Assembly (NCBI GenBank): GCA_030430575.1
Contig: JAUIKF010000008.1
Coordinates: 21,074-85,073 of the forward strand
Length of the DNA: 64,000 bases
From: Bacteroidia bacterium
Lineage (GTDB): Bacteria; Bacteroidota; Bacteroidia; J057
Direction of reading: 5' to 3'
Positions within the stretch are counted from its first letter, which is position 1. Every line of letters begins with the position of its first letter. The notes below the pieces were generated by a model. That model ran no database searches and had not been told where the DNA came from. It worked only from the letters and a program-made list of their open reading frames with translations. The position numbers and the translations under genes are program-made. Positions 1-64,000 of the stretch are shown here, one piece after another.

Positions 1-527
1 GTGCCGTGGCAGAGAAAGCCAAAGCCATGCAAGAATTGGATGGCGTAGGCAAAGAGCACGAAGAGTTTAAGCTTCGCTTGGAGAAGGAGAAAGCCGTCGA
101 ATTGGCGACGATAGACATCCAGCGCGAGATCGCTGCGGCCCAAGCCAAGGTCTTGGCAGAAGCCCTCAAAGCAGCCAATATCGAGATCGTCGGTGGCGAT
201 CAGGAGTTCTTCGACCGCATCACCAATGCCATCACCCAAGGGCGCTCTGTCGACCGCCTCATGGACAGCAGCACCAACTTGACTGATGTCAAGAAAGCCC
301 TCATCGGCGACGGTAACGGCAATTTTGGCAGCAAAATCAAGGACATGGTCAAGCAATTAGGCCTCAGTTCTGAGGACGTGAAGAACCTGACCATCTCTGC
401 CTTGCTGTTCCAATTGATGGACAAGTCCAAGGACAAGGACCAGAAATCTGCCTTGCAGAATTTGCTCGCGACTGCTACGCAGTTGGGCTTGGCGGATAAG
501 ACGGCCGCGTCGCTGGGCCTTAGCTAG
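1..527 (+). CDS. Flotillin/SPFH-family protein, C-terminal fragment; the 5' end lies beyond the window edge
   Basis: The ORF runs off the 5' window edge. The C-terminal helical region is Ala/Glu/Lys-rich and contains '...AKVLAEALKAANIEIVGGDQEFF...', which resembles flotillin/YqiK C-termini. An in-frame GTG lies at position 6. Confidence 0.5.
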   Translation, partial: AVAEKAKAMQELDGVGKEHEEFKLRLEKEKAVELATIDIQREIAAAQAKVLAEALKAANIEIVGGDQEFFDRITNAITQGRSVDRLMDSSTNLTDVKKALIGDGNGNFGSKIKDMVKQLGLSSEDVKNLTISALLFQLMDKSKDKDQKSALQNLLATATQLGLADKTAASLGLS

Positions 528-692
528 GAAGTTGAAATCAAACCATATAAGGCATATAAGATCATTTAAGGAAAAAATTATGAGTGATGAAGGATAACGA
601 GTGAGAAAATAACACATTCATAATTCCTTCATTCAACATTAATCTTATATGCCCTTAAATGTCTTATATGGTTCCTCTCTTAATGGAACTAC

Positions 693-1403
693 ATGAAATA
701 TTCATTCATCATCATTCTGCCGCTTCTGATAATAATTGCCTGCACCAGCGCAGGCCCAGCTAACGGCGTAGAGACCAATGCTCAAAAGCTACACTACGCG
801 CCAGAAGCAGAAGCCCGCATCGAAGCCTGCCTCTCCCTGGCAGAACAATCAGCGGACGGACAGTTGTACCAAATGATGAATAATGGAAAGGTGGCCTTTG
901 AGCAAACGCACAGAGTAGCAATCACCGAAGTAGGAAACGGCAATGGCTATCATTTCATTGAACTGTACAATGTCTATATCAATGAAGATGACGGAACCAC
1001 AGAGTACTACCTCTCGGAATTTACCTTGAGAAAAGAGGACTTTGGTGGTAAACACAGCAGCGAAGACTTTCGCGTGGTGGTAGCAGCCGACTCCGCCTAT
1101 ATTTACCTAAATGAAAAATCATTCTTTCAGCTCAGCCAAGTGAGAGAAATCACAGTTGATGATGGGTCATTTCCTGTCTACGAACTGCTCGGCTATTCAC
1201 ATAGCCACGGAGACGACCCCAACGCCATCAAGGACTTCAGTGACCGGAACCCCCCAGCCTATTACAAATACTGGAGTCCTTTGCTAGGCACCCTTTTGGT
1301 CCGCAGTACAGACGAGATGCAATATGAGCTAGCAAAGACTGGCGACAAGGCGCAAGACAAATTGGTGGAAAAGCTGAAAGCAGGATTAGAAGAAGAAAAA
1401 TGA
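693..1403 (+). CDS. Hypothetical lipoprotein (236 aa)
   Basis: Signal peptide followed by a lipobox (LIIIAC). No recognisable domain. Confidence 0.6.
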   Translation: MKYSFIIILPLLIIIACTSAGPANGVETNAQKLHYAPEAEARIEACLSLAEQSADGQLYQMMNNGKVAFEQTHRVAITEVGNGNGYHFIELYNVYINEDDGTTEYYLSEFTLRKEDFGGKHSSEDFRVVVAADSAYIYLNEKSFFQLSQVREITVDDGSFPVYELLGYSHSHGDDPNAIKDFSDRNPPAYYKYWSPLLGTLLVRSTDEMQYELAKTGDKAQDKLVEKLKAGLEEEK

Positions 1404-1522
1404 GTAAATAGGAAAAACCTCTCTTGAGATTCTATCATCCTATCATCCACTCATTCTATCATTTTCTTCCTCCCATTTTATCATTTATTCATCTACTCAT
1501 TTAATCATTCTCCCCCCCTCCG
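1404..1522 (+). promoter_or_regulatory. Pyrimidine-rich 5' leader carrying 'ACTCATTCTATCATT' / TCAT-repeat motifs
   Basis: Reiterated 'tcatcc / tcattct / atcatt' units lie immediately upstream of the start codon at 1523. The same motif recurs upstream of the minus-strand gene at 39427 and within 22290–22400. Confidence 0.4.
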
Positions 1523-4500
1523 ATGCCCGATAAACAACATACTTCTCAAGATATACAAATGGAAGGCGGCGCCTATGAACTCATTCGCAAGCGCCTCCTC
1601 GGCCAGAGTGACCTGCTTCGCGACCGCATGGGCCAGCTCAACGCGGCTCGGAAGGAGATATTCGGCGCGGTAGACACCACTCTCCTCGCCAACGACCGCA
1701 TCACCACGGACAATAACTGTATCCCCAGAGACATGGTCGCCATTGACAACCACTTTGTCTTTGGCTACAATGTCCATATTGGGCTAAGGACTGAGATCAA
1801 GATCTCTGACGTCTTTAGCATGTACCGCTTTGAGCCGTCGGATCACTCCTTTCACCAGGAGTCGCTCGACATGCTGGGTGACAAGCAGTTCGCAGAAGAT
1901 TTCCTCAACCTCTACAAATACTACAAAAACACTGTTTTTTCGAAGTTTGCCGTTATAGGGCCGCATTTGTATATGGTCTTTCAAGTAGGCAAAGGGGTAC
2001 AGGACATCAAGTCCTTCAAGTGGGCCATCAAAGAAAATGAACTCATTTATCTAGGCAATCGCTTTGACCATGAAGTCAAATTTCCCCAGCAGCACGAATT
2101 TCGCTGGACCCGTGCCACGCGCGACATGCAGCGGCGCGGGACATCTCCCCATATTTCAGTCCTTGACCGTGTTTTTGTAGACACCTTGGGCGGCGACCTG
2201 ACCATCAAAGTCGAAGACAATACCGACACGGGCAAAGGCATTTACACCGAACCTGTAGACCACAAAGAACAGACCCTCGACGACGCGGAGTTCTATTTTG
2301 CGGACGTAGGCGGCCTGATTCTACTGAAAATCAAACCCTATCAGGAAGAGGACTTCCGCTACATTATTTTTAATGAAAAGCTACAAGAAGCCGTGCGCAT
2401 CGACGCCTTGGAACACGCAGGCGTATTGCTTCCTGACGGCCATGGCCTCATTTTCTCAGATGGGTATTACCTCAAAACCGGCGAGTTCAAAATTTTTGAC
2501 AATGAGCTCACGGACATGCACTTCGAGAAGCGCATCCCATCCCCCAATGGCGAAGACACGCTATTTGTCTTCTACAACCAGGTGTCAGGCTTATATGTCC
2601 TGATGCCCTATAACCTCGTTGAGCAGCGCGTCAATACCCCAATCTCCTGCCACGGCTACAGCATTTTCCCCAATGGCGAACTCTGCTATTTCAAGGCCGA
2701 GGAGACGCCTGGCAAGCACCACGTCGTGCAAGTATGGCAGACGCCCTACACCACGAGCGAATTTGTCGCTGCCGCCAAATCGGAAGGCTACCTCTACAAG
2801 GTAGGCAATAAGGACCTCGTCCGCGGCATGGCCGAATGCAACGAGTTGCTGGCTGTCATTCACAAGGATGATAGTTATTCGAGTCTGTATATAGATTTGG
2901 TCAAAAAGTGCAATGACATTCTGGATAGCTATTACTGGATCGACCACGAAGAGGCTTTTACCCTCTCCGAGCCGCTCAAAGGCATGCGTGACGCCTCTGC
3001 CACGGCCATCGACGAATTCGAAAAAGTACGCCGCCTCAAGGCCCATACGGCAGAGGAACTGAAACGCGTATCTTCGGAAGCAAATGCACTGACTGATAAA
3101 TTGAAGCGCTATAAGGCGAAGTCAGTAGACCAATTTGTGGGGTATCTGGCTGATCTGAGGCGGCTTCGGGGAGAACTTATTTCGCTGAAAGAATTGCGCT
3201 ATATCTCCTTGGAGCAGGTGGAAAAAATGGAGGCAACCGTCACGGAACAGACGGACAAAACAGCTAAGGCCTGTGTGACCTTTTTACTCCGAAAAGACGC
3301 CCTGGATCCCTATTTGAAAAAAGTCGAAGGAGAAAAGAAAGCGGCAGGAGAATTTGTGACAGTGGCAGAAGGAGAAAAGGTAGAGGAAAGAATCAACCAG
3401 ATCGGGCAAGAACTCGAATTGCTCATCCAGACGGTCAGCAACCTCAAGATCGATGATGCCACGCAGACGACCGCCATTATCGATAAAGTATCTGCTATCT
3501 ACTCGCAGTTGAATCAACTTCGAGCCAAGGTGCGCCAGCGCAGCAAGGAATTGAAAGGCACCGAAGCCGTTGCCGAGTTCAATGCGCAATTGAAATTGCT
3601 GAATCAGGCCGTACTGAATTACCTCGACCTCTGTGATACACCAGAGAAATGTGAGGAATATTTGACCAAATTGATGGTGCAGGTAGAGGAATTGGAGGGT
3701 AAATTCAGTGAGTACGATGAATTTGTAGCCGAACTGACAGGGAAGCGAGAGGAATTGTACAATGCCTTCGAAACGCGCCGCCTGAGCCAGGTGGAGGCGC
3801 TCAATAAGCGTGCGAGTTCTCTTCAAAGTGCTGCAGAGCGCATCCTCAAAGGCATTCAGAACCGCGTCTCCCGCTTCGAAGAAGCGACAGAGATCAATAG
3901 CTATTTTGCCGCGGATTTGATGGTGGAGAAGGTACGTGATATTGTCACTTCCTTGCGTGAAATGAACGACTCAGTCAAGGCGGGCGACATCGAAGCAAAG
4001 CTGAAGACGGTGCGCGAAGACACCTTGCGCCAGCTCCGCGACCGGACAGACTTGTATGTCCAGGGCGAAAATGTGATCAAATTTGGTCGCCACCACTTCT
4101 CTGTCAATGTGCAAGCCCTCGACCTTACTGTGGTCCCACGCGATGGAGAAATGTATTTCCACTTGTCAGGTACCAATTTTTTCGAAAAAATCACCGATCC
4201 CCAATTTCTGGATACACGCCCTGTTTGGGACCAGTTATTGGTTTCGGAAAATAAAGAGGTCTATCGGGGCGAATATTTAGCTTACCAAATCTTACAACAC
4301 CTCCGTCAACCCGACTCTATCAGCATCGATGAATTTCAGACATTCGACAGCGCCAAGGTCTTGGCGTTTGTTCAGGAATTCATGGCGCCTCGCTATCACG
4401 AGGGATATGTGAAGGGCGTGCATGATCAAGACGCAGCGAAGCTGCTGATGAGCCTTTCGGAGCTGAGCGCTGAGATCGATTTGCTGCGCTATGCGCCGCA

Positions 4501-6421
4501 GGCGCGTGCCATGGCCGCCGTCTGGTGGGAAGGCTTTGTAAGCGAAACGAAAAAAGCCTTGTTGGCCCATCGCCTGAAAGGCGCTGGCGTCGTCTTACAG
4601 ATATTCCCCAATACCCAGGAGTTCAGCGATTTGCTGGAAGACCTCCAAGAGCACCTCCGCCTATTCTGCGAAGTACACAAGCTTTTCCCTCAACACCTCG
4701 CGCCTCAAGCTGCCGAGTACCTGTTTTATGAACTTTCGTTGGGTGATCATTTTGTGATCAGCGGAGAGGCAGCCAAGGTCTATAAAGATTTTAACGCTTA
4801 CCTCAAAAAGAAGCGATCCGCCAAAAAATACGAGGAGTCTATCAAGCGATTGGCAGAGGCTCCAGAGCAGCGCTATGAATTGATTCAAACGTGGATTCGC
4901 GCCTATGCGGGGAGCAATGGGTACGCAAATGCTTTCAAAGCCTATGTAGAAGAAGTTGCGGCCATCATTTTCAGCAACCGCTTCGATGAGAAGCAGGTGC
5001 TCAATGTCGCCACGACTTTATCGGCCGAAGGCCTTACGGGTGAGCATGCCTTGATCCAGGAAAAAGGTGCTTACACGGTGGATTACATCCATTTCATGGA
5101 CAAACTGCGTCGCTTTGAGCGGGAAGTCGTGCCCATGTTTGAGCATTTTTCCGAGCTAAAAAAGGAGCTTACCGCCAAATTCAAGCAAGAATTGCGCTTA
5201 GCGGAATTCCAGCCGCGCGTGCTGACTTCATTTGTCCGCAACCAACTGATCGACGAAGTATACCTTCCCCTCATTGGCGACAACCTCGCCAAGCAGATCG
5301 GTACGGTAGGGGAAAATACGCGGACGGACCGCATGGGCATGTTGCTATTGATTTCGCCTCCAGGCTATGGTAAGACGACCTTGATGGAATACATCGCCAA
5401 TCGTTTGGGCTTGATCTTTATGAAGATCAATGGCCCTGCCATCGGTCACCATGTGACTTCCCTCGACCCTGCTGCTGCACCGAACGCGGCAGCCAAAGAG
5501 GAACTCGCCAAGCTCAACCTCGCCCTCGAGATGGGCGACAATATCATGCTTTACCTGGATGACATCCAGCATTGCAATCCCGAATTTCTCCAGAAATTCA
5601 TTTCCCTCGCCGATGGGCAGCGCAAGATAGAAGGCGTCTACAAAGGCCATACAAGGACGTATGACTTGCGTGGCAAGAAGGTCTGCGTCGTCATGGCTGG
5701 CAACCCTTATACAGAGTCTGGTGACAAGTTCCAGATCCCTGACATGCTCGCCAACCGCGCCGACACCTACAACCTCGGTGACATCCTCGGTGATAATGAA
5801 CTGGCCTTCAGCCACTCCTACATCGAGAACTCGCTCACTTCCAACGAGGTGCTTCATCGCCTTTCCACTCGTCCACAAGCGGACATCCACAAGCTGATTC
5901 ATCTCGCCAAGACAGGCGACGAAGGTATCTCCTTCGAGACCAATTTTGGCGCAGACGAATTGCAGGAGTACCTAAGCGTGTTGAAAAAATTACTGGTCAT
6001 CCAAGAGGTAGTCCTCAAAGTCAACCAGCAGTATATCTACTCCGCTGGCCAGGAAGACGCTTACCGTACAGAACCGCCCTTCCAGCTCCAGGGATCTTAT
6101 CGGAATATGAATAAGCTCGTGGAGAAGGTGGTTCCCATCATGAACGACAAGGAGCTAAAAACCCTGATTCTCTCTCACTACGAGAACGAGTCCCAGACCT
6201 TGACTTCTGGCGCAGAAGCCAATCTCCTCAATTTCAAGGAAATGATGGGCTGGGCGACAAAAGCTGAGCAGAAACGCTGGCTCACCATTAAGGAGACGTT
6301 TGTCCAGCAAAAAACCCTTTCAGGGGACCGGCTCGGACAGTTGGTCCAACAGATGGGCAGTTTTTCGGAGGGACTGTTGGGCATCAGAGATGCGCTGGAG
6401 GGGAGAGATCGCTCGGGCTGA
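1523..6421 (+). CDS. Giant 1632-aa protein with a C-terminal MoxR-like AAA+ ATPase domain
   Basis: Walker A 'ISPPGYGKTTLMEY'. Walker B and sensor region 'IMLYLDDIQHCNPEFLQKFISLADGQRKIEG' match the MoxR/AAA_5 pattern. 'VVMAGNPY...RADTYNL' is arginine-finger-like. Residues ~500–900 are long coiled-coil (E/K/L-rich). Confidence 0.8.
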   Translation: MPDKQHTSQDIQMEGGAYELIRKRLLGQSDLLRDRMGQLNAARKEIFGAVDTTLLANDRITTDNNCIPRDMVAIDNHFVFGYNVHIGLRTEIKISDVFSMYRFEPSDHSFHQESLDMLGDKQFAEDFLNLYKYYKNTVFSKFAVIGPHLYMVFQVGKGVQDIKSFKWAIKENELIYLGNRFDHEVKFPQQHEFRWTRATRDMQRRGTSPHISVLDRVFVDTLGGDLTIKVEDNTDTGKGIYTEPVDHKEQTLDDAEFYFADVGGLILLKIKPYQEEDFRYIIFNEKLQEAVRIDALEHAGVLLPDGHGLIFSDGYYLKTGEFKIFDNELTDMHFEKRIPSPNGEDTLFVFYNQVSGLYVLMPYNLVEQRVNTPISCHGYSIFPNGELCYFKAEETPGKHHVVQVWQTPYTTSEFVAAAKSEGYLYKVGNKDLVRGMAECNELLAVIHKDDSYSSLYIDLVKKCNDILDSYYWIDHEEAFTLSEPLKGMRDASATAIDEFEKVRRLKAHTAEELKRVSSEANALTDKLKRYKAKSVDQFVGYLADLRRLRGELISLKELRYISLEQVEKMEATVTEQTDKTAKACVTFLLRKDALDPYLKKVEGEKKAAGEFVTVAEGEKVEERINQIGQELELLIQTVSNLKIDDATQTTAIIDKVSAIYSQLNQLRAKVRQRSKELKGTEAVAEFNAQLKLLNQAVLNYLDLCDTPEKCEEYLTKLMVQVEELEGKFSEYDEFVAELTGKREELYNAFETRRLSQVEALNKRASSLQSAAERILKGIQNRVSRFEEATEINSYFAADLMVEKVRDIVTSLREMNDSVKAGDIEAKLKTVREDTLRQLRDRTDLYVQGENVIKFGRHHFSVNVQALDLTVVPRDGEMYFHLSGTNFFEKITDPQFLDTRPVWDQLLVSENKEVYRGEYLAYQILQHLRQPDSISIDEFQTFDSAKVLAFVQEFMAPRYHEGYVKGVHDQDAAKLLMSLSELSAEIDLLRYAPQARAMAAVWWEGFVSETKKALLAHRLKGAGVVLQIFPNTQEFSDLLEDLQEHLRLFCEVHKLFPQHLAPQAAEYLFYELSLGDHFVISGEAAKVYKDFNAYLKKKRSAKKYEESIKRLAEAPEQRYELIQTWIRAYAGSNGYANAFKAYVEEVAAIIFSNRFDEKQVLNVATTLSAEGLTGEHALIQEKGAYTVDYIHFMDKLRRFEREVVPMFEHFSELKKELTAKFKQELRLAEFQPRVLTSFVRNQLIDEVYLPLIGDNLAKQIGTVGENTRTDRMGMLLLISPPGYGKTTLMEYIANRLGLIFMKINGPAIGHHVTSLDPAAAPNAAAKEELAKLNLALEMGDNIMLYLDDIQHCNPEFLQKFISLADGQRKIEGVYKGHTRTYDLRGKKVCVVMAGNPYTESGDKFQIPDMLANRADTYNLGDILGDNELAFSHSYIENSLTSNEVLHRLSTRPQADIHKLIHLAKTGDEGISFETNFGADELQEYLSVLKKLLVIQEVVLKVNQQYIYSAGQEDAYRTEPPFQLQGSYRNMNKLVEKVVPIMNDKELKTLILSHYENESQTLTSGAEANLLNFKEMMGWATKAEQKRWLTIKETFVQQKTLSGDRLGQLVQQMGSFSEGLLGIRDALEGRDRSG

Positions 6422-6660
6422 GGAGACCGCTCGGGCTTCGAAGACTCAGCCCTCGCTGCGAGAAGCGAGACCGTTCGGGCTGCACCCTCACTGCGAGATC
6501 GCTCGGTTCGAAGACTCACCTCGCTGCGAGACAAGAGAGAAGTCTTTGCCTTTAGTCTCGTAGTGAGTCTTCGAGCGGTCTCGGTTCTCGCAGTCAGGAG
6601 CTCCGCGACGAACGATCTCGCAGTGAGCGCAGCGAACGGTCTCTAAACCAGACTCCTTTT
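6421..6660. repeat. Composite palindromic GC-rich intergenic repeat element (family A)
   Basis: Built from units such as 'gagaccgctcgg', 'cttcgaagactc', 'ctcgcagtgag' and 'gaacgatctcgcag'. About 85% identical to the 8655–8903 copy. Imperfect terminal inverted repeats. Confidence 0.85.
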
Positions 6661-6996
6661 AAACCCAAGAATCATTCTTCGAATTTCTGTAACAGCTGCG
6701 ACAAGCTGGTTGAGTTCTATTTCAGAAATAAAGTACAAGTCAAATGCAAGGTATAGTTGTGTTTCTACCTCGCATGAAGAACCGATAGCTATATCCAAAA
6801 AATGAGCAAGTTGTCTATTTGTTCCTCTTCCACACCCTTCTGAAATATTGGATGGGATAGAGACCGCGGCTCTTCTTATCTGAGATGTTAGCCCAAACTT
6901 TTCATTATCAGGAAATTTAGCAGAAATTGAGTATATGTTTTTAACAAAAAGTCTGGACTCCTTCCATACCGATAATTTTGCAAAATTATGTTTCAT
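6643..6996 (-). CDS. Four-helix-bundle protein ('23S rRNA intervening-sequence protein' family)
   Basis: 117 aa. Motifs 'GLTSQIRRAAVSIPSNISEGCGR' and 'FLDIAIGSSCEVETQL' are typical of PF05635 (TIGR02436). The gene sits between two family-A repeat copies. Confidence 0.75.
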   Translation of the reverse strand: MKHNFAKLSVWKESRLFVKNIYSISAKFPDNEKFGLTSQIRRAAVSIPSNISEGCGRGTNRQLAHFLDIAIGSSCEVETQLYLAFDLYFISEIELNQLVAAVTEIRRMILGFKRSLV

Positions 6997-7077
6997 GGTT
7001 TAGGGGATAAATAGGGCTTAAACAGAAATCTCAGTCACATTAGACGGAAAAACAAAGACTATCTAAACAAAGACCGC

Positions 7078-7262
7078 TCCCTACGGTCGCTGCGAGAGGC
7101 GAGACAATTCGGGCTCTGCCGAAAGGCAGTTCTTCTTGTCTCAAAGCGAGGGCGAGTCTTCGAGCCCGAGCGGTCTCGGTTCTCGCAGTGAGGAGCTCAG
7201 CGACGAACGATCTCGCAGCGAGGGTGAGTCTTCGAGCCCGAGCGGTCTCTTCTCAAAAAAAA
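7078..7262. repeat. Family-A palindromic repeat element
   Basis: Uses the same unit set ('gagtcttcgagcccgagcggtctc' appears twice). Immediately precedes the MATE start codon. Confidence 0.8.
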
Positions 7263-7282
7263 ACCTTAAGTTTGCTCCGCAA

Positions 7283-8653
7283 ATGTCCACCGGCCCAGCA
7301 CCAGACCTCAGCCAACGCATCCAGCAAGACGGCCTTTGGCGCCTCATGTGGAAGCTCTCCATCCCCGGCCTCTTGGGGATGTCTGTCAATGCTATCAACA
7401 ACTTTATGGACGCCCTTTTTGTGGGGCGAATGATCGGGGAAGACGCGTTTGCAGCCATTTCGCTGGCGTTTCCCATCATGTTTGTCGTGAGTAGCTTCAC
7501 GGCCATGACAGGGCAGGGGTCATCGTCCTTGCTGAGTAGAGCAATCGGTGCCAAAGACCTTGTCCAGCAGGAAAAAATCTACAGCAATCTCGTGGCACTC
7601 AACCTCATGATCACCTCTCTGCTCATGCTCGCAGGGTGGATATTTGCTCGAAAACTCATTGCCTTTATGGGAGGGCAAGGCCAGGTTTTGGAATATGGGA
7701 CACAATATTTTCGCATTATCGTGCTAGGCTCCTTCTTCCGCTCCTATGCCATCGGCACCAATATGCTCATCCGCGCCGAAGGCAATATGAAACATGCCAT
7801 GCTATTTGCTGCGCTGGCCGCAGGGCTGAATATTTGTCTCAATCCCCTCTTTATCGGGCCATTGGGCTTAGGGATCAAAGGCGCAGGATGGGCCACTGTC
7901 GTCTCTATGGTGTTTTATGGCCTCCTCAACCTCTGGTATTTCACCAAAGGCAAAGTCTCCTTTCCCATCAAACCTTTTGTCCTTTCACTTGACAAACCCA
8001 TCATCAAGGAAGTCATGTCAGTCGGCGTTTCTGCCATGGCCCTCCAGGCCATGTTTTTTGTGCAGCAAGCTGTAGTTTTCAAGTCGGTAGCACATTATGG
8101 CAATGATACAGAAATTGCCCTCATGGGAGCTGTATATCGCATTTTTCTACTTTTGGTGATTCCTTTGGTAGGGATGATGCAGGCCCTTCAAGCCGTAGTA
8201 GGCATCAATTATGGGGCAAAACTATATGGGCGGGTAAAAAAAGCCCTGGGAGTCTTCACCTTTAGTAGCACTCTGTTGCTCACCTGTGTATGGCTGTTTA
8301 TGGAATTATGGCCTCGTTTAATCTTGGGCTTACTACTGCCAAAAGTCGCCTTTGACGCCCATCAAATCTTCCTTTTCAGGGTAGCTATCGCTGCCATTCC
8401 GCTAACGGCCTTGCTATTTGCAGGCATATCATTCTTCCAAGCTCTGGGAGACGGGCTGAAAGCTACTGTCCTTCTGGTCTCCCGCCAAGTAGGCTTATTT
8501 GTGCCTGTGACTCTTCTCCTCCCGCTCTGGTGGGGCCTGGAGGGCATTTTCTATGCTGCTCCCCTCGTAGATTTCTTCGTCGCTTTTGTCCTGGTCTACG
8601 TCCTCTGGAGGCAAATTGTAAAATTGACGCGGGCGGAAGGAAAAAATAAGTAA
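7283..8653 (+). CDS. MATE-family efflux transporter
   Basis: Twelve predicted TM helices with a MATE signature N-terminus '...LWRLMWKLSIPGLLGMSVNAINNFMDALFVGR'. The start was chosen at the ATG (7283) after the repeat; the listed ORF start at 7136 is a repeat-encoded extension. Confidence 0.8.
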   Translation: MSTGPAPDLSQRIQQDGLWRLMWKLSIPGLLGMSVNAINNFMDALFVGRMIGEDAFAAISLAFPIMFVVSSFTAMTGQGSSSLLSRAIGAKDLVQQEKIYSNLVALNLMITSLLMLAGWIFARKLIAFMGGQGQVLEYGTQYFRIIVLGSFFRSYAIGTNMLIRAEGNMKHAMLFAALAAGLNICLNPLFIGPLGLGIKGAGWATVVSMVFYGLLNLWYFTKGKVSFPIKPFVLSLDKPIIKEVMSVGVSAMALQAMFFVQQAVVFKSVAHYGNDTEIALMGAVYRIFLLLVIPLVGMMQALQAVVGINYGAKLYGRVKKALGVFTFSSTLLLTCVWLFMELWPRLILGLLLPKVAFDAHQIFLFRVAIAAIPLTALLFAGISFFQALGDGLKATVLLVSRQVGLFVPVTLLLPLWWGLEGIFYAAPLVDFFVAFVLVYVLWRQIVKLTRAEGKNK

Positions 8654-8654
8654 A

Positions 8655-8903
8655 TTAGACCGTTCGGGCTTCGAAGACTCAGCCCTCACTGCGAGAGACG
8701 AGACCGTTCGCGCCTGCGGCACTCACTGCGAGACCGCTCGGCTCGAAGACTCACCTCGCTGCGAGACAAGAGAGAAGCCTTTGCCTTTAGCCCTTCGATA
8801 AACTCAGGGTAAATCTCGTAGCGAGTCTTCGAGCGGTCTCGGTTCTCGCAGTGAGGAGTTCCGCGACGAACGATCTCGCAGTGAGCGCAGCGAACGGTCT
8901 CTT
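8655..8903. repeat. Family-A palindromic repeat element
   Basis: Near-identical to 6421–6660. Ends 1 nt before the ATG of the CHAT-like/NTPase/WD40 gene. Confidence 0.85.
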
Positions 8904-11900
8904 ATGGCTAACCTACCCGTCATATTCCTGGCATTTGCCAATGAGCGCGAAGACGAAGCGCGCTACTTGCGCGCGCTGGCTGTGGAGCAGCGTCAGTTGA
9001 AAGCTGCCCTGGAACAAGCAGTAGATGCGGGGCTATGCGAACTGGTCATTGAGTCGAATGCGACCATTGATAGCATCATGGATACATTCCAGCGGGCACG
9101 CTACAAAGACCGCATCGCGGTATTTCACTATGGGGGTCATGCAGATGGCTTTCAGCTACTACTTGAAACCGAAACGGATCGCAATGAAGTGGCACATGGA
9201 GAAGGGTTGGTTTCCTTCCTGGGTGGGCAAAATAGCTTACAGCTTATTTTTCTCAATGGCTGCGTGACGCATCAGCAAGCAGAAGAACTCACCCAAGCGG
9301 GGGTTCCCGCTGTTATTGGCACCTCCAATTCCATCAACGACAAGATCGCGACCCAGCTCTCCTCTCGCTTCTATGCAGGCCTGGCCAACGGAGCCACGCT
9401 CACCCGCGCCTGGAAGGAAGCCCAGGATGAGATCAAGATCAAAAAGGGTACGGGAAATGTCCGTGGGCTATATTTCAGGAAAGAAGCCAAAGGGGAAGAA
9501 CGCTTTCCCTGGGAGCTGTATCTGCGCGAAGGAGCGGAGATTGTACAGGAATGGAACCTGCCTGAGGCGGTGGACAATCCCCTCTTTGGCCTCCCAGATT
9601 TACCTTTATCCTACAAACTTCCCGATCAACCGTACCGCTTTTTGGAGCGCTATTATGAGGGACATGCAGAGATTTTCTTTGGGCGTTCTTATGCGATCAG
9701 GGATCTGTATGAACGAACGGCTGCGGCTCAGGGCGCGCCGATCATTTTGTTTTATGGGCAGTCAGGGGTGGGAAAATCGTCTTTACTGGATGCAGGGCTC
9801 TTACCTCGTCTTCGTCAAGACTTCGAAGTGGTATATGCGCGTCGTAGCCAACGAATAGGGCTAGGCGATACGCTTGGCCATGCCTTGGGTCAAGTCTCAG
9901 GTGCTTCTTCTATGGAAGAAGGCCCGATTCGGAGCTTCTCTGGCGCACAATTTAAACGCGAGCAGGAGGCTGAACGCATTCAGCAGATGGAAGCGCTGGC
10001 TGCAGGGATGGAAGGGGAAGCCAAAGCGCAAATCTTGCAGGTACTGGCTGATCTCAAATCCCAAAATGGTCATGCCCCTTCTCCTATTTCACCTACCGAG
10101 CTTCCTCCTACAGACTCCTTATTGGAACAGTGGAAGGCCATAGAGACAGAGACAGGGCGTCCCCTGGTGGTCTTGCTTGACCAGGCAGAAGAAATGTTTA
10201 CCCGGCCCTGGAGCCATCAACAAGATGAGCTTCAGGCGTTTTTAGCGGAGGTAAAGTCTATTTTTGGGCGAGGTGATCGCAGACCCAAAGGCAAATTGAT
10301 CCTCAGTTATCGCAAAGAATACAATCCTGAGATAGAAGAAGCCTTCAAAAAGCAAAAGCTTCCGCGCGAGAAGGTATTCCTCAAACAACTCAGCAAGAAA
10401 GACATCACAGAAGTAGTTCATGGACTTGGCAAAAATGAACGGCTCAAGAACCTCTATCACTTGAGTGTGGAGCCAGGGTTGGGGGAAATGATTGCAGATG
10501 ATTTGTTGGTAGACAAAGACTCTCCTATTGCGCCCGTCTTGCAGATTTTGTTGACAAAAATGTGGCTGAATGTCGAGCGGGACGAAAATCGATATTTTAC
10601 CATCGCCGCATACCAGGACCTGCGAAAGGACGGCATCTTGATGGAGGACTTCCTGGAAGAGCAGCTAGCCAAATGCCGCAGTTGGCGACCTGAGATCGTG
10701 GATTCTGGCCTTGCGCTTGATTTACTCAATTATCATACGACCTCTTTGGGAACTGCTGAAACGCATGACCTAGCCGAAATCCGTGCGCGATATGCCCACC
10801 GTCAGGACGTCCTTGACGACCTGGTCAGCAAACTCAAGGAGCTCTACCTCCTCACCGACGCTGGCGCGGAGATGACAGGCCTGGCTCATGATACCTTGGC
10901 GCCGCTGGTAAAGCAGATGATCAGGAACTCTGATCAGCCCGGTCACCGCGCCTTGCGCATCATCCAGCAGAAGACGCCCGAGTATGTCAAAGATCACGAA
11001 AATGTGATCGATGAAGCAGACCTCAAAATCGTCGAAGCAGGCTACCTAGGCATGCGCATGTGGTCTGATACAGAGCGAGAACTCGTGGAAGCCAGCCGTA
11101 AGAAGCGGGTGAAAGCAGCGCGCTTTCGCAAGAATTTGAGGCGACTGGCGGTGCTGGCAGTGTTGCTGATTTTGATGGGCTTGGTGTGGGCGCTGTATGA
11201 GCAAGGGGTAGCAGTGGAGAAGGCAGAATTAGCCAATAGAAAAACAGCAGAGGCTGATAGTAGTGCACAGGTGGCTATTCAGAAAGCAATTGAGGCAGAT
11301 AGTTCTGAAAAAGCTGCTCGGGCGGCAGAGCAGGTAGCATTAGCGGCAAAACAGGATGCGCTAGATGAAAAGGCTCGGGCTGATAGTGCTAAAAATGCTG
11401 AGGTTGAGGCCAACGCTAGGTTAAAGGAAGCAATAGCAGAAGTGAGGGCTGAAAAGCAACGTGCAGACGAAAGTACGGATGCAGCCATTCGAGCAAATGA
11501 TTCTCTCCAAATACAAAAGGATGTAGCAGAAGAGAAAACAAAACTTGCTAAGACAAACGCCGCCAGAGCCGATTCCCTCCGCGAACTCTCACTCGCCAAA
11601 ACCCTGGCGATCAAGTCCTTAGGCGTAGAACAAGATTCCACTCAAGGCATACTGGCCATGCAAGCCTACGCCTTGAATAAGGCTAAAAATGGGGACCCAT
11701 TGGACCCAGATATCTACCGCGCTTTGCACGATGCATGGCAAACGTTTGAAGGACATCAGCGCAACCAATACCGCGCACACGATAGCAATGCCCAGGTAAG
11801 GGCATTGCGCTACACCTCAAATGGGCGCCTATTTTCTACGGGAAGTGATGGGCGGCTTTTTGAGTGGCAAATTGGTGATGCTTTCACTCCACCAAGAGCC

Positions 11901-12866
11901 AGTCCTCCCCTGACAGAAGTCCCTCAGGTCAACCTGGCCTTGGCAGCCAGTAGCCAGGGAGATTGGCTTGCTGGCACTAACTGGCGGGTAGGGACCTCCA
12001 GCACAAAATCGCTACAGGAATTTCCTGTCGCACAATCTCCCCTGGCTGCGATAGAGATCGGCGCATTTCCTCAAGGCGATGCGCAACAACTAACCTTTTT
12101 GCCTGGCCAAAACGCTTTCTTCTTCACGAGCCGGGCAGACGACACTTTGCGGTATTATCACCTGGACCAAAAGCGCGTAAAGCCCGTCTCAACGACAGGA
12201 GCTATCTCTAGGGCATTGGCTATCAGTCCAGATGGCCGCTGGCTAGCCCTCATCACCGACCGGGCAGATATCCTGCTCTATTCGCTCAATCCCCCTTCCC
12301 TCCCTGACCAATTGCCAGCACCAGAAATCATATTCCATGGCTCCCCCGCTATTGCAGGCAAGCAATATGCGATTGCTTTCAGTAAGTTGATGGCAAACGG
12401 GCAGTATCAGTTGGCTTGTGGGTTGGGCAAAAAGGAGAAAACAGAAATACATTTATTTACCATCAACTCGGTAGGCAGGCGTATCCAGCACGATCATTTT
12501 TTGGGGCACAATGCGCCCATTAACGAAATAGTGTTTCACCCCCAAAGTGCCCTTATGGCATCTGCTAGTCAGGATGGGACGACACGGATTTGGCAGACGG
12601 CCAGGCCGTTGGATTTACCTATTATCCTTGAATATGTCTCTGCCGCCAGCAACCGAAAGGTATGGGCCACGACCCTCAGTTTCAGCCGGGGAGGCAGGGA
12701 GCTCATTACAGGGTATAATGATGGGATGGTCAAGGTATGGCCTGTCTATGCATCAGATATCGCCAAGGAATTATGCCCTTTGCTTCAAGGGAAACAGCTT
12801 TCACAAGAGGAATGGATTCGTTATGCCAATACAACGGAAAAACTGTCTGAATATCAGTGTAATTAA
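8904..12866 (+). CDS. STAND-like signalling protein: CHAT-like (caspase-fold) domain, P-loop NTPase, one TM helix, coiled coil, WD40 beta-propeller
   Basis: The N-terminus carries a His/Cys dyad in the 'VFHYGGHADG' and 'IFLNGCVTH' motifs, a CHAT-like caspase fold. Walker A 'LFYGQSGVGKSSLLDAG'. Hydrophobic helix 'LAVLAVLLILMGLVWALY' at ~aa 750. An Ala/Glu/Lys coiled coil follows. C-terminal WD40 repeats ('DGRLFEW', 'DGTTRIWQ', 'GMVKVWP'). Confidence 0.8.
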   Translation: MANLPVIFLAFANEREDEARYLRALAVEQRQLKAALEQAVDAGLCELVIESNATIDSIMDTFQRARYKDRIAVFHYGGHADGFQLLLETETDRNEVAHGEGLVSFLGGQNSLQLIFLNGCVTHQQAEELTQAGVPAVIGTSNSINDKIATQLSSRFYAGLANGATLTRAWKEAQDEIKIKKGTGNVRGLYFRKEAKGEERFPWELYLREGAEIVQEWNLPEAVDNPLFGLPDLPLSYKLPDQPYRFLERYYEGHAEIFFGRSYAIRDLYERTAAAQGAPIILFYGQSGVGKSSLLDAGLLPRLRQDFEVVYARRSQRIGLGDTLGHALGQVSGASSMEEGPIRSFSGAQFKREQEAERIQQMEALAAGMEGEAKAQILQVLADLKSQNGHAPSPISPTELPPTDSLLEQWKAIETETGRPLVVLLDQAEEMFTRPWSHQQDELQAFLAEVKSIFGRGDRRPKGKLILSYRKEYNPEIEEAFKKQKLPREKVFLKQLSKKDITEVVHGLGKNERLKNLYHLSVEPGLGEMIADDLLVDKDSPIAPVLQILLTKMWLNVERDENRYFTIAAYQDLRKDGILMEDFLEEQLAKCRSWRPEIVDSGLALDLLNYHTTSLGTAETHDLAEIRARYAHRQDVLDDLVSKLKELYLLTDAGAEMTGLAHDTLAPLVKQMIRNSDQPGHRALRIIQQKTPEYVKDHENVIDEADLKIVEAGYLGMRMWSDTERELVEASRKKRVKAARFRKNLRRLAVLAVLLILMGLVWALYEQGVAVEKAELANRKTAEADSSAQVAIQKAIEADSSEKAARAAEQVALAAKQDALDEKARADSAKNAEVEANARLKEAIAEVRAEKQRADESTDAAIRANDSLQIQKDVAEEKTKLAKTNAARADSLRELSLAKTLAIKSLGVEQDSTQGILAMQAYALNKAKNGDPLDPDIYRALHDAWQTFEGHQRNQYRAHDSNAQVRALRYTSNGRLFSTGSDGRLFEWQIGDAFTPPRASPPLTEVPQVNLALAASSQGDWLAGTNWRVGTSSTKSLQEFPVAQSPLAAIEIGAFPQGDAQQLTFLPGQNAFFFTSRADDTLRYYHLDQKRVKPVSTTGAISRALAISPDGRWLALITDRADILLYSLNPPSLPDQLPAPEIIFHGSPAIAGKQYAIAFSKLMANGQYQLACGLGKKEKTEIHLFTINSVGRRIQHDHFLGHNAPINEIVFHPQSALMASASQDGTTRIWQTARPLDLPIILEYVSAASNRKVWATTLSFSRGGRELITGYNDGMVKVWPVYASDIAKELCPLLQGKQLSQEEWIRYANTTEKLSEYQCN

Positions 12867-12904
12867 GGCTTGAAACATGTTCATTCCCAACTACCTATTT
12901 TATC

Positions 12905-14149
12905 ATGTACGCATCCCCATATTCGGTTAGGCTTCTTCTCTTCCTCTGGGTGCTCCTGCTTTTGAGCACTCCGCTCTCTGCTCAGGACGCTATGAACGGT
13001 TGCAACAACGCCTACCCCAGGGCCTTACAAAGCTTCAATGATGGCAACATAGAAGACGCCATACAGTTACTGAATCCCTGCCTTACAGACGTCCGAAAGG
13101 GAGAAGGCCTGACAGGCAACCTGCGTATAGAAGGCCTAAGGTTGTTAACAATCTGTCATCTTTATGTACAGAATGATGCCGAAGCGACCCAAAGAATGAA
13201 AATGCTGCTAAAGGTAGCCCCATCCTATGAAATCAGGAGTACTGACCCGATTGAATTTCGCTATCTCTATTATACTTTTCGCACCGATCCCTTCTTATTT
13301 ATCAATGCTAAACTAAACGCTAACCTCACCTTCCCGATTGTCACCAATAGTTATACAATAGATCACAATCGTGCGGGAGATCGACAAGATGCTTACAGAG
13401 AACGAGTGGACGGAGGCGTACTCCTAGGTATAGATGTTCCCTTAAATAGGCAGGTCATGCCCGCCTTTGGCCAGCGGTTGAAACACCGCGACACCGTAGG
13501 AATTGGATTCTTCTCCCTGCAACTGGAGTTGGCTTATCAGCGGCATAGCTACCTGTATGAGCATGAAATGCATACCGACCCTTCACTCAACCTCAATTAT
13601 ACAACCGTTCTGTTTCGTGAGTCTCAGCAGTGGCTGGAAGTACCTATTGCCCTGAAATATACGCCCCCTTCCAAACGGTCTATCCGACCTGGCTACCGAG
13701 AAGTGGAAGGGTTCTGGTTGTTTAATCGGGTGGTTCCCTATGTCTTTGTGGGAGGAGCGGCTCACGTCTTGCTACAAAGCAAATTCTCTAGCCTCAACCG
13801 AATCGCTGACAACCGGCAATTGAACAATCCCCCCGTTGTGGAACTGACTGTCATTGATCGCAATGACCAAGAGCAGACAACCACCCGCTTACCGCGCAAG
13901 CGCTACAATTTTTCAGTCATGGGAGGGGTCGGTGCCAAATGGTGGGCGGGCCGGGATTATATCACGGCAGAATTGCGCTTCAACCAAAAGCTGGTGAATT
14001 TTATCGATGTTCAAAACCGTTACCAAAATCAAACCTTGTCGCATCTGTTTGGCTATGTCGATAGTGATGCGCTCTTGCAGCATTTTTCTTTTTGGCTAGG
14101 GTATCAACATCCCATTTTTCGACCTAGACAGAAAAAAGAAAAAAAATGA
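12905..14149 (+). CDS. Secreted protein, possible outer-membrane beta-barrel (414 aa)
   Basis: Signal peptide. The second half has alternating amphipathic beta-strand character. Lies 38 nt downstream of the CHAT-like/NTPase/WD40 gene on the same strand. Confidence 0.55.
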   Translation: MYASPYSVRLLLFLWVLLLLSTPLSAQDAMNGCNNAYPRALQSFNDGNIEDAIQLLNPCLTDVRKGEGLTGNLRIEGLRLLTICHLYVQNDAEATQRMKMLLKVAPSYEIRSTDPIEFRYLYYTFRTDPFLFINAKLNANLTFPIVTNSYTIDHNRAGDRQDAYRERVDGGVLLGIDVPLNRQVMPAFGQRLKHRDTVGIGFFSLQLELAYQRHSYLYEHEMHTDPSLNLNYTTVLFRESQQWLEVPIALKYTPPSKRSIRPGYREVEGFWLFNRVVPYVFVGGAAHVLLQSKFSSLNRIADNRQLNNPPVVELTVIDRNDQEQTTTRLPRKRYNFSVMGGVGAKWWAGRDYITAELRFNQKLVNFIDVQNRYQNQTLSHLFGYVDSDALLQHFSFWLGYQHPIFRPRQKKEKK

Positions 14150-14156
14150 AATACGC

Positions 14157-15497
14157 ATGAATTGTATCAGCAATACAGGAATAGAGATAAGGGATAAACG
14201 GGTTGAGAAAATAGCTCCCCTTAAAAGCTATGCTTCTTTCATCAAGCTGGCAGCCTTGCAGGTGATCGCTTTGCTTTTGTGGGGTTGTTCGCCTTCTGAC
14301 ACCCCTTCCCCCGATCAGGCAGATCGCTTTATCAAAATATTCGGCGGAGCAAACAATGAATTGGCAGCAGGGCTCTCACTAGACGATGATGGTGGATACA
14401 GGATTCTTGGAACTACCTATTCTACCGAAGACCCTATGGAAGCGAACAGGCATTCGGATATCTATATCGTGAAGACAAATGTGTATGGCGATGCGCAATG
14501 GTCTCGCAGGTTTGACTTTCAGCAAGGCCATGACTTCGCTCATGACCTGACAACCTTTGGTAGCCACAACATCCTTTTGGCTTCTGCCACAGATACCGCA
14601 ACTGACCACAAACACCTATGGGTCCTGGACCTAGACTTTGCGGGGGCTAGTCAAACGCTGGTGGATTTCACCTTCTCCGTTGAAGGTCATGACTTCGAAG
14701 GGGCCTCAATTCTTCCCTTAGATGATGGGGTCCTCATTTTGGGTACGACAACGTGGGTCGATACCGAAAAGGCTACGCCTTCGGGAGGCTTTGTCGGTGA
14801 CAGTACAGACATCTTTTTGGCACAATTCTCTCTTCAAGGGGATACCCTTTGGAGCCGAAGATTGGGGTTTGAAGGCACGGACCGTGGGGTAAAAGTCCTG
14901 GCCCAGGCTGAAGGGGGGTATGTATTCCTTGCCCAGACAGATTTTGGGGAGGATCCCGACGCCGCAGGCTTGGGGACTTACCTTGCCATTACCAATTCTT
15001 TTGGCGTACCTACGATCACCCGACGGATAGAGCAGGTGATCCCAGGGGATCTGCAAGCCACGGCTGACGGAGGGTATGTCATGATTGGGACTTCTTACCA
15101 ATCGGGAGATTCCTTGCTCTATTTAGCTAAGCTAAATCCCTGGCTGGAACTGGTATGGACGCAAACTTACGAAGGTCTTGGGACCGCCAGTGGGCGGTCT
15201 TTGGCCGTGGTTCAGGCGGAAGGTTCTGGAGAACGCTATTTACTTGGAGGCCATACCCGTACTGCTCAAGCAGAGGATTCAGACCTTTACCTCACCTTAG
15301 TAGATGAATCAGGGGTCGAGCTCTGGACAGATGATGGCAAAGGCCTAAGGACGTATGGAGGCCCACAAGATGAAATCTGTCGCGCTGTAAAAATGACGGA
15401 TGATGGTGGCTTTGCAGTGCTCAGCAGTCAGGAATTCGGAGAAACCTTTATCATGAATTTGTTGAAGGTAAATGCGGAGGGGCGGTTGGATCCTTGA
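14157..15497 (+). CDS. Lipoprotein with beta-propeller-like repeats (446 aa)
   Basis: Lipobox 'LLWGCSPS'. Repeated 'DGGY…LGTT / DGGYV' blades. Lies 7 nt after the preceding gene. Confidence 0.6.
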   Translation: MNCISNTGIEIRDKRVEKIAPLKSYASFIKLAALQVIALLLWGCSPSDTPSPDQADRFIKIFGGANNELAAGLSLDDDGGYRILGTTYSTEDPMEANRHSDIYIVKTNVYGDAQWSRRFDFQQGHDFAHDLTTFGSHNILLASATDTATDHKHLWVLDLDFAGASQTLVDFTFSVEGHDFEGASILPLDDGVLILGTTTWVDTEKATPSGGFVGDSTDIFLAQFSLQGDTLWSRRLGFEGTDRGVKVLAQAEGGYVFLAQTDFGEDPDAAGLGTYLAITNSFGVPTITRRIEQVIPGDLQATADGGYVMIGTSYQSGDSLLYLAKLNPWLELVWTQTYEGLGTASGRSLAVVQAEGSGERYLLGGHTRTAQAEDSDLYLTLVDESGVELWTDDGKGLRTYGGPQDEICRAVKMTDDGGFAVLSSQEFGETFIMNLLKVNAEGRLDP

Positions 15498-15612
15498 GAC
15501 CGCTCGCCCTTCGGGCTCGCTGCGAGAGGCGAGATCGTTCGCGCCTTCGGCACTCACTGCGAGACCGCTCGGCTCGAAGACTCGCCGAGCTTCGAGACAA
15601 GAGACTTCCTTC
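15486..15612. repeat. Family-A palindromic repeat element (short copy)
   Basis: 'gagaccgctcg…ctcgctgcgagaggcgagatcgttcgcgcc…cactgcgagaccgctcggctcgaagactc'. Confidence 0.8.
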
Positions 15613-15787
15613 ACGCTCATACTGACAGTGGTTGGGCTTTGTGGGAAGCCCCCTTGTGCGGTGGCAATGTGGGCAGGAGAAGGGGGCGGCTGGTGCAATA
15701 GGGGATGTTCCTTCCCTCCAAGATAGCACGGCCAGGAGCCTCCCGTATGAGCTATACTTTTTAGATTTTTTTGCAATTTAGATCACG

Positions 15788-18700
15788 ATGAAATACCTCT
15801 CCATACTTTTATCTCTACTTTTTCTCTCCCACCACCTTTCGGCCCAAACACGGACTGTCACCAGCACAGCAGACGCTGGCGCAGGCAGCCTGCGAGAAAC
15901 CATTAGCCTCGCCAACTCAGGCGATAGCATTGTGATTGATGCGTCCTTGGCAGGGGATACAATCTTTTTAGCAAGCGAAATTTTACTCGATAAAAACCTG
16001 ACTATCAGTGGCCTTGGCACTACATGTCCTGGAAGCATTACCCTTGACGCCCAAAGCAATGGACGTATTTTTCGTGTCGACACATTTGCAACAGTGGTAA
16101 TCGACCATCTGACCTTTTCCCAAGGCATTGCTGGTGATGGGGGGGCGATATACAATGAAGGAAACTTAACGATTACCTGTGCCTATTTCACCTTAAACAA
16201 AGCCATCTATGGAGGCGCTATTTATTCCATTGCTTCGCCTGGAAATCCTTGTTCCCTGACCCTTACTGACTGTGATTTTCATATCAATGGTTTTTTGGGA
16301 ATATGTGAAGAAGGAGGGGCAATCTTTAACAATGGTCTCCAAGAAAACTGTACGGTCTTGGCTACCGATTGTCGGTTTCGTAACTGTGTCGCCCAGCAAA
16401 TCAATGCCTCTACCAGTGGAGGCGCGATCTTAAACAAGGGGGCTTCTGCGGGTGCTACCTTTAGGAGTTGCATATTTGACGCAAATGGTGTCCTGGCTTT
16501 CAGCTTGCCTTTTTCTTCTCCTGAAAAAGGAATTGGAGGTGCCATTGCGAATATGGGGGGCACCCTTCACTTACTAGATTGCTCTACTATCACCCACAAT
16601 CAAGCCCAAGGCGGCCTTACCTATGGCGGAGCGATCTACAACGATACCGCAAGTACCTGCTCCTTGACCCGTTGTAAGCTATCCAACAATGATACAGGAG
16701 ACCTTGGTGGGGCTATTGCCAATTTTGGTACCCTGACCATATTTGAATCTGAGTTCATCAACAATGTGGCCATTGGCACAGATGGCGTTGGCGGGGGGGT
16801 TTACGAGAGTGGTTTGGGGTCGATTTCGATTCGAAACTCCACCTTCGAGCGCAATAATGCGCTCTCAGATGGCGGCAGCCTTTACCTCAATTATGCTTCT
16901 ACCCAATCAGCTGCCCCAGAGATTCTCAACAATACATTTTCGGCGAATGCAACGGGGAAAAGAGGGGGGGCATTATTCGTTACAGGCCAAAATCAATTGG
17001 CTCTTATCCATTGCACATTTGTCCAAAATACAGCTACTGACTCAGGAGGCGCTATTTATATCACACCATTGCCAGTAGTTTCTCTCCAAAACAACCTCAT
17101 CGCAGACAATGTGTCGAACGGAGGCCCTGACCTGATGGGCCTAAACAACGCTACCATCACCTCCCTTGGCGGCAACCTGATCGGCAATGGTTCGGACAGC
17201 AATATCCCTTTGTTGCCCAGTGATTTGTCAGGCACATTCATCAATCCAATCGATCCGCAAGTAGCGGCTTTAGGCTACTATGGCGGGCCTACCGCCACCC
17301 ATTTTCTAGAATCAACTAGCCCCGCAATAGATGCGGCAGTGGGAATGCCCATCTCCACTGACCAGCGAGGGACACGTCGGACAGCCATCTCCGATATCGG
17401 TGCGTTTGAACTGCATCGGGTAATGCTCAGGCCTGCTGATTCGCTCCACTTATGCATCGGTTCGCCCTTTGCCAAAATGGACAGTATCGTCATTGTAGAC
17501 TCTACGGGAGGCGCTATTCATCCAGGTCCTTCCCAGGCCTTGTTATTGGACCTGCCAGTGGGATTTCGACTGCTCCAGGGACAAGGCGAAGTCACGCTCC
17601 ATGGCAATGGCCTCAGCAATCCCTCTATCTTTGTGAGTGATTCGGTCGTGATTGTCTTCTTTGATCGTTCTACAGAAATCGGATTTCAGAAGATCGTGAT
17701 CAGCGACCTGCTTGTCCGTGCCACTCAGGCAGGCACTGGCAACCTGGTACGGCGCGTCAGCAACGCCGCGATCATTGGAGACTCTCCAATGGATAGCTTG
17801 AGCCACGCTTTTTTAAGTGCTTCGGCGCTGGCTCCTTTACGCCCCCCAGACGCCGTATTTACGGTGTGTGCCGATACAGGCGAAGTGCCTGTAGCCATTC
17901 CCCTCACTTCTCCCCTACTGAATGGCAATGCCATGGTCTGGTATGCTTCCCCAAACGATATAGGGCTTAGCAGCTTAGATACCACAATAGTCTTTAGCAA
18001 TTATCAATTTACTGACACCTGTTATTTTGCCCTACACAACCCTTGCAACCTCTTTTTTTATGTGACTCAAATAGATAACAACGGCTGTGAGAGTCGGCCA
18101 GCGACCATAGAAATAGATGCTAATCCAGTTCCCGATGCGCCAAATCCCCTTTTTTCCGCCGATTTATCCTATTGTGAAGGGACTGCGTCTCCCAGCCTTC
18201 AACTGGTCCCCAATACCGGTGCCACTTACTTTTGGTACGATGCTGGCGGCACTTTGCTAGATAGTACTGTCCTTAGCTCGTATGACCTTGAATTAGATTC
18301 ACTCCAGTTTGATCAAGACTCGAGCTTTGTATTTACGGTAAGGCAAAAAGTCAATGGATGCCTGAGCCGCGATGCACAGCCCTTTACCCTCCTGGGGCGT
18401 GCCAAGCTTCCCATCTCCTTTGAAGCGAAGCACTTGTGTCTAGGAGAATCCACAGACTTTCATGCAGTCGCACCACCGGCGGCGACCTCCTTTACCTGGA
18501 ATTTCTCCAGTGGACTCAATAGTGGCGTTATCCATACGAGCGGCCCAGACACCTCAATCGTCATCCAAAATACAGGGTTTATTGTAATCGAATTGACAGT
18601 AGAAGACTCCTTTGGCTGCAAGAGCAGTTATGAAGATTTTATACTGGTCAAAGACTTAGGGGCAGCATTTACTTGGTCTAGAATCTGTGAGCAGGATATC

Positions 18701-20506
18701 ACCTTGCTGGTGGCTCGGTCTTATCCCTTTTCAGACTCTATCACCTTAGCTACTTCCCAGGGGTTTGAGACATTCAAAGATGAACTCACCTACCTATGGG
18801 ATTATGGCGACCCCACAGACCCTACCCCAGGTATGAACAGAGGTACAGCTCACCGCTATCCCCAAGCCAATCGCTATCTCCCCAAATTGACAGTGACATC
18901 CAGTTATATTAACCTCCATGGAAACTTATCTATAGGCTGCGTAGATAGCGCAATCGAGCAGGTGACCATCCTGCCCGTTATTGACCCCATCGCCGTAGCA
19001 GGAGATACCTTCTACTATGATGGCTTCGAAGACCAGAATCGCGTTAATAGAGAATGGCTCACAGGGGGAAAACTCAACAACTGGGAGGTCGCAAAACCTT
19101 CAGATTCTCTCCTCAACCGCGCAGCCTCGGGCGAATATGCATGGGTCACCGATGCTGACGAAGACTATCCCAATAAAATGAATGCCTGGGTCGCAAGCCC
19201 TTGTTATGACTTGCGTCAGATGAAGCGCCCCATGCTCAGCATGGACCTGGCGGTAGCTACAGAAGCGACGTTTGATGGAGGTTCTATCCAATACACCTCC
19301 GACGGAGGGGTGAATTGGCATTTGTTGGGCACGGTCGGTTCTGGACTTAATTGGTACACAGACCAGAATTTACAGAGCAATCCAGGCTTGCAAGACAACG
19401 TCCGCCACAATGGCTGGAGTGGAAACCTACCCTGGCACACAGTCCGTCAACGGCTAGACCTTGATTCCCTGCTGGCAGGGACGGACAGCCTCCTGCGGTT
19501 CCGCATCAATATGGGCGCTGACTCCAGCGTCACAGGAGAAGGCATCGCCTTCGACAATTTCGCAATTCTGGATCGTACCAGCAAGGTGTTGATCGAGCAG
19601 TTTGTCAATCAGGACGTTCCTCCCGAGGTCTACGCCTTGATCGATTCTAACGAAAAAGACATTCAATACCTCCAATATCATATCTCCTATCCTGACGAAT
19701 CCGACGCTATTTTTGTCGAAAATCAGCGCGGTCCCGACGCCGATGCGCGGGCCTACTACTACGGCATTTCTGGGCCTGCGAATATTGTCTTGGATGGAGA
19801 CGCCCGCTTGACCCCTGCATACGAAACCCTCCAACAAGAGCTGGACCTCAAGATCCTGCAAGATCCTCAATTTGACATCTCGATTCGGGATAATGGCGTG
19901 GCATTCAGTGCCTTACAAGACGTGCAGCGACGAATCGTCCTGCATGTAGCGGTAGCAGAAGACCGGCTACCACAGGGAGGCGGCACGCCGTATCGCTATG
20001 TGGTTCGGAAGCTATTTCCAGATGCAGGTGGGACGGTCGTGGAAGATGGGTTAATCAAAGGAGAAGCCAAATTTGTAGATGTCGCCTGGCGCAATGCGGA
20101 CAGGCCCAGTCCTTCCATCATCCCTAGCAACCGCAGGGATTCCCTTTATTTGATCGCATTTGTGCAGGATGATGTGAGCAAACGCATCTTTGACGTGGCC
20201 ATAAGAAAGGCCAGTCCGCAGATCTTCGAAAGCCGCCTTGGCCAAGGCCCTGACAGCACCTTGCGCTACGCGCTTTTCCCCAACCCCACCGCCGACTGGC
20301 TGGAGGTACACTTCGCGGAGCCGCTTCCAGCGACTGAAACCTGCGCGCTGTACGATCTCCAAGGACGGCGCGTCTTGACGCGCCAGCTAGCGGAAGGGGA
20401 TACGCGTATCCGCCTGGATATGCGCGCACTGGCACAGGGGGTGTATGTCCTAGAGCTACGGCTCAGTGGGGAGGTGCGGAGGGAGAAGGTGATAAGGGTC
20501 GAGTAA
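15788..20506 (+). CDS. T9SS-sorted surface protein with Pmp-type parallel beta-helix repeats (1572 aa)
   Basis: Signal peptide. At least 11 'GGAIYN/GGAIAN' repeats. A MAM-like central region. C-terminal Por-secretion tail '…LFPNPTADWLEVHF…LYDLQGRRV…GVYVLELR'. Confidence 0.8.
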   Translation: MKYLSILLSLLFLSHHLSAQTRTVTSTADAGAGSLRETISLANSGDSIVIDASLAGDTIFLASEILLDKNLTISGLGTTCPGSITLDAQSNGRIFRVDTFATVVIDHLTFSQGIAGDGGAIYNEGNLTITCAYFTLNKAIYGGAIYSIASPGNPCSLTLTDCDFHINGFLGICEEGGAIFNNGLQENCTVLATDCRFRNCVAQQINASTSGGAILNKGASAGATFRSCIFDANGVLAFSLPFSSPEKGIGGAIANMGGTLHLLDCSTITHNQAQGGLTYGGAIYNDTASTCSLTRCKLSNNDTGDLGGAIANFGTLTIFESEFINNVAIGTDGVGGGVYESGLGSISIRNSTFERNNALSDGGSLYLNYASTQSAAPEILNNTFSANATGKRGGALFVTGQNQLALIHCTFVQNTATDSGGAIYITPLPVVSLQNNLIADNVSNGGPDLMGLNNATITSLGGNLIGNGSDSNIPLLPSDLSGTFINPIDPQVAALGYYGGPTATHFLESTSPAIDAAVGMPISTDQRGTRRTAISDIGAFELHRVMLRPADSLHLCIGSPFAKMDSIVIVDSTGGAIHPGPSQALLLDLPVGFRLLQGQGEVTLHGNGLSNPSIFVSDSVVIVFFDRSTEIGFQKIVISDLLVRATQAGTGNLVRRVSNAAIIGDSPMDSLSHAFLSASALAPLRPPDAVFTVCADTGEVPVAIPLTSPLLNGNAMVWYASPNDIGLSSLDTTIVFSNYQFTDTCYFALHNPCNLFFYVTQIDNNGCESRPATIEIDANPVPDAPNPLFSADLSYCEGTASPSLQLVPNTGATYFWYDAGGTLLDSTVLSSYDLELDSLQFDQDSSFVFTVRQKVNGCLSRDAQPFTLLGRAKLPISFEAKHLCLGESTDFHAVAPPAATSFTWNFSSGLNSGVIHTSGPDTSIVIQNTGFIVIELTVEDSFGCKSSYEDFILVKDLGAAFTWSRICEQDITLLVARSYPFSDSITLATSQGFETFKDELTYLWDYGDPTDPTPGMNRGTAHRYPQANRYLPKLTVTSSYINLHGNLSIGCVDSAIEQVTILPVIDPIAVAGDTFYYDGFEDQNRVNREWLTGGKLNNWEVAKPSDSLLNRAASGEYAWVTDADEDYPNKMNAWVASPCYDLRQMKRPMLSMDLAVATEATFDGGSIQYTSDGGVNWHLLGTVGSGLNWYTDQNLQSNPGLQDNVRHNGWSGNLPWHTVRQRLDLDSLLAGTDSLLRFRINMGADSSVTGEGIAFDNFAILDRTSKVLIEQFVNQDVPPEVYALIDSNEKDIQYLQYHISYPDESDAIFVENQRGPDADARAYYYGISGPANIVLDGDARLTPAYETLQQELDLKILQDPQFDISIRDNGVAFSALQDVQRRIVLHVAVAEDRLPQGGGTPYRYVVRKLFPDAGGTVVEDGLIKGEAKFVDVAWRNADRPSPSIIPSNRRDSLYLIAFVQDDVSKRIFDVAIRKASPQIFESRLGQGPDSTLRYALFPNPTADWLEVHFAEPLPATETCALYDLQGRRVLTRQLAEGDTRIRLDMRALAQGVYVLELRLSGEVRREKVIRVE

Positions 20507-20536
20507 GTCCTAGGTTTTAAGTTCTAGGGTAAAAGA

Positions 20537-20568
20537 CGACTTAGAACATAGAACCTAAAACCTAGAAC
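20537..20568. repeat. Short 'CATAGAACCTAAAACNTAGAAC' repeat, left copy
   Basis: A direct repeat of ~25 bp recurs at 21522–21556. A related 'cctaaaacttaaaac' lies at 51343–51372. Confidence 0.6.
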
Positions 20569-20580
20569 TTTTCATCACGA

Positions 20581-21159
20581 TCATTTGCTTTGCGCCAACA
20601 GCGCAGGCTCGCGCTCTTCCATCCACCGATCAATATCTTCCAGCGTCAAAGACTCCCCCCCTGCTTCAATCCAGCTTTTACAATAGTCCATTTCATTCCT
20701 CAACACTTCTTCATCACAGCCACTCAGGTCAACACAAGCTTTTCCATTAAAAGGCCATCTAGGTCCCCCCAGACGTACACCGGCGTACATGGTATTGGCC
20801 TTTACGATCCCTGTGCCATTGGCGAGGCAGGCATGGTAGAACATGTGGTGGGTGTCTTGCCAGGTTTCGACCTGATACACAGGGCCGCCTTCATTGGCGC
20901 GTGCACAGTAGGCGTCATGGACGATGGCCGCAAATAAGAATTCTTCGTTCAATTTGCCACCAAATAGCCCCGAAATAAGGGATGGGATGGAAGCGCCATC
21001 CGTGATCGTTCTGGCAGGGGCCGTCCACACTTTGCCATTGGGGTCAGTATAAACAACATCAACAGGCGTGTCAAATTGCCCATCTGGACGTTCAATGAGG
21101 TCAATAGAAAGGGTATGTGAAGGGGAAAAGAATCCGTTTTCGCTTGCCGTGTTTTTCAT
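20581..21159 (-). CDS. DUF1353-like hypothetical protein (192 aa)
   Basis: Motifs 'TDGASIP' and 'AIVHDAYC' resemble DUF1353. No signal peptide. Confidence 0.5.
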   Translation of the reverse strand: MKNTASENGFFSPSHTLSIDLIERPDGQFDTPVDVVYTDPNGKVWTAPARTITDGASIPSLISGLFGGKLNEEFLFAAIVHDAYCARANEGGPVYQVETWQDTHHMFYHACLANGTGIVKANTMYAGVRLGGPRWPFNGKACVDLSGCDEEVLRNEMDYCKSWIEAGGESLTLEDIDRWMEEREPALLAQSK

Positions 21160-21281
21160 AATAGCAGGGGGTATTTGTAGGTAAAATATATTGACATGCT
21201 GTGTGCCTGTCTTATGCTACAAATAAACGATAATCTGGCAAGTGCCCGAACCACATGTTGATGGGGAGAGGGGGGGAGAAC

Positions 21282-21325
21282 GTTCTAGGTTCTAGGTTCT
21301 AGGTTCTAGGTTCTAGGTTCTAGGT
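21282..21325. repeat. Tandem heptamer (GTTCTAG) × ~6
   Basis: 'gttctaggttctaggttctaggttctaggttctaggttctagg' is the reverse complement of the flanking CTAGAAC motifs. Confidence 0.9.
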
Positions 21326-21521
21326 GAACTGACAATTCAACTTAGGGACCAGTATTATTTCTGGACAGTTTATCTATCATCCTGAATCCGCGAAGGATCT
21401 TACTATTTGATTATGAGGGAGTTGTAAGATTTTTCACTTCGTTCAAAATGACAGCTAAGCTGTCTGGGATTCGATATTATGTTGTCCTTAAGTTAATATG
21501 TCAATACATCTAGGTTCTAAG

Positions 21522-21556
21522 AAAAACAACATAGAACCTAAAACTTAGAACATAGA
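21522..21556. repeat. Short 'CATAGAACCTAAAACTTAGAACATAGAACC' repeat, right copy
   Basis: Direct repeat of 20537–20568. Confidence 0.6.
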
Positions 21557-21562
21557 ACCTTC

Positions 21563-22420
21563 TTATCTTATCACCACCGTCTCTCCCTGCACCACCGATG
21601 CGCGGAAGAACCCCAGCGCGCCACCTGAGATATTGACTGAGATATTGGCGGGGGGCGCGCCGAAGGGACTGCCAGAGCCCGACTGCTGGACCCAGCTGAA
21701 GTAGAAGTCGTAGGCTTCTTGCGTGAGGGTGGCAAATTCCAATCGAGCCGTGTCGCCACGACTAACAGGGAAGGGTACGATGAAGCCGTTGATGTATTGG
21801 CCTTGGGCAAAGCGGTCGTCGAAAAGCAGGTAAGGCACGATTCCATCTCGGTAGGCCGTGTCTTGCACATACATCCTGGTCAGGTAGAAGGAGCGAATAT
21901 CGGGATCATTCCTCGCATAAAACCGCAAATAGTAGCCCGTATCTGGTACCAAGACAGTCGTGGGGAAGTAGACATAATTCACTGAATCTAGCACGTCAGC
22001 GCTAGGCAGGAAAGAAGAAGCGGTATAGGTCTGGTCGTCATAAATCACTTCCAAATCATAGGTGCGCCCTACTACGCCTTCAAGTCCTTCTGTCTCGTAC
22101 CTGCCTGGCAGGACTTCCTTCAACTGCACGGCATTGCCTGTGTCGTCAGCAATGCGCACAAGCGCCCCACTCACTGCCGCTGGCGCTGCGGTGTCATAGA
22201 GGGGCTGAGTTTGGCTCAGCAGGACGTAATGCGGTCCTGGACCGTCGGTCACGAGCCCTTCGATGACCAGTTGCTGGTCGGCGTCGCGGAGGGGGAGTTC
22301 TATGGGTTCTTCGCAAGAAGAGAAGAAAATGAGAGAATGAATGAATGAGAGAATGATAGAATAAGAAATGATGAATGAAGGAATTTTGAATGTTAAATGA
22401 GGGAATATTTTGGGTGTCAT
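21563..22420 (-). CDS. DUF4249-like lipoprotein (285 aa)
   Basis: Lipobox 'FFSSCEEP'. Located immediately downstream of a TonB-dependent receptor on the same strand, a conserved Bacteroidota pairing. Confidence 0.5.
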   Translation of the reverse strand: MTPKIFPHLTFKIPSFIISYSIILSFIHSLIFFSSCEEPIELPLRDADQQLVIEGLVTDGPGPHYVLLSQTQPLYDTAAPAAVSGALVRIADDTGNAVQLKEVLPGRYETEGLEGVVGRTYDLEVIYDDQTYTASSFLPSADVLDSVNYVYFPTTVLVPDTGYYLRFYARNDPDIRSFYLTRMYVQDTAYRDGIVPYLLFDDRFAQGQYINGFIVPFPVSRGDTARLEFATLTQEAYDFYFSWVQQSGSGSPFGAPPANISVNISGGALGFFRASVVQGETVVIR

Positions 22421-22604
22421 GTTAGTTGAAATAATTATTGTAAAAATAAGTGCGGCTGGGGTGAAGCGAGCGAGCGCGGACGGACAGAAGGGCTGGGATT
22501 GGTTGGCTCGCTTCGATTCTTGTCCTGAGTCCCGCCGAAGGATTTTGGTTACTTTTTTCTAAAAAAAGTAACACCACAAAGGATATAAGCAATTCTAATA
22601 AAAC

Positions 22605-24941
22605 TCAAAACTCAAAGTTATACGTCACCGAAGGCACCCAACGAAACAAATACACCTTAACTGCCTGTGTCAAAGAAGGATTATCGGGATCTGGGCGAAA
22701 GTCGAATGCAAAAGCGTTTTTGCGGCCGTAGGCGTTGTAGACGCTGAGGTTCCAGCTACTTTGCCAGCGGCGGCCTTCCCGTTGCTTACCGTCCAGACTG
22801 ACTGAAAGGTCCAGTCGGTGGTAATCGGGCATACGGTAGCCGTTGCGCTCAGTGAAGTACTCGACGTATTCACCTTCAAACAAATACTTCCCAACGGGCA
22901 AGGTGATGGGCGCGCCGCTATAGTAAGTGAAGGTCGTCGCAACGGTCCATCGCTTGCCCAGTCGCTGACTGATCAGGGCGGAGATGTCGTGCCGACGGTC
23001 GCTATTGGCGGGATAAATAGCCCCCGCATTGATGGCGTCGATCTGGCGCATAGCGCGCGAGAGGGTATAGCCAATCTGACCCGAAGTCGCGCCACGCGTC
23101 TTTTTCACCAAAAACTCCACCCCATAGGCCGCCCCCTCTCCAAAGAGGAAATCCTCTTCAATCCGATCATTAAGGACAAGCACCGCCCCGTCTCGGAAGT
23201 CAAATTGATTCTCCATTTGCTTATAATACACCTCCACAGACGCCTCCACCACATTGTCCGCAAAATTCCGAAAATAGCCCACCGCTACCTGATCGGCGAT
23301 CTCTGGCGGCAATTGCTCACTGCTGGGCACCCAGATGTCCCAGGGAAAGGAAGCCGCCGAATTGGAGGCGAGGTGTAGGTATTGGCGGGTCCGTTGGTAG
23401 GAAGCCTTGACAGCATTTTTTTCATCGATCAAAAACCGCGCAGAAACCCGTGGTTCCAAGCCCCAATAAGGGCTAAAGACCTCTCCCGTCTGGTAGACCG
23501 TCGAATCGATGGTCGTCACGCCATCGGCATCCAGGATGTAGCGCGTATAGGGGCCTACATTGGCGAAAGCGGAAACCCGCAGGCCATAACTCAGCGAAAG
23601 CTGATCGGTGATCGCATGCTCATTGCTGATATAGCCGCCTAGCTCCAAAGAATATTGATTGGGCAAGGCAACGGCGGTATAGTAGCTCTGGCTATCGGCT
23701 GGGACAAATCGCCCTGGCACAAAATCGTGGAGCGTCACGATGGCCCCATAGCGCAGGCGCACCTTAGGACTCACAAAGTGGGTAAAGTCCATTTTGAGGC
23801 TCAGGTCGCGGATCTGCGAGTCGTAGCGAAATTGGTCGCCCCCTCCCCTATCCCAGTCAAATCCATAATCGAAATTGCTGTAGATGGCCGTCAGGTTAAA
23901 AAAGAGCTTATCGCTGAACAAGTGGTTCCAACGCAAGGTCGCCGTCTGGTTGCCCCAGTCATTGGCAAATCGGTTTTGCAGGCGGAATTTGTCCTGCCCA
24001 AAATAGCCCGACAGGAAGAGGCGGTCATTCTCGCCGAGGCGGTAATTGAGCTTGGCGTTAAAGTCGTAGAAATAGAGTTGGTTATTGCTGATCGCGGGAT
24101 CACTAGAGAGGCCGAGGAAGGCGTCGGCGTACGTGCGGCGACCGTTGATGGAAAAGGAGCCTTTTTCCTTTTTGAGCGGCCCTTCGACGCTCAAGCGGCT
24201 GGAAATCAGACCGATTCCGCCTTTGAGGTGGAATTGCTGGTTGTTGCCTTCCTTCATGCGCAGGTCGAGGGTGGAGGAGAGGCGGCCGCCATAACGGGCA
24301 GGAATTCCGCCTTTGTAGAGCTTCACTTCGTCCTTGAGCGCATCGGGGTTAAACACCGAGAAGAAGCCCAACAGATGCGAAGCATTGTAGACCGTAGCTT
24401 CGTCCAGCAGGATCAGGTTCTGATCCGATCCGCCGCCCCGCACATAATAGCCCGTGATACCTTCGCCCACCGCCTGCACGCCCGGCAACATCTGGATGGA
24501 CCGCAGCACATCAAATTCCCCCAGCAGCGCTGGCTGCCTTCGAATCGCCTGCACGCTGATACGCCCTGTACTCATCTCCGTGCTCGACACGTTTTGATCC
24601 TCCCTTTCCCCGCTGATCTCCACCACATCCAGCTCATAAACTGCCAATTCTGCGTCATATCGCTGGTCTGCTGACAGTGTTAGCGCCACTTCTCGGGTTT
24701 CGTAGCCCGAGTAGCTATACACGACCGTATGTTTCCCTTCGGGCAGTTCCAGAGCGTAATAGCCGTACTCGTTGGTGTAGGTGCCGCGTCGTGCTTCAGG
24801 GGCTGCGACCGTAGCGGAGATGAGCTCCTCACCGGAGCTTGCTTCGCGGACGTAGCCGCTGAGGGTGTAGGTGCGCTGGGCTGACAGCTCTGCTGTGAGG
24901 AGGATGAGGATGAGGAGAAGGAGGAGGAAGACGGTGCGCAT
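22605..24941 (-). CDS. TonB-dependent receptor (778 aa)
   Basis: Signal peptide, carboxypeptidase-regulatory-like N-domain, plug and 22-strand barrel. Ends '…YNFEF'. Confidence 0.8.
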   Translation of the reverse strand: MRTVFLLLLLILILLTAELSAQRTYTLSGYVREASSGEELISATVAAPEARRGTYTNEYGYYALELPEGKHTVVYSYSGYETREVALTLSADQRYDAELAVYELDVVEISGEREDQNVSSTEMSTGRISVQAIRRQPALLGEFDVLRSIQMLPGVQAVGEGITGYYVRGGGSDQNLILLDEATVYNASHLLGFFSVFNPDALKDEVKLYKGGIPARYGGRLSSTLDLRMKEGNNQQFHLKGGIGLISSRLSVEGPLKKEKGSFSINGRRTYADAFLGLSSDPAISNNQLYFYDFNAKLNYRLGENDRLFLSGYFGQDKFRLQNRFANDWGNQTATLRWNHLFSDKLFFNLTAIYSNFDYGFDWDRGGGDQFRYDSQIRDLSLKMDFTHFVSPKVRLRYGAIVTLHDFVPGRFVPADSQSYYTAVALPNQYSLELGGYISNEHAITDQLSLSYGLRVSAFANVGPYTRYILDADGVTTIDSTVYQTGEVFSPYWGLEPRVSARFLIDEKNAVKASYQRTRQYLHLASNSAASFPWDIWVPSSEQLPPEIADQVAVGYFRNFADNVVEASVEVYYKQMENQFDFRDGAVLVLNDRIEEDFLFGEGAAYGVEFLVKKTRGATSGQIGYTLSRAMRQIDAINAGAIYPANSDRRHDISALISQRLGKRWTVATTFTYYSGAPITLPVGKYLFEGEYVEYFTERNGYRMPDYHRLDLSVSLDGKQREGRRWQSSWNLSVYNAYGRKNAFAFDFRPDPDNPSLTQAVKVYLFRWVPSVTYNFEF

Positions 24942-25110
24942 TGTTTGCGTTTTGTTTTAGCTAGAAACGCAGGGGAGGAGGGATTGTTGGGGGGGAATTT
25001 CTTTTCCCAAGCAACTAATGAACCTACTATCAAGTTTCCCCATAACAAGAGTAAGTGATTTTTCATTTTCCATTTAGTTAAAGTTATGACTTATACAGGA
25101 ATCTTAAACT

Positions 25111-26448
25111 TTATTCATTACATGGGAAAATGTGGATCGATTCAAAATGAGCATCAATAGTATCTGCAATTGGTATTACAGGGGGAACTAAGGGATAACC
25201 TTGGAATGAAGTTAATCCAATATGGGTTGGATTCTGAATGGGTAAATCCATGGTTTTGACTGAAATATAAGATTCATTATTTACCTTTCTTGAAAATGAG
25301 TAAGTGTTTCCACTTACTTTAAGTCTCAAACATACAGAATCTATTCTATGAACAGAGTTCTCTTTTGTAGTGTCAGCTAAATCGATACGATTACTCTCTT
25401 TGTCGTGTAATAGAGGTTTACTAACTCTATATTCCTTCCTAAAAACACCACTTAATCTGCTTAATCCATCAACGCCAACTAAAGAATAACGCACACTAGG
25501 TACTTCAACACCAGGATTACTAAAAAAAAGGAATAAGCCCGCTTGTTGATACCTTTCAAGTGGTGTAAAATTTACAAGCTTCACAATCACCTCGCAGCAA
25601 TTACCACACTCTATTTTTCTAGCAAGAATATTTCTAACCACAGGTTCATAATTGGTATCGTCTAACCAAGAATCTCCTTCAAAAGTTTCTAAAGTCAGGT
25701 ATCCACTGCTATCATTTCTACCCCACAGGTCCAGTCGTTTTTCTCCCATTAAAAACCAATCAATATTAATAAGATAATCAAGGTCAGATGAGTCAAATCT
25801 TTGATAATATTCTTCACTTTGGGAGTCTAATTTAAAAATAGCCCAACAAACAGTTGTAAAAATAATTAAGCCTATAGATGCAATTGAAATTATAAAATAT
25901 TGTGCTTTTGTAGTTTGGGTAGTCTTTTCCGCTTTCTGGTTCTTGGATTCCTTATATTTTATCCAAAAGGAAAAATCATTTTTCCTCTCACTTGGCTTTA
26001 TAGGCTTCGCACCAAGTACATATCGAGCGAGAATATCTAGCGTTGAAAGCAACGGAAGTTTTTGATTTCCTTCTTTGGCCAATATATTTTTATAATAGGT
26101 CTGAATCGATTTGCCACTGATTCTTAGACCAGTATTCTCTTCAATTTTATCACTAATCATCTCTCTTTCAGAATAAGAAATCGAACTACCAGTGGTTTCT
26201 TCACCAAAAGTACTAAAATATATCTCTCTCATTAGGGAGTCGAAATATTGCCAATCATTTAGAGCCATAAGTACCGAAATTAATAGTTTCAAATGAATTT
26301 CCAAGCCTTTTCCAATCGATGCCTGTTTTACAAAAAAGGTTATTCCGTAGTTGAAACCTCTATTTGAGGACAAGCCCCACCTTGTGTATCCAATTGTAAC
26401 TATTGGTAGTTTATAAGAGCCTAATAAAAGCCTGAGAAAGGAATTCAA
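25111..26448 (-). CDS. Hypothetical membrane-anchored protein (445 aa) in an AT-rich segment
   Basis: Central TM helix 'YFIISIASIGLIIFTTVCWAIF'. GC is visibly below that of neighbouring DNA. Confidence 0.5.
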   Translation of the reverse strand: MNSFLRLLLGSYKLPIVTIGYTRWGLSSNRGFNYGITFFVKQASIGKGLEIHLKLLISVLMALNDWQYFDSLMREIYFSTFGEETTGSSISYSEREMISDKIEENTGLRISGKSIQTYYKNILAKEGNQKLPLLSTLDILARYVLGAKPIKPSERKNDFSFWIKYKESKNQKAEKTTQTTKAQYFIISIASIGLIIFTTVCWAIFKLDSQSEEYYQRFDSSDLDYLINIDWFLMGEKRLDLWGRNDSSGYLTLETFEGDSWLDDTNYEPVVRNILARKIECGNCCEVIVKLVNFTPLERYQQAGLFLFFSNPGVEVPSVRYSLVGVDGLSRLSGVFRKEYRVSKPLLHDKESNRIDLADTTKENSVHRIDSVCLRLKVSGNTYSFSRKVNNESYISVKTMDLPIQNPTHIGLTSFQGYPLVPPVIPIADTIDAHFESIHIFPCNE

Positions 26449-26620
26449 GAGAATTCATAAAAATACATTTTTGACTAAAAAATGATGTTTTAAAAACGAT
26501 ATAATCAAGCAATCCTGAAATAGTGTCAGTCTATTCATCAATATTATCGACTAATTAGTCGAATGGTAAACCTATGCATTAATTAATACAGATTTATAAA
26601 ATGATAATATATTAATTATT

Positions 26621-29278
26621 ATGAAAAACTCTTTTCATTTCCTACAAATCGTCCTTATTTCCCTTTTCACAACATCTTTTACAGGTGAGCTTTTAAGTCA
26701 AAACTATTCCTTATATGGGATTATTGATAACCAAATCGTTTGTATAGATTTAAATACAGGATCAATATCACATGCTTTTCCCTTAGGTACCCAATACACA
26801 GAAATAGAAGCTTTTACATACAATTCTAGCCAAGACTGTTTTTATATAGTAGTAGATGGATTGTCAGATCCTAAACTAGTAACTATTAATAGAAAAAATG
26901 GACATTCTACCCTAATCGGTCCTATCAACCAAGGGGTTCCCATGATTGATTTCAGATTAATGGAAGCACTAGCCTACAACTCCAGCAATAATTGTCTATA
27001 TGGTGTCGCTTTTGAAGCAGGTCCTCCAGGAACTATTTTTAGCCGAAGGATAATCAAAATAGATCCTAGTACTGGAATTGGAAGTCCAATTAATCTGATT
27101 AATGGTACCTGCCAAAATGATGCTGATGAGCTTCTAATTTCTAATGGCAGCGCTTATGTAATAGATGAATGCTCAGGTTTCCAAAACTTATATAATATTA
27201 ACCTGACCACTGGCGGTTGTAGTTTAATTGGAAATATGAATAATGTAACTAACATTTCTGCAATTCATCCCACTACAGGGTTGATTTATTCACTGGGCCA
27301 TTCTTTACGAGACTTATATCAAGTATCCCCCCTAAATGGAAATACAACCCTAATTGGGCAAACCCATTCGCTAGGCGAATTTGGAGGTTCTGGTCTGCAA
27401 TGTATCACATTTGGCCTAGAAGAAAGTTTTATTCGTGTCAAAGGAGGTTTGAATATTGATCAGGGCGTTAAAGTAATTCGAAAATCGGACGGAAACTACG
27501 CAATATTGGCAAATAGTTACCAAAACTCATCAAATGAGAATATCCTTCTCACTACATTAAATGCAGACTTTACAACAAAGGATAGTATCTTAATAGGTGG
27601 CCCCTTACGAGATGAAGGAAGTTCTATAGTAGATACTGGGAATGGTATTTTTGTATCTGGTTCGTCTGAGAACCAAAATATAAGCCCCGTCATTCGGCCT
27701 ACAGGTTATAAATTCAACCCATCGCTATCTTCTTTAATTTGGGGAAAATCTTATTACGAATTCACGAATAATCATAATGGAGGCCAAATGTTGGATGTAG
27801 CGATTTACAAGGATACACTATTTATTATTGGTTATTCTAGGAACACAATTTCAGGATCCAAATCCGGCGACTTTATTCTTTATATCCAACTCTCATCAAA
27901 TGGAATTCTTCTCGATTCAATTGGGCGGGCATTTAACACTAACAATAATAACCTTCAAAATGATGCAAGTGAGAGTTATAATAGTATTGCACTTGATACA
28001 ACCAGGAGGTTAATTTATGCAGTTGGTAATTCCGTTGCTCAACCATTTAATAACAACCCTACATTTCCTTTTCTATCAAAGTTTGACTTTGATGGAAATG
28101 ACGTTTTACATTCATATTATAATGGTACCAGAGGAATATTCAATAGTGTAATCATTGATAAATCAGACAGCTTGATGGTGTTGGGATGGAAGTATCCTAA
28201 TACAGGAGTTGTATCAAATGGAGTAGCTCAAGGAAATTTTCTAGCAAGACTTGACAATTCTGGAAATTTCATTTGGGGACAAGAATATAAGATTGCGCTT
28301 GGAGGGAATCTAGTCCTTAATTCTATTACCTATTCAAAAGAAGCAAATTACTTAGTCGGCTTTCTCGAGAATGCCCCTATTGTGCAAGGAGGGAAAGATG
28401 CTGTTTTATTGAAAGTTGATCATAGGGGGAATGTAATATGGGGGAAATTATATGGAACTTCTTCAGATGATGTATTCAATGATCTCATACTTACACCTGA
28501 TGGTTTTTTCATGGTTGGATATACTGAATCTTTAGGCACACAAGATATTCTTCAGGTAAAGACAGACTGCCAAGGAAATGTTATTGAAAACATCGGATGT
28601 TTCCACGTTCTATCGTTTTCACCTACCTCAACCCCAATCTCCTTAATCAAAGCGACCCCTTTAATGGACACAGTTTCATGCAGAAGTTCTAGTTTTTCTC
28701 CCCAAATAACACCTTTATTGAGCTTTAATTCTACTATTTGTATTCCGCTAGATAATGCCTCAATCACCTTGAATGCCACAGTACTAAAGGATAAAGTCTA
28801 TTTAGATTGGGGTAACCTAAACTTCCCCTCCAGCTCTAAATTTGAGATTTACCGAAGATTAAGCAACAATGATTTTTTGTATCTTGGTTCAACAGAAAGT
28901 TTTTCATTTTATGATTATTCGCCTTCAATTGTACAATCTTCGTATCGAGTTGTTGGGATTCTTCCTAATAATCAAAAAGTATATAGTAATACGGTCATTA
29001 TAAGAGACCAAGCAATAGAATCTAGATTTCATATTGTTAGTAATGAAAGGGGAAAACATGTACTAATGGTATCATTAAAAGAAAGTATGATGAACCCCAT
29101 AAGTTGTCAAATATATAGTATGGAAGGGAAAATAGTTTTCACTAAAAAACTTGCCCCCAATCTTTCTAAATATCTTGAAATAACTTCATTAGGAAGTTTT
29201 TCCAGAGGTATTTACGTTGCTTCTGTCCAATTTGCAAGTGGCCAGTTCTTATATCAAAAAATATTTATCCATAAATAG
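26621..29278 (+). CDS. Secreted beta-propeller-repeat protein with T9SS C-terminal domain (885 aa), AT-rich
   Basis: Signal peptide, repeated Gly/Asn/Ser-rich blades, and a C-terminal '…GIYVASVQFASGQFLYQKIFIHK' Por-tail-like segment. Confidence 0.6.
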   Translation: MKNSFHFLQIVLISLFTTSFTGELLSQNYSLYGIIDNQIVCIDLNTGSISHAFPLGTQYTEIEAFTYNSSQDCFYIVVDGLSDPKLVTINRKNGHSTLIGPINQGVPMIDFRLMEALAYNSSNNCLYGVAFEAGPPGTIFSRRIIKIDPSTGIGSPINLINGTCQNDADELLISNGSAYVIDECSGFQNLYNINLTTGGCSLIGNMNNVTNISAIHPTTGLIYSLGHSLRDLYQVSPLNGNTTLIGQTHSLGEFGGSGLQCITFGLEESFIRVKGGLNIDQGVKVIRKSDGNYAILANSYQNSSNENILLTTLNADFTTKDSILIGGPLRDEGSSIVDTGNGIFVSGSSENQNISPVIRPTGYKFNPSLSSLIWGKSYYEFTNNHNGGQMLDVAIYKDTLFIIGYSRNTISGSKSGDFILYIQLSSNGILLDSIGRAFNTNNNNLQNDASESYNSIALDTTRRLIYAVGNSVAQPFNNNPTFPFLSKFDFDGNDVLHSYYNGTRGIFNSVIIDKSDSLMVLGWKYPNTGVVSNGVAQGNFLARLDNSGNFIWGQEYKIALGGNLVLNSITYSKEANYLVGFLENAPIVQGGKDAVLLKVDHRGNVIWGKLYGTSSDDVFNDLILTPDGFFMVGYTESLGTQDILQVKTDCQGNVIENIGCFHVLSFSPTSTPISLIKATPLMDTVSCRSSSFSPQITPLLSFNSTICIPLDNASITLNATVLKDKVYLDWGNLNFPSSSKFEIYRRLSNNDFLYLGSTESFSFYDYSPSIVQSSYRVVGILPNNQKVYSNTVIIRDQAIESRFHIVSNERGKHVLMVSLKESMMNPISCQIYSMEGKIVFTKKLAPNLSKYLEITSLGSFSRGIYVASVQFASGQFLYQKIFIHK

Positions 29279-29528
29279 AAATTTTCTCATAATAACTCTA
29301 AAAGTATTTTTATGGAACTTTATGAATTGGTATGATAAACGCATTAAAATTTGGTTGTGCTATATTTTCAATGCTGTGTATTGTTTCAAAATTTCCCTAA
29401 ATCAGTTTGGGGCCGCTAAATAGCTACTTTTCAGATTCCTACTGAAAGAAAAATAAAAATCATTCTTAAATATTCACAAATGCGAATCAAATACATACCC
29501 CACTTCTCCAAGTTCCATGCTAAAGATA

Positions 29529-29852
29529 TCACTTCCCCGGCAGTCCCATCACATACTCATAGCTCTCATTCAAGTACCCCGCCAAGCGGTCCAGGTCCTC
29601 CAACATGCTGTCAGGCACCAGCACATAACCGCGCATCACAGCGCCGTGGGATTTGAAGATGGTGGAGTTCCATTCTTCGATGTATTTTTGTTGGACTTCT
29701 TTGGAGAAGCGAAAGCCGAGTTCACCGGCTTTGTTGAGGAAGGAGAACATGTGACCGTTGGCGGAGGTGTAAGGGCCGGTTTTGCCCTTGCGTTCGAATC
29801 GGGGGCATTTGGCGACAAGTTCGTCGTAGATGGCTAGTTTTTGTTCCCACAT
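29529..29852 (-). CDS. Small hypothetical protein (~107 aa)
   Basis: Intact ORF. The start was chosen at the internal Met ('MWEQKL…'). Confidence 0.45.
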   Translation of the reverse strand: MWEQKLAIYDELVAKCPRFERKGKTGPYTSANGHMFSFLNKAGELGFRFSKEVQQKYIEEWNSTIFKSHGAVMRGYVLVPDSMLEDLDRLAGYLNESYEYVMGLPGK

Positions 29853-29924
29853 AGGAAAATTATTAATTATTGATTGAGTGATGAGTCTCCTCCTGATAGT
29901 CAAATTTGACTTTTCCCTCATTGC

Positions 29925-30000
29925 GACGGACTAAAGTCGCGTCGCAATAGTTCTTTGCCTGTCATTTTACACTATTGCGACTGGGTTTCAACCCGTCGCA
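29925..30000. terminator. Two consecutive 'ATTGCGAC…GTCGCAAT' hairpins
   Basis: 'attgcgacggactaaagtcgcgtcgcaat' and 'attgcgactgggtttcaacccgtcgcaat'. Located downstream of the minus-strand gene 30121–30564. Confidence 0.55.
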
Positions 30001-30120
30001 ATTGGGCAAATTCCTTGAAAGGAATTTTAGGAGGAGCCACAGTAATTACTGTTTGAAAGATAATCTATTGACAAACGAAGGTCAATTGGAAGGAGCAAAT
30101 TAATCAATCAATTAATAATC

Positions 30121-30564
30121 TTAATCCAACTTCGTCTTCAACACACGCCGTTCCTTCTTCGCCTTGGCATCTTTGCCTGCCCCTATAGCCAAGCCGATGG
30201 CGATGCCTATTGCAATCCCCGCGCCTATGTTTATGGCCGACCCAATTCCAGCGCCCAATGCGACGCCAAGGGCTATGCCCATAGCTGTATAATACCCTTC
30301 TGAGACCAGCCGCAATTGTTCCTTCAAAAACTTGATGAGCACAGCCAATTGTTGGTTGAAATACTTTGCCCTGTTTTCCACATCTGCCGTTAGCGCTAGC
30401 GAATCGAGCTTGTCTTCTATCAATCGCACTTGCTTTCCGAGAAGATTCCTGCTGTTTAGATCAGATAAAATGGCTATGTATTTTTTATACACCCTGATTT
30501 CAGCGGGTTCATTGGTTTCTGATAGCAATTTTTCGAAAAAATCAGATGCTTCGGATAGCTTCAT
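30121..30564 (-). CDS. Glycine-zipper membrane protein (147 aa)
   Basis: C-terminal 'GIALGVALGAGIGSAINIGAGIAIGIAIGLAIGAG' followed by a Lys/Arg tail. Confidence 0.6.
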   Translation of the reverse strand: MKLSEASDFFEKLLSETNEPAEIRVYKKYIAILSDLNSRNLLGKQVRLIEDKLDSLALTADVENRAKYFNQQLAVLIKFLKEQLRLVSEGYYTAMGIALGVALGAGIGSAINIGAGIAIGIAIGLAIGAGKDAKAKKERRVLKTKLD

Positions 30565-30929
30565 AATGGATTGGTTTATAGCAAGTTAGGGATAATTTAT
30601 CTTTTGACCCAGCAATTTGTTGTAAGAAGATATGCGGGGATAAAAATAGGAGTGATGATCAGTAGATGTGGGCTGAATACCCAACAGATTGATGAAAATC
30701 TGTTGGGTATTTAAACTACGCGAGTTCCCCATGTAAAATTTTTTTCCTAAAAAATTTTACTACGCAAAAAGACTGCGCACTCACCTTTTTCCTTTGTATC
30801 ATCTTCTTTACCAGAAGCGTGCGGAAGAATGGAAGGCCCGGCCTTGGTGTGTGTTTCTGAATAGCCCATACAGTGTCCCTCTCGCTGAGATCGGATATCC
30901 TGCCTACCGGAAATTTGTTCTGTATCAAC

Positions 30930-31025
30930 TAGACGTTGAAGGTTCGAATCCTTCTCACAATTCTGATTGTGATAGTTCAATGGGTAGAACACTAGTCCTT
31001 TGCATGGGTTCAAACCCCATCATCT
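30930..31025 (+). other. tRNA-like sequence fragments: T-arm, then a perfect hairpin, then a D-arm and a second T-arm; no foldable cloverleaf
   Basis: 'gaaGGTTCGAATCCttc', then 'TCACAATtctgATTGTGA', then 'TAGTTCAATGGGTAGAAC', then 'atGGGTTCAAACCCcat'. Confidence 0.3.
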
Positions 31026-31454
31026 GATCCGATCATTTGAAACATGATCAACCAACTGGTGAAGACACGCGCTTTGAAGGTCGGTCCGACCTGCTACGGC
31101 GGGAAGGACAGTTTCGAAAAAGTCTCGCAAAGACCCGGATACCGTAGGCTGCCTAGCAGTCCTTTTTGGTGGGACCGCCAAGTCAAGCCCCTTGGCCTCC
31201 TGCCCAAAACGCCTCCTACAATCCCTACTCAACGGTCTTTCCGCTTTTGAGAAATGACCTTCAAAGGCTGTCTTCTGATTTTTTTTGCATACGAATAGGT
31301 TACTAGGCCGCACTGTTAGATTTCTCCTTCTCCCTACGCAAAGCCTTCGGTCGTCGTCGAAATGACACCTATGGTGTTTAGATATTAAAAAGATATTAAG
31401 CCCCAAATCAATAATTAATCATCAGTCAATCAATAATCCTTTAAAAGAAAGCCC

Positions 31455-32546
31455 ATGAAAAGAGTACGAATCGGACAAGGAAGAATGGGAATCGTCTCAC
31501 GAAACGGCGATTTCAGAAAGGCCCTGGCACCAAGTGTTTACTGGACCTTTCCATTTGAAGAAGTAGCTATCTATGACCGGTCCAAGCCGTTTTACAGCCA
31601 GTTCAACCTGCGCTTGCTGCTGCAAGATCCGCTGTTGGCGAGTCATCTGGACATCCTAGAGGTGGCCGATACGCAAATCGCCCTTCAATATGAAAATGGC
31701 ATCTTCCGCTGCGTGCTGGAAGCGGGAACCTATGCCTTCTGGAAAGGCATCACCGATTTCTCTTTTATCATGGTGGACCTCACCAAGTCAGCTGTGACAG
31801 AAGCCATCGATAAGAATGTGCTGGTAAAGCCTGAAGTGGCGAAATACCTGCGGGTATTTGTGGTGGAGTCTTATGAGGCAGCGCTGATGTTTGTAGATGG
31901 GAAATTCAGGGAAGAGTTGACGCCTGGCATCTACTACTTCTGGAAAACGCCAGAGGCGATTTCAGTCATGAAGGCCGATACACGGACCCTGCAACTGGAG
32001 ATTCCTGGCCAGGAAATCCTGACCAAGGATAAGGCGGCTTTGCGCATTTCCTTTACGCTCCTATATAAGATCGTCGCAGTTCAAAAGGCTTTGGTAGAAA
32101 ACAAAGCTTACGAGAAGCAATTGTATACGGCGACGCAGTTGGCGCTGCGGGCCTATGTGGGCACCATGACGCTGGACGAATTGCTGGACAAGAAAGACGA
32201 AGTGGCAGCCTTCGTGATGAAAGCGCTGACAACCAAGGCAGAGAAACTGGGCTTGGCGGTCATGGATGCGGGCATCAAGGACCTGATCTTGCCAGGTGAT
32301 GTGAAGGAGATCATGAGTAAGGTACTCATCGCCCAAAAGAATGCGCAAGCCAATATCATCACGCGGCGAGAAGAGACGGCCTCTACCCGAAGCTTGCTGA
32401 ACACAGCCAAGCTGATGGAAGAGAACAGCATGCTCTTTAAGCTGAAGGAGATGGAGTACGTGGAGAAAATCGCGGAGAAGATCAACAGCATCTCGCTGTC
32501 TGGTGGCAATCAGATCGTAGATCAGATGCGGGAGATTTTTTCGTGA
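31455..32546 (+). CDS. SPFH/band-7 (stomatin/slipin-like) domain protein (363 aa)
   Basis: The central block 'TKDKAALRISFTLLYKIV…TLDELLDKKDEVAAFVMKAL…LGLAVMDAGIKDLILP' matches the SPFH core. Confidence 0.7.
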   Translation: MKRVRIGQGRMGIVSRNGDFRKALAPSVYWTFPFEEVAIYDRSKPFYSQFNLRLLLQDPLLASHLDILEVADTQIALQYENGIFRCVLEAGTYAFWKGITDFSFIMVDLTKSAVTEAIDKNVLVKPEVAKYLRVFVVESYEAALMFVDGKFREELTPGIYYFWKTPEAISVMKADTRTLQLEIPGQEILTKDKAALRISFTLLYKIVAVQKALVENKAYEKQLYTATQLALRAYVGTMTLDELLDKKDEVAAFVMKALTTKAEKLGLAVMDAGIKDLILPGDVKEIMSKVLIAQKNAQANIITRREETASTRSLLNTAKLMEENSMLFKLKEMEYVEKIAEKINSISLSGGNQIVDQMREIFS

Positions 32547-32566
32547 GTAATAGCTTGTAATATTCA

Positions 32567-32645
32567 CCACAGATTGCTCAGATTTTCACAGATTTTTTCC
32601 TTCATCTGTGTAAATCCGTGTAATCTGTGGTAATTTCTCAGGGGA
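32567..32645. repeat. Family-B hairpin element 'CACCACAGATT…AATCCGTGTAATCTGTGG'
   Basis: About 80 nt with imperfect ~30-bp arms. Homologous copy at 46303–46385; partial copy at 55017–55052. Confidence 0.7.
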
Positions 32646-33174
32646 TAAGGGTTTGGGAGGCTAGTGCCTTCGGTGTTTAATATAGTGTGTAAAAAGTTTT
32701 CATAGCTTTTTCAAAAGGTCATTTCGAGCGCCAAATGGACTGTCGCCCACGCCAAAATAAAATGACACTGGAAGGCTTTGCCTTGACACATTGAACCCAC
32801 CCTTTCGTTTCGACGCCCTCCCTTGGAAATGGAGGGCTAACGAGCCTCAAAATGACGAAGCCATTTTCTAATGTCCCCTCTTGAGGGGACGCCAAAGCCG
32901 AAGGCTTTGGCAGGGGTTCAAACGAGCAAAAGAACAATAGTATAAATGACTGGCATTCAATTGAATACAAAAACTTGTCACTGGGACGAGTCTTCGAGGA
33001 GAAATCTAACAGTGTGGTCTAGAAGCCTGGAAATAACCACTCAAAAAGGCATTTTAGATTTCTCCCGTTGGTCGAAATGAGAACTACGTTGTTATGAAAT
33101 AACTAGAAACTTTGTACACACGATACTTAATCCTTATTGGATCTGTATACCCAAATATTTCAAGAAACAATCTT

Positions 33175-33600
33175 CTACAACCCTATCGCATCAGGCCTGA
33201 TTTCATCCCGCCATCCCTCTCCATATTTTTCATCCAAGTATTCAAAAACAGCCCAATTATAGCCTTCTTCATCATCGTCAACCCCCATTCTGACACACCC
33301 CTGGCTCCAAAATTCTACTTTGTATTTTTCTTGGAAATTTTGGTCTTGTGGATTCTCAAAGTCGGGCATCCCGCCAAATCCACCCGGGAATAAAATTCGG
33401 ACTTTCCCTGAATCAATGTCACATGCTGCGCCACTGGCGTTGTAGCGAGAATACACCGTAACGACAATCGTACCATCGGAAAAATTAGCGAAAAGAGAAT
33501 CAAAATTTACCTCAAAAGAAGTCGGAGATTCGGGTTCCTGGGCCATACATGAAACGGAAGCTGCTAACAGGAGCCATAAACCACAAAATGTAGATTTCAT
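33175..33600 (-). CDS. Small secreted protein (141 aa)
   Basis: Signal peptide 'MKSTFCGLWLLLAASVSCMAQEP'. Confidence 0.55.
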   Translation of the reverse strand: MKSTFCGLWLLLAASVSCMAQEPESPTSFEVNFDSLFANFSDGTIVVTVYSRYNASGAACDIDSGKVRILFPGGFGGMPDFENPQDQNFQEKYKVEFWSQGCVRMGVDDDEEGYNWAVFEYLDEKYGEGWRDEIRPDAIGL

Positions 33601-33777
33601 ATCGTTAATATTAGGGGTAAAATAAGTATCGACAAATTTATATCCTTTAGATTTTCATGAGAAAATCCCACCATAACTCTGATAAGATTTCAGTTATGAT
33701 AACCTCTTTTACAAAATAAAATGGAAAATGATTCCAATAAGGGCATATTTGTATCTTTATTTCTAAATCATAATTGA

Positions 33778-34827
33778 ATGAAACAATTTAAGGAACAATT
33801 TGGTGGGAAAGCCACCCCGGCCTTAAAAGCACAATATGCCCAGTCTCCCAACTGGAAAGAGGGAAAGTTTGAGAATCTGGTGGAGACCACCATGGAATTC
33901 AGTATACAGAACGTCCCCAAACTGATGTATAAGCAGTTTTTTGAGACGAAAGGGCGCAATCCCAAGAAAGCGCTCCCTATCCTTCCATTTGAGAGAGATG
34001 TATTTCTGGAACCCGCTGATGAAGCAAAAATCATCTGGTATGGGCATTCAGTCGTCTTGATGCGCCTCCAGGGCAAGACCCTGCTGATCGATCCCATGCT
34101 GGGGCCCAACGCGGCGCCGATTGCGCCTTTCCCCGTAAAACGATTTTCTGAAAATAGCTTGGAGGTGATCGACACCCTGCCTCCCATAGATTTGGTTTTG
34201 ATGACACACGATCATTACGATCATTTGGATTATGCCAGCATCCAGCGGCTGAAGTCAAAGACAAGGCACTATTTTGTGGCGTTGGGGGTAAAAAGACATT
34301 TGATGAGATGGGGAATTTCAGCGGAGCAAATCACGGAATTTGACTGGTGGGACCAGCAGGTATTTGAAGAGATTTCCATCACTTTCACGCCCACAAGGCA
34401 CTTTTCAGGGCGCGGATTAAAGGACAGGGCCAAGTCTCTGTGGGGGGGATGGGCGTTTCAGACCGCACAAGAAAACCTCTACTTCAGCGGTGACGGTGGC
34501 TATGGAGACCACTTCAAAGAAGTAGGCAAGCGTCTGGGGCCATTTGACTTTGGGTGGATGGAGTGTGGGCAGTACAACCCCAATTGGCACCAAATCCATA
34601 TGTATCCAGAGGAGAGTGTTCAAGCAGGGCACGACACTAAGGTCAGAAAGGCCATGGCTGTTCACTGGGGGGGATTTGCGTTGGCGCAACACCATTGGAA
34701 GGACCCGATTGAGCGGTTTATGGCAGCGGCGCAGAAGGAGGCATTACCAGCCATAACTCCCAGGATTGGGGAGTGCTTTTCTCCTTCTAGTACCCATTTT
34801 GAGGATTGGTGGAAAGGATGGGAATAA
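33778..34827 (+). CDS. MBL-fold metallo-hydrolase
   Basis: 'LVLMTHDHYDHLD' is the H-x-H-x-D-H beta-lactamase-fold zinc motif. Confidence 0.8.
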   Translation: MKQFKEQFGGKATPALKAQYAQSPNWKEGKFENLVETTMEFSIQNVPKLMYKQFFETKGRNPKKALPILPFERDVFLEPADEAKIIWYGHSVVLMRLQGKTLLIDPMLGPNAAPIAPFPVKRFSENSLEVIDTLPPIDLVLMTHDHYDHLDYASIQRLKSKTRHYFVALGVKRHLMRWGISAEQITEFDWWDQQVFEEISITFTPTRHFSGRGLKDRAKSLWGGWAFQTAQENLYFSGDGGYGDHFKEVGKRLGPFDFGWMECGQYNPNWHQIHMYPEESVQAGHDTKVRKAMAVHWGGFALAQHHWKDPIERFMAAAQKEALPAITPRIGECFSPSSTHFEDWWKGWE

Positions 34828-34965
34828 TTCTGAGCAAAATTTAATATTTCAATTGGAAAGCCTATTCAATTTTGCCAAATTTGGTCTTTTCCCAAGGTTG
34901 GTAAAATGGGTCAAGGGGTAGATCATATCATTCCAAATTTCAAAGGGAAGGCTTTCATTCTTATC

Positions 34966-37900
34966 ATGAAATGCCTTGTGTTCCTTTTTTGTCTGACTTC
35001 TCTATCTGTATCTGCTCAGCCTTTTTGGGTCACAAAGTATACCCCTGAACATGGATTGCCGAGTACTCAAGTTTACCAAAGCCAGACAGACTCTTTGGGT
35101 TTGCTTTGGGTCGTGACGGAAAGCGGTATCGCCCGTTTAGAAGGCTCTGAATTCACGCCGCTCAATGTCCCTAACCTAGATTTCCAGCAAACTCACCTGC
35201 GACTTCATCCCTCAGGCAAATTGATCCTCCATTCCCCTTCAACAACCTATGAAGTCATTTCGCTACCAGATTCCATCTCCTGGATAACGGTGCCATTTCA
35301 AGCAGCAGATCCATCCTTCGAATCCGTTGACTTCCAAAAAATACAGGAGAAATACGGCCTTGCAGCGGACTTTCCCCCTATTACCTTTTTGCTAGATGAG
35401 GATTCCTCTGCATTTGTAGGAACAGCGGGGCATGGATTGTATAAATTGATTCACCAAAAAAATGGCCAGTGGTTTACCAAAGAGCTTTATCGTCAGAATA
35501 ATGTGCATGATTGGGCGCAGTTCCCCTTTCAACATATTCACCACATCTTTCGAGCGCCTAGCGGCGATTTATGGCTTTCTTCTACAGAAGGGTTAGGCTT
35601 ATTGAAACCTCGTTTATTTATCAAAATTACAGGCCTTCCCAATTATAGTGCAAATGGGCTTGTCCAACTTGAGAATGGGGAAATATATGTTTCCATAGGG
35701 GGGCTTTTTCATGTGAAGCCGCAATTGAAAGGCTGGAAGGTTAGCAAAGTACACCCCTTAAATGAAGCAGCCATCAATACCTTGGCTGCGCGAGGCAACA
35801 AATTGTGGTTTGCGAATTTAAACCAGGAAATCTTCCTTAAATATGAAGATCAGATAACGCCCGTCATCAATCTCAGCAGCCGCGGAGAAACCATTTTTTA
35901 TCTCTACGCAGACCAAGGAGAAAACCTATGGATCAGCCAGACCCCAGCCCAAAAACCCATTATTGGATTGGCAAAAATTGACTCATCAGGAAAATTCAAA
36001 GAATACGGGGCGAGCGAAGGATTTTCGAAACGTATCTTGGTTACCAAAGAGGGGCCAGACGGTACGATTTATTGTGCTGGAGTTGGGAAATCGACCTATT
36101 TATATCGCCTAGATAAGAAAACAGATACTTTTATCAACCTCAGTATCCCACTGCCCTTTTCCACCAATGGTGATTTTGAGGTGCATGATCTAGCCATCAG
36201 TGACAAGCAAGAGATTTGGATGGCTACCTCCAAGGGGCTGCTCCGATATTTTCAGGGAAAAGTGGAAGAAGTACTGGAAGATGAAAAGATTATAGGCGAA
36301 GAAATCCGAGGGCTGGTTTTAGGAACAGATGAGAGTATCTGGTTTGCCTCTATACGAGGCCTGGGCCGGTATAAGGATGGCCAAACGGTGATTTATGATG
36401 AAACCAGTGGTTTATCGAGTAATGTCCTCAACTATCGGGCGCTGATTTCTGATCAGAAAGGGGGAATCTGGGCTGGCACCAATCAAGGCTTGAGCAATAG
36501 TTCTCAAAAAATACCTGCTCTTGGTTATTGTCCCCCTCCTATCATTAAGGCATTTCGGGTAAATGGCGCATCATGGCCTTTAGCAAAAATGGCGCATGCA
36601 AAACTCCCTTTTGAATCAAAAATAGATATCGCCTTTATCACGCCCTTTTTCCCCACAAAAGGCATCCAATATCAAGTGCGGGTAAATGGAGATCGTTTGA
36701 ATCAGTATCAAAACCTGCGTGACTCAGCCACTTTTCACCTCAACTCCCTTGCCGAAGGGGAATATAAAGTTGAAATAAGGGCCCTTCCTCAGGGGGGAGT
36801 TGTGTGGAGTAGCCCTCAGGTCATCCAATTCCGTGTCTTGCCTGTTTGGTATAAAAGCACCTGGGCATTTGGCCTTTACGTGATCTTGCTGGTGGCTTTG
36901 GTAACGATCATTCAGAATAGGACCCAAGCATTAAGGAAAGCCTCCGCCAAAGAAAGAGAAGCACGAGCACTTGCGGAAGAGGCTAGGTTAATTGCGGAAA
37001 AATCCAATCAGACCAAAAGCGAGTTCCTCGCAAATATGAGTCATGAGATTCGTACCCCGATGAATGGGGTGATCGGTATGGCTGACCTCCTAGCAAATTC
37101 TCAGATGGATGTGGAGCAAAAGGAATACGTAAAAACCATTCGCAAAAGCGGTGAAGACCTCTTGAGCATCATCAATGACATCCTCGATTTTTCCAAGATC
37201 GAATCAGGCAAAATGGAGATCGAACAACAGGCCTTTGATTTATCCAATTGCCTGGAAGATGTGCTCAATCTTTTTGCACATAAGGCTGCCGTAAAGCCAG
37301 TAAAGTTGACCTATTCTCTAGGTGCCCATGTGCCAAAGCAGATCATTGGAGACAGCATACGCCTCCGCCAGATTCTGATCAATATGGTCGGGAATGCCTT
37401 TAAATTCACAGAAAAAGGAAGGATCAATATCCAGGTGTTTTTGAAGAAAGACGCCATCGCAGCCTTAAGTAAGGGGAAAAATTTCCAGCTATTTTTCACA
37501 GTTGAAGATACCGGAATTGGTATCCCTAAGGAAAAGCAAGTTTCGCTTTTTGAGGCTTTTTCCCAAGTCGATGCTTCGACTACCCGCCGGTTCGGCGGCA
37601 CGGGCTTAGGACTCGCCATCTCAGCCAGACTCGCGTCCCTCATGAATGGGACGATCTCTGTAGAAAGTGAAGTAGGGAAAGGGACGGCATTTACCTTTAG
37701 CATACAAACAAAGAAAACAGAACTAGCCACCCCAGGAGCAGAAGCGTCAATCCCCCTTGCTCTCATTGAGCGAGAGATCTCAGGTGAATCGCCTTTTGCC
37801 CAGAGAAACCCACTAGACATTCTGATAGCAGAAGACAATGCCGTCAATCAACTGGTTCTACTTCGGATGCTCGAACGGATGGGCTATACGCCCCAATTGG

Positions 37901-38187
37901 CCGTAAATGGGCAAGAAGCCATCGACCTATGTATGACTCACCACTTTGACATCGTATTGATGGATATGCAGATGCCAGTCATGGATGGTCTTGAAGCGAC
38001 TACACGTATTCTGGAGTTACTGGAATCGCCTCCAGCGATCATCGCCATTACGGCCAATGCGATGGAGCGGGAGCGAAAGCTCTGTTTAGAGACTGGGATG
38101 AGTGGTTTTCTGAGCAAGCCGTTCCGACAGGAGGAGTTACAAGAAATATTAGCTCAATTTCGGAAGGAACGTGTTGCGCAAAATTGA
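34966..38187 (+). CDS. Hybrid sensor histidine kinase/response regulator with N-terminal periplasmic propeller/Y_Y_Y region
   Basis: Signal peptide at '[10 protein letters not shown]'. TM at ~aa 640. HisKA H-box '[12 protein letters not shown]'. HATPase G-boxes 'DTGIGI…GGTGLGL'. Receiver domain '[11 protein letters not shown]…[14 protein letters not shown]'. Confidence 0.85.
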
Positions 38188-38538
38188 ATCAATTGGTATA
38201 AAAAAAAGTGGAATTTTCACCCCATCCGTCTTTGAGTAGTGCACTGATGTAATAAGTGCTATAGGTGATATTTAATACATGAAGCACTAAGTTCCTATCC
38301 GTTTTTGACACAGGGCCGAGATTCTCTTGACTCGGAACCCCTGCGTGCGATGGCGCAGGCAGCAGGCATTCCAACCTGATTTTTCCCTGAATGGATTTTG
38401 GGAGGATGTTTCCCTTAATCCTTGAAAATCCATGACTTATTCTTTGACCTCCCCTAAAAGGCTCAATGAGCCATAAAAAAACGGAACCCCACAAAAGGCC
38501 CCGTTTCAAAAAAACAAAGATGGAATTAGGTCTGAGGA

Positions 38539-39427
38539 CTAATTCTTGATGGGATTGGTTCTGGGCTGGACACGCATGGGCCTTCTAACAGGCCTGCGAA
38601 AGGTGTTGTTATTATTGCGGTAGGTGTTGCGAGAATTGCTGTAGGAACGGCCACAGCAATCACACCTATTGCAGCAATCATCTCCATCATCAAATAACCT
38701 AAAGGTAAGGCCCGCTTGGAAAGAGACGGCACTCATCGGTGCTGTGACTTGCTGGACGTTAACGATGTTCTCAGCATTGGTAGCAGTGGTGAGGTCGGCG
38801 AAGGTCGTATTGCTGCCTGTGAGGTAAGTCGCCCGCAGGTCGATGCTTATATTTCTGTGAAACCAGTATTGTACGCCCACTGCGCCCCCTACGGCCATGA
38901 CAAAGTCCTCCGCTATCGGATTGGAATCCTCTTCCTCATATCCGAGGAAGCTTCCGTTCAAATCAAAGTGCTCGGTACTAGAAAAGAACCGACCACTCAC
39001 GATACCGTCCGCGTAGATCCTGAAGCGCGCTTCAGGCGAGATGATCCGCGCTGTAGCAGATATGCCAAATACACTATTGGTGAGGCGGTATCTTGCCGTG
39101 GCCCCTACGGGTTCTAGCAATTCTAATGTGGTCCGATAGGCTCCATGATGGCTATAGTCCATCCTTCCGCCAAACTGGAAGTTGAACGGCAAAGATTTGC
39201 CGATGTCATTGGATTTCCAGCTCATGGAGAAGCCCCATCCTTCGTCGTAATTGGCAGCTGCCATCTGATCTAACGGTTTTTCATATTGCAGCATGATGCT
39301 CATATAGCCATACTGGGGCTTGATGGGATCATCAGCCGGCGTGGGCGGCTCTACAGGGGTCGAGCTCTGGGCGAAGGTGAATAATGTGGCTAGGGTTAAG
39401 GAGAGGAGTAAAGTGGTTGTTTTCATA
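38539..39427 (-). CDS. Outer-membrane beta-barrel protein with a Cys/Arg-rich C-terminal tail
   Basis: Signal peptide 'MKTTTLLLSLTLATLFTFAQS'. Beta-strand-rich body. The tail reads 'DDGDDCCNRCDCCGRSYSNSRNTYRNNNNTFRRPVRRPMRVQPRTNPIKN'. Confidence 0.6.
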
Positions 39428-39545
39428 GGTAGGTGAGTTTTCAATGATAGAATGAGTGAATGTTGAATGATAGAATGTTGAATGCTTATTTTCAATTCTT
39501 AATTCTCCACTTTTAATTTTCAATTTTTCATTTACTCCTCAAATA
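39428..39545 (-). promoter_or_regulatory. 5' leader with 'TCATTCTATCATT / GAATG' repeat motif
   Basis: 'caatgatagaatgagtgaatgttgaatgatagaatgttgaatg' on the + strand equals 'cattctatcattcaacattcactcattctatcattg' on the gene strand. The same motif appears at 1404–1522. Confidence 0.4.
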
Positions 39546-39647
39546 TCATCGAATACTCGGTCATCCACAACGGATAATGTTTAAGCGTGTGGGACGGATG
39601 TACAGGTGTGAATTGTAAAAGCAATCCTTTAGGTTCATCTTTGTTAG

Positions 39648-41303
39648 ATGAAACGGCTTACCCCCTGGCTGATCAGCCTGGCACTGCTGACGCCCGTCAT
39701 CCTCCTCTACCTCGCCCACTTCTCTGTGGGCGGCGAACTGCAGCCAACCGGCTTCATCCAAAGCGACATGCCCTCCTATATGGCAGCGGCCAGGGAATAC
39801 CACGATCAGGAAGCATTCTCCCTCCTTTACCCAAGCCCGTTTTCCGATCAGGCCGATGCCCAACCTATCTACTTCCAGTTGCATATCTTCTTGCTAGCAG
39901 GGCTACAAGGATTATTGGGCCTGCCACCGGGTTGGACCTTCTGCCTGTTTGGGCTGCTGGCAGGGCTGGTGTGCATGCGGGTCGTGGTGGCGTTATGGGA
40001 GGATTGGATGCTAGTGAAAAATCCGCGTTTTAAGTGGCTCACATTGTGGGCCTTCGCTTGGGGTGGCGGATTGCTGGCGATTACAGGCATCGTCTATTTC
40101 GGCGTTAAAACAGGGGATTGGGTGGAATGGCTGGATCATTCGGTGAAGTTTGACCCGTTTGACGGATGGTGGTTTCTTAATCTGGGCCGTAACCTGATCT
40201 ATCCTACCGAAGCGTTTTATCACGCTTTGTTTCTGGGAGCGGCGTGGGCTGTCCTGAAGCGGAGGTTGTTGTTGGCTTTTGGTTGTGCGGTGATGCTTTC
40301 GCTTTCGCATCCCTTTACGGGCATTCAGTTGTTGCTGGTTTTAAGCGCGTGGGTGGGGATGGAAGTTTTAGGTTCTAAGTTTTTTACGTTTGGGTATCTT
40401 AACGTCACGAAATTTCTTCATTCAGAGAGACCCCGTAGGTTTTGGAAACCTACGGGGTCTTCGAAGCCTTTACTTTGGTTTGCGATAGGGGTTTTGGGGC
40501 TAATGGGGCTGCATTTGGGCTATTACTTGTGGTGGTTGCCACTGGATGAGGGGCATCGGGCGGTGGCGGAGCAGTGGGCGTTGGCGTGGACGTACCAGGC
40601 CCATAATTACTTGCCAGCGTATGCGCTGGTGTTGGGGCTTGTAGGGTGGCAGGTGCAGCGCTGGGCATTGGTACGTGACCTACTGTCCCAACCGTTTGCA
40701 CGGTTTTGCCTCATCTGGGCGGGGATCAGCTTTTTGCTGGCCAATCATGAGTGGTTTATCACGCCCCACCAGCCGCTGCATTTCACGCGTGGCTATGTCT
40801 GGACGCCGCTGTTCTTGTTGGGGGCGCCTACGATTGCTTCTTGGGCAGGGCGCCTCAAAGAGGCCCTTCCTTCACCGCTGGCCTTAGCCATGGTCATAGG
40901 CCTGGGCCTTACCTTGCTCTTTGACAATACCTGCTGGTTTCTCTGGCAAGGGCAACAACAAGCAGCCGGAAAAGGGCAGACCGTTTGTCTCAAGACAGAT
41001 CAAGCAGAAGTCCTGGATTTTTTAGCCCAAACGCCACATACGGATCATCTGCTTATGACTGAGGACCGTTTGATTGGTTATCTCACGGTTGTCTATACGC
41101 CGCTACAGTCATGGTATTCACATTGGGCGAGCACACCGAATGCGAAGGAAAAACAATTGAAAATGGAAAATGGAGAATGGAAAATGGAGAATGAAAGAGG
41201 CGTGTTTTGGGTGGGAAGGCGAGATGGGAAAGTGCCAGTTGATGATGGAGAGGTAGTTTTTGAAAATGGGACGTATCGTATTTGGCGGATTTGGGGTGAA
41301 TGA
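39648..41303 (+). CDS. Polytopic integral membrane protein (551 aa)
   Basis: At least 12 hydrophobic segments. The C-terminus 'KMENGEWKMENERG' is encoded by a 'gaaaatggagaatg' tandem repeat. Confidence 0.55.
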   Translation: MKRLTPWLISLALLTPVILLYLAHFSVGGELQPTGFIQSDMPSYMAAAREYHDQEAFSLLYPSPFSDQADAQPIYFQLHIFLLAGLQGLLGLPPGWTFCLFGLLAGLVCMRVVVALWEDWMLVKNPRFKWLTLWAFAWGGGLLAITGIVYFGVKTGDWVEWLDHSVKFDPFDGWWFLNLGRNLIYPTEAFYHALFLGAAWAVLKRRLLLAFGCAVMLSLSHPFTGIQLLLVLSAWVGMEVLGSKFFTFGYLNVTKFLHSERPRRFWKPTGSSKPLLWFAIGVLGLMGLHLGYYLWWLPLDEGHRAVAEQWALAWTYQAHNYLPAYALVLGLVGWQVQRWALVRDLLSQPFARFCLIWAGISFLLANHEWFITPHQPLHFTRGYVWTPLFLLGAPTIASWAGRLKEALPSPLALAMVIGLGLTLLFDNTCWFLWQGQQQAAGKGQTVCLKTDQAEVLDFLAQTPHTDHLLMTEDRLIGYLTVVYTPLQSWYSHWASTPNAKEKQLKMENGEWKMENERGVFWVGRRDGKVPVDDGEVVFENGTYRIWRIWGE

Positions 41304-41307
41304 ATTA

Positions 41308-41345
41308 CTATTGCGACGGGTTTAAACCCGTCGCAATAGTGAAAA
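41308..41345. terminator. Perfect 28-bp palindrome 'ATTGCGACGGGTTTAAACCCGTCGCAAT', a bidirectional terminator between convergent genes
   Basis: Perfect inverted repeat located between the stop at 41303 (+) and the stop at 41438 (−). Confidence 0.6.
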
Positions 41346-41437
41346 TTAGGCACAAAAAAGGCGACCCACTGGGCCGCCTTTCCAAATTATCACCTGATCA
41401 TCAATCAATAATTTATCAATCAATCATCAATAATTCC

Positions 41438-44400
41438 TTAGTTGAACAAGTAACGGATACCGATCTGTCCTTGCCAGCGTGAGCTGAGGAGACCTGCGTC
41501 GTCGATGGCTAGGCGTGCCTTAGACTCGATTTCGCCAGCGGCATTGGTCACAGAAGACTTGTCAAAAGAGAAAGTAGGCGTGAGCGGTCCTTCGCCGCGA
41601 TCTTCGAATCCTTCGAAGGTGATCAACTGTATGCCGTTGAAGCTAGAGCGGTAGCGACGTCCCCAGTCTTTGTTGAGCAGGTTGGTGAAGTTGAAGATGT
41701 CAAGTGACAACTGGAACTTGTGCTCATTGACAGAGAAGTCAACCAGGAAGCGCATGTCTACAATGTGTAGGGCAGGCGTACGGGCACCGTTGCGCTCGGC
41801 GTACTTGCCACGACGTGTGCTGAGATAATTGTCTTGCTCGATGAAGGCGTTGAAGTCCTCCCACTGCTGCTGCTGCTCAGCTTCAGTGCCTACAAAGTTG
41901 ATTTCATCCTGACGAGCAGGTACGTAGATGAGGTCAGTATAGTCGCGCGAGTCCTGGTTACTCAATGCATCTGCACGGCCACCTGCATAGACATAGGAGA
42001 ATACCTCGCCAGACTGGCCATTGTAGAAGAGGGAAAGGGTCGCGCCTGCATTGTCGCCAAACTTGATCCTGTAAGCGGCATTGGCAACGACACGGTGGCC
42101 AGCACTGAAGTCAGAACGTGTGACAGGCAGGTCGTTTTTACTACCTGCTACTTCCATATTTCTCCACTGAGAAGAGTTCTGAGAAGAGGTCAGGTCATTG
42201 AGTGATTCCGAATAGCCAAAGTTATACGCTACGCCAAACGTAAGGCCATTGTCAAATGGCTTCGTAAGCGAAGCGGTAAAGTTCGCTGCATAGCCTTTGT
42301 TGGTGTTCAGGCCTAGTAGAATACGGCTATATGTACCATCAATCACGTCACGGTCGTCAAAATACAAGCGGTTATCGGCACCATCCAGGCGGTCGATATG
42401 TGGCTTGAGGTTAACGTTTTTGTAGAAAACAGAGTTGAGGGTTTTGGTAAAGATACCTTCGATGGTACCAATCATTTTCCAAGGAAGCTTCTGGTCTATC
42501 GCTAAACTGGCACGGAATACCCTTGGGAATTTGAGGTCTTCGGCAAAGAGGTCCATCTGACCTGAAGGGATATCGTTGGTCTGACCAAAGTCGGTAGCAG
42601 TAGGCTGCTTGGTTACGTCTGGCTCAAAAGTAATATCGGGATCGCGTACAAATACACCACCTACTTTCAGGCCATTATTCGCAAAGGAACCACCGGCCCA
42701 TACAAGTGGCAGACGGCTGGTGAAGAGACCCAATCCACCACGGAGTTTGGTTTTCCCTTGACCATATACATCATAGTTGAAGCCCAAACGAGGGGCCAAC
42801 ATGATCTGCGGGCTAGGCATCTGGCCTGCACGTGCGCCTTGAAGATCGTGGTACACTTGAATTTTATCTATCGTAGAATCATTGAAATAAGTATCTACAC
42901 CAGGGTTGTCTGAGAAGATAGGAATGTCTACTCTCAGGCCACCCGTAAGGGAGAAATCAGGGGTCACCTGCCATTCGTCTTGTAGGTAAAAGCCCAACTG
43001 CATAGCGTTAAATTCAGCAGCACCTTGGGTAATGTCATCTCCTACAGCGTTTTCTACGGTTCCTTCTGGTGTCAAAGCATAAGAGCGGGCAAATTGAGAA
43101 GGACGCATATCCATCATGAATTGGCTAAGCGAGTCATAGGTATAGCTGCCGTAGTTCTGGCGGACAAAGAGGTTAAATACACTGTAAAACTCATTGTGTG
43201 TACCAATGGTGATGTTGTGGTTGCCCGCGTAGATATTGAAGTTGTCAGTAATGGTGAAAATATTCTGGTCCAGTTTGTTGGCAGTAGAAAACTCTTCAGA
43301 ACCAACAGTGATGGTACCTAAATTATCATTGATAGTGATTCTTGGGAACGGATCACCCAATGGGTCACGGTCATCCACTACAGTGGTATAGCCCACAATC
43401 AACTTATTGGCTGTTTTTGCCCCCAATACACTATTCAATTCAAGCGCAGTAGAGTTGGTAGTGGAAGGGAAAAATTCGTAGGTATTGCTAAAGTTGATTT
43501 CATCATTGACAGAAGCATTGGTCTTCTCTGCACGCCCTTTCGAGTAGCTGTGACGAAGGGTCAGGTTGTGTCTATCACTCAGGTTAAAGTCCAATTTAGC
43601 CAAAAACTTCTCTGCATCTACGGTACGTGGGTTGTCGAGGTAAGTACCTGGATCATATCCATAACCATTGAGTTTGGTAATCAACGCATCGATGTCTTGC
43701 TGAGAGGCATCACCTAAATAATCATCGTCAAAGTTGTTGAAATTAAACGGCTGAGGCGTATTGCGACGCTCAATCTCGGCATTCACAAAGAAGAAGATTT
43801 TGTCCTTCTTGATGGCTCCTCCTACGCGGAATCCCGCAATAGAAGAATTGAAGTCAGCAAGTTTTAGCCGCTCTTCGTCTGGATCATCAGTGGGCGTCTT
43901 GCCTGCGAGACCTTGGTTCCGGTAGAGACCATACACAGAAGCCTGTGTGGTATTCGAACCGCTCCGTGTCACAGCATTGACCCCAGCACCGCTGAAACCA
44001 CCGATGGTGACGTCATAAGGTGCTACCACAATGTTGAACTGCTCGATGGCATCTACACTGATAGGCGAGATACCTGCCTGACCGCCATTGGTTCCTTGGT
44101 CAGTCAAACCAAATACGTCATTACTGATCGCTCCGTCGATGAAGACAGAGTTGAAGCGGTTGTTCTGGCCAGCTACAGAGAATCCTTGCTCGCCATCACC
44201 ATCTTCAGTAAGCGTCGCTTGAGGCGTAGAACGGAGGAAGTCCGTCAAGTCACGAGAGACGGTAGGGAGACGCTGAATCTGCGCTTCACCGATCACTGTT
44301 TCTGCACCTGTCTTATCACCTCCGAGCGCAGTCAGTTCAGCGGAAATCACTACTTCATCAGTAGTCATTCCCTCTTCAGCCATCGAAAAGTTGACCTTTT

Positions 44401-44722
44401 GATTTTGGCCGAGGTTCAAATAAAGCCCTTCAATTTTACCTTCACCATACCCTACATAAGAAGAGGTAATGGTATAAGGTCCTCCTACACGAACGTTGGG
44501 AAGGTTGTACTTACCTCCTTCACGGGTGAGGACACCGTACTTGGTGCTCGTAGGTTGGTGGATAGCCACGACTGTAGCACCTTCAAGCGGCGTACCATCC
44601 TGACTCATCACCGTTCCATGAATAGAAGCGGTCGTCACGCCCTGTCCCAGGGCGGAAGTAGCCAGGCAGCACATCATTGCTACCAAAGCTGTGGTAATGA
44701 AGTGTAACAAGTTGATCTTCAT
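41438..44722 (-). CDS. TonB-dependent receptor (1094 aa)
   Basis: Signal peptide, carboxypeptidase-regulatory-like N-domain, plug and a large barrel. Confidence 0.8.
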   Translation of the reverse strand: MKINLLHFITTALVAMMCCLATSALGQGVTTASIHGTVMSQDGTPLEGATVVAIHQPTSTKYGVLTREGGKYNLPNVRVGGPYTITSSYVGYGEGKIEGLYLNLGQNQKVNFSMAEEGMTTDEVVISAELTALGGDKTGAETVIGEAQIQRLPTVSRDLTDFLRSTPQATLTEDGDGEQGFSVAGQNNRFNSVFIDGAISNDVFGLTDQGTNGGQAGISPISVDAIEQFNIVVAPYDVTIGGFSGAGVNAVTRSGSNTTQASVYGLYRNQGLAGKTPTDDPDEERLKLADFNSSIAGFRVGGAIKKDKIFFFVNAEIERRNTPQPFNFNNFDDDYLGDASQQDIDALITKLNGYGYDPGTYLDNPRTVDAEKFLAKLDFNLSDRHNLTLRHSYSKGRAEKTNASVNDEINFSNTYEFFPSTTNSTALELNSVLGAKTANKLIVGYTTVVDDRDPLGDPFPRITINDNLGTITVGSEEFSTANKLDQNIFTITDNFNIYAGNHNITIGTHNEFYSVFNLFVRQNYGSYTYDSLSQFMMDMRPSQFARSYALTPEGTVENAVGDDITQGAAEFNAMQLGFYLQDEWQVTPDFSLTGGLRVDIPIFSDNPGVDTYFNDSTIDKIQVYHDLQGARAGQMPSPQIMLAPRLGFNYDVYGQGKTKLRGGLGLFTSRLPLVWAGGSFANNGLKVGGVFVRDPDITFEPDVTKQPTATDFGQTNDIPSGQMDLFAEDLKFPRVFRASLAIDQKLPWKMIGTIEGIFTKTLNSVFYKNVNLKPHIDRLDGADNRLYFDDRDVIDGTYSRILLGLNTNKGYAANFTASLTKPFDNGLTFGVAYNFGYSESLNDLTSSQNSSQWRNMEVAGSKNDLPVTRSDFSAGHRVVANAAYRIKFGDNAGATLSLFYNGQSGEVFSYVYAGGRADALSNQDSRDYTDLIYVPARQDEINFVGTEAEQQQQWEDFNAFIEQDNYLSTRRGKYAERNGARTPALHIVDMRFLVDFSVNEHKFQLSLDIFNFTNLLNKDWGRRYRSSFNGIQLITFEGFEDRGEGPLTPTFSFDKSSVTNAAGEIESKARLAIDDAGLLSSRWQGQIGIRYLFN

Positions 44723-44924
44723 AAAAAAATAATTGGGTTGAAAATAGTTGTGGAATTACTAACTGCGTGATAATAGATTATTGATAATAGAACGATTTGC
44801 AAAGCACTTTCTCAACTATCATTTGATTAATGTTGAGTTTAACAAAAAAAGAGCACCCAATCAATAATTCCATTCTCAAGGGCAAAATTACTCAAACTAT
44901 GTTAACTCAGGGTTATTTTTTTGA

Positions 44925-45135
44925 AATAGACCGCTCGGGCTTCGCGGACTCAGCCCTCGCTGCGAGACCGGTCGTCGCGGAGCTCCTCCCTGCGAGATCG
45001 TTCGGCCTAAAGGCCTCACTGCGAGACCGCTCGGCTCGATGACTCGCCTCGCTGTGAGACTAAAGGCAGGATTATGTGTTTAAGATATAGTGTTTTAGTC
45101 TCGCAGCGAGTCTTCGAGCCTGAGCGGTCCCATTC
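44925..45135. repeat. Family-A palindromic repeat element
   Basis: 'tagaccgctcgggcttcgcggactcagccctcgctgcgagacc…cactgcgagaccgctcggctcgatgactc…tctcgcagcgagtcttcgagcctgagcggtccc'. Confidence 0.8.
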
Positions 45136-45244
45136 TCACTTTATTAGCCACAAAACCAAAAAAAGTAGTATTTTTTACTAAAAAGTTTGCCATAAACCAA
45201 AAATGTTAGTATTATTGAAGTGTCAATCAAAAACGACACGCATT

Positions 45245-45898
45245 ATGTTAGCCAGCTATACTTTCAATCAATATCCTCATACCCCCAATGCTTTTGATAT
45301 TGGATTGCCTAACCTTCGGCTATTAGAAGGAGAGACCATTGAGGCTGAAGGGTATGCACCCGTTCTACTGATGGAGCAGCACCAGATCCGCTTGCGGTAT
45401 TTCCAATGGGGCTTTATCCCTTCATGGTCCAGAGATACTCGGATGGGTAAAAATCGCTGTACTGCAACAGCTAACAATATCTTTCAACGACCTTCTTTTC
45501 AGGACGCCATCCGCTATAGGAGGTGCCTGATCCCGGCCGACAGCTTTCACCTAACGCGAGACATTTTATTGGGCAGCACTACGTATCAGTTCAGCCTTCC
45601 ACAAGAGGACATGTTCTGTTTTGCAGGCATCTATGATAGTTGGCAGTCTCCCAATGGAGAGATGGTCAATAGCTTTGCCATCATCACAACAGAAGCACCT
45701 CACGCCCTCTCACAGATGAATCGCCATATGCCCCTGATCTTGCCACGCCAGCAAGAGAAGGCTTGGCTCAACCCCAATACCAATCTCAACCATATTGCAC
45801 GACTGCTGCAGCAACCAACCAAAGCCCATCAACTCAAAATAGAAACCCTCAGTACGGAATACAATGGAGAAGAAATGATCAGAGAATGGGCAGCGTAA
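45245..45898 (+). CDS. SRAP (SOS-response-associated peptidase / DUF159 / YedK-like) homologue lacking the N-terminal catalytic Cys
   Basis: Motifs 'FQWGFIPSWSRD', 'RRCLIPADSF', 'NRHMPLILPRQQEKAWLNP'. The candidate start reads 'MLASYTF…', with Leu where canonical SRAP has Cys2. Confidence 0.65.
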   Translation: MLASYTFNQYPHTPNAFDIGLPNLRLLEGETIEAEGYAPVLLMEQHQIRLRYFQWGFIPSWSRDTRMGKNRCTATANNIFQRPSFQDAIRYRRCLIPADSFHLTRDILLGSTTYQFSLPQEDMFCFAGIYDSWQSPNGEMVNSFAIITTEAPHALSQMNRHMPLILPRQQEKAWLNPNTNLNHIARLLQQPTKAHQLKIETLSTEYNGEEMIREWAA

Positions 45899-45954
45899 AG
45901 AAAGAGTGAGGTTGAGTCCTTCGGCAAGGCTCAGGACAAGTGTGAGAGTGGAAA

Positions 45955-46195
45955 AATCTTAGTCTCGTAGCAAGGTCCGTCTTCGGACCGAGCGATCTCG
46001 CAGGGAGCCTGAAAGGCGAGCGGTCCCGCAGTGAAGCGAGTCTTCGAGCCGAACGATCTCGCAGCGAGCCTGAAAGGCGAGCAGTCCCGCAGTGAGGCGA
46101 GTCTTCGAGCCGAACGATCTCGCAGCGAGCCTGAAAGGCGAGCGGTCCCGCAGTGAGACGAGTCTTCGAGCCGAACGATCTCTATAAGAATTTTT
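45955..46195. repeat. Family-A-derived tandem array (~61-bp unit × 3)
   Basis: The unit 'gcgagtcttcgagccgaacgatctcgcagcgagcctgaaaggcgagcggtcccgcagtgag' is repeated three times. Confidence 0.85.
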
Positions 46196-46302
46196 GAATT
46201 TGGAGGAAGCCTTATGAGCCTACACCCAAGGGGTGGTCGGGCTCGTAGGGTACTTTTTGGTCCATCGAGACATTCAGTGGAATAATCACCTTCCCCAAAT
46301 AA

Positions 46303-46385
46303 TTCACCACGGATTACGCAGATTTACACGGATTCAAAAAGAATATCTGTGGGAATCTGTGTAATCTGTGGTTTTTTCTTCTTTC
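46303..46385. repeat. Family-B hairpin element
   Basis: 'attcaccacggattacgcagatttacacggatt…atctgtgggaatctgtgtaatctgtggtt' is ~80% identical to 32567–32645. Confidence 0.7.
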
Positions 46386-46640
46386 CTCCACTAAAACCAT
46401 ATGTTTCCTCCACTAAAACCATATGTGAACTCGAAAAATAGATTCGCATACACACGCTAATCAGAAAAAATATGTTTATTTCCGCCATCTATTAAGGAAG
46501 ATTCAAAAATAAATGGAACCATTAAGATAATCAGATTACCCATCGATAGGACTTCGGCGTGAGCGAATGCTTAGGGCAAATTTTGGTTTTAATTTTTATT
46601 TTCATTTTGATTCTTCCCTATTCCTCTCACTATTTCTTGA

Positions 46641-48056
46641 TTGCGGCAAATGAAAAACACCTATTTTGACCTGATTGATCAGACCTATTACTTTCCTCAA
46701 GATGGATTTGACCTCCAAGATGGTTACCTCACTTTCCATGGAATATCCCTCAAATATTTGATTGAAAAGTATGGGACTCCCTTTAAACTGATATACCTCC
46801 CTAGAATATCAGACCAGATCAAAAAAGCCAAAAACCTTTTCAACCGGGCTATCAAAAAGCACGGGTATCAAGGCAATTATTACTACTGCTATTGTACCAA
46901 ATGCTGCCACTTTTCCCATGTCGTGAAGACAGCCCTCAAGGAAGAAGTAAACCTCGAAACGTCCTCGTCTTTTGATATTGACCTCATTTGGAAACTTTTT
47001 GAAGAAGGTTATGTAACCAAGGATAAAATCATTCTCCACAATGGCTACAAAACCAAAAGCTACCTGGAAAAGATCATGCACCTAGTAGAGGCTGGATTTA
47101 GTAATTCCGTTATTATTCTGGATTCAAAATCGGAATTGGAGGAGATAGGCGCCTACGCCAAAAAATTGGGCAAGAAGATCAGTATAGGCATCCGCACAGC
47201 TACCAATGAAGAGCCGCAATCGGCTTATTACACGTCCCGCCTAGGGATTCGAAGCAGTGAAATCCTGGATTTCTACCAAAATGAAATCAAAGATAATCCA
47301 TTCGTTAGCCTCAAAATGTTCCATTTTTTTGTGGATGCAGGCATCAAGGATACCATGTATTACTGGGGAGAGTTTCAGAAAGCGATCAAGCTATTTGTCC
47401 AACTAAAAAAGGTATGTCCTTCCCTCAAATCAGTGAATCTGGGGGGTGGATTTCCCGTTCGGAATAACCTTAATTTTACCTATGACTATGAGTATATGAT
47501 CAACGAAGTGGTGGGCAATCTCAAGCAGATATGTATAGATGAGGGGATAGATGAACCAGATATTTTCACAGAATTTGGGAAGTATACCGTAGGAGAAAGC
47601 GGCGCTATCATTTTTTCTGTCTTGGAACAAAAACAGCAAAATGATACGGAATTATGGTATATGGTGGACAATAGTCTTATGAATACCATTCCAGATGCCT
47701 GGTCTATGGATGAGAAATTCATTTTGCTACCTGTCAATAAATGGAAGAATGAATACGCCCATGTGAGCATTGGCGGCATCAGTTGTGACAGATCAGATTA
47801 TTATAATTCTGAGGACATGAATCAACAAGTGATGCTTCCTCGATTTAGCAAGGAGGAAGCAGAACCGTTGTATGTGGGATTCTTCCACACAGGCGCCTAT
47901 CAAGACTCTATCAGTGGATATGGGGGAATTAAACATTGCCTTATTCCCGCCCCCAAGCATATCATCATCGATCGCGATGGAAAAGGCAACTTTGTCGATG
48001 CCGTCTATCGACATGAGCAGACAGCGGAAGAGATGTTCCAGATATTGGGATATTGA
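46641..48056 (+). CDS. Type-III PLP-dependent decarboxylase (Orn/DAP/Arg decarboxylase family), AT-rich
   Basis: 'YGTPF', the PLP-Lys region 'YCTKCC', 'NLETSSSFD', 'IGGISCDRSD' and 'HTGAYQ' motifs are present. Confidence 0.7.
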   Translation: MRQMKNTYFDLIDQTYYFPQDGFDLQDGYLTFHGISLKYLIEKYGTPFKLIYLPRISDQIKKAKNLFNRAIKKHGYQGNYYYCYCTKCCHFSHVVKTALKEEVNLETSSSFDIDLIWKLFEEGYVTKDKIILHNGYKTKSYLEKIMHLVEAGFSNSVIILDSKSELEEIGAYAKKLGKKISIGIRTATNEEPQSAYYTSRLGIRSSEILDFYQNEIKDNPFVSLKMFHFFVDAGIKDTMYYWGEFQKAIKLFVQLKKVCPSLKSVNLGGGFPVRNNLNFTYDYEYMINEVVGNLKQICIDEGIDEPDIFTEFGKYTVGESGAIIFSVLEQKQQNDTELWYMVDNSLMNTIPDAWSMDEKFILLPVNKWKNEYAHVSIGGISCDRSDYYNSEDMNQQVMLPRFSKEEAEPLYVGFFHTGAYQDSISGYGGIKHCLIPAPKHIIIDRDGKGNFVDAVYRHEQTAEEMFQILGY

Positions 48057-48080
48057 GCTATGTTACCATTCGCAGATGTC

Positions 48081-48677
48081 CTATAAAGGACCCATTGAGA
48101 AAAGCACAACAATCTCCAAAACTCCTTGTCCTGCTTCTACTTTTTCAACCGTCATCGTTTCTGGGATTTCATCTGATGGCAAGGCTATTGCTGTCCCTAA
48201 AGAAGACGAAGTCTCATTCGTCAAAAGTGACTCTATGGCCTGAAGACCAGCCTGAATATTTATGGGAGAGATATTGGCATCTCCAATCATGCCCAAATAG
48301 TCCAATGTCAAAGCATAGGCATCTTGAGATGATGGATTTGACATGTCGTCTGCATGAGATATCTGAAAAGTATATTCCTGGACAAAATAAGAACAGCCTC
48401 GATGTTCGATCACGAGCGATACATCAGGTGCTACTTGTACGGTTTCGATGGCTATGCTATCTTTTAGCTCAAAATCACTATTTGAAAATGTCGCAGGATC
48501 CAAAGAGCGTCTAGGTACAGCCCGCGGACATTCATTAAAGTAGGCTGATTCCTCCGTTACTTGCGCTACCTCAGGCGGGGATTGATCAGCATCGGTTTCC
48601 TGAGCAGGTGATCCACACCCCAAAAATATCCCGGTTCCTATCAATACCCCTACCAACAAAAGGATTTGCTTATTCAT
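48081..48677 (-). CDS. Lipoprotein (198 aa)
   Basis: Lipobox 'IFLGCGS'. Directly abuts the upstream cyclase gene (stop-to-start adjacency). Confidence 0.55.
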   Translation of the reverse strand: MNKQILLLVGVLIGTGIFLGCGSPAQETDADQSPPEVAQVTEESAYFNECPRAVPRRSLDPATFSNSDFELKDSIAIETVQVAPDVSLVIEHRGCSYFVQEYTFQISHADDMSNPSSQDAYALTLDYLGMIGDANISPINIQAGLQAIESLLTNETSSSLGTAIALPSDEIPETMTVEKVEAGQGVLEIVVLFSMGPL

Positions 48678-49952
48678 TTATTTCAGTTTAAAAATCTCTA
48701 TGGGTTCTTCTATGCCTCGCAGTTCTACCTTTCCTAAGCTTTCAGAAGGCATTCCTTCCGGCAAATAGGGAAAAACCGTCTCTGAAATCAATAGTTCGCT
48801 AGCAAAAGGCTTATTGAGCTGCTCGATACGCGCCGCCATGTTCACAGTTGTACCTGTGATGGAGTATTGCTGACGGATCTTATTGCCGACGTTGCCAGCA
48901 ACCACGAGGCCACTATGCAGGCCTATGCCTGCCCTGATCTGGGGAATCTTGCCCGATTTACCCAACAGCTCTATCGTCTCCAAAATCTCAAAACTCGCCA
49001 ATAAGCTATCTCGCTGATGATTAGGCGTCTCTACAGGCGCGCCAAAAATCGCCATAATCCCATCCCCTAGCATCTGATTCACGATGCCTTGATGCTTGCG
49101 GACGATGTCCACCAATTCACTGAAGACCGTCGTCTGAAAGGAAGCGACCTCTTCAGGAGTATTGGCATCAGCAAATTTGGTAAAATCGCGAATGTCCATG
49201 AACATGACAGTTACATGGCATTTTTTACTCCGAAATTCCTCCCCTTTGCTGATCAGTTCCTCCACCACCTCTTTGGATACTTGTTGCCCAAATAATCGCT
49301 GGATCTCTGTACGCTTTTCCTCTTCATCCATTAAGCGGCGCATGAGTCGTTTAGCAATGATGGAAAGGCCGCCCACTGCTGGGCCCATCAACGCAATAAA
49401 TCCTGCCCGCAAATAGAAGATTTCAGGCTGGGCAAAGTCTGACTGCAGGACATTGTCAGGAATCTGGATTTCCATTAATTTATCCCCATCCCATATATAA
49501 CACACAAGTAATCCTAATGCACACACCAACCCTGTCGTAACTGAAAGGCGAAAGTCAAAAAATGATCCAGAGAGGATGATGGCAAAAAAGTAAACATAAG
49601 TAAACCCGCCATGCACAAAGGTCATCGCACCATAGGGGTAGAAGAAATGAGTACTTAAGAAAAATATGGTGGGAATAAGGGCAAAAGTGATCACCACAAA
49701 ATAGTTGGCGCGAGCGCCCAACATCCGTCTGCGTGCCATCAAGTGAACCACCCCAATGAAGACTGTCCCCACCAAGGACACCAAAAAGGGCAAGAGGAAG
49801 TCCCCTAGCCAGTTCATGACAATGCCAATCAAGGAAAAACTAATTCCTATCACGCCCAAAATGATCAGGTACCGGCTGCCTTTCTGGACAGCCTTATTGA
49901 CTTCATCCGTCAGGAGTTGGTCAAGGGTATGCTGATTGGGACTCTCTTTCAT
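48678..49952 (-). CDS. Membrane-anchored class III adenylate/guanylate cyclase
   Basis: About 6 N-terminal TM helices plus a CYCc domain 'VTVMFMDIRDFTKFA…GDGIMAIFGAP…GIGLHSGLVVAGNVG…YSITGTTVNMAARIE'. Confidence 0.8.
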   Translation of the reverse strand: MKESPNQHTLDQLLTDEVNKAVQKGSRYLIILGVIGISFSLIGIVMNWLGDFLLPFLVSLVGTVFIGVVHLMARRRMLGARANYFVVITFALIPTIFFLSTHFFYPYGAMTFVHGGFTYVYFFAIILSGSFFDFRLSVTTGLVCALGLLVCYIWDGDKLMEIQIPDNVLQSDFAQPEIFYLRAGFIALMGPAVGGLSIIAKRLMRRLMDEEEKRTEIQRLFGQQVSKEVVEELISKGEEFRSKKCHVTVMFMDIRDFTKFADANTPEEVASFQTTVFSELVDIVRKHQGIVNQMLGDGIMAIFGAPVETPNHQRDSLLASFEILETIELLGKSGKIPQIRAGIGLHSGLVVAGNVGNKIRQQYSITGTTVNMAARIEQLNKPFASELLISETVFPYLPEGMPSESLGKVELRGIEEPIEIFKLK

Positions 49953-50051
49953 AAGCCCAAGATAAGCATTTGGGATAAATGTTTAGGAATTAGCAAATCT
50001 CCCTTTAATAAAATGTGCATTTTGCTTACCTATTTGATCAAATCCATTTTT

Positions 50052-51272
50052 ATGAAAAACTTGCTTATCTGTGCACTGCTTCTGGTCTGTTTAGGCGGAT
50101 GCAAAATCTCAAAGGTCATCCTGGCTGGCCAACTCAGTTCCGAGAATTTTTTCAAAGAAATCCCCACGACATCATGGAGCAATCTTATGGTGGTAGAAAT
50201 GAAGGTGGGAGACCGAACGGGGAAATACATGTATGACACAGGCGCTATGACCGTTATCAAGCGGTCTGTAGTGGAGGAGTTGGGCCTGAAGCGAGCCGCC
50301 TCGTCAAGCGTAGGCAGTTCCAATAGCATCAGGCAGCAAATGGACTTTGTCGTTTTGCCTACCGTAGAAATTGAGGGGATTCTCTTTGAAGACATTGGCG
50401 CGGCGGTGGTGGAAGATAGCAACTTGAACAAATCGCCCGAGATGTCCTGCCTCCTGGGTGAAATGGACGGCATTCTGGGCTCCAACCTGATGCGCCTGGC
50501 GCATTGGCAGCTCGATTTCGAAAAAGAAGTCATCAGGATGACCGATGATCCCTCCAGATTTGCCCCGACAGCGTCCAGCATCATCGTTCCGATCAAGGTG
50601 AGTGCGCAAGGGAGAATTTCCATGAGAGGTCATATTGGCGCAGGGCTTTCAGGAAATTTCATCCTCGATACAGGCTCTAACGGCCATTTTACCCTCGCCA
50701 ACTCTTTATTCCAAAAACTCCTCAATAAGCGCCCGCAGACCCCTTACAACTACCAGGTTGGGCAATCTTCGGCAGGGCTTTTTGGGCGGGCAAGAGACAC
50801 GACTTATATCGCTAGACTCGATAGCTTTCGCTTCGGTGACTTGGTCCTAGACAGTGCCTTGGTCAGAACCAGCGGAGGCAATAATTACCTGATGGGCAAT
50901 GCCTTCATGAAGCAGTTTCTCATGACCTTTGACTGGGACGCCAAACAGGTGATATTCACGCCTTACGAGGAGTTTAAGGTCAATAATACGATGAAGACCT
51001 TTGGGTTCAGCCCAGCCTACCACATAGCCGATAAACGCCTGTACGTCGGTTCTCTTCATCGCGGCGGCGCCGCCGAACAGGCAGGAATGGCCATAGACCA
51101 GCAGATCATTTCTGTCAATGGGAATGACTATGACCCCATGAGCCTCCAGGATTATTGCACACTCTTGATGGATGGGTTAGTCCCAAAAACTGATACTGTA
51201 GTGGAGATAGTGGTTAAAGAAGACAATGGGCAAAGGAAAATCACTTTGCAGAAGGAACAATGGTTTCCGTAG
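50052..51272 (+). CDS. Lipoprotein with bilobal pepsin-like/retropepsin-like aspartyl protease (two DTG motifs) and C-terminal PDZ domain
   Basis: Lipobox 'LVCLGGCK'. 'MYDTGAMTVI' and 'FILDTGSNGHF'. PDZ 'VGSLHRGGAAEQAGMAIDQQIISVNGND'. Confidence 0.7.
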   Translation: MKNLLICALLLVCLGGCKISKVILAGQLSSENFFKEIPTTSWSNLMVVEMKVGDRTGKYMYDTGAMTVIKRSVVEELGLKRAASSSVGSSNSIRQQMDFVVLPTVEIEGILFEDIGAAVVEDSNLNKSPEMSCLLGEMDGILGSNLMRLAHWQLDFEKEVIRMTDDPSRFAPTASSIIVPIKVSAQGRISMRGHIGAGLSGNFILDTGSNGHFTLANSLFQKLLNKRPQTPYNYQVGQSSAGLFGRARDTTYIARLDSFRFGDLVLDSALVRTSGGNNYLMGNAFMKQFLMTFDWDAKQVIFTPYEEFKVNNTMKTFGFSPAYHIADKRLYVGSLHRGGAAEQAGMAIDQQIISVNGNDYDPMSLQDYCTLLMDGLVPKTDTVVEIVVKEDNGQRKITLQKEQWFP

Positions 51273-51287
51273 GGGGACGTTTTGGCG

Positions 51288-51338
51288 TTTTTGTCCTTGT
51301 AGAGGCGTTGGAGTCCAACGCCTCTACAAGGACAAAAA
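51288..51338. terminator. Perfect 24-bp-stem hairpin, a bidirectional terminator
   Basis: 'tttttgtccttgtagaggcgttgg-agt-ccaacgcctctacaaggacaaaaa' lies between convergent genes. It is followed by a 'aaaacccaaaacctaaaacttaaaac' repeat. Confidence 0.75.
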
Positions 51339-51374
51339 CATAAAACCCAAAACCTAAAACTTAAAACACTGCCT

Positions 51375-52871
51375 TTAAATCTTCACCGCTTCATACCCGC
51401 CCTTCGATCGGAAGTACAGGACCAAAGCCACAAAACAGACCAACATGATCACAGGCAAGATAGCCGCTGTGCTGAGGGTATCCTTTTTGGATTGGTCCTG
51501 GATGCCCTGAATGATGGTTTTTTCTTCTGGAGTCGCTTGGGTGAGGGCTGTTTGGTCAAAGGTCATATAGTCGCCGAAGAAGGAAGATTTGGGCGAAGTC
51601 ATATAGGATTGATGAATGGTCGTGTTGTTGGCTTGGTCATACAAGAGGACGTTTTGGTCAATATTTTTATCCTGAAAAAAGCCCAACAAAGAGGCCCCAA
51701 CAATGCCTACGGCCAGCATGCCCACACCGCCTACGGCGTTGAGCGTCAATGCCCCTCCTTTGGGGAAGCGCTCCGCTACGACGCCGAGCATCGTCGGCCA
51801 GAAGAAGGACTTGCCAATCGCGTACAGGGTCGCAGCGAGCAAAATGGCGATCCCCGTCGCCGTGGACAAGTAAAACAGGCCGATGGCCGCAATCAGTGAG
51901 CACACTGCGAGTAGCCCCAAGGGCGAAAGGCGATGCACGATCGGCCCAGCAAAGAACCGCAATACCATCATGATCGCAGCCGTATAGACCAAAATCCAGC
52001 CCGCGTCTATCCCTAATTCCACAAACTCAGGCCCCATCAATTCAGTGATCCAACTGTCAACGCCCAATTCCGTGGTAGCAAGAAGCATCATCACAAATAG
52101 CAAAAAGACAAATAAGGGCTGTCCAAGGCTGCGGGTGTAATACCCAAAAGCCCCTGTCGCTGCGACGATCAGCCCAATCACAATGCCTATATGCATGTCA
52201 AATGCTTTCCCTATCTCTATAAATACCAGCGCGTTAATGATCAAGGCTCCCAAAATTCCTACCTCCTTGAGCATCTCTATATAGGAAACCCCAGCCGCGA
52301 CGCGTTCGCTGATCGGAAATTTTTTGTTCCAAAGCAGAATGCCATAAGCGATGGTGGGAATCAGGATCAAGCCCACCTTCACCTGCCAACTGACATTGGC
52401 TCCCATGGCCATAATCAGGATACCTCCCAGCACAAATCCCCCTGGCCAACCTGCATGAAGTCGGTTGAGCCATTTGGTTTTATCTTGATGAAAAAGGGTA
52501 GACACCACAGGGTTGATGTAAGCTTCTACGGTACCGTTGCCAAGGGCTACGATAAACGTACCCAGATAAAGCATCTCATAACTTTTCGCAGAGATGGTGA
52601 TCACTGCAGAAACGACATGGCAGGCCAGGCCAAAGATCATGGCATTTCGATAGCCGATGCGATCGATGATCAAGCTAAAGACCACTATACTGATCGCAAA
52701 TGGCCATAGGCCAACTCCCAGCAAGGTGCCTTTTTCTGTTTCAGAAAGCTGAAAGTCCATCGCCCAATCATCGATGATCATGGCGCGAATGATAAAGCCA
52801 AAAGCCGTGGCGATCAGCGCAATAAAGCAGCCCCAGAAGAGGGGTTGGTGAGAGTTGGAGGAATTAATCAA
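51375..52871 (-). CDS. MFS transporter (start uncertain; possible TTG)
   Basis: 12 TM helices. The N-terminal 36 aa of the listed ORF are encoded by a family-A repeat, so a later start is more likely. Confidence 0.65.
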   Translation of the reverse strand: MINSSNSHQPLFWGCFIALIATAFGFIIRAMIIDDWAMDFQLSETEKGTLLGVGLWPFAISIVVFSLIIDRIGYRNAMIFGLACHVVSAVITISAKSYEMLYLGTFIVALGNGTVEAYINPVVSTLFHQDKTKWLNRLHAGWPGGFVLGGILIMAMGANVSWQVKVGLILIPTIAYGILLWNKKFPISERVAAGVSYIEMLKEVGILGALIINALVFIEIGKAFDMHIGIVIGLIVAATGAFGYYTRSLGQPLFVFLLFVMMLLATTELGVDSWITELMGPEFVELGIDAGWILVYTAAIMMVLRFFAGPIVHRLSPLGLLAVCSLIAAIGLFYLSTATGIAILLAATLYAIGKSFFWPTMLGVVAERFPKGGALTLNAVGGVGMLAVGIVGASLLGFFQDKNIDQNVLLYDQANNTTIHQSYMTSPKSSFFGDYMTFDQTALTQATPEEKTIIQGIQDQSKKDTLSTAAILPVIMLVCFVALVLYFRSKGGYEAVKI

Positions 52872-52896
52872 AATGAAAATGAAAGTTAAAATGAAA

Positions 52897-53145
52897 AATG
52901 TAAGGAGACCGCTCCCTGCGGTCGCTGCGAGAGGCGAAATCGTTCGTCGCAAGCTCCTCACTGCGAGATCGCTCACCTTTCAGGCTCACTACGAGACTAA
53001 AGGCAATTTTTCTTGTCTCGAAGCGAGGCGAGTCTTCGAGCCGAGCGGTCTCGCAGTGAGGCCTTTAGGCCGAACGGTCTCGCCTCTCGCAGCGAGGGCT
53101 GAGTCTGCGAAGCCCGAGCGGTCTCTAAAACTTCACCACATGAAA
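52897..53145. repeat. Family-A palindromic repeat element
   Basis: 'gagaccgctccctgcggtcgctgcgagaggcga…gagtcttcgagccgagcggtctcgcagtgagg…cccgagcggtctc'. Confidence 0.8.
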
Positions 53146-54606
53146 TGCCCCCTTATAGTGACAGATCAAGATCAAATCATCGCCTTTGATAAAGGTGTAC
53201 ATGGCGCGGGCTTTTCGGGTCAATTTATTGGCTGTCAGGTAGTCTTTGACTTCTTGGATGCGGGGCGTGGGCAATTCTGCAAGCAGGGGACGTATGGCTT
53301 CTTGATCGATGACCCCTTCGACGTAGGCGAAGTTATGGGGGTCTGTCTTGCCCAATAATTCTACTCGATGTTCCCAGATTCTTTGCCCGTCTGGATAGTA
53401 ATAATTGGGACCAAAGGTCAGATAAAAGTCATCGCCTAACGGCACATAAGCACCAGATACGGCGTAAGCATTGGCAGCTATCGTCATGACGATCAGCGAA
53501 GCCTTAAAGATCTTATGGCCCGCTGTTCCTGTCCACGGGGTGCCAATCCGCAATAAGCCTAAGTCTTCACCTGGAATCAGGTCTGTTACAGAAATGGCAA
53601 TGCGCTTATCCAATTGATCAATTAGCTTTTCTTTATACCGAATGACCTCCCGATCACTTCCATCTCGCCGATACACCGCCGTATCAAATGCTTGCATCAG
53701 CTCCTTGTCATCCAAAAACAGGCTCGTGTTGATTTCTGCCCCAGTAGTGAAATCACTTACGCCCATCCATAGACTGGTATCGTTGACTGCTACTTGATAG
53801 AGGCGATTTTGGTACAAACAAGAATTTGCAGTGAACAATGGTTTCGCTTCCAGTTGAGGAATAGGGAATGTCTGGGTAGCAGTAGAAAAGGTCAACAAAT
53901 CAATAGCAAGAGTGGAAGTAGTCAAATTTCTAGGATCGTCAAAACTCACGACGATTTCTCCGTCTCTGGCAAAAACCTTTCGCTTGAACTGACTTTGGGC
54001 TAAGCCTGACTCTTGGTTTTTATGCATCAGCCCGACTACAAATTCCTTGTCCATTTTTTTATCAAAAAACCCTTCAAAAGGAATTGAGAATTCTTCTTTT
54101 TGATGCTGCCCATCCCCACGGTAGGTATGCAAAGTCATAGACAGATCTTTGATATTCCATTTTATCACAATAAACTGATCCCCTAGCACAAACTCTAAAT
54201 CGCGATCGCGATTTTTTCCCATAGACACAGTCGCTACCTCTACCCTTGCAGGCGAAAAAAAGAGGGTCGCCTTCATCAAAAATTTACGGTGATCTCGGAA
54301 GTAAAAATATACTTTGTCTACATCGTGGATCATGTGTTGCAACGTCATATTCCAGAGATCTGAAGGCTTGTCTACCCTGACTCTGCGAACTTGCTGAAAT
54401 TGCTCATCAAGCAACAGCAGGCTGAATTTTCCGGGTTCATTCAGCACCACACGTGTGCCTTGCCCTCCATCTACCTCTTCTGAGAAGACAAAAGTCTGCG
54501 TACCGCCTGGCACATTTTTCCAAGCTACGGTGGACACCTCGGTCTGGGCGGATACGGCAACAAAAATGGTACAGGCAAAAAGGAATGATATAATGGCTTT
54601 CATCAT
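53125..54606 (-). CDS. Secreted hypothetical protein (493 aa), downstream of the TcA-like gene
   Basis: Signal peptide 'MMKAIISFLFACTIFVAVSAQ'. No recognisable domain. Confidence 0.55.
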   Translation of the reverse strand: MMKAIISFLFACTIFVAVSAQTEVSTVAWKNVPGGTQTFVFSEEVDGGQGTRVVLNEPGKFSLLLLDEQFQQVRRVRVDKPSDLWNMTLQHMIHDVDKVYFYFRDHRKFLMKATLFFSPARVEVATVSMGKNRDRDLEFVLGDQFIVIKWNIKDLSMTLHTYRGDGQHQKEEFSIPFEGFFDKKMDKEFVVGLMHKNQESGLAQSQFKRKVFARDGEIVVSFDDPRNLTTSTLAIDLLTFSTATQTFPIPQLEAKPLFTANSCLYQNRLYQVAVNDTSLWMGVSDFTTGAEINTSLFLDDKELMQAFDTAVYRRDGSDREVIRYKEKLIDQLDKRIAISVTDLIPGEDLGLLRIGTPWTGTAGHKIFKASLIVMTIAANAYAVSGAYVPLGDDFYLTFGPNYYYPDGQRIWEHRVELLGKTDPHNFAYVEGVIDQEAIRPLLAELPTPRIQEVKDYLTANKLTRKARAMYTFIKGDDLILICHYKGAFHVVKF

Positions 54607-54716
54607 AAATTGGGTTGGTTTTGTAGGGTAAGAATAAGCATTTGGAGAAGATTAGTCAAATGGGAGTTTTCCAATAAGACGAAGCTTCCCTTTAGCTCAT
54701 CACCTAAGAATGGTTT

Positions 54717-54992
54717 TCATTTAGCCTGTTCTTCCATTTTTCTCCGTTTGATCAACTCACCAAACAATGCATAGCCATTGTTACCCATTTGGACTGCTTT
54801 CTCTATTAGGGAGGAATTTTCAGAAATGGGCTGAGAAAAGCAAGGCGTCAATCTTTCATCAATGGTCCCTTCTGTTAACTGATTAAAGCAATCGCAAGCG
54901 TTGGTAGCCATCGTTTCAGCGTCCAGTTTTTTGGAAGGGGAGCAGCTATAGATTACTACGATGAATAGGGAAAGGAAAACAGCTTTTGTCAT
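54717..54992 (-). CDS. Small Cys-containing lipoprotein (~91 aa)
   Basis: The start at 'MTKAVFLSLFIVVIYSCSPS' gives a lipobox. The listed ORF's N-terminal extension overlaps the TcA stop and a family-B repeat. Confidence 0.5.
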   Translation of the reverse strand: MTKAVFLSLFIVVIYSCSPSKKLDAETMATNACDCFNQLTEGTIDERLTPCFSQPISENSSLIEKAVQMGNNGYALFGELIKRRKMEEQAK

Positions 54993-55016
54993 ATTCAAAG
55001 GTAAATGAAATAAGAA

Positions 55017-55052
55017 AAAAATCCGTGATAATCTGTGTAATCCATGGCTTAC
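55017..55052. repeat. Family-B partial element
   Basis: 'aatccgtgataatctgtgtaatccatgg'. Confidence 0.5.
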
Positions 55053-55084
55053 CTTTCCTTCATCCCCTATGTCCACCAACATGA

Positions 55085-58000
55085 TCAATTATTCCCTTTT
55101 GCTTCGCTATTCACTTCTCCACGAAACCCATCTCCTCCATCCAGCGCCGTATAGCGCAGCTTGATCACCACATCCGTGATGGAATGGAAAATCTCAAGAT
55201 TGGAGTCGTTAGGGATGTTGAGCATCCATTTCGATACCGCCCCCGTGCCTTCAAAGGGGAAATAGCGGTCATCGAGGAAGAAATTCAGGGCAAACATGCC
55301 TGTGTCATCCTGCCCAGTAGAGATGGCTACTTGCTGGTTGGGCAGCCAGTCGGCCCGGATGGAAGCAGGCGGATTGTCCTGTGGCGGCTGAGATGTCTTG
55401 GCAAATAGGCTATTGAGGTACTTCACCCCCGCAGAATCCGGCGCCATCAGTACATAATTATTGAGTTGACTGAGGGTAGCGTGAACCTCCGCCACCGTAT
55501 CTGTCTTGGCTATGACAGACACGGAGATGGTCTTGAGCTTGCGCCCATAGTGACCAGGAAAGTCCTTGTCAAATAGTTGTTCACTCAGACTGAATGGAAT
55601 AGATCCATTGGCATTTAGCACAAAGTTCTCAGGGACAAAATCCCCCGTTTGGGCGAGGGAAATCGTCTTTTCAATCTCCAGCCTACGGCTGTTATTGTTG
55701 ATATAAGCCTGTTCCAACTGATCTAAGGAAAGCATCAGGCTTTCACCTGCCACCAAGCCTTTATGTAAGCTATCCCAATAGTTGAAGTTGATAAAGGTAT
55801 CTGTCTTGTCTAGTTCAAATTGATAGCTTGACTGAGCGGCAAGGGCCATATCGATAGCTAGGCGATAGGCTTGGAAATAGACTGAGGATACTTGTCCTAC
55901 CATCCACTCGTAGAGGGCTTCATTCGTGAACTTACTGGTGAGAAAGGCTTCTTCAGCCTGAGACTGGGTGATGGCCGTCTGATGCCTGGTGGACTCAGCT
56001 TGTACCATCGCCAAGCGGGCCTCAGCGGCGGCTATCTCTTGGCCGAGTTGGGTCACCTCGTATTTGGCGAGCTGCTTTTCATAGGTCCAGGTCGCTGCGC
56101 GACGGTCATATTGTGCCGTGTAACCGCTTGCATCTGATTGGTATCTAGCTGCTAGAGCGATGTCTTGAGAAGCTTGTGCCCCTGCATTGACAGCTCCACC
56201 AAATCTACTTCCCCCATCAGAAAACCCAAAAATATTAGGGAAAAGATAGGGTAATATGGATGCTACTCTACCTATACTCGCAATGCCAGCAAATGCAGCA
56301 CTTACTTGTCGATCAGCCACTTGCGTATGTTCTTGCTTCAACCAGCCATTATTGATCAAGTCGTTATAATGCTTCACCTTGCTGCTCGCCTTTGATTGCT
56401 GAGCTGTAAGCGCAGCGATCTTCGCTTCGATTGCTGTTTCGTGCTGCGCAAATACTTGCGTTGAGAGATTCAACAAATTCACCTCATGCGTTGCTCTTAG
56501 CTGTGCCAACGCTTGGACATCCTTTTTTTCCAACGCTTGAAGAAGGGCCTGTCCAAGAGATGTCAGCGTCTGGGTGAACTGACGCGCTGCGGCCAGCACT
56601 TGTGGGAATCGATACGGCAGGATCGCTGGGGTGAGCGAAGAAGCGACAGCCAGCACATTTCCTCCATCTGCAGCCGCACGTACCAATGCCATGGGATTGA
56701 TAGGCGGCTGAAAAAGGGGCAAGGGTTCCTTCTGCCCCTCAATATTCAGACAGTGTCTAATCTTGTAAAGGCGGTCCTGAACCAGCCCCCAATACGTAAC
56801 AAACTGTGCATTCTCAGGCACGCAGAAATAAGCGTGCAGTTCATTGAAGGGGACTTGCCCTGTTCCGATATTGGCAGAATGAGTTTTTGTAGTTGCCAAG
56901 GTATTCTCCAGATCTATCAAAAATTGTGGGATGCTTTTATAAGCCTTTTGTATATCTGCAAAGGTCTCAGGCTTCTCCGTTTCACAGTTCCCCTCATCCA
57001 CCGGCTTTTTGCCCAACAAATCATAGGCATAGGTATATAGATTCGTCGCTGCGACTATAGATTCCCAGGTATATCGCGTAAACTCCTGATCCCCCCAGTT
57101 GATCAGGTTGTCGATATACTTCATGACTACTGCCTTCTCATAAGCCCCAATGCGTAAATTGGCAATGGCAAATGGATCAAAAGGGTCGTCGTCATAGGCA
57201 TGGACTTCTGCGGAGCTTGTGAGTTGCTGTTTGAGCGTTTGAAGCGAATGGTGTTTAAAAGGTAAAAAGTTCCAAAAAGTCGCTGTGTCAGCGGGATTAC
57301 CTTGGGTGGGATTAAAGACGTACTGAAGCCATTTTTGAGATTTTCGAAACAACTGTTGGGTATTTAATTTATAAGCGACGAGCATGGGTACATGGAAGAA
57401 CAATTCCCAGTAATATCGCCCATAAGGGCCAGAGAATGATACTTGGTTTCCAAAATTGATAGGAGGGGAATGGACAATCTGCGATGAAGGGTGAAGTGCT
57501 TGAAAGTCCATCTGGGGGATATGAGGTTTGTTTTGTGACTCAGGGGTCAAGAGGGCATCTATGCCTCCCGCAAATAGCGAAGCACTGAGTGAAACAACAG
57601 CCCCTGTAGTCAGTCGCGTGACTGAGAAATTAAGCTCAGAGACGTTTTTGGCAGGTGCTGAAAAAGAAGGGGTATACGAGATAGCCGTACTTTGTGAGAG
57701 GAGCAGATTCTTCACATAGCGAGCTTGTGAATCTGTAAAGGGAACGGATTTTTTTTCACCTTGCAAAAATATAGAAATATCCTGCTGCAGCAGAGTAAGA
57801 GAGGTCGCTGCAACCCTCTTCCGATCCACTTTCCCCTCGGAGCTGAGAAGCTTCATAAACTGCAAGGCAGCAAAAATAATGACAGGATCGAGCAGCGGTA
57901 AGCCCTGGAAGGCAGATTCGGAAAATTGCCGTTTAGGGGAAAACGTAAGGTTCCTACTTACATGTCCGAAATCAGGGTTACTGACCAAAAAAGCCTCTCC

Positions 58001-61000
58001 TTCATTGATAAAAATGAATTTTCCGGGTTGGTTTCTAATTGGAATAACCTGTGCCTGCTGATCAGAGATTTGAGAAAAAAGTACTGGTTTTTTTTCATCT
58101 CCATCTACTATCCCACCGAATAGAAACCCATAAAATGGGAGAAAGGAAGCCCTTAGGGTAAGTTTGCGTTGAAATAAATCTACTGAAGGATAAAAAATGG
58201 GCGCGGTTGCGGGCTCGGCTTGCTCAAAATAAACATAGTCTAGGGTATCTGTCTGAGGTCCCTCCGCTGTCAAGGTCATTTGAAGGAATGGGAGAACCCT
58301 TGTCCCCTCTTGTGCCCCTACAAAATTCATCTGGTTTCCCAAATGGCCTATAAGCTGCTGGAAATCAACGATATCATCGTTTCCATAATTATCCAAGGAT
58401 AATTTTTCAACAGAAAACTCCCCTGGAACAACTGGGACCAACCACTGACCGTAGTAAACCAGGATTTTTGCTTCTGTATCCCCTTCTGTCGGCTCTAGTA
58501 TCAATGTTTCTACTTTCTGCCAGACTTCCTGGTCCATATCAGAATCTTGTGCAATCAGCCCTCCACTATAGTCGGTGGCCGCTTGTATATTCACTACCTT
58601 ATTGGTGGCCAAGTCCTGAGGCGATACCCATTTCCCACTGAAATTCTGGTAAGAATATTTAATCGTAGCCTGATAGACTTTCATCTTTGGAGGACTGCCA
58701 TTGCTATTTTTCTTACCAGAGGGATCAGTATCTTTTTTAACAGTCATTTCCACCCAAAACACGAACAATCGCCCAAAGGCATAGACAGGCGTGATGTATT
58801 GACTTTGAATAGCCAAGTCAATTTTATGCCATTGGGACCATACCCCATCATGGGTACACGTGAGGTAGTAGTATTGATATGGCGTATTTTTAGTTCTGCC
58901 AAAAATAAAAAGCGTAGGTTCTTCTTCCCCTTCGGCATTTTTTACCATGCCCTCATAGCCTTCCACGATGTCTAGCGTCCCCAGCGCCTCAAACTGGTTC
59001 ATATAATTCATGAATGCCATCTCTACCACTTCTTCTGAGGTCTGGCCTTGTGACAGCTCTTTCTCAAAATCGCTAAAAAGGGCAGTCTTTTCCTTTCTGA
59101 GCGTCGGATTGAGGTAGTTTTCGGGATAAAGGAATACTTCGCGATTGGCTTGCCAGATACGGTAGTTCATGATCCACTCCCAGTAGATGGGCGGGATGTT
59201 TTCTGGACGAATGGTCACATGCTCTTCTTCTCCCAAGCGGCACCGCTGAAGGTAGAGCTGTGCTGCGTTGAGCCCTTCTTTGATATAAGAAATTTCCCTG
59301 CAGCCTGCATTTTCTACGTCTATGAGCAGGAACTCATAGAGGTCTCGGGGATTTTTCAGCCCTTTATACCGCAAGCCTAGTTTCCATATCAATAAGCTCA
59401 CAAGGGCATCTCTCGTCGCCTCTAAGATTGGCTGATCCAGTTGCTGCTGGACCGCAGGCCAGTCCGCTGGCTTCACATCCGCCTTCACCGCCGCAAGCAT
59501 CACCGATGCTAGCTCCGTATAGATAGACCAATTGGGCATCACGTTTATCAAGGTCCTCAGGCGATCAAACGCCTGAAGGTTTTTGATCCCCAACCCTAAA
59601 GCATGGGACAGGTCAAATACGCGCTTCAACTCTATGATTTGAGGGATGGTCTTGCAAGCCGATACCTTGCCATAAAAAGCCTCGATCAGCAGTTGTATTT
59701 CACTTCGCTCCCACCTAGTCGCAAGGGAAAGGCTTGTAAGTAAGGCTTCAGAAGTGGTATCGGCTTGCTGAGCCAGTTCCAAGAAAGCAAGTAAATCATG
59801 TTGCTTATCGTCGAAGGCTTGATGGAGAGACGCATATCCGTATACCTGCTGAATATCAGCGAAGGTGAGGGTCTTCAGGTCTGCTATGCCAAAGGCATCT
59901 GGATGGCTATAGAGTGCCTCGATGGCTGTTTCGCTTATTCCCGCGCCATGGACCAGCTGATAGTGGCGCGCCAGACAGGCCATAAAAGTCTTCGCCTCTT
60001 CCGAAATTTGACTTTCCTTGATCGCCCCCACATTCGCGAGGAAGCGTATCTTGATCGTAGTCTTTTCAGATATGGTTTCCTCTATCACATCCGCGAAATA
60101 GATTTTCTCATGCACTTTGTCACGAATCTTCCAGTAGCCAGGAGCTAATTGCTTGACTCTAATGTGCTCAGCACTCCCAATGGTCAGGTTACTATCTCTA
60201 AATGCCTGATACACAGTCACAGGAGGCAGTATTTTCACGCGTTCCTTGACAGACTCCTTCACCGAAATTTCGATAAGGGGCAAAATCGTCATGTACTTCA
60301 AAAAGAAGGGCATGTCCAACATTCCCTTAATTCCCGCTACCAAGGCAGCCATATCTTTCGTAGAAGCCCCCAAAAAGGTACTCGCTTGAGCGACAAAGCT
60401 CGCTATTTGCTTTTTCGCTTGTTGTTGGAGAAATGAGATGACATAAGCCCTCGAAGCTTTGTCCCCTTCCAATTTGTCTATTCCTTTAAAAATGCCCTTA
60501 GCGGTCGAGGTAATCTCTTTGGTGATAATCCCTACTTGATTGATATATCCACCTATCAATAGGTTTTCGAATAGCTTGGCAGAGGTAGATGCCCCTATTT
60601 TATGGTGAGCAAAACTATTTTCCAGGATCAGGTCTTTGTGAAGGTGGGGTAAAAGGGCTTGCAAAAATGTAATCAAAGATGCAGGCGAATACCGTTGCTG
60701 TACAAAAGGACTGAGGGTACCCTTTTTGATAAAGTCCACTTCAAAGGCATTCAGGTTATTGGCAGCCAGCCAGTTGGCTGTAGATGAAATATCGATTACC
60801 TCTGCTACCGTGAGAAGTCCTGTATTGGCGGGATTTCCCGCTTTCAACAGCCCCTTCAATTCCAGCAATTTGAGGTATGAAGGGATAGATAAATTGAGTT
60901 TTAACGAGAGCAACACATGGCGATACAAGGTAGATAAACGCGTGACAGTCAGCGGAACTACAAAGGATTCCAATGCATCTCCTTTTCCCCAGAGGACATG

Positions 61001-64000: not shown

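Follow-up and report, generated by a model that had tools for sequence, protein, structure and literature searches.

What does an ATPase of 1632 residues do directly behind a flotillin gene? This question is raised by the first 6,421 nucleotides of the 64,000-nucleotide stretch of Bacteroidia DNA that was analysed here (the window). A sequence-only reading of the region had called a flotillin-like gene, a lipoprotein gene and a giant ATPase gene, and the three open reading frames (174, 236 and 1632 aa) lie where it had placed them. The features of the region are as follows.

1 to 527, + strand: predicted 3′ end of a YqiK-type flotillin (SPFH) gene; frame open from nt 3, C-terminal 174 aa, stop at 527
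541 to 673, + strand: long imperfect hairpin, from RNA folding and arm complementarity
693 to 1403, + strand: predicted lipoprotein gene, 236 aa, with signal peptide and lipobox
1429 to 1521, + strand: G-free 5′ leader of 93 nt with degenerate TCATT/ATCAT repeats
1523 to 6421, + strand: predicted DUF3686-family ATPase gene, 1632 aa, from Pfam and homologs
1616 to 2935, + strand: DUF3686 domain, residues 32-471, PF12458 match
2936 to 4072, + strand: predicted coiled-coil stalk, residues 472-850, from a heptad score and paucity of Pro and Gly
3296 to 3550, + strand: DUF7902, residues 592-676, within the stalk (PF25472, E 1.9e-26)
4073 to 5242, + strand: middle region, residues 851-1240, the least conserved stretch of the ATPase
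5243 to 5782, + strand: AAA+ alpha/beta core, residues 1241-1420, with Walker A, Walker B and sensor-1
5783 to 6418, + strand: helical lid and C-terminal helical extension, residues 1421-1632, helical throughout in the model

A scan for sigma-70 promoters and terminators scored no better on this DNA than on shuffled sequence, and Rfam gave no match within positions 1-9000.

The identity of the first gene had to be approached through its relatives. A homolog search with the 174-aa fragment returned short fragments only, so its identity was set through full-length neighbours and by hhalign comparison with E. coli YqiK. Along almost its entire length, the fragment shares 43-71% identity with the C-termini of 681-732-aa proteins encoded immediately upstream of the ATPase in eight loci, and it has a weaker or partial match (31-47% identity) in three further loci. 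Matches were obtained with 11 of the 11 ATPase-linked flotillins compared, at E values from 1e-80 to 1e-7. A profile of five full-length flotillin neighbours aligned to residues 12-416 of E. coli YqiK with an hhalign probability of 99.9% (E 1.4e-36). Pfam Band_7 and Flot did not match the ATPase-linked flotillins, even at E 5, and a PDB profile search with these proteins yielded only QmcA (E 0.01). The tail that corresponds to our fragment has no counterpart in E. coli YqiK. The window fragment thus appears to be the C-terminus of a YqiK-type flotillin, the SPFH domain of which would lie beyond the window edge.

The pairing of flotillin and ATPase is found well outside this genome. In 13 of 13 loci the ATPase gene directly follows a flotillin gene, with zero to two small genes in between, and these loci represent Bacteroidota, Planctomycetota, Pseudomonadota, Actinomycetota and Deinococcota. 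The set was built from homolog-encoding contigs and annotated plasmid records; a scan of a genome collection with the whole ATPase gave two loci only, its peptide patterns being too specific. Several copies reside on plasmids or megaplasmids (pQBR103, Streptomyces, Deinococcus, Hymenobacter). The adjacency had been named beforehand as the point on which the idea of a linked system could fall; it is kept at every locus, with the neighbours placed in the YqiK family by hhalign. Moreover, a gene encoding 144-233 aa occupies the YqiJ/NfeD position before the flotillin gene at every locus with upstream DNA present and intact. In one of them (L002), the product of this small gene matches E. coli YqiJ (E 2e-4) as well as Pfam YqiJ_N, and combines TM segments with an OB-like C-terminus. 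We infer that the genes described here form the downstream end of a conserved operon, probably for membrane stress, that runs from a yqiJ/nfeD-like gene through a YqiK-type flotillin gene to the giant ATPase gene; the yqiJ-like gene would lie upstream of the window. The one contig retrieved with the window's own ATPase, of 4971 bp, carries no gene besides it. Such synteny shows functional coupling, which could work in either direction: the flotillin could also recruit the ATPase for other clients.

Other elements of the region are not part of this conserved core. The 236-aa product begins MKYSFIIILPLLIIIAC, in which a signal peptide, the lipobox IIAC and Cys17 are recognized by inspection. Homologs occupy the same position in three loci (L005, L014 and L015; 24-27% identity) and Cys17 is invariant among the four positional homologs, in agreement with the original lipoprotein call. 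An HMM of the four sequences detected no copy in the remaining loci, a homolog search with the lipoprotein returned itself alone, and neither Pfam, NCBIfam nor PADLOC gave a match. Kinship with the 256-aa protein of the polyamine operon in L006 was considered and rejected, the two proteins being unrelated. The lipoprotein gene, an insertion between flotillin and ATPase, is an accessory specific to a single clade. The hairpin occupies part of the 165 nt that separate the flotillin stop codon from the lipoprotein start codon. Its outer arms of 30 nt are 83% complementary, its fold of -41.2 kcal/mol (z -4.76) was equalled in stability by 0 of 200 shuffles, and it is single-copy in the window and has no Rfam match; it may stand outside the module.

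The repeat in the leader of the ATPase gene, which had been singled out as distinctive, is real. The 13-mer TCATTCTATCATT occurs there in one exact copy (1451-1463) and in three copies with two mismatches between 1435 and 1509, and it finds 13 matches window-wide where 2.5 are expected, a number reached by 0 of 100 shuffles. The G-free run stops one base before the ATPase ATG. The idea that the repeat is a regulatory element conserved with the operon was rejected, because its sequence shows no conservation and comparable runs, G-free and rich in TCATT, are found at other genes in the window. Only L014, the closest relative, has a G-poor leader, made of a different repeat (AAACCCG); leaders at the remaining 11 loci are unremarkable. 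The leader is a local, lineage-specific feature outside the conserved system.

The ATPase gene is a real gene of the DUF3686 family, since a database entry identical to its product over 100% of positions and more than 5400 homologs exist. Identity is 55-71% among the 120 best homologs listed, almost all of which extend over the whole protein; full-length homologs at 35-71% identity occur in many phyla, with 55-57% identity between Bacteroidota and Planctomycetota. The family comprises 765 clusters at 50% identity (E <= 1e-3). Its architecture is uniform, and most non-fragment members measure about 1600-1930 aa and align end to end. The PF12458 match is practically complete (E 2e-189, profile positions 2-448 of 448), and besides DUF7902 Pfam also recognizes AAA (E 2.6e-6). 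Residues 1-500 were modelled as beta-rich with flanking helices, and the DUF3686 domain is predicted to begin with a long helix, to continue with about seven beta units of four strands each that form a divergent beta-propeller, and to end in a C-terminal helix bundle. Behind it, a crude heptad score picks residues 500-530, 614-683 and 747-830, and the whole stretch 472-850 is poor in Pro and Gly. Judged by this score and by the model, the earlier description of about 1100 N-terminal residues as beta/alpha structure followed by coiled coil was roughly right. The middle region, with a mean majority fraction of 0.51-0.57, has no Pfam or PDB match; its modelled part (residues 1101-1240) contains helices and two short strands, and these 390 residues could carry another activity.

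The catalytic motifs of the C-terminal motor are intact. Both motifs quoted from the sequence were found, namely GYGKTT at residues 1281-1286, which holds the Walker A motif GYGKT (nt 5363-5380), and LDDIQH... from residue 1345 (nt 5555), which starts with the Walker B motif LDD (nt 5555-5563). They are accompanied by a pre-sensor-1 beta-hairpin (residues 1368-1381) and sensor-1 N1394; R1412 is a candidate arginine finger, and sensor 2 may be supplied by one of the invariant residues R1515 and R1527. Conservation within the ATPase is highest in the AAA+ core, whose Walker A lysine, DD Walker B, sensor-1 Asn and an Arg are invariant. Since Walker B ends in DD rather than DE, hydrolysis could be slow or regulatory.

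In model comparison, the AAA+ fold comes nearest to CbbQ and NorQ, both of them MoxR proteins, followed by midasin and dynein. By sequence, matches to solved structures are p97-like and confined to a 35-residue stretch at Walker A. The classical AAA clade (p97, Vps4, FtsH) was rejected despite these top sequence matches because they span the P-loop stretch only; the pre-sensor-1 insertion is present, and the closest folds lie outside that clade. AAA_5 exceeds its cut-off of 22 bits on the isolated domain (25.2 bits) and on the whole protein (22.9 bits), with the generic AAA model scoring higher (30.8 bits), whereas AAA_3, the model for MoxR proper, gave no match. A check for a VWA/MIDAS partner, as the sequence-only reading had advised, found none in the ORFs of at least 150 aa of the window and none in the 13 neighbourhoods. 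Failure to align with MoxR/AAA_5 profiles had been named as a second point on which its reading could fall, and the reading withstood this too, although the profiles themselves are divided between AAA_5 and AAA_3. Its assignment of the C-terminus to the MoxR/AAA_5 type was borne out by the fold and the hairpin, but not by the partner gene or the DD of Walker B: the motor is MoxR-like, not a canonical MoxR protein.

Our preferred answer to the opening question is ATP-driven remodelling of flotillin assemblies in membrane stress, to which we assign a probability of about 0.55. The flotillin and its NfeD-type partner would build an oligomeric scaffold at the cytoplasmic membrane face. We infer that the ATPase would form a ring via its C-terminal MoxR/AAA_5-like module, from which the long stalk, carrying the divergent beta-propeller at its tip, would reach the scaffold and bind it directly, possibly gripping the tail that is unique to ATPase-linked flotillins. 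ATP hydrolysis would then assemble or disassemble the scaffold, or strip clients from it, and would do so in concert with PspA where a pspA gene is linked. More speculatively, and as a tentative possibility, the ATPase could be a flotillin “disassemblase”, a hexameric MoxR/midasin-like motor whose six propellers grip the cognate flotillin tail while ATP opens, recycles or repositions SPFH cages. If true, some bacterial flotillin microdomains would be actively ATP-driven, much as ESCRT-III is by Vps4 and SNAREs are by NSF. The function of bacterial flotillins and the active remodelling of their assemblies is an unsettled question, for which a strictly syntenic and conserved ATPase offers a concrete handle. 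Tractable carriers were identified in Proteus mirabilis, P. fluorescens SBW25 with pQBR103, and Streptomyces.

SPFH cages work with AAA+ machines, as shown by HflK/C with FtsH and by prohibitin with the m-AAA protease. By analogy with the first pair, the same synteny that underlies the remodelling reading might reflect a flotillin that serves as a recruiting platform only, the targets of the ATPase being other membrane proteins or the membrane as such, in extraction, quality control or repair. Membrane protease genes adjoin the module in some loci (M50B-like in L001/L002, rhomboid in pQBR103), which would suit such a role. The ATPase, however, lacks a protease domain, nor was a TM segment noted in it, and the flotillin-specific tail argues for direct contact between the two proteins, although contact by itself does not make the flotillin the substrate. 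Overall, we consider action on other clients rather unlikely.

The likeness of the motor to CbbQ and NorQ, its AAA_5 score and the label “MoxR-like ATPase” that JGI gives to some homologs would also fit a canonical MoxR chaperone for the maturation of an enzyme or metal centre, with the VWA partner and the client encoded elsewhere and the flotillin as a mere anchor. Such a role is improbable given the absence of a VWA/MIDAS gene from the window and the 13 neighbourhoods and of an AAA_3 match. Furthermore, the protein brings its own N-terminal adaptor of about 1240 residues, which canonical MoxR proteins lack, and no conserved candidate client enzyme is encoded nearby.

The neighbourhoods bear on a further explanation, a role in conflict or anti-phage defence. 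The giant NTPase would then be a sensor-effector that uses a membrane scaffold, for example for abortive infection through membrane damage. A large ATPase with coiled coil and propeller and the several plasmid and megaplasmid copies would be in keeping with it, as would the CHAT-domain proteins encoded downstream in the window (8904-12866) and near the module in its closest relative (L014). CHAT-domain proteins are absent at the other loci, however, and the recurrent neighbours are stress-response genes: in L006 and pQBR103, genes for PspA, CesT/Tir, DUF350/DUF4178 and spermine or glutathionylspermidine synthase flank the module. A PADLOC search, which had been recommended at the outset, gave no match for the three window proteins (E <= 0.01), and no nuclease, protease, TIR or pore-former effector domain was detected. 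The uniform architecture and the high inter-phylum identity of the ATPase are also unlike those of fast-evolving defence genes, and a defence role is, in our view, highly unlikely.

That the protein works on DNA as a repair ATPase, with an SMC/Rad50-like coiled coil and an irrelevant flotillin neighbour, is hardly credible in spite of its NCBI and Pfam names (“DNA repair ATPase”, “ATPase involved in DNA repair”), its long coiled coil and a weak RuvB_N match (23-27 bits, P-loop only), given one contiguous C-terminal AAA+ domain instead of an ABC head split by coiled coil, a predicted N-terminus of helical bundle and propeller, no detected DNA-binding or nuclease domain, RuvB and p97 matches of only about 35-45 residues at Walker A, and recurring DNA repair genes in none of the 13 neighbourhoods, where flotillin is found in all and PspA in some.

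In length and domain order, the ATPase equals hundreds of homologs that Pfam describes as DUF3686 (PF12458), DUF7902 (PF25472) and AAA, and NCBI as “DNA repair ATPase”. We found no paper mentioning DUF3686 or PF12458, so that the repair name has no traceable experimental basis; it is probably misleading, as genomic context and domain content lend it no support. Literature searches also returned nothing on a “DNA repair ATPase” with flotillin or on YqiK/YqiJ with an ATPase, and nothing relevant on flotillin with MoxR or on SPFH/NfeD/AAA+. Compared with the MoxR family (CbbQ, NorQ, RavA) and midasin/Rea1, our protein carries a single AAA+ module behind its long N-terminal part and has neither a VWA/MIDAS partner nor such a domain, its Walker B has DD instead of DE, and its P-loop region resembles classical AAA proteins. 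We propose that the propeller takes the place which the VWA/MIDAS adaptor holds in MoxR systems and midasin. HflK/C-FtsH and prohibitin/m-AAA are analogous in that an SPFH scaffold would be joined to an AAA+ enzyme at the membrane; our ATPase differs from their enzymes in having no protease domain, belonging to another AAA+ clade, being apparently soluble and possessing a long stalk.

Closer parallels are the pairs YqiJ-YqiK of E. coli and YuaF-FloT of B. subtilis. The upstream proteins of our relatives are homologs of YqiK across its TM, SPFH and coiled-coil parts, and a YqiJ-like gene precedes the flotillin gene in them as in other NfeD-flotillin pairs. The ATPase-linked flotillins, however, comprise 643-732 aa, of which about 170 form the C-terminal tail, whereas E. 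coli YqiK has 553 aa without this tail, and no such ATPase gene adjoins the yqiJK locus of E. coli K-12. The closest match is an operon described by Ravi et al. (mSystems 2024; PMC11237479) by comparative genomics, in which YqiJ/YuaF and Band-7/flotillin genes are combined with an ATPase composed of beta-propeller, coiled coil and AAA+ domain, and which these authors tie to the membrane dynamics of the PSP system. Their example is from Dokdonia donghaensis, also of the Bacteroidota (their Table S3); the likeness to our locus lies in protein architecture and gene order, which are the same. The form in the window corresponds to their “abbreviated operon” without adjacent PspA, and the form in L006 and pQBR103 to the extended one with CesT/Tir-PspA and polyamine genes. 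Since the pairing is already part of that study, the locus is real but not new: it is an ordinary member of a described operon, to which this clade adds the lipoprotein gene between flotillin and ATPase. PMC11237479 assigns the AAA+ domain to no clade, and our comparison adds to the published operon a MoxR-like motor fold without a VWA partner, an invariant DD in Walker B and a specific tail on the ATPase-linked flotillins.

The locus picked out by the sequence-only reading is genuine and was correctly read. Reading of the open frames in the window placed its three genes on the forward strand at the positions named there, and the quoted ATPase motifs were confirmed (GYGKTT at residues 1281-1286, LDDIQH at residue 1345). 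The flotillin gene is represented by its 3′ end, the remainder lying upstream of the window. The features are as follows:

Window edge to stop at 527, + strand: open frame, 3′ end of the flotillin gene, 174 aa
541-673: imperfect hairpin of 133 nt between the flotillin and lipoprotein genes, outer arms of 30 nt, -41.2 kcal/mol, z -4.76
693-1403, + strand: lipoprotein gene, 236 aa
1523-6421, + strand: giant ATPase gene, 1632 aa

Immediately downstream of the ATPase gene and convergent with it (6643-6996, - strand) is a gene of the 23S rRNA intervening-sequence protein family, a bAvd-like four-helix bundle.

The giant ATPase is already catalogued as a protein family. Pfam assigned residues 32-471 to DUF3686 ("ATPase involved in DNA repair"; E 2e-189) and residues 592-676 to DUF7902 (E 1.9e-26), with weak AAA, AAA_22, RuvB_N and AAA_5 matches near residues 1264-1397. 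More than 5400 homologs were retrieved from 5.8 billion proteins; the best 120 of these, nearly all full length and 55-71% identical, belong to Bacteroidota and Planctomycetota, mostly under the label "DNA repair ATPase" (NCBI) or "MoxR-like ATPase" (JGI). An exhaustive search with residues 1-500 yielded 765 clusters at 50% identity, and the family architecture is uniform, since most matches span 1600-1930 aa once obvious fragments are set aside. In an alignment of 34 sequences, which included Pseudomonas, Streptomyces and Deinococcus members, conservation was highest in the AAA+ core (80 of 180 residues invariant); K1284, N1394, R1412 and a Walker B of DD, not DE, at 1346-1347 did not vary. 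We therefore regard the module, previously read as MoxR-type, as MoxR/AAA_5-like in fold and as a distinct family.

Our synteny survey covered 13 loci including the window, among them two Marinilabiliaceae MAGs, Symmachiella (Planctomycetota), Pontibacter sp. G13, Chondrinema, one 8.3-Mb genome, three more metagenome-assembled contigs, Pseudomonas fluorescens pQBR103, a Streptomyces plasmid, a Deinococcus plasmid and Proteus mirabilis. The proposed adjacency was kept throughout: in 13 of 13 loci a flotillin gene (643-732 aa) is followed by 0-2 small genes and then by the ATPase gene. A small gene (144-233 aa) precedes the flotillin gene in every locus whose upstream DNA is present and intact; in L002, one of the Marinilabiliaceae loci, its product has TM segments, an OB-like C-terminus, a weak YqiJ_N match and a match to E. 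coli YqiJ at E 2e-4. Extended forms occur in L006, with CesT/Tir and PspA genes before the module and DUF4178, DUF350 and spermine synthase genes after it, and in pQBR103, where PspA, rhomboid, DUF350 and glutathionylspermidine synthase genes precede it. Both Marinilabiliaceae loci carry a gene for a 136-aa TerB/DjlA-like protein directly 3′ of the ATPase gene (L001 10773-11183, L002 12909-13319) and an M50B-like peptidase gene ahead of the yqiJ-like gene, which are further neighbours of the membrane-stress type.

The 174-aa flotillin fragment had no Pfam match. Residues 512-684 of a 695-aa Symmachiella dynata protein, encoded directly upstream of the homologous ATPase gene, share 45% identity with it, and in all 11 loci compared the fragment matches the equivalent upstream protein at its C-terminal end (E 1e-80 to 1e-7). 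A profile of five full-length upstream proteins aligned with E. coli YqiK over residues 12-416 (hhalign 99.9%, E 1.4e-36). In RefSeq the versions of Streptomyces and Pseudomonas go under the names "flotillin family protein" and "SPFH domain-containing protein". A Pfam Band_7 search of the ATPase-linked flotillins gave no match. E. coli YqiK showed no detectable tail of this kind, and its locus lacks an adjoining gene of the giant-ATPase type. This difference marks the tail as a signature of ATPase-linked flotillins and makes it a candidate docking site. The window also encodes, 25 kb downstream, a second, conventional SPFH/Band_7 protein of 363 aa (31455-32546, + strand; Band_7 E 4e-30) without a linked ATPase.

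The lipoprotein is an accessory of one clade. It has a signal peptide and a lipobox (IIAC), and positional homologs with 24-27% identity and an invariant Cys were found in three loci (L005, L014, L015) whose ATPases are among the closest to that of the window (61-71% identity); a four-sequence HMM had no match in the remaining loci. The hairpin upstream of this gene is single-copy in the window, had no match in Rfam and could be a terminator, a processing site or a scar of the lipoprotein-gene insertion.

The leader motif TCATTCTATCATT is real, with 13 matches at <=2 mismatches versus 2.5 expected in the window. The motif falls in a stretch of 93 nt without G whose end is separated by one base from the ATPase ATG, and comparable runs are seen where two further genes of the window begin. 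In the nearest relative, L014 (5900-6000), the ATPase leader is a short tandem repeat of AAACCCG/AAACTCA units with 5 G in 90 nt. A G-poor leader built from a different repeat suggests selection on composition and not on sequence. Unrelated genes on the - strand also have long G-free, TCATT-rich runs at their 5′ ends or close to them (22315-22417, at 103 nt the longest in the window; 39443-39484; 41155-41200), which points to G-depleted repeat-like leaders or signal-peptide regions as a genome-wide habit and not an operon-specific element. With such runs elsewhere and a G-poor leader only in L014, we read the ATPase leader as lineage-specific, of low structure and outside the conserved system.

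Several other genes were noted. A gene at 8904-12866 (+ strand) encodes a 1320-aa protein in which a CHAT protease, an nSTAND1 NTPase and WD40 domains are found together, as is typical of conflict systems, and is followed by two ORFs without Pfam match (12905-14149, 14157-15497); in L014, S8 peptidase and TPR-CHAT genes lie just downstream of the giant ATPase gene. At 55085-62710 (- strand) lies the gene for a 2541-aa protein similar to the TcA subunit of ABC (Tc) toxin complexes; its domains are VRP1, ABC_toxin_N, neuraminidase-like and TcA_TcB_BD. A possibly horizontally acquired low-GC island (26001-30000; 0.35-0.37 versus about 0.48-0.50 elsewhere) holds an 885-aa ORF (26621-29278) whose sole match, to DUF4394, is below threshold.

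From the strict linkage of flotillin and ATPase, the intact catalytic residues, the MoxR/midasin-like motor, the distal propeller on its stalk and the linkage-specific flotillin tail, we infer that the ATPase would form a ring, engage the flotillin scaffold through its propeller and use ATP to remodel the scaffold or its clients in a membrane-stress response, alongside PspA where its gene is linked. A client-directed quality-control machine with flotillin solely as its platform cannot be separated from this scaffold-remodelling explanation. A canonical MoxR-VWA chaperone is disfavoured: no VWA gene was found in the 64-kb window or any examined neighbourhood. An anti-phage defence module is likewise disfavoured, as the suggested PADLOC check matched no model to the flotillin fragment, the lipoprotein or the giant ATPase. 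A true role in DNA repair is disfavoured because neither domains nor gene context support that name.

We found no experimental study of the operon or the ATPase family in the literature, and no paper naming DUF3686 or PF12458. However, the combination of YqiJ/YuaF, Band-7/flotillin and a β-propeller, coiled-coil and AAA+ ATPase in operons, with or without CesT/Tir-PspA, was described by Ravi et al. (mSystems 2024, PMC11237479), who called the abbreviated form widespread. The flotillin-ATPase association deduced from the sequence is therefore correct and already published. The locus is an additional member of this known, experimentally uncharacterised system, of which Dokdonia donghaensis is a Bacteroidota example in their Table S3.

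What the first reader, a model, noticed from the sequence alone, without database searches (positions are those of the whole stretch)
8655..15497. Transmembrane STAND-like protein (CHAT-like caspase fold, P-loop NTPase, TM, coiled coil, WD40) in an apparent operon with an outer-membrane protein and a beta-propeller lipoprotein
The domain order places a caspase-like His/Cys dyad (HYGGHADG / NGCVTH) and a Walker-A NTPase on the cytoplasmic side. One TM helix and ~190 aa of Ala/Glu/Lys coiled coil follow, with a WD40 propeller predicted to lie outside the membrane. Two envelope genes follow at 38 nt and 7 nt spacing on the same strand: a predicted beta-barrel protein and a propeller lipoprotein. 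This looks like an envelope-spanning sensing module coupled to an intracellular protease/NTPase effector. Soluble STAND/CHAT conflict systems are known, but a membrane-threaded version with dedicated outer-membrane partners is not a described system. The start codon abuts a palindromic repeat element.
Basis: partly seen in the sequence, partly recalled or inferred. Interest (0 to 1): 0.72.

Follow-up and report, generated by a model that had tools for sequence, protein, structure and literature searches.

The report
Membrane-spanning caspase/ATPase sensor with outer-membrane partners
A Bacteroidota gene cluster pairs an inner-membrane protein (a caspase-like protease and ATP switch inside the cell, a propeller domain on a long stalk outside it) with an outer-membrane barrel, a propeller lipoprotein and often a secreted surface protein. 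This looks like an undescribed envelope-spanning version of NLR-type cell-death or signalling switches.

Summary
Gene A starts at 8904, not 8655; 8655-8903 is a non-coding copy of a repeat found across the window. The cluster also has a fourth conserved gene, D, at 15788-20506.

Gene A (1320 aa) has this order of parts:
- CHAT protease with the His79/Cys120 dyad
- nSTAND1 NTPase
- one transmembrane helix
- a helical stalk of about 140 aa
- a 7-bladed WD40 propeller

The helix and its K/R-rich inner flank are present in 118 of the 120 best homologues, so membrane threading is a family trait. The parts after the helix vary: WD40, LRR, FGE-sulfatase or GH19.

Gene B is an outer-membrane barrel of the OMP_b-brl_2 type with a helical N-terminal domain. 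Gene C is a CylK/SBBP-like propeller lipoprotein. B and C follow A in nine independent loci with unrelated flanks. One of these was found by searching from C; its A lacks CHAT. A type IX secretion (T9SS) sorted surface protein, D, follows C in five lineages and in none of about 115 control loci. Most other family members lack B and C.

The best reading is an outside-in, envelope-spanning NLR-like sensor that drives a cytoplasmic protease. The cue is unknown, there is no defence-island context, and I found no description in the literature I searched. I rate it a new variant of a known kind.

The parts
8655..8903 (.). Non-coding cluster of nested inverted and direct repeats directly upstream of gene A. 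It is one copy of an interspersed repeat family, not part of the gene.
   Evidence: sequence. (12 inverted-repeat pairs, arms up to 30 nt). (core CTCGCAGTGAG: 31 matches in the window against 0.6 expected).
8904..12866 (+). Gene A: 1320-aa CHAT / nSTAND1 / transmembrane helix / helical stalk / WD40 protein.
8928..9434 (+). CHAT (caspase-fold) protease domain, aa 9-177, with His79 and Cys120.
   Evidence: PF12770, 41.6 bits against cutoff 24. (PDB 8tl0, E = 1.3e-10, dyad positions aligned). (H79 and C120 invariant in 17 sequences).
9630..10898 (+). nSTAND1 STAND NTPase module, aa 243-665. Walker A is G285-S293; Walker B is D426/E429/E430.
   Evidence: PF20703, 104.5 bits against cutoff 27.1. 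(invariant columns).
11145..11201 (+). Single transmembrane helix, aa 748-766, preceded by KKRVKAARFRKNLRR.
   Evidence: Kyte-Doolittle 2.36, the only segment above 1.2. (equivalent helix in 118/120 homologues, 4-10 K/R upstream). (continuous helix 722-799 in the model).
11202..11624 (+). Ala/Glu/Lys-rich helical stalk, aa 767-907, with Ala-heptad periodicity. A helical hairpin domain (aa 911-949) follows.
   Evidence: Ala every 7 columns in the alignments. (periodicity peaks at 3.5 and 7.0; first Pro at 932). (helices 722-799 and 813-907).
11766..12743 (+). Seven-bladed WD40 beta-propeller, aa 955-1280, predicted to lie in the periplasm. Two short C-terminal helices follow.
   Evidence: WD40, 67 bits. 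(pLDDT mostly 85-95). (Foldseek against G-beta and other WD40 structures, E about 1e-15, target TM-score 0.65-0.8).
12905..14149 (+). Gene B: 414-aa secreted protein. It has a signal peptide, a helical TPR-like N-terminal domain with two conserved Cys (C33, C59), and a C-terminal outer-membrane beta-barrel (OMP_b-brl_2 type).
14157..15497 (+). Gene C: 446-aa lipoprotein (lipobox LLWGC, Cys44) with a CylK/SBBP-like beta-propeller.
   Evidence: (weak hits to an SBBP lipoprotein model and the delta-60 repeat). (Cys44 invariant). (CylK, E = 4e-18)..
15516..15563 (.). Two more copies of the interspersed repeat core, in the 290-nt gap between C and D.
   Evidence: In other loci the C-D gap is only 8-18 nt.
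15788..20506 (+). Gene D: 1572-aa surface protein with a T9SS type A sorting domain, a choice-of-anchor Q domain and PKD/Chlam_PMP elements. It is conserved downstream of C in five lineages.

Best explanation
This is a conserved three- to four-gene envelope-spanning module built around an NLR-like STAND protein.

**Layout.** Gene A sits in the inner membrane through one helix, N-terminus in. Its CHAT protease and nSTAND1 ATPase are cytoplasmic. A helical stalk of about 140 residues (about 20 nm if extended) holds a WD40 propeller across the periplasm. There it meets B, an outer-membrane barrel with a periplasmic helical domain, and C, a beta-propeller lipoprotein. In many lineages there is also D, a large surface protein exported by the type IX secretion system (T9SS).

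**Proposed working (inferred).** An event at the cell surface or outer membrane changes the B/C/D assembly. The WD40 propeller senses this change. The signal passes through the stalk and transmembrane helix and releases the STAND module to bind ATP and oligomerise. Proximity then activates the CHAT protease, which cleaves cytoplasmic targets. The outcome would be growth arrest, cell death or a signalling output.

**Shown:** the domain identities, the conserved transmembrane helix with its positive-inside flank, the conserved catalytic and Walker residues, and the co-conservation and tight spacing of A-B-C(-D).

**Inferred:** the physical contact between the proteins, the direction of signalling, the cue and the protease substrates.

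Topology:
- A has one hydrophobic helix with 9 K/R before it and 3 after it.
- The same arrangement is present in 118/120 homologues.
- An NTPase needs cytoplasmic ATP (established knowledge).
- Modules after the helix in paralogues include a GH19 lysozyme/chitinase-like domain, FGE-sulfatase and LRR. These fit an extracytoplasmic sensor position.
- WD40 propellers do work in the Bacteroidota periplasm, for example PorE (PMC12773672).

Stalk and propeller:
- The model supports both, and Ala heptads are seen.

Module conservation:
- B and C orthologues lie directly downstream of A in the window, L001, L002, L003, L005/6, L007, L120, L122 and L124. Flanks are unrelated. A-B gaps are 4-154 nt and B-C gaps are -14 to 25 nt.
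- The reverse search from the best independent C homologue (P0130) landed on nSTAND1-TM-WD40 + OMP_b-brl_2 + C + T9SS protein.
- In that locus the cytoplasmic part of A is divergent and lacks CHAT, while the TM-stalk-WD40 part aligns in full. The periplasmic module therefore travels with B/C/D and the effector is swappable, as in NLR-type proteins.
- D-like ORFs occur only in B/C-positive loci: 5 lineages, and none in about 115 other loci totalling 1.57 Mb.

Envelope location of the partners:
- B has a signal peptide; 55/62 family members hit PF13568; two Cys are at least 90% conserved.
- C has a lipobox Cys and a propeller.
- D has a T9SS sorting domain.

Divergence rates:
- The periplasmic part of A (22-30% identity) diverges about as fast as B and C (20-28%). 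The cytoplasmic part is much more conserved.
Against: - No experiment exists and no topology predictor was available. Topology rests on hydrophobicity, charge bias and context.
- No complex prediction could be run, so A-B-C-D contact is inferred from gene linkage only.
- There is no PADLOC hit and no defence-island context. Flanks are housekeeping or transport genes.
- Most members of the wider A family, including WD40-bearing ones, have no B/C next to them: 0 of about 69-81 evaluable metagenome loci, plus L004, L009-L011, L121 and L123. The partners are therefore not needed by the family as a whole.
- B/C-positive proteins are not a single clade in either the N-terminal or the C-terminal tree.
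- The B model is of low confidence (pLDDT 52).
- The window's own B scores below the Pfam cutoff (17.8 against 27).
- The direction of signalling is not constrained by any result.
Confidence: 0.5

Rival explanations
1. Inside-out or structural role. The STAND ATPase uses cytoplasmic ATP to assemble, anchor or regulate an outer-membrane complex (B/C) that holds or controls the T9SS-exported surface protein D, for example an adhesin used in gliding, aggregation or filament formation. The CHAT domain would be an accessory or processing domain. The module would then be a cell-surface maintenance or adhesion device rather than a sensor that triggers proteolysis.
For: - D is conserved in five lineages and is specific to B/C-positive loci.
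- D carries surface-anchoring features.
- The L124 version keeps TM-stalk-WD40 + B + C + D but has no CHAT.
- There is no defence context.
- Flanks are ordinary envelope or metabolic genes.
Against: - STAND NTPases are known as signal-dependent oligomerisation switches, not as mechanical or assembly motors (established knowledge of the class).
- The CHAT dyad and Walker motifs are strictly conserved in 17 homologues.
- D is absent next to the module in L002, L005 and L122.
- N-terminal effector swapping with a constant sensor is the usual NLR pattern.
Confidence: 0.2
2. B, C and D are an independent outer-membrane/surface module that is syntenic with A for regulatory or historical reasons, with no physical or functional coupling.
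For: - Most A-family members lack B/C.
- More distant C-like lipoproteins occur elsewhere without A, as in P0141/L126.
- T9SS cargo genes are common in Bacteroidota.
Against: - The same gene order, strand and tight or overlapping junctions are seen in nine loci with unrelated flanks, at only 20-28% B/C identity.
- Every B hit in 1.57 Mb of fetched loci is next to an A gene.
- The reverse search from C recovers A and B.
Confidence: 0.1
3. The hydrophobic segment is not membrane-spanning, and the whole of protein A is cytoplasmic, like classical caspase-STAND-WD40 proteins.
For: - No dedicated topology predictor could be run.
- WD40 sensors of most described STAND proteins are cytoplasmic.
- Conserved Cys pairs in the C-terminal tail are present in only 24 of 70 similar-length homologues.
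Against: - The segment is a 19-residue stretch with Kyte-Doolittle 2.36, with no charged residue until its final position (Glu766).
- It is conserved in position in 118/120 homologues, with a strong K/R bias on the N-terminal side.
- The partners are all envelope proteins.
- Paralogues carry a GH19 lysozyme/chitinase-like domain or FGE-sulfatase after the helix, and some carry further multi-TM regions.
Confidence: 0.05

Closest known systems
nSTAND1-clade STAND NTPase conflict proteins (Pfam PF20703; named in Kaur et al. 2021, PMC8195603; related systems in Kaur et al. 2020, PMC7159879)
   Same: - A central nSTAND1 NTPase.
- An N-terminal caspase-superfamily (CHAT) effector.
- A C-terminal repeat or FGE-type 'sensor'.
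- Enrichment in filamentous or multicellular-habit bacteria.
- The effector domain is variable while the sensor side is lineage-constant.
   Different: - In this clade a transmembrane helix and a long stalk separate the NTPase from the sensor, so the sensor is predicted to be periplasmic.
- A subset is linked to dedicated outer-membrane, lipoprotein and T9SS-cargo genes.
- None of this linkage is described in the passages I searched in these papers.
Antiviral STAND/NLR-like proteins (Avs, bNACHT)
   Same: - A tripartite effector / STAND NTPase / sensor logic, with oligomerisation-driven effector activation.
- Kibby et al. (bioRxiv 10.1101/2022.07.19.500537) note that some transmembrane bNACHT proteins may sense intramembrane or periplasmic signals.
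   Different: - The NTPase clade is different (nSTAND1, not NACHT or Avs).
- No PADLOC model matches.
- There is no defence-island context.
- It has a single-pass topology with an extracytoplasmic WD40 domain.
- It has conserved envelope partner genes.
CHAT proteases activated by oligomerisation or ligand (solved 'CHAT domain-containing protein' PDB 8tl0; CRISPR-associated TPR-CHAT/Csx29, recalled from memory)
   Same: - Caspase-fold CHAT domain with aligned His/Cys positions.
- The protease acts as the output of an upstream sensor.
   Different: - Here the activator would be a fused STAND NTPase and a trans-membrane signal, not a cyclic-nucleotide sensor or a CRISPR effector.
- The substrates are unknown.
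Trans-envelope signalling or coupling systems: Rcs (RcsF lipoprotein / OMP / IgaA), TonB-dependent transducer / anti-sigma pairs, and surface propeller lipoprotein / barrel pairs such as BtuG-BtuB (all recalled from memory, an analogy only)
   Same: - An outer-membrane barrel plus a lipoprotein is coupled to an inner-membrane protein that reaches across the periplasm and reports to the cytoplasm.
   Different: - No homology was detected.
- The cytoplasmic output here is an ATP-gated STAND switch fused to a caspase-like protease, not a phosphorelay or sigma factor.
- A T9SS surface protein is often part of the cluster.
EACC1-caspase two-gene membrane-associated system (Kaur et al. 2020)
   Same: - A caspase-superfamily protein is linked to a membrane element.
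- nSTAND1 is sometimes present in those systems (PMC8195603).
   Different: - That system needs a 5' EACC1 single-TM gene. Here the 250 nt upstream are non-coding repeats.
- Here the transmembrane helix is inside the STAND protein itself.
- Taxonomy differs: that system is mainly in actinobacteria.

Membership tests
nSTAND1 STAND NTPase (PF20703) | Match to the family HMM above the curated cutoff | tested here: met
   104.5 bits against cutoff 27.1, aa 243-665, profile positions 1-340 of 379.
nSTAND1 STAND NTPase (PF20703) | Intact Walker A and Walker B motifs | tested here: met
   GQSGVGKSS (285-293) and LLDQAEE (D426, E429, E430) are invariant in 17 homologues.
nSTAND1 STAND NTPase (PF20703) | Nucleotide-dependent oligomerisation | not testable with these tools
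   This needs biochemistry or cryo-EM.
CHAT caspase-fold protease (PF12770) | Match to the family HMM above the curated cutoff | tested here: met
   41.6 bits against cutoff 24, aa 9-177.
CHAT caspase-fold protease (PF12770) | Catalytic His and Cys at the positions seen in a solved CHAT structure | tested here: met
   His79 (GGHADG) aligns with GHG, and Cys120 (NGC) aligns with NAC, of PDB 8tl0, E = 1.3e-10. Both residues are invariant.
CHAT caspase-fold protease (PF12770) | Proteolytic activity and substrates | not testable with these tools
WD40 beta-propeller | WD40 repeat HMM match and a seven-bladed propeller fold | tested here: met
   (67 bits against cutoff 27). (pLDDT 85-95 in the propeller). 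(G-beta, TLE1 and WDR61, E about 1e-15, target TM-score up to 0.81).
Known anti-phage defence systems (PADLOC-DB v2; Avs/bNACHT-type STAND defence) | Match to a defence-system protein model | tested here: not met
   only P-loop-level hits at E >= 0.008 for A, and none for B, C, D or the upstream neighbours.
Known anti-phage defence systems (PADLOC-DB v2; Avs/bNACHT-type STAND defence) | Defence-island neighbourhood | tested here: not met
   flanks are MatE, SDR, AdoHcyase, LpxD, PBP, TonB receptor and similar genes.
Outer-membrane beta-barrel, OMP_b-brl_2 (PF13568), for gene B | HMM match above cutoff | tested here: inconclusive
   The window's B scores 17.8 bits against cutoff 27. However, 55 of 62 aligned family members match, best E = 6e-22, and orthologues in L002, L005 and L124 carry the Pfam hit.
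Outer-membrane beta-barrel, OMP_b-brl_2 (PF13568), for gene B | Signal peptide and beta-barrel fold | tested here: inconclusive
   A signal peptide is evident. The AlphaFold2 model shows long beta hairpins at 151-399, but at low confidence (pLDDT 52).
SBBP/CylK-like beta-propeller lipoprotein, for gene C | Propeller homology and a lipobox cysteine | tested here: met
   (family profile against the CylK propeller, E = 4e-18). (weak LipL53 SBBP lipoprotein and delta-60 hits). (the lipobox Cys is invariant in the six aligned orthologues; a Cys closing the N-terminal hydrophobic leader is seen in seven of the eight listed loci, and L120's was not resolved).
T9SS type A cargo, for gene D | C-terminal sorting domain above cutoff | tested here: met
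   (PF18962, 33.5 bits against 27). (TIGR04183, 31.2 bits against 23; choice-of-anchor Q, 54.9 bits against 25).
EACC1-caspase two-gene system | A 5' gene encoding the EACC1 single-TM protein directly upstream of the caspase gene | tested here: not met
   the 250 nt between MatE and A hold only repeats and no ORF.

The most novel reading that the evidence does not exclude
A-B-C-D is a previously undescribed, four-component, envelope-spanning NLR-like surveillance system. A T9SS-anchored surface protein and an outer-membrane barrel/lipoprotein pair would report events at the cell surface, such as phage adsorption, contact-dependent attack or non-kin contact. The report would pass through a periplasm-spanning WD40 stalk to a cytoplasmic STAND ATPase, which fires a caspase-like protease. 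That would be innate-immune or allorecognition sensing from outside the cell, before anything enters the cytoplasm.
Probability: 0.3. Interest if true: 0.85.

Novelty: new variant of a known kind. Interest (0 to 1): 0.62.

Why it matters
Bacterial STAND/NLR-like proteins characterised so far sense their triggers inside the cytoplasm. A conserved module that wires such a switch, with a caspase-like output, to outer-membrane and cell-surface proteins would extend NLR logic to surveillance of the cell envelope or exterior. This would parallel the way transmembrane receptors in eukaryotes feed death and immune pathways.

The module also gives a concrete, testable set of four genes. The B family alone has about 1000 clusters at E <= 1e-10. 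That makes it a usable entry point for asking what these abundant Bacteroidota 'CHAT/WD40' proteins do, and how filamentous or gliding bacteria couple surface events to cell fate.

Tried and rejected
- **Finding the window's own contig:** an exact look-up of the window's protein A failed.
- **Word-indexed search with the B profile:** this found only 3 proteins. The exhaustive HMMER search was needed instead.
- **Metagenome scans for B:** A 4-sequence alignment matched 84 stretches, none confirmed. The reverse test from B could therefore not be done at scale.
- **Genome scan with A:** It gave only 5 close relatives plus cyanobacterial STAND-WD40 proteins.
- **B profiles against PDB sequences:** no significant hit (best E = 0.019 to a TPR region and 0.12 to BamG).
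- **AlphaFold2 for B:** with only three sequences the model was of low confidence, so I ran no fold search on it.
- **Promoter and terminator scan:** uninformative. The promoter consensus is not suited to Bacteroidota, and no terminator lies between A, B and C.
- **Conserved C-terminal Cys pair in A as a periplasm marker:** it is present in most of the nearest clade, but in only 24 of 70 similar-length homologues. I treat it as weak evidence.
- **Idea that the upstream palindrome is a regulatory element of this gene:** rejected, because the repeat is interspersed across the window.
- **EACC1 system and PADLOC defence families:** considered and rejected (see the membership tests).
- **First NJ tree:** it timed out and was redone on shorter regions.

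Full report
**1. What is in the sequence**

The + strand carries four consecutive ORFs:
- A, 8904..12866 (1320 aa)
- B, 12905..14149 (414 aa)
- C, 14157..15497 (446 aa)
- D, 15788..20506 (1572 aa)

The stretch 8655-8903 lies after the stop of an upstream MatE gene (7136..8653). It contains no ORF, only nested direct and inverted repeats. The repeat core CTCGCAGTGAG occurs 31 times in the window against 0.6 expected. Its clusters lie mostly between or beside the large ORFs: 6452-6627, 7182-7222, 8685-8885, 15516-15563, 44956-45110, 45997-46157 and 52957-53096. It is therefore a genome-wide REP/MITE-like element and not a feature of this gene. The A-B gap is 38 nt and the B-C gap is 7 nt, as reported.

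**2. Protein A**

Pfam gives these domains:
- CHAT, aa 9-177 (41.6 bits, cutoff 24)
- nSTAND1, aa 243-665 (104.5 bits, cutoff 27.1)
- WD40 repeats (67 bits)

The N-terminal 240 aa match the solved 'CHAT domain-containing protein' 8tl0 at E = 1.3e-10. His79 and Cys120 align with its GH and C positions. In an alignment of 17 homologues at 38-71% identity, H79, C120, Walker A (G285-S293) and Walker B (D426, E429, E430) are invariant.

The only strongly hydrophobic stretch is aa 748-766 (Kyte-Doolittle 19-residue mean 2.36). Nine K/R lie in the 15 residues before it and three after it.

An AlphaFold2 model of aa 701-1320 (16-row alignment, mean pLDDT 80) shows the following:
- a continuous helix 722-799 that runs through the hydrophobic segment
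- a second long helix, 813-907
- a helical hairpin domain, 911-949
- a beta-propeller, 955-1280
- two short C-terminal helices

Foldseek matches the propeller to G-beta and other seven-bladed WD40 proteins (E about 1e-15, target TM-score 0.65-0.81). The stalk is Ala/Glu/Lys-rich. Ala recurs every seven alignment columns, with periodicity peaks at 3.5 and 7.0 residues. About 140 helical residues after the membrane would span roughly 20 nm if extended. That is of the order of a Gram-negative periplasm; this is an inference from general knowledge.

**3. The membrane helix is a family trait**

A word-indexed search returned more than 1300 homologues at E <= 1e-10, mostly unnamed or named 'CHAT domain-containing', 'AAA family ATPase' or 'WD40 repeat protein'. 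They come from Bacteroidota: Cytophagales, Flammeovirgaceae, Saprospiraceae and Thermoflexibacter.

In 118 of the 120 best hits, a single hydrophobic helix lies about 88 residues after the conserved LAHDTLAP motif. It has 4-10 K/R in the 15 residues upstream and 0-6 downstream. What follows the helix varies: WD40, LRR, FGE-sulfatase, a GH19 lysozyme/chitinase-like domain, nothing recognisable, or further multi-TM regions.

The NTPase needs cytoplasmic ATP and the charge bias points N-in. The variable C-terminal modules are therefore predicted to be extracytoplasmic. A periplasmic WD40 is plausible in this phylum, because the T9SS component PorE has one (PMC12773672, found).

**4. Partners B and C**

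*Protein B.* B has a signal peptide, a helical N-terminal domain and a beta-rich C-terminal part. Its own Pfam hit to OMP_b-brl_2 is sub-threshold (17.8 bits). An exhaustive HMMER search of 1.84 billion representative proteins found a family of 169, 985 and 1930 clusters at E <= 1e-30, 1e-10 and 1e-3 respectively. Members are mostly 340-390 aa and match over their full length. Of 62 aligned members, 55 hit PF13568 (best E = 6e-22) and 17 hit PF13505. Two cysteines in the N-terminal domain (C33, C59) are at least 90% conserved, which suggests a periplasmic disulfide. The AlphaFold2 model is weak overall (pLDDT 52). It does show a better-predicted helical domain at 36-127 and long beta hairpins at 151-399.

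*Protein C.* C has a lipobox whose Cys is invariant in the six aligned orthologues; a Cys closes the N-terminal hydrophobic leader in seven of the eight listed loci, and L120's was not resolved. Its family profile matches the beta-propeller of CylK (E = 4e-18). It also has weak NCBIfam hits to an SBBP propeller lipoprotein and to the delta-60 repeat.

**5. Co-conservation**

B and C orthologues lie directly downstream of an A homologue, on the same strand, in these loci:

| Locus | A homologue (identity to window A) |
|---|---|
| L001 | P0003 (71%) |
| L002 | P0008 (42%) |
| L003 | P0011 (42%) |
| L005/L006 | P0019 (38%) |
| L007 | 45% |
| L120 | P0012 (42%) |
| L122 | P0018 (40%, Flammeovirgaceae MAG) |

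Apart from L001, which is a close relative, the flanks are unrelated. The B and C proteins align over their full length at only 20-28% identity. A-B gaps are 4-154 nt and B-C gaps are -14 to 25 nt.

The reverse test also worked. The best C homologue outside the training set (P0130) lies in L124. The gene order there is HAMP-SpoIIE, then nSTAND1-TM-stalk-WD40 (1040 aa, no CHAT), then OMP_b-brl_2, then C, then a T9SS protein. In that A protein the cytoplasmic part matches the family profile only patchily, but the TM-stalk-WD40 part aligns throughout. A B family representative (P0186) shares its contig length (41,759 bp) with A homologue P0007. That suggests one more positive locus, by inference only.

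**6. Limits of the linkage**

The following A-family loci have no B or C nearby:
- P0013 (L004), P0014 (L121) and P0022 (L123)
- three closer relatives from genomes (L009-L011)
- all 80 metagenome loci fetched with the conserved A region

Among the A-family ORFs across all fetched loci, positive loci included, 81 have at least 3 kb of downstream sequence.

In NJ trees of the N-terminal and the post-TM regions, every tested member of the window's own clade (P0001-P0012) is positive. P0018, P0019 and the L124 protein sit in other lineages, with negatives between them. A more distant C-like lipoprotein (P0141) occurs without A or B.

B/C linkage is thus a property of a subset of the family.

**7. 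A fourth gene**

D carries a T9SS type A sorting domain, a choice-of-anchor Q domain and PKD/Chlam_PMP elements. Homologous proteins (25-33% identity over 600-1100 residues) follow C on the same strand in the window/L001, L003, L007, L120 and L124. A BLAST of D against every ORF of all 128 fetched sequences (1.57 Mb) found D-like proteins only in those B/C-positive loci.

The C-D gap is 8-18 nt in L003 and L124. It is 290 nt in the window, where two repeat copies are inserted. D is absent next to the module in L002, L005 and L122.

**8. Context**

No PADLOC model matches A, B, C, D or the upstream genes. The window's neighbours are a DUF3686/DUF7902/AAA giant ATPase, MatE, and DUF4249 plus a TonB-dependent receptor. 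There is no defence-island signal here or in the related loci.

**9. Interpretation**

*What is shown:*
- A is an NLR-like STAND protein with an intact caspase-fold protease and ATPase.
- A has a conserved single-pass membrane helix and a stalked WD40 propeller.
- In a subset of lineages, A has conserved, tightly linked genes for an outer-membrane barrel, a propeller lipoprotein and often a T9SS surface protein.

*What is inferred:*
- The WD40 propeller contacts B, C or D near the outer membrane.
- A surface or outer-membrane event is relayed through the stalk and transmembrane helix.
- ATP-dependent oligomerisation of the STAND module activates CHAT by proximity, and CHAT cleaves cytoplasmic targets.

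Two further results fit a shared, co-evolving sensor module with a swappable effector, as in NLRs. The periplasmic half of A, B and C diverge at similar fast rates. The TM-stalk-WD40 + B + C + D set also persists with a different, effector-less cytoplasmic half.

The main rival is an inside-out or structural role in displaying or regulating the surface protein D. The conservation of D and the lack of defence context speak for it. The known role of STAND modules as signal-gated switches and the strictly conserved catalytic dyad speak against it. Mere synteny and an all-cytoplasmic topology are unlikely.

**10. Comparison with what is known**

- nSTAND1 was named by Kaur et al. 2021 (PMC8195603). 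That paper describes caspase, TIR and trypsin effectors and repeat or FGE sensors. The passages I retrieved do not describe this single-pass topology with envelope partners.
- Kaur et al. 2020 (PMC7159879) describe membrane-proximal conflict systems (iSTAND, GAP1-N2, EACC1). None has this gene set, and the EACC1 gene is absent here.
- Asplund-Samuelsson et al. 2012 (PMC3501461) catalogued metacaspase architectures with transmembrane helices. They noted 28 metacaspases in the Saprospiraceae member *Haliscomenobacter*.
- Kibby et al. (bioRxiv 2022) remark that some TM-containing bNACHT proteins may sense periplasmic signals.
- Doré et al. 2024 (PMC10907252) predict periplasmic sensor domains for some STAND targets of diversity-generating retroelements.

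The idea of a membrane-spanning STAND is therefore not new. I did not find the conserved A-B-C(-D) module in the library I searched. That library does not cover subscription-only papers.

**11. Verdict**

I class the finding as a new variant of a known kind: an NLR-like STAND/CHAT system with an envelope-spanning sensor module. Interest is moderate to high, and the mechanism remains inferential.

Noticed in passing
window 6452-6627, 7182-7222, 8655-8903, 15516-15563, 44956-45110, 45997-46157, 52957-53096: An interspersed, palindromic repeat family lying mostly between or beside the large ORFs. The core is CTCGCAGTGAG, with units about 30-37 nt apart, often in inverted clusters. There are 31 core matches against 0.6 expected. 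It looks REP/MITE-like and may be useful as a lineage marker.
   Followed up: partly
window 1523-6421 (+): A 1632-aa protein with DUF3686 ('ATPase involved in DNA repair', E = 2e-189), DUF7902 and a C-terminal AAA+ module. It lies two genes upstream of A. It has no PADLOC hit and its function is unknown.
   Followed up: partly
window about 24000-32000, ORF 26621-29278 (+): A low-GC stretch (0.35-0.45 against about 0.50 elsewhere), which may be a horizontally acquired island. Its 885-aa ORF weakly matches the C propeller profile (E = 1e-11) and DUF4394.
   Followed up: no
window 55085-62710 (-): A giant 2541-aa ORF. I did not analyse it.
   Followed up: no
L124 1749-13526: A variant of the module in which the STAND protein has no CHAT or other N-terminal effector (1040 aa). 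A HAMP-SpoIIE (PP2C phosphatase) gene lies 70 nt upstream on the same strand and could be an alternative output in trans.
   Followed up: partly
L005 5794-7644 (-) and L005 1-1386: A stand-alone Peptidase_C14 metacaspase (616 aa) is divergently transcribed from the A homologue. A Pkinase-AAA_16-GAF-guanylate cyclase giant protein lies nearby.
   Followed up: no
homologues P0068, P0111 (FGE-sulfatase), P0099 (Glyco_hydro_19), P0093/P0104/P0114 (LRR), P0089/P0113/P0115 (extra multi-TM regions), P0059 (second N-terminal NTPase): The same CHAT-nSTAND1-TM chassis carries very different modules after the transmembrane helix. This suggests a large repertoire of predicted extracytoplasmic sensors in Bacteroidota.
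   Followed up: partly
L054, L055, L083, L012, L020 (two A-family genes each); L078/L079/L102: Several contigs carry two adjacent or nearby paralogous STAND-TM genes. This points to local expansions of the family.
   Followed up: no
L011 (Candidatus Thiosymbion ectosymbiont, Gammaproteobacteria): A close relative of A (47% identity in the best segment, 1489 aa) lies outside Bacteroidota and has no B/C. This may reflect horizontal transfer.
   Followed up: no
window A aa 1290-1320 and homologues: A pair of Cys about 28-32 residues apart in the C-terminal tail (LC...C near the end) is present in most of the window's own clade, but in only 24 of 70 similar-length homologues. Other clades have 5-7 Cys there. 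This may be a disulfide or a metal site.
   Followed up: partly
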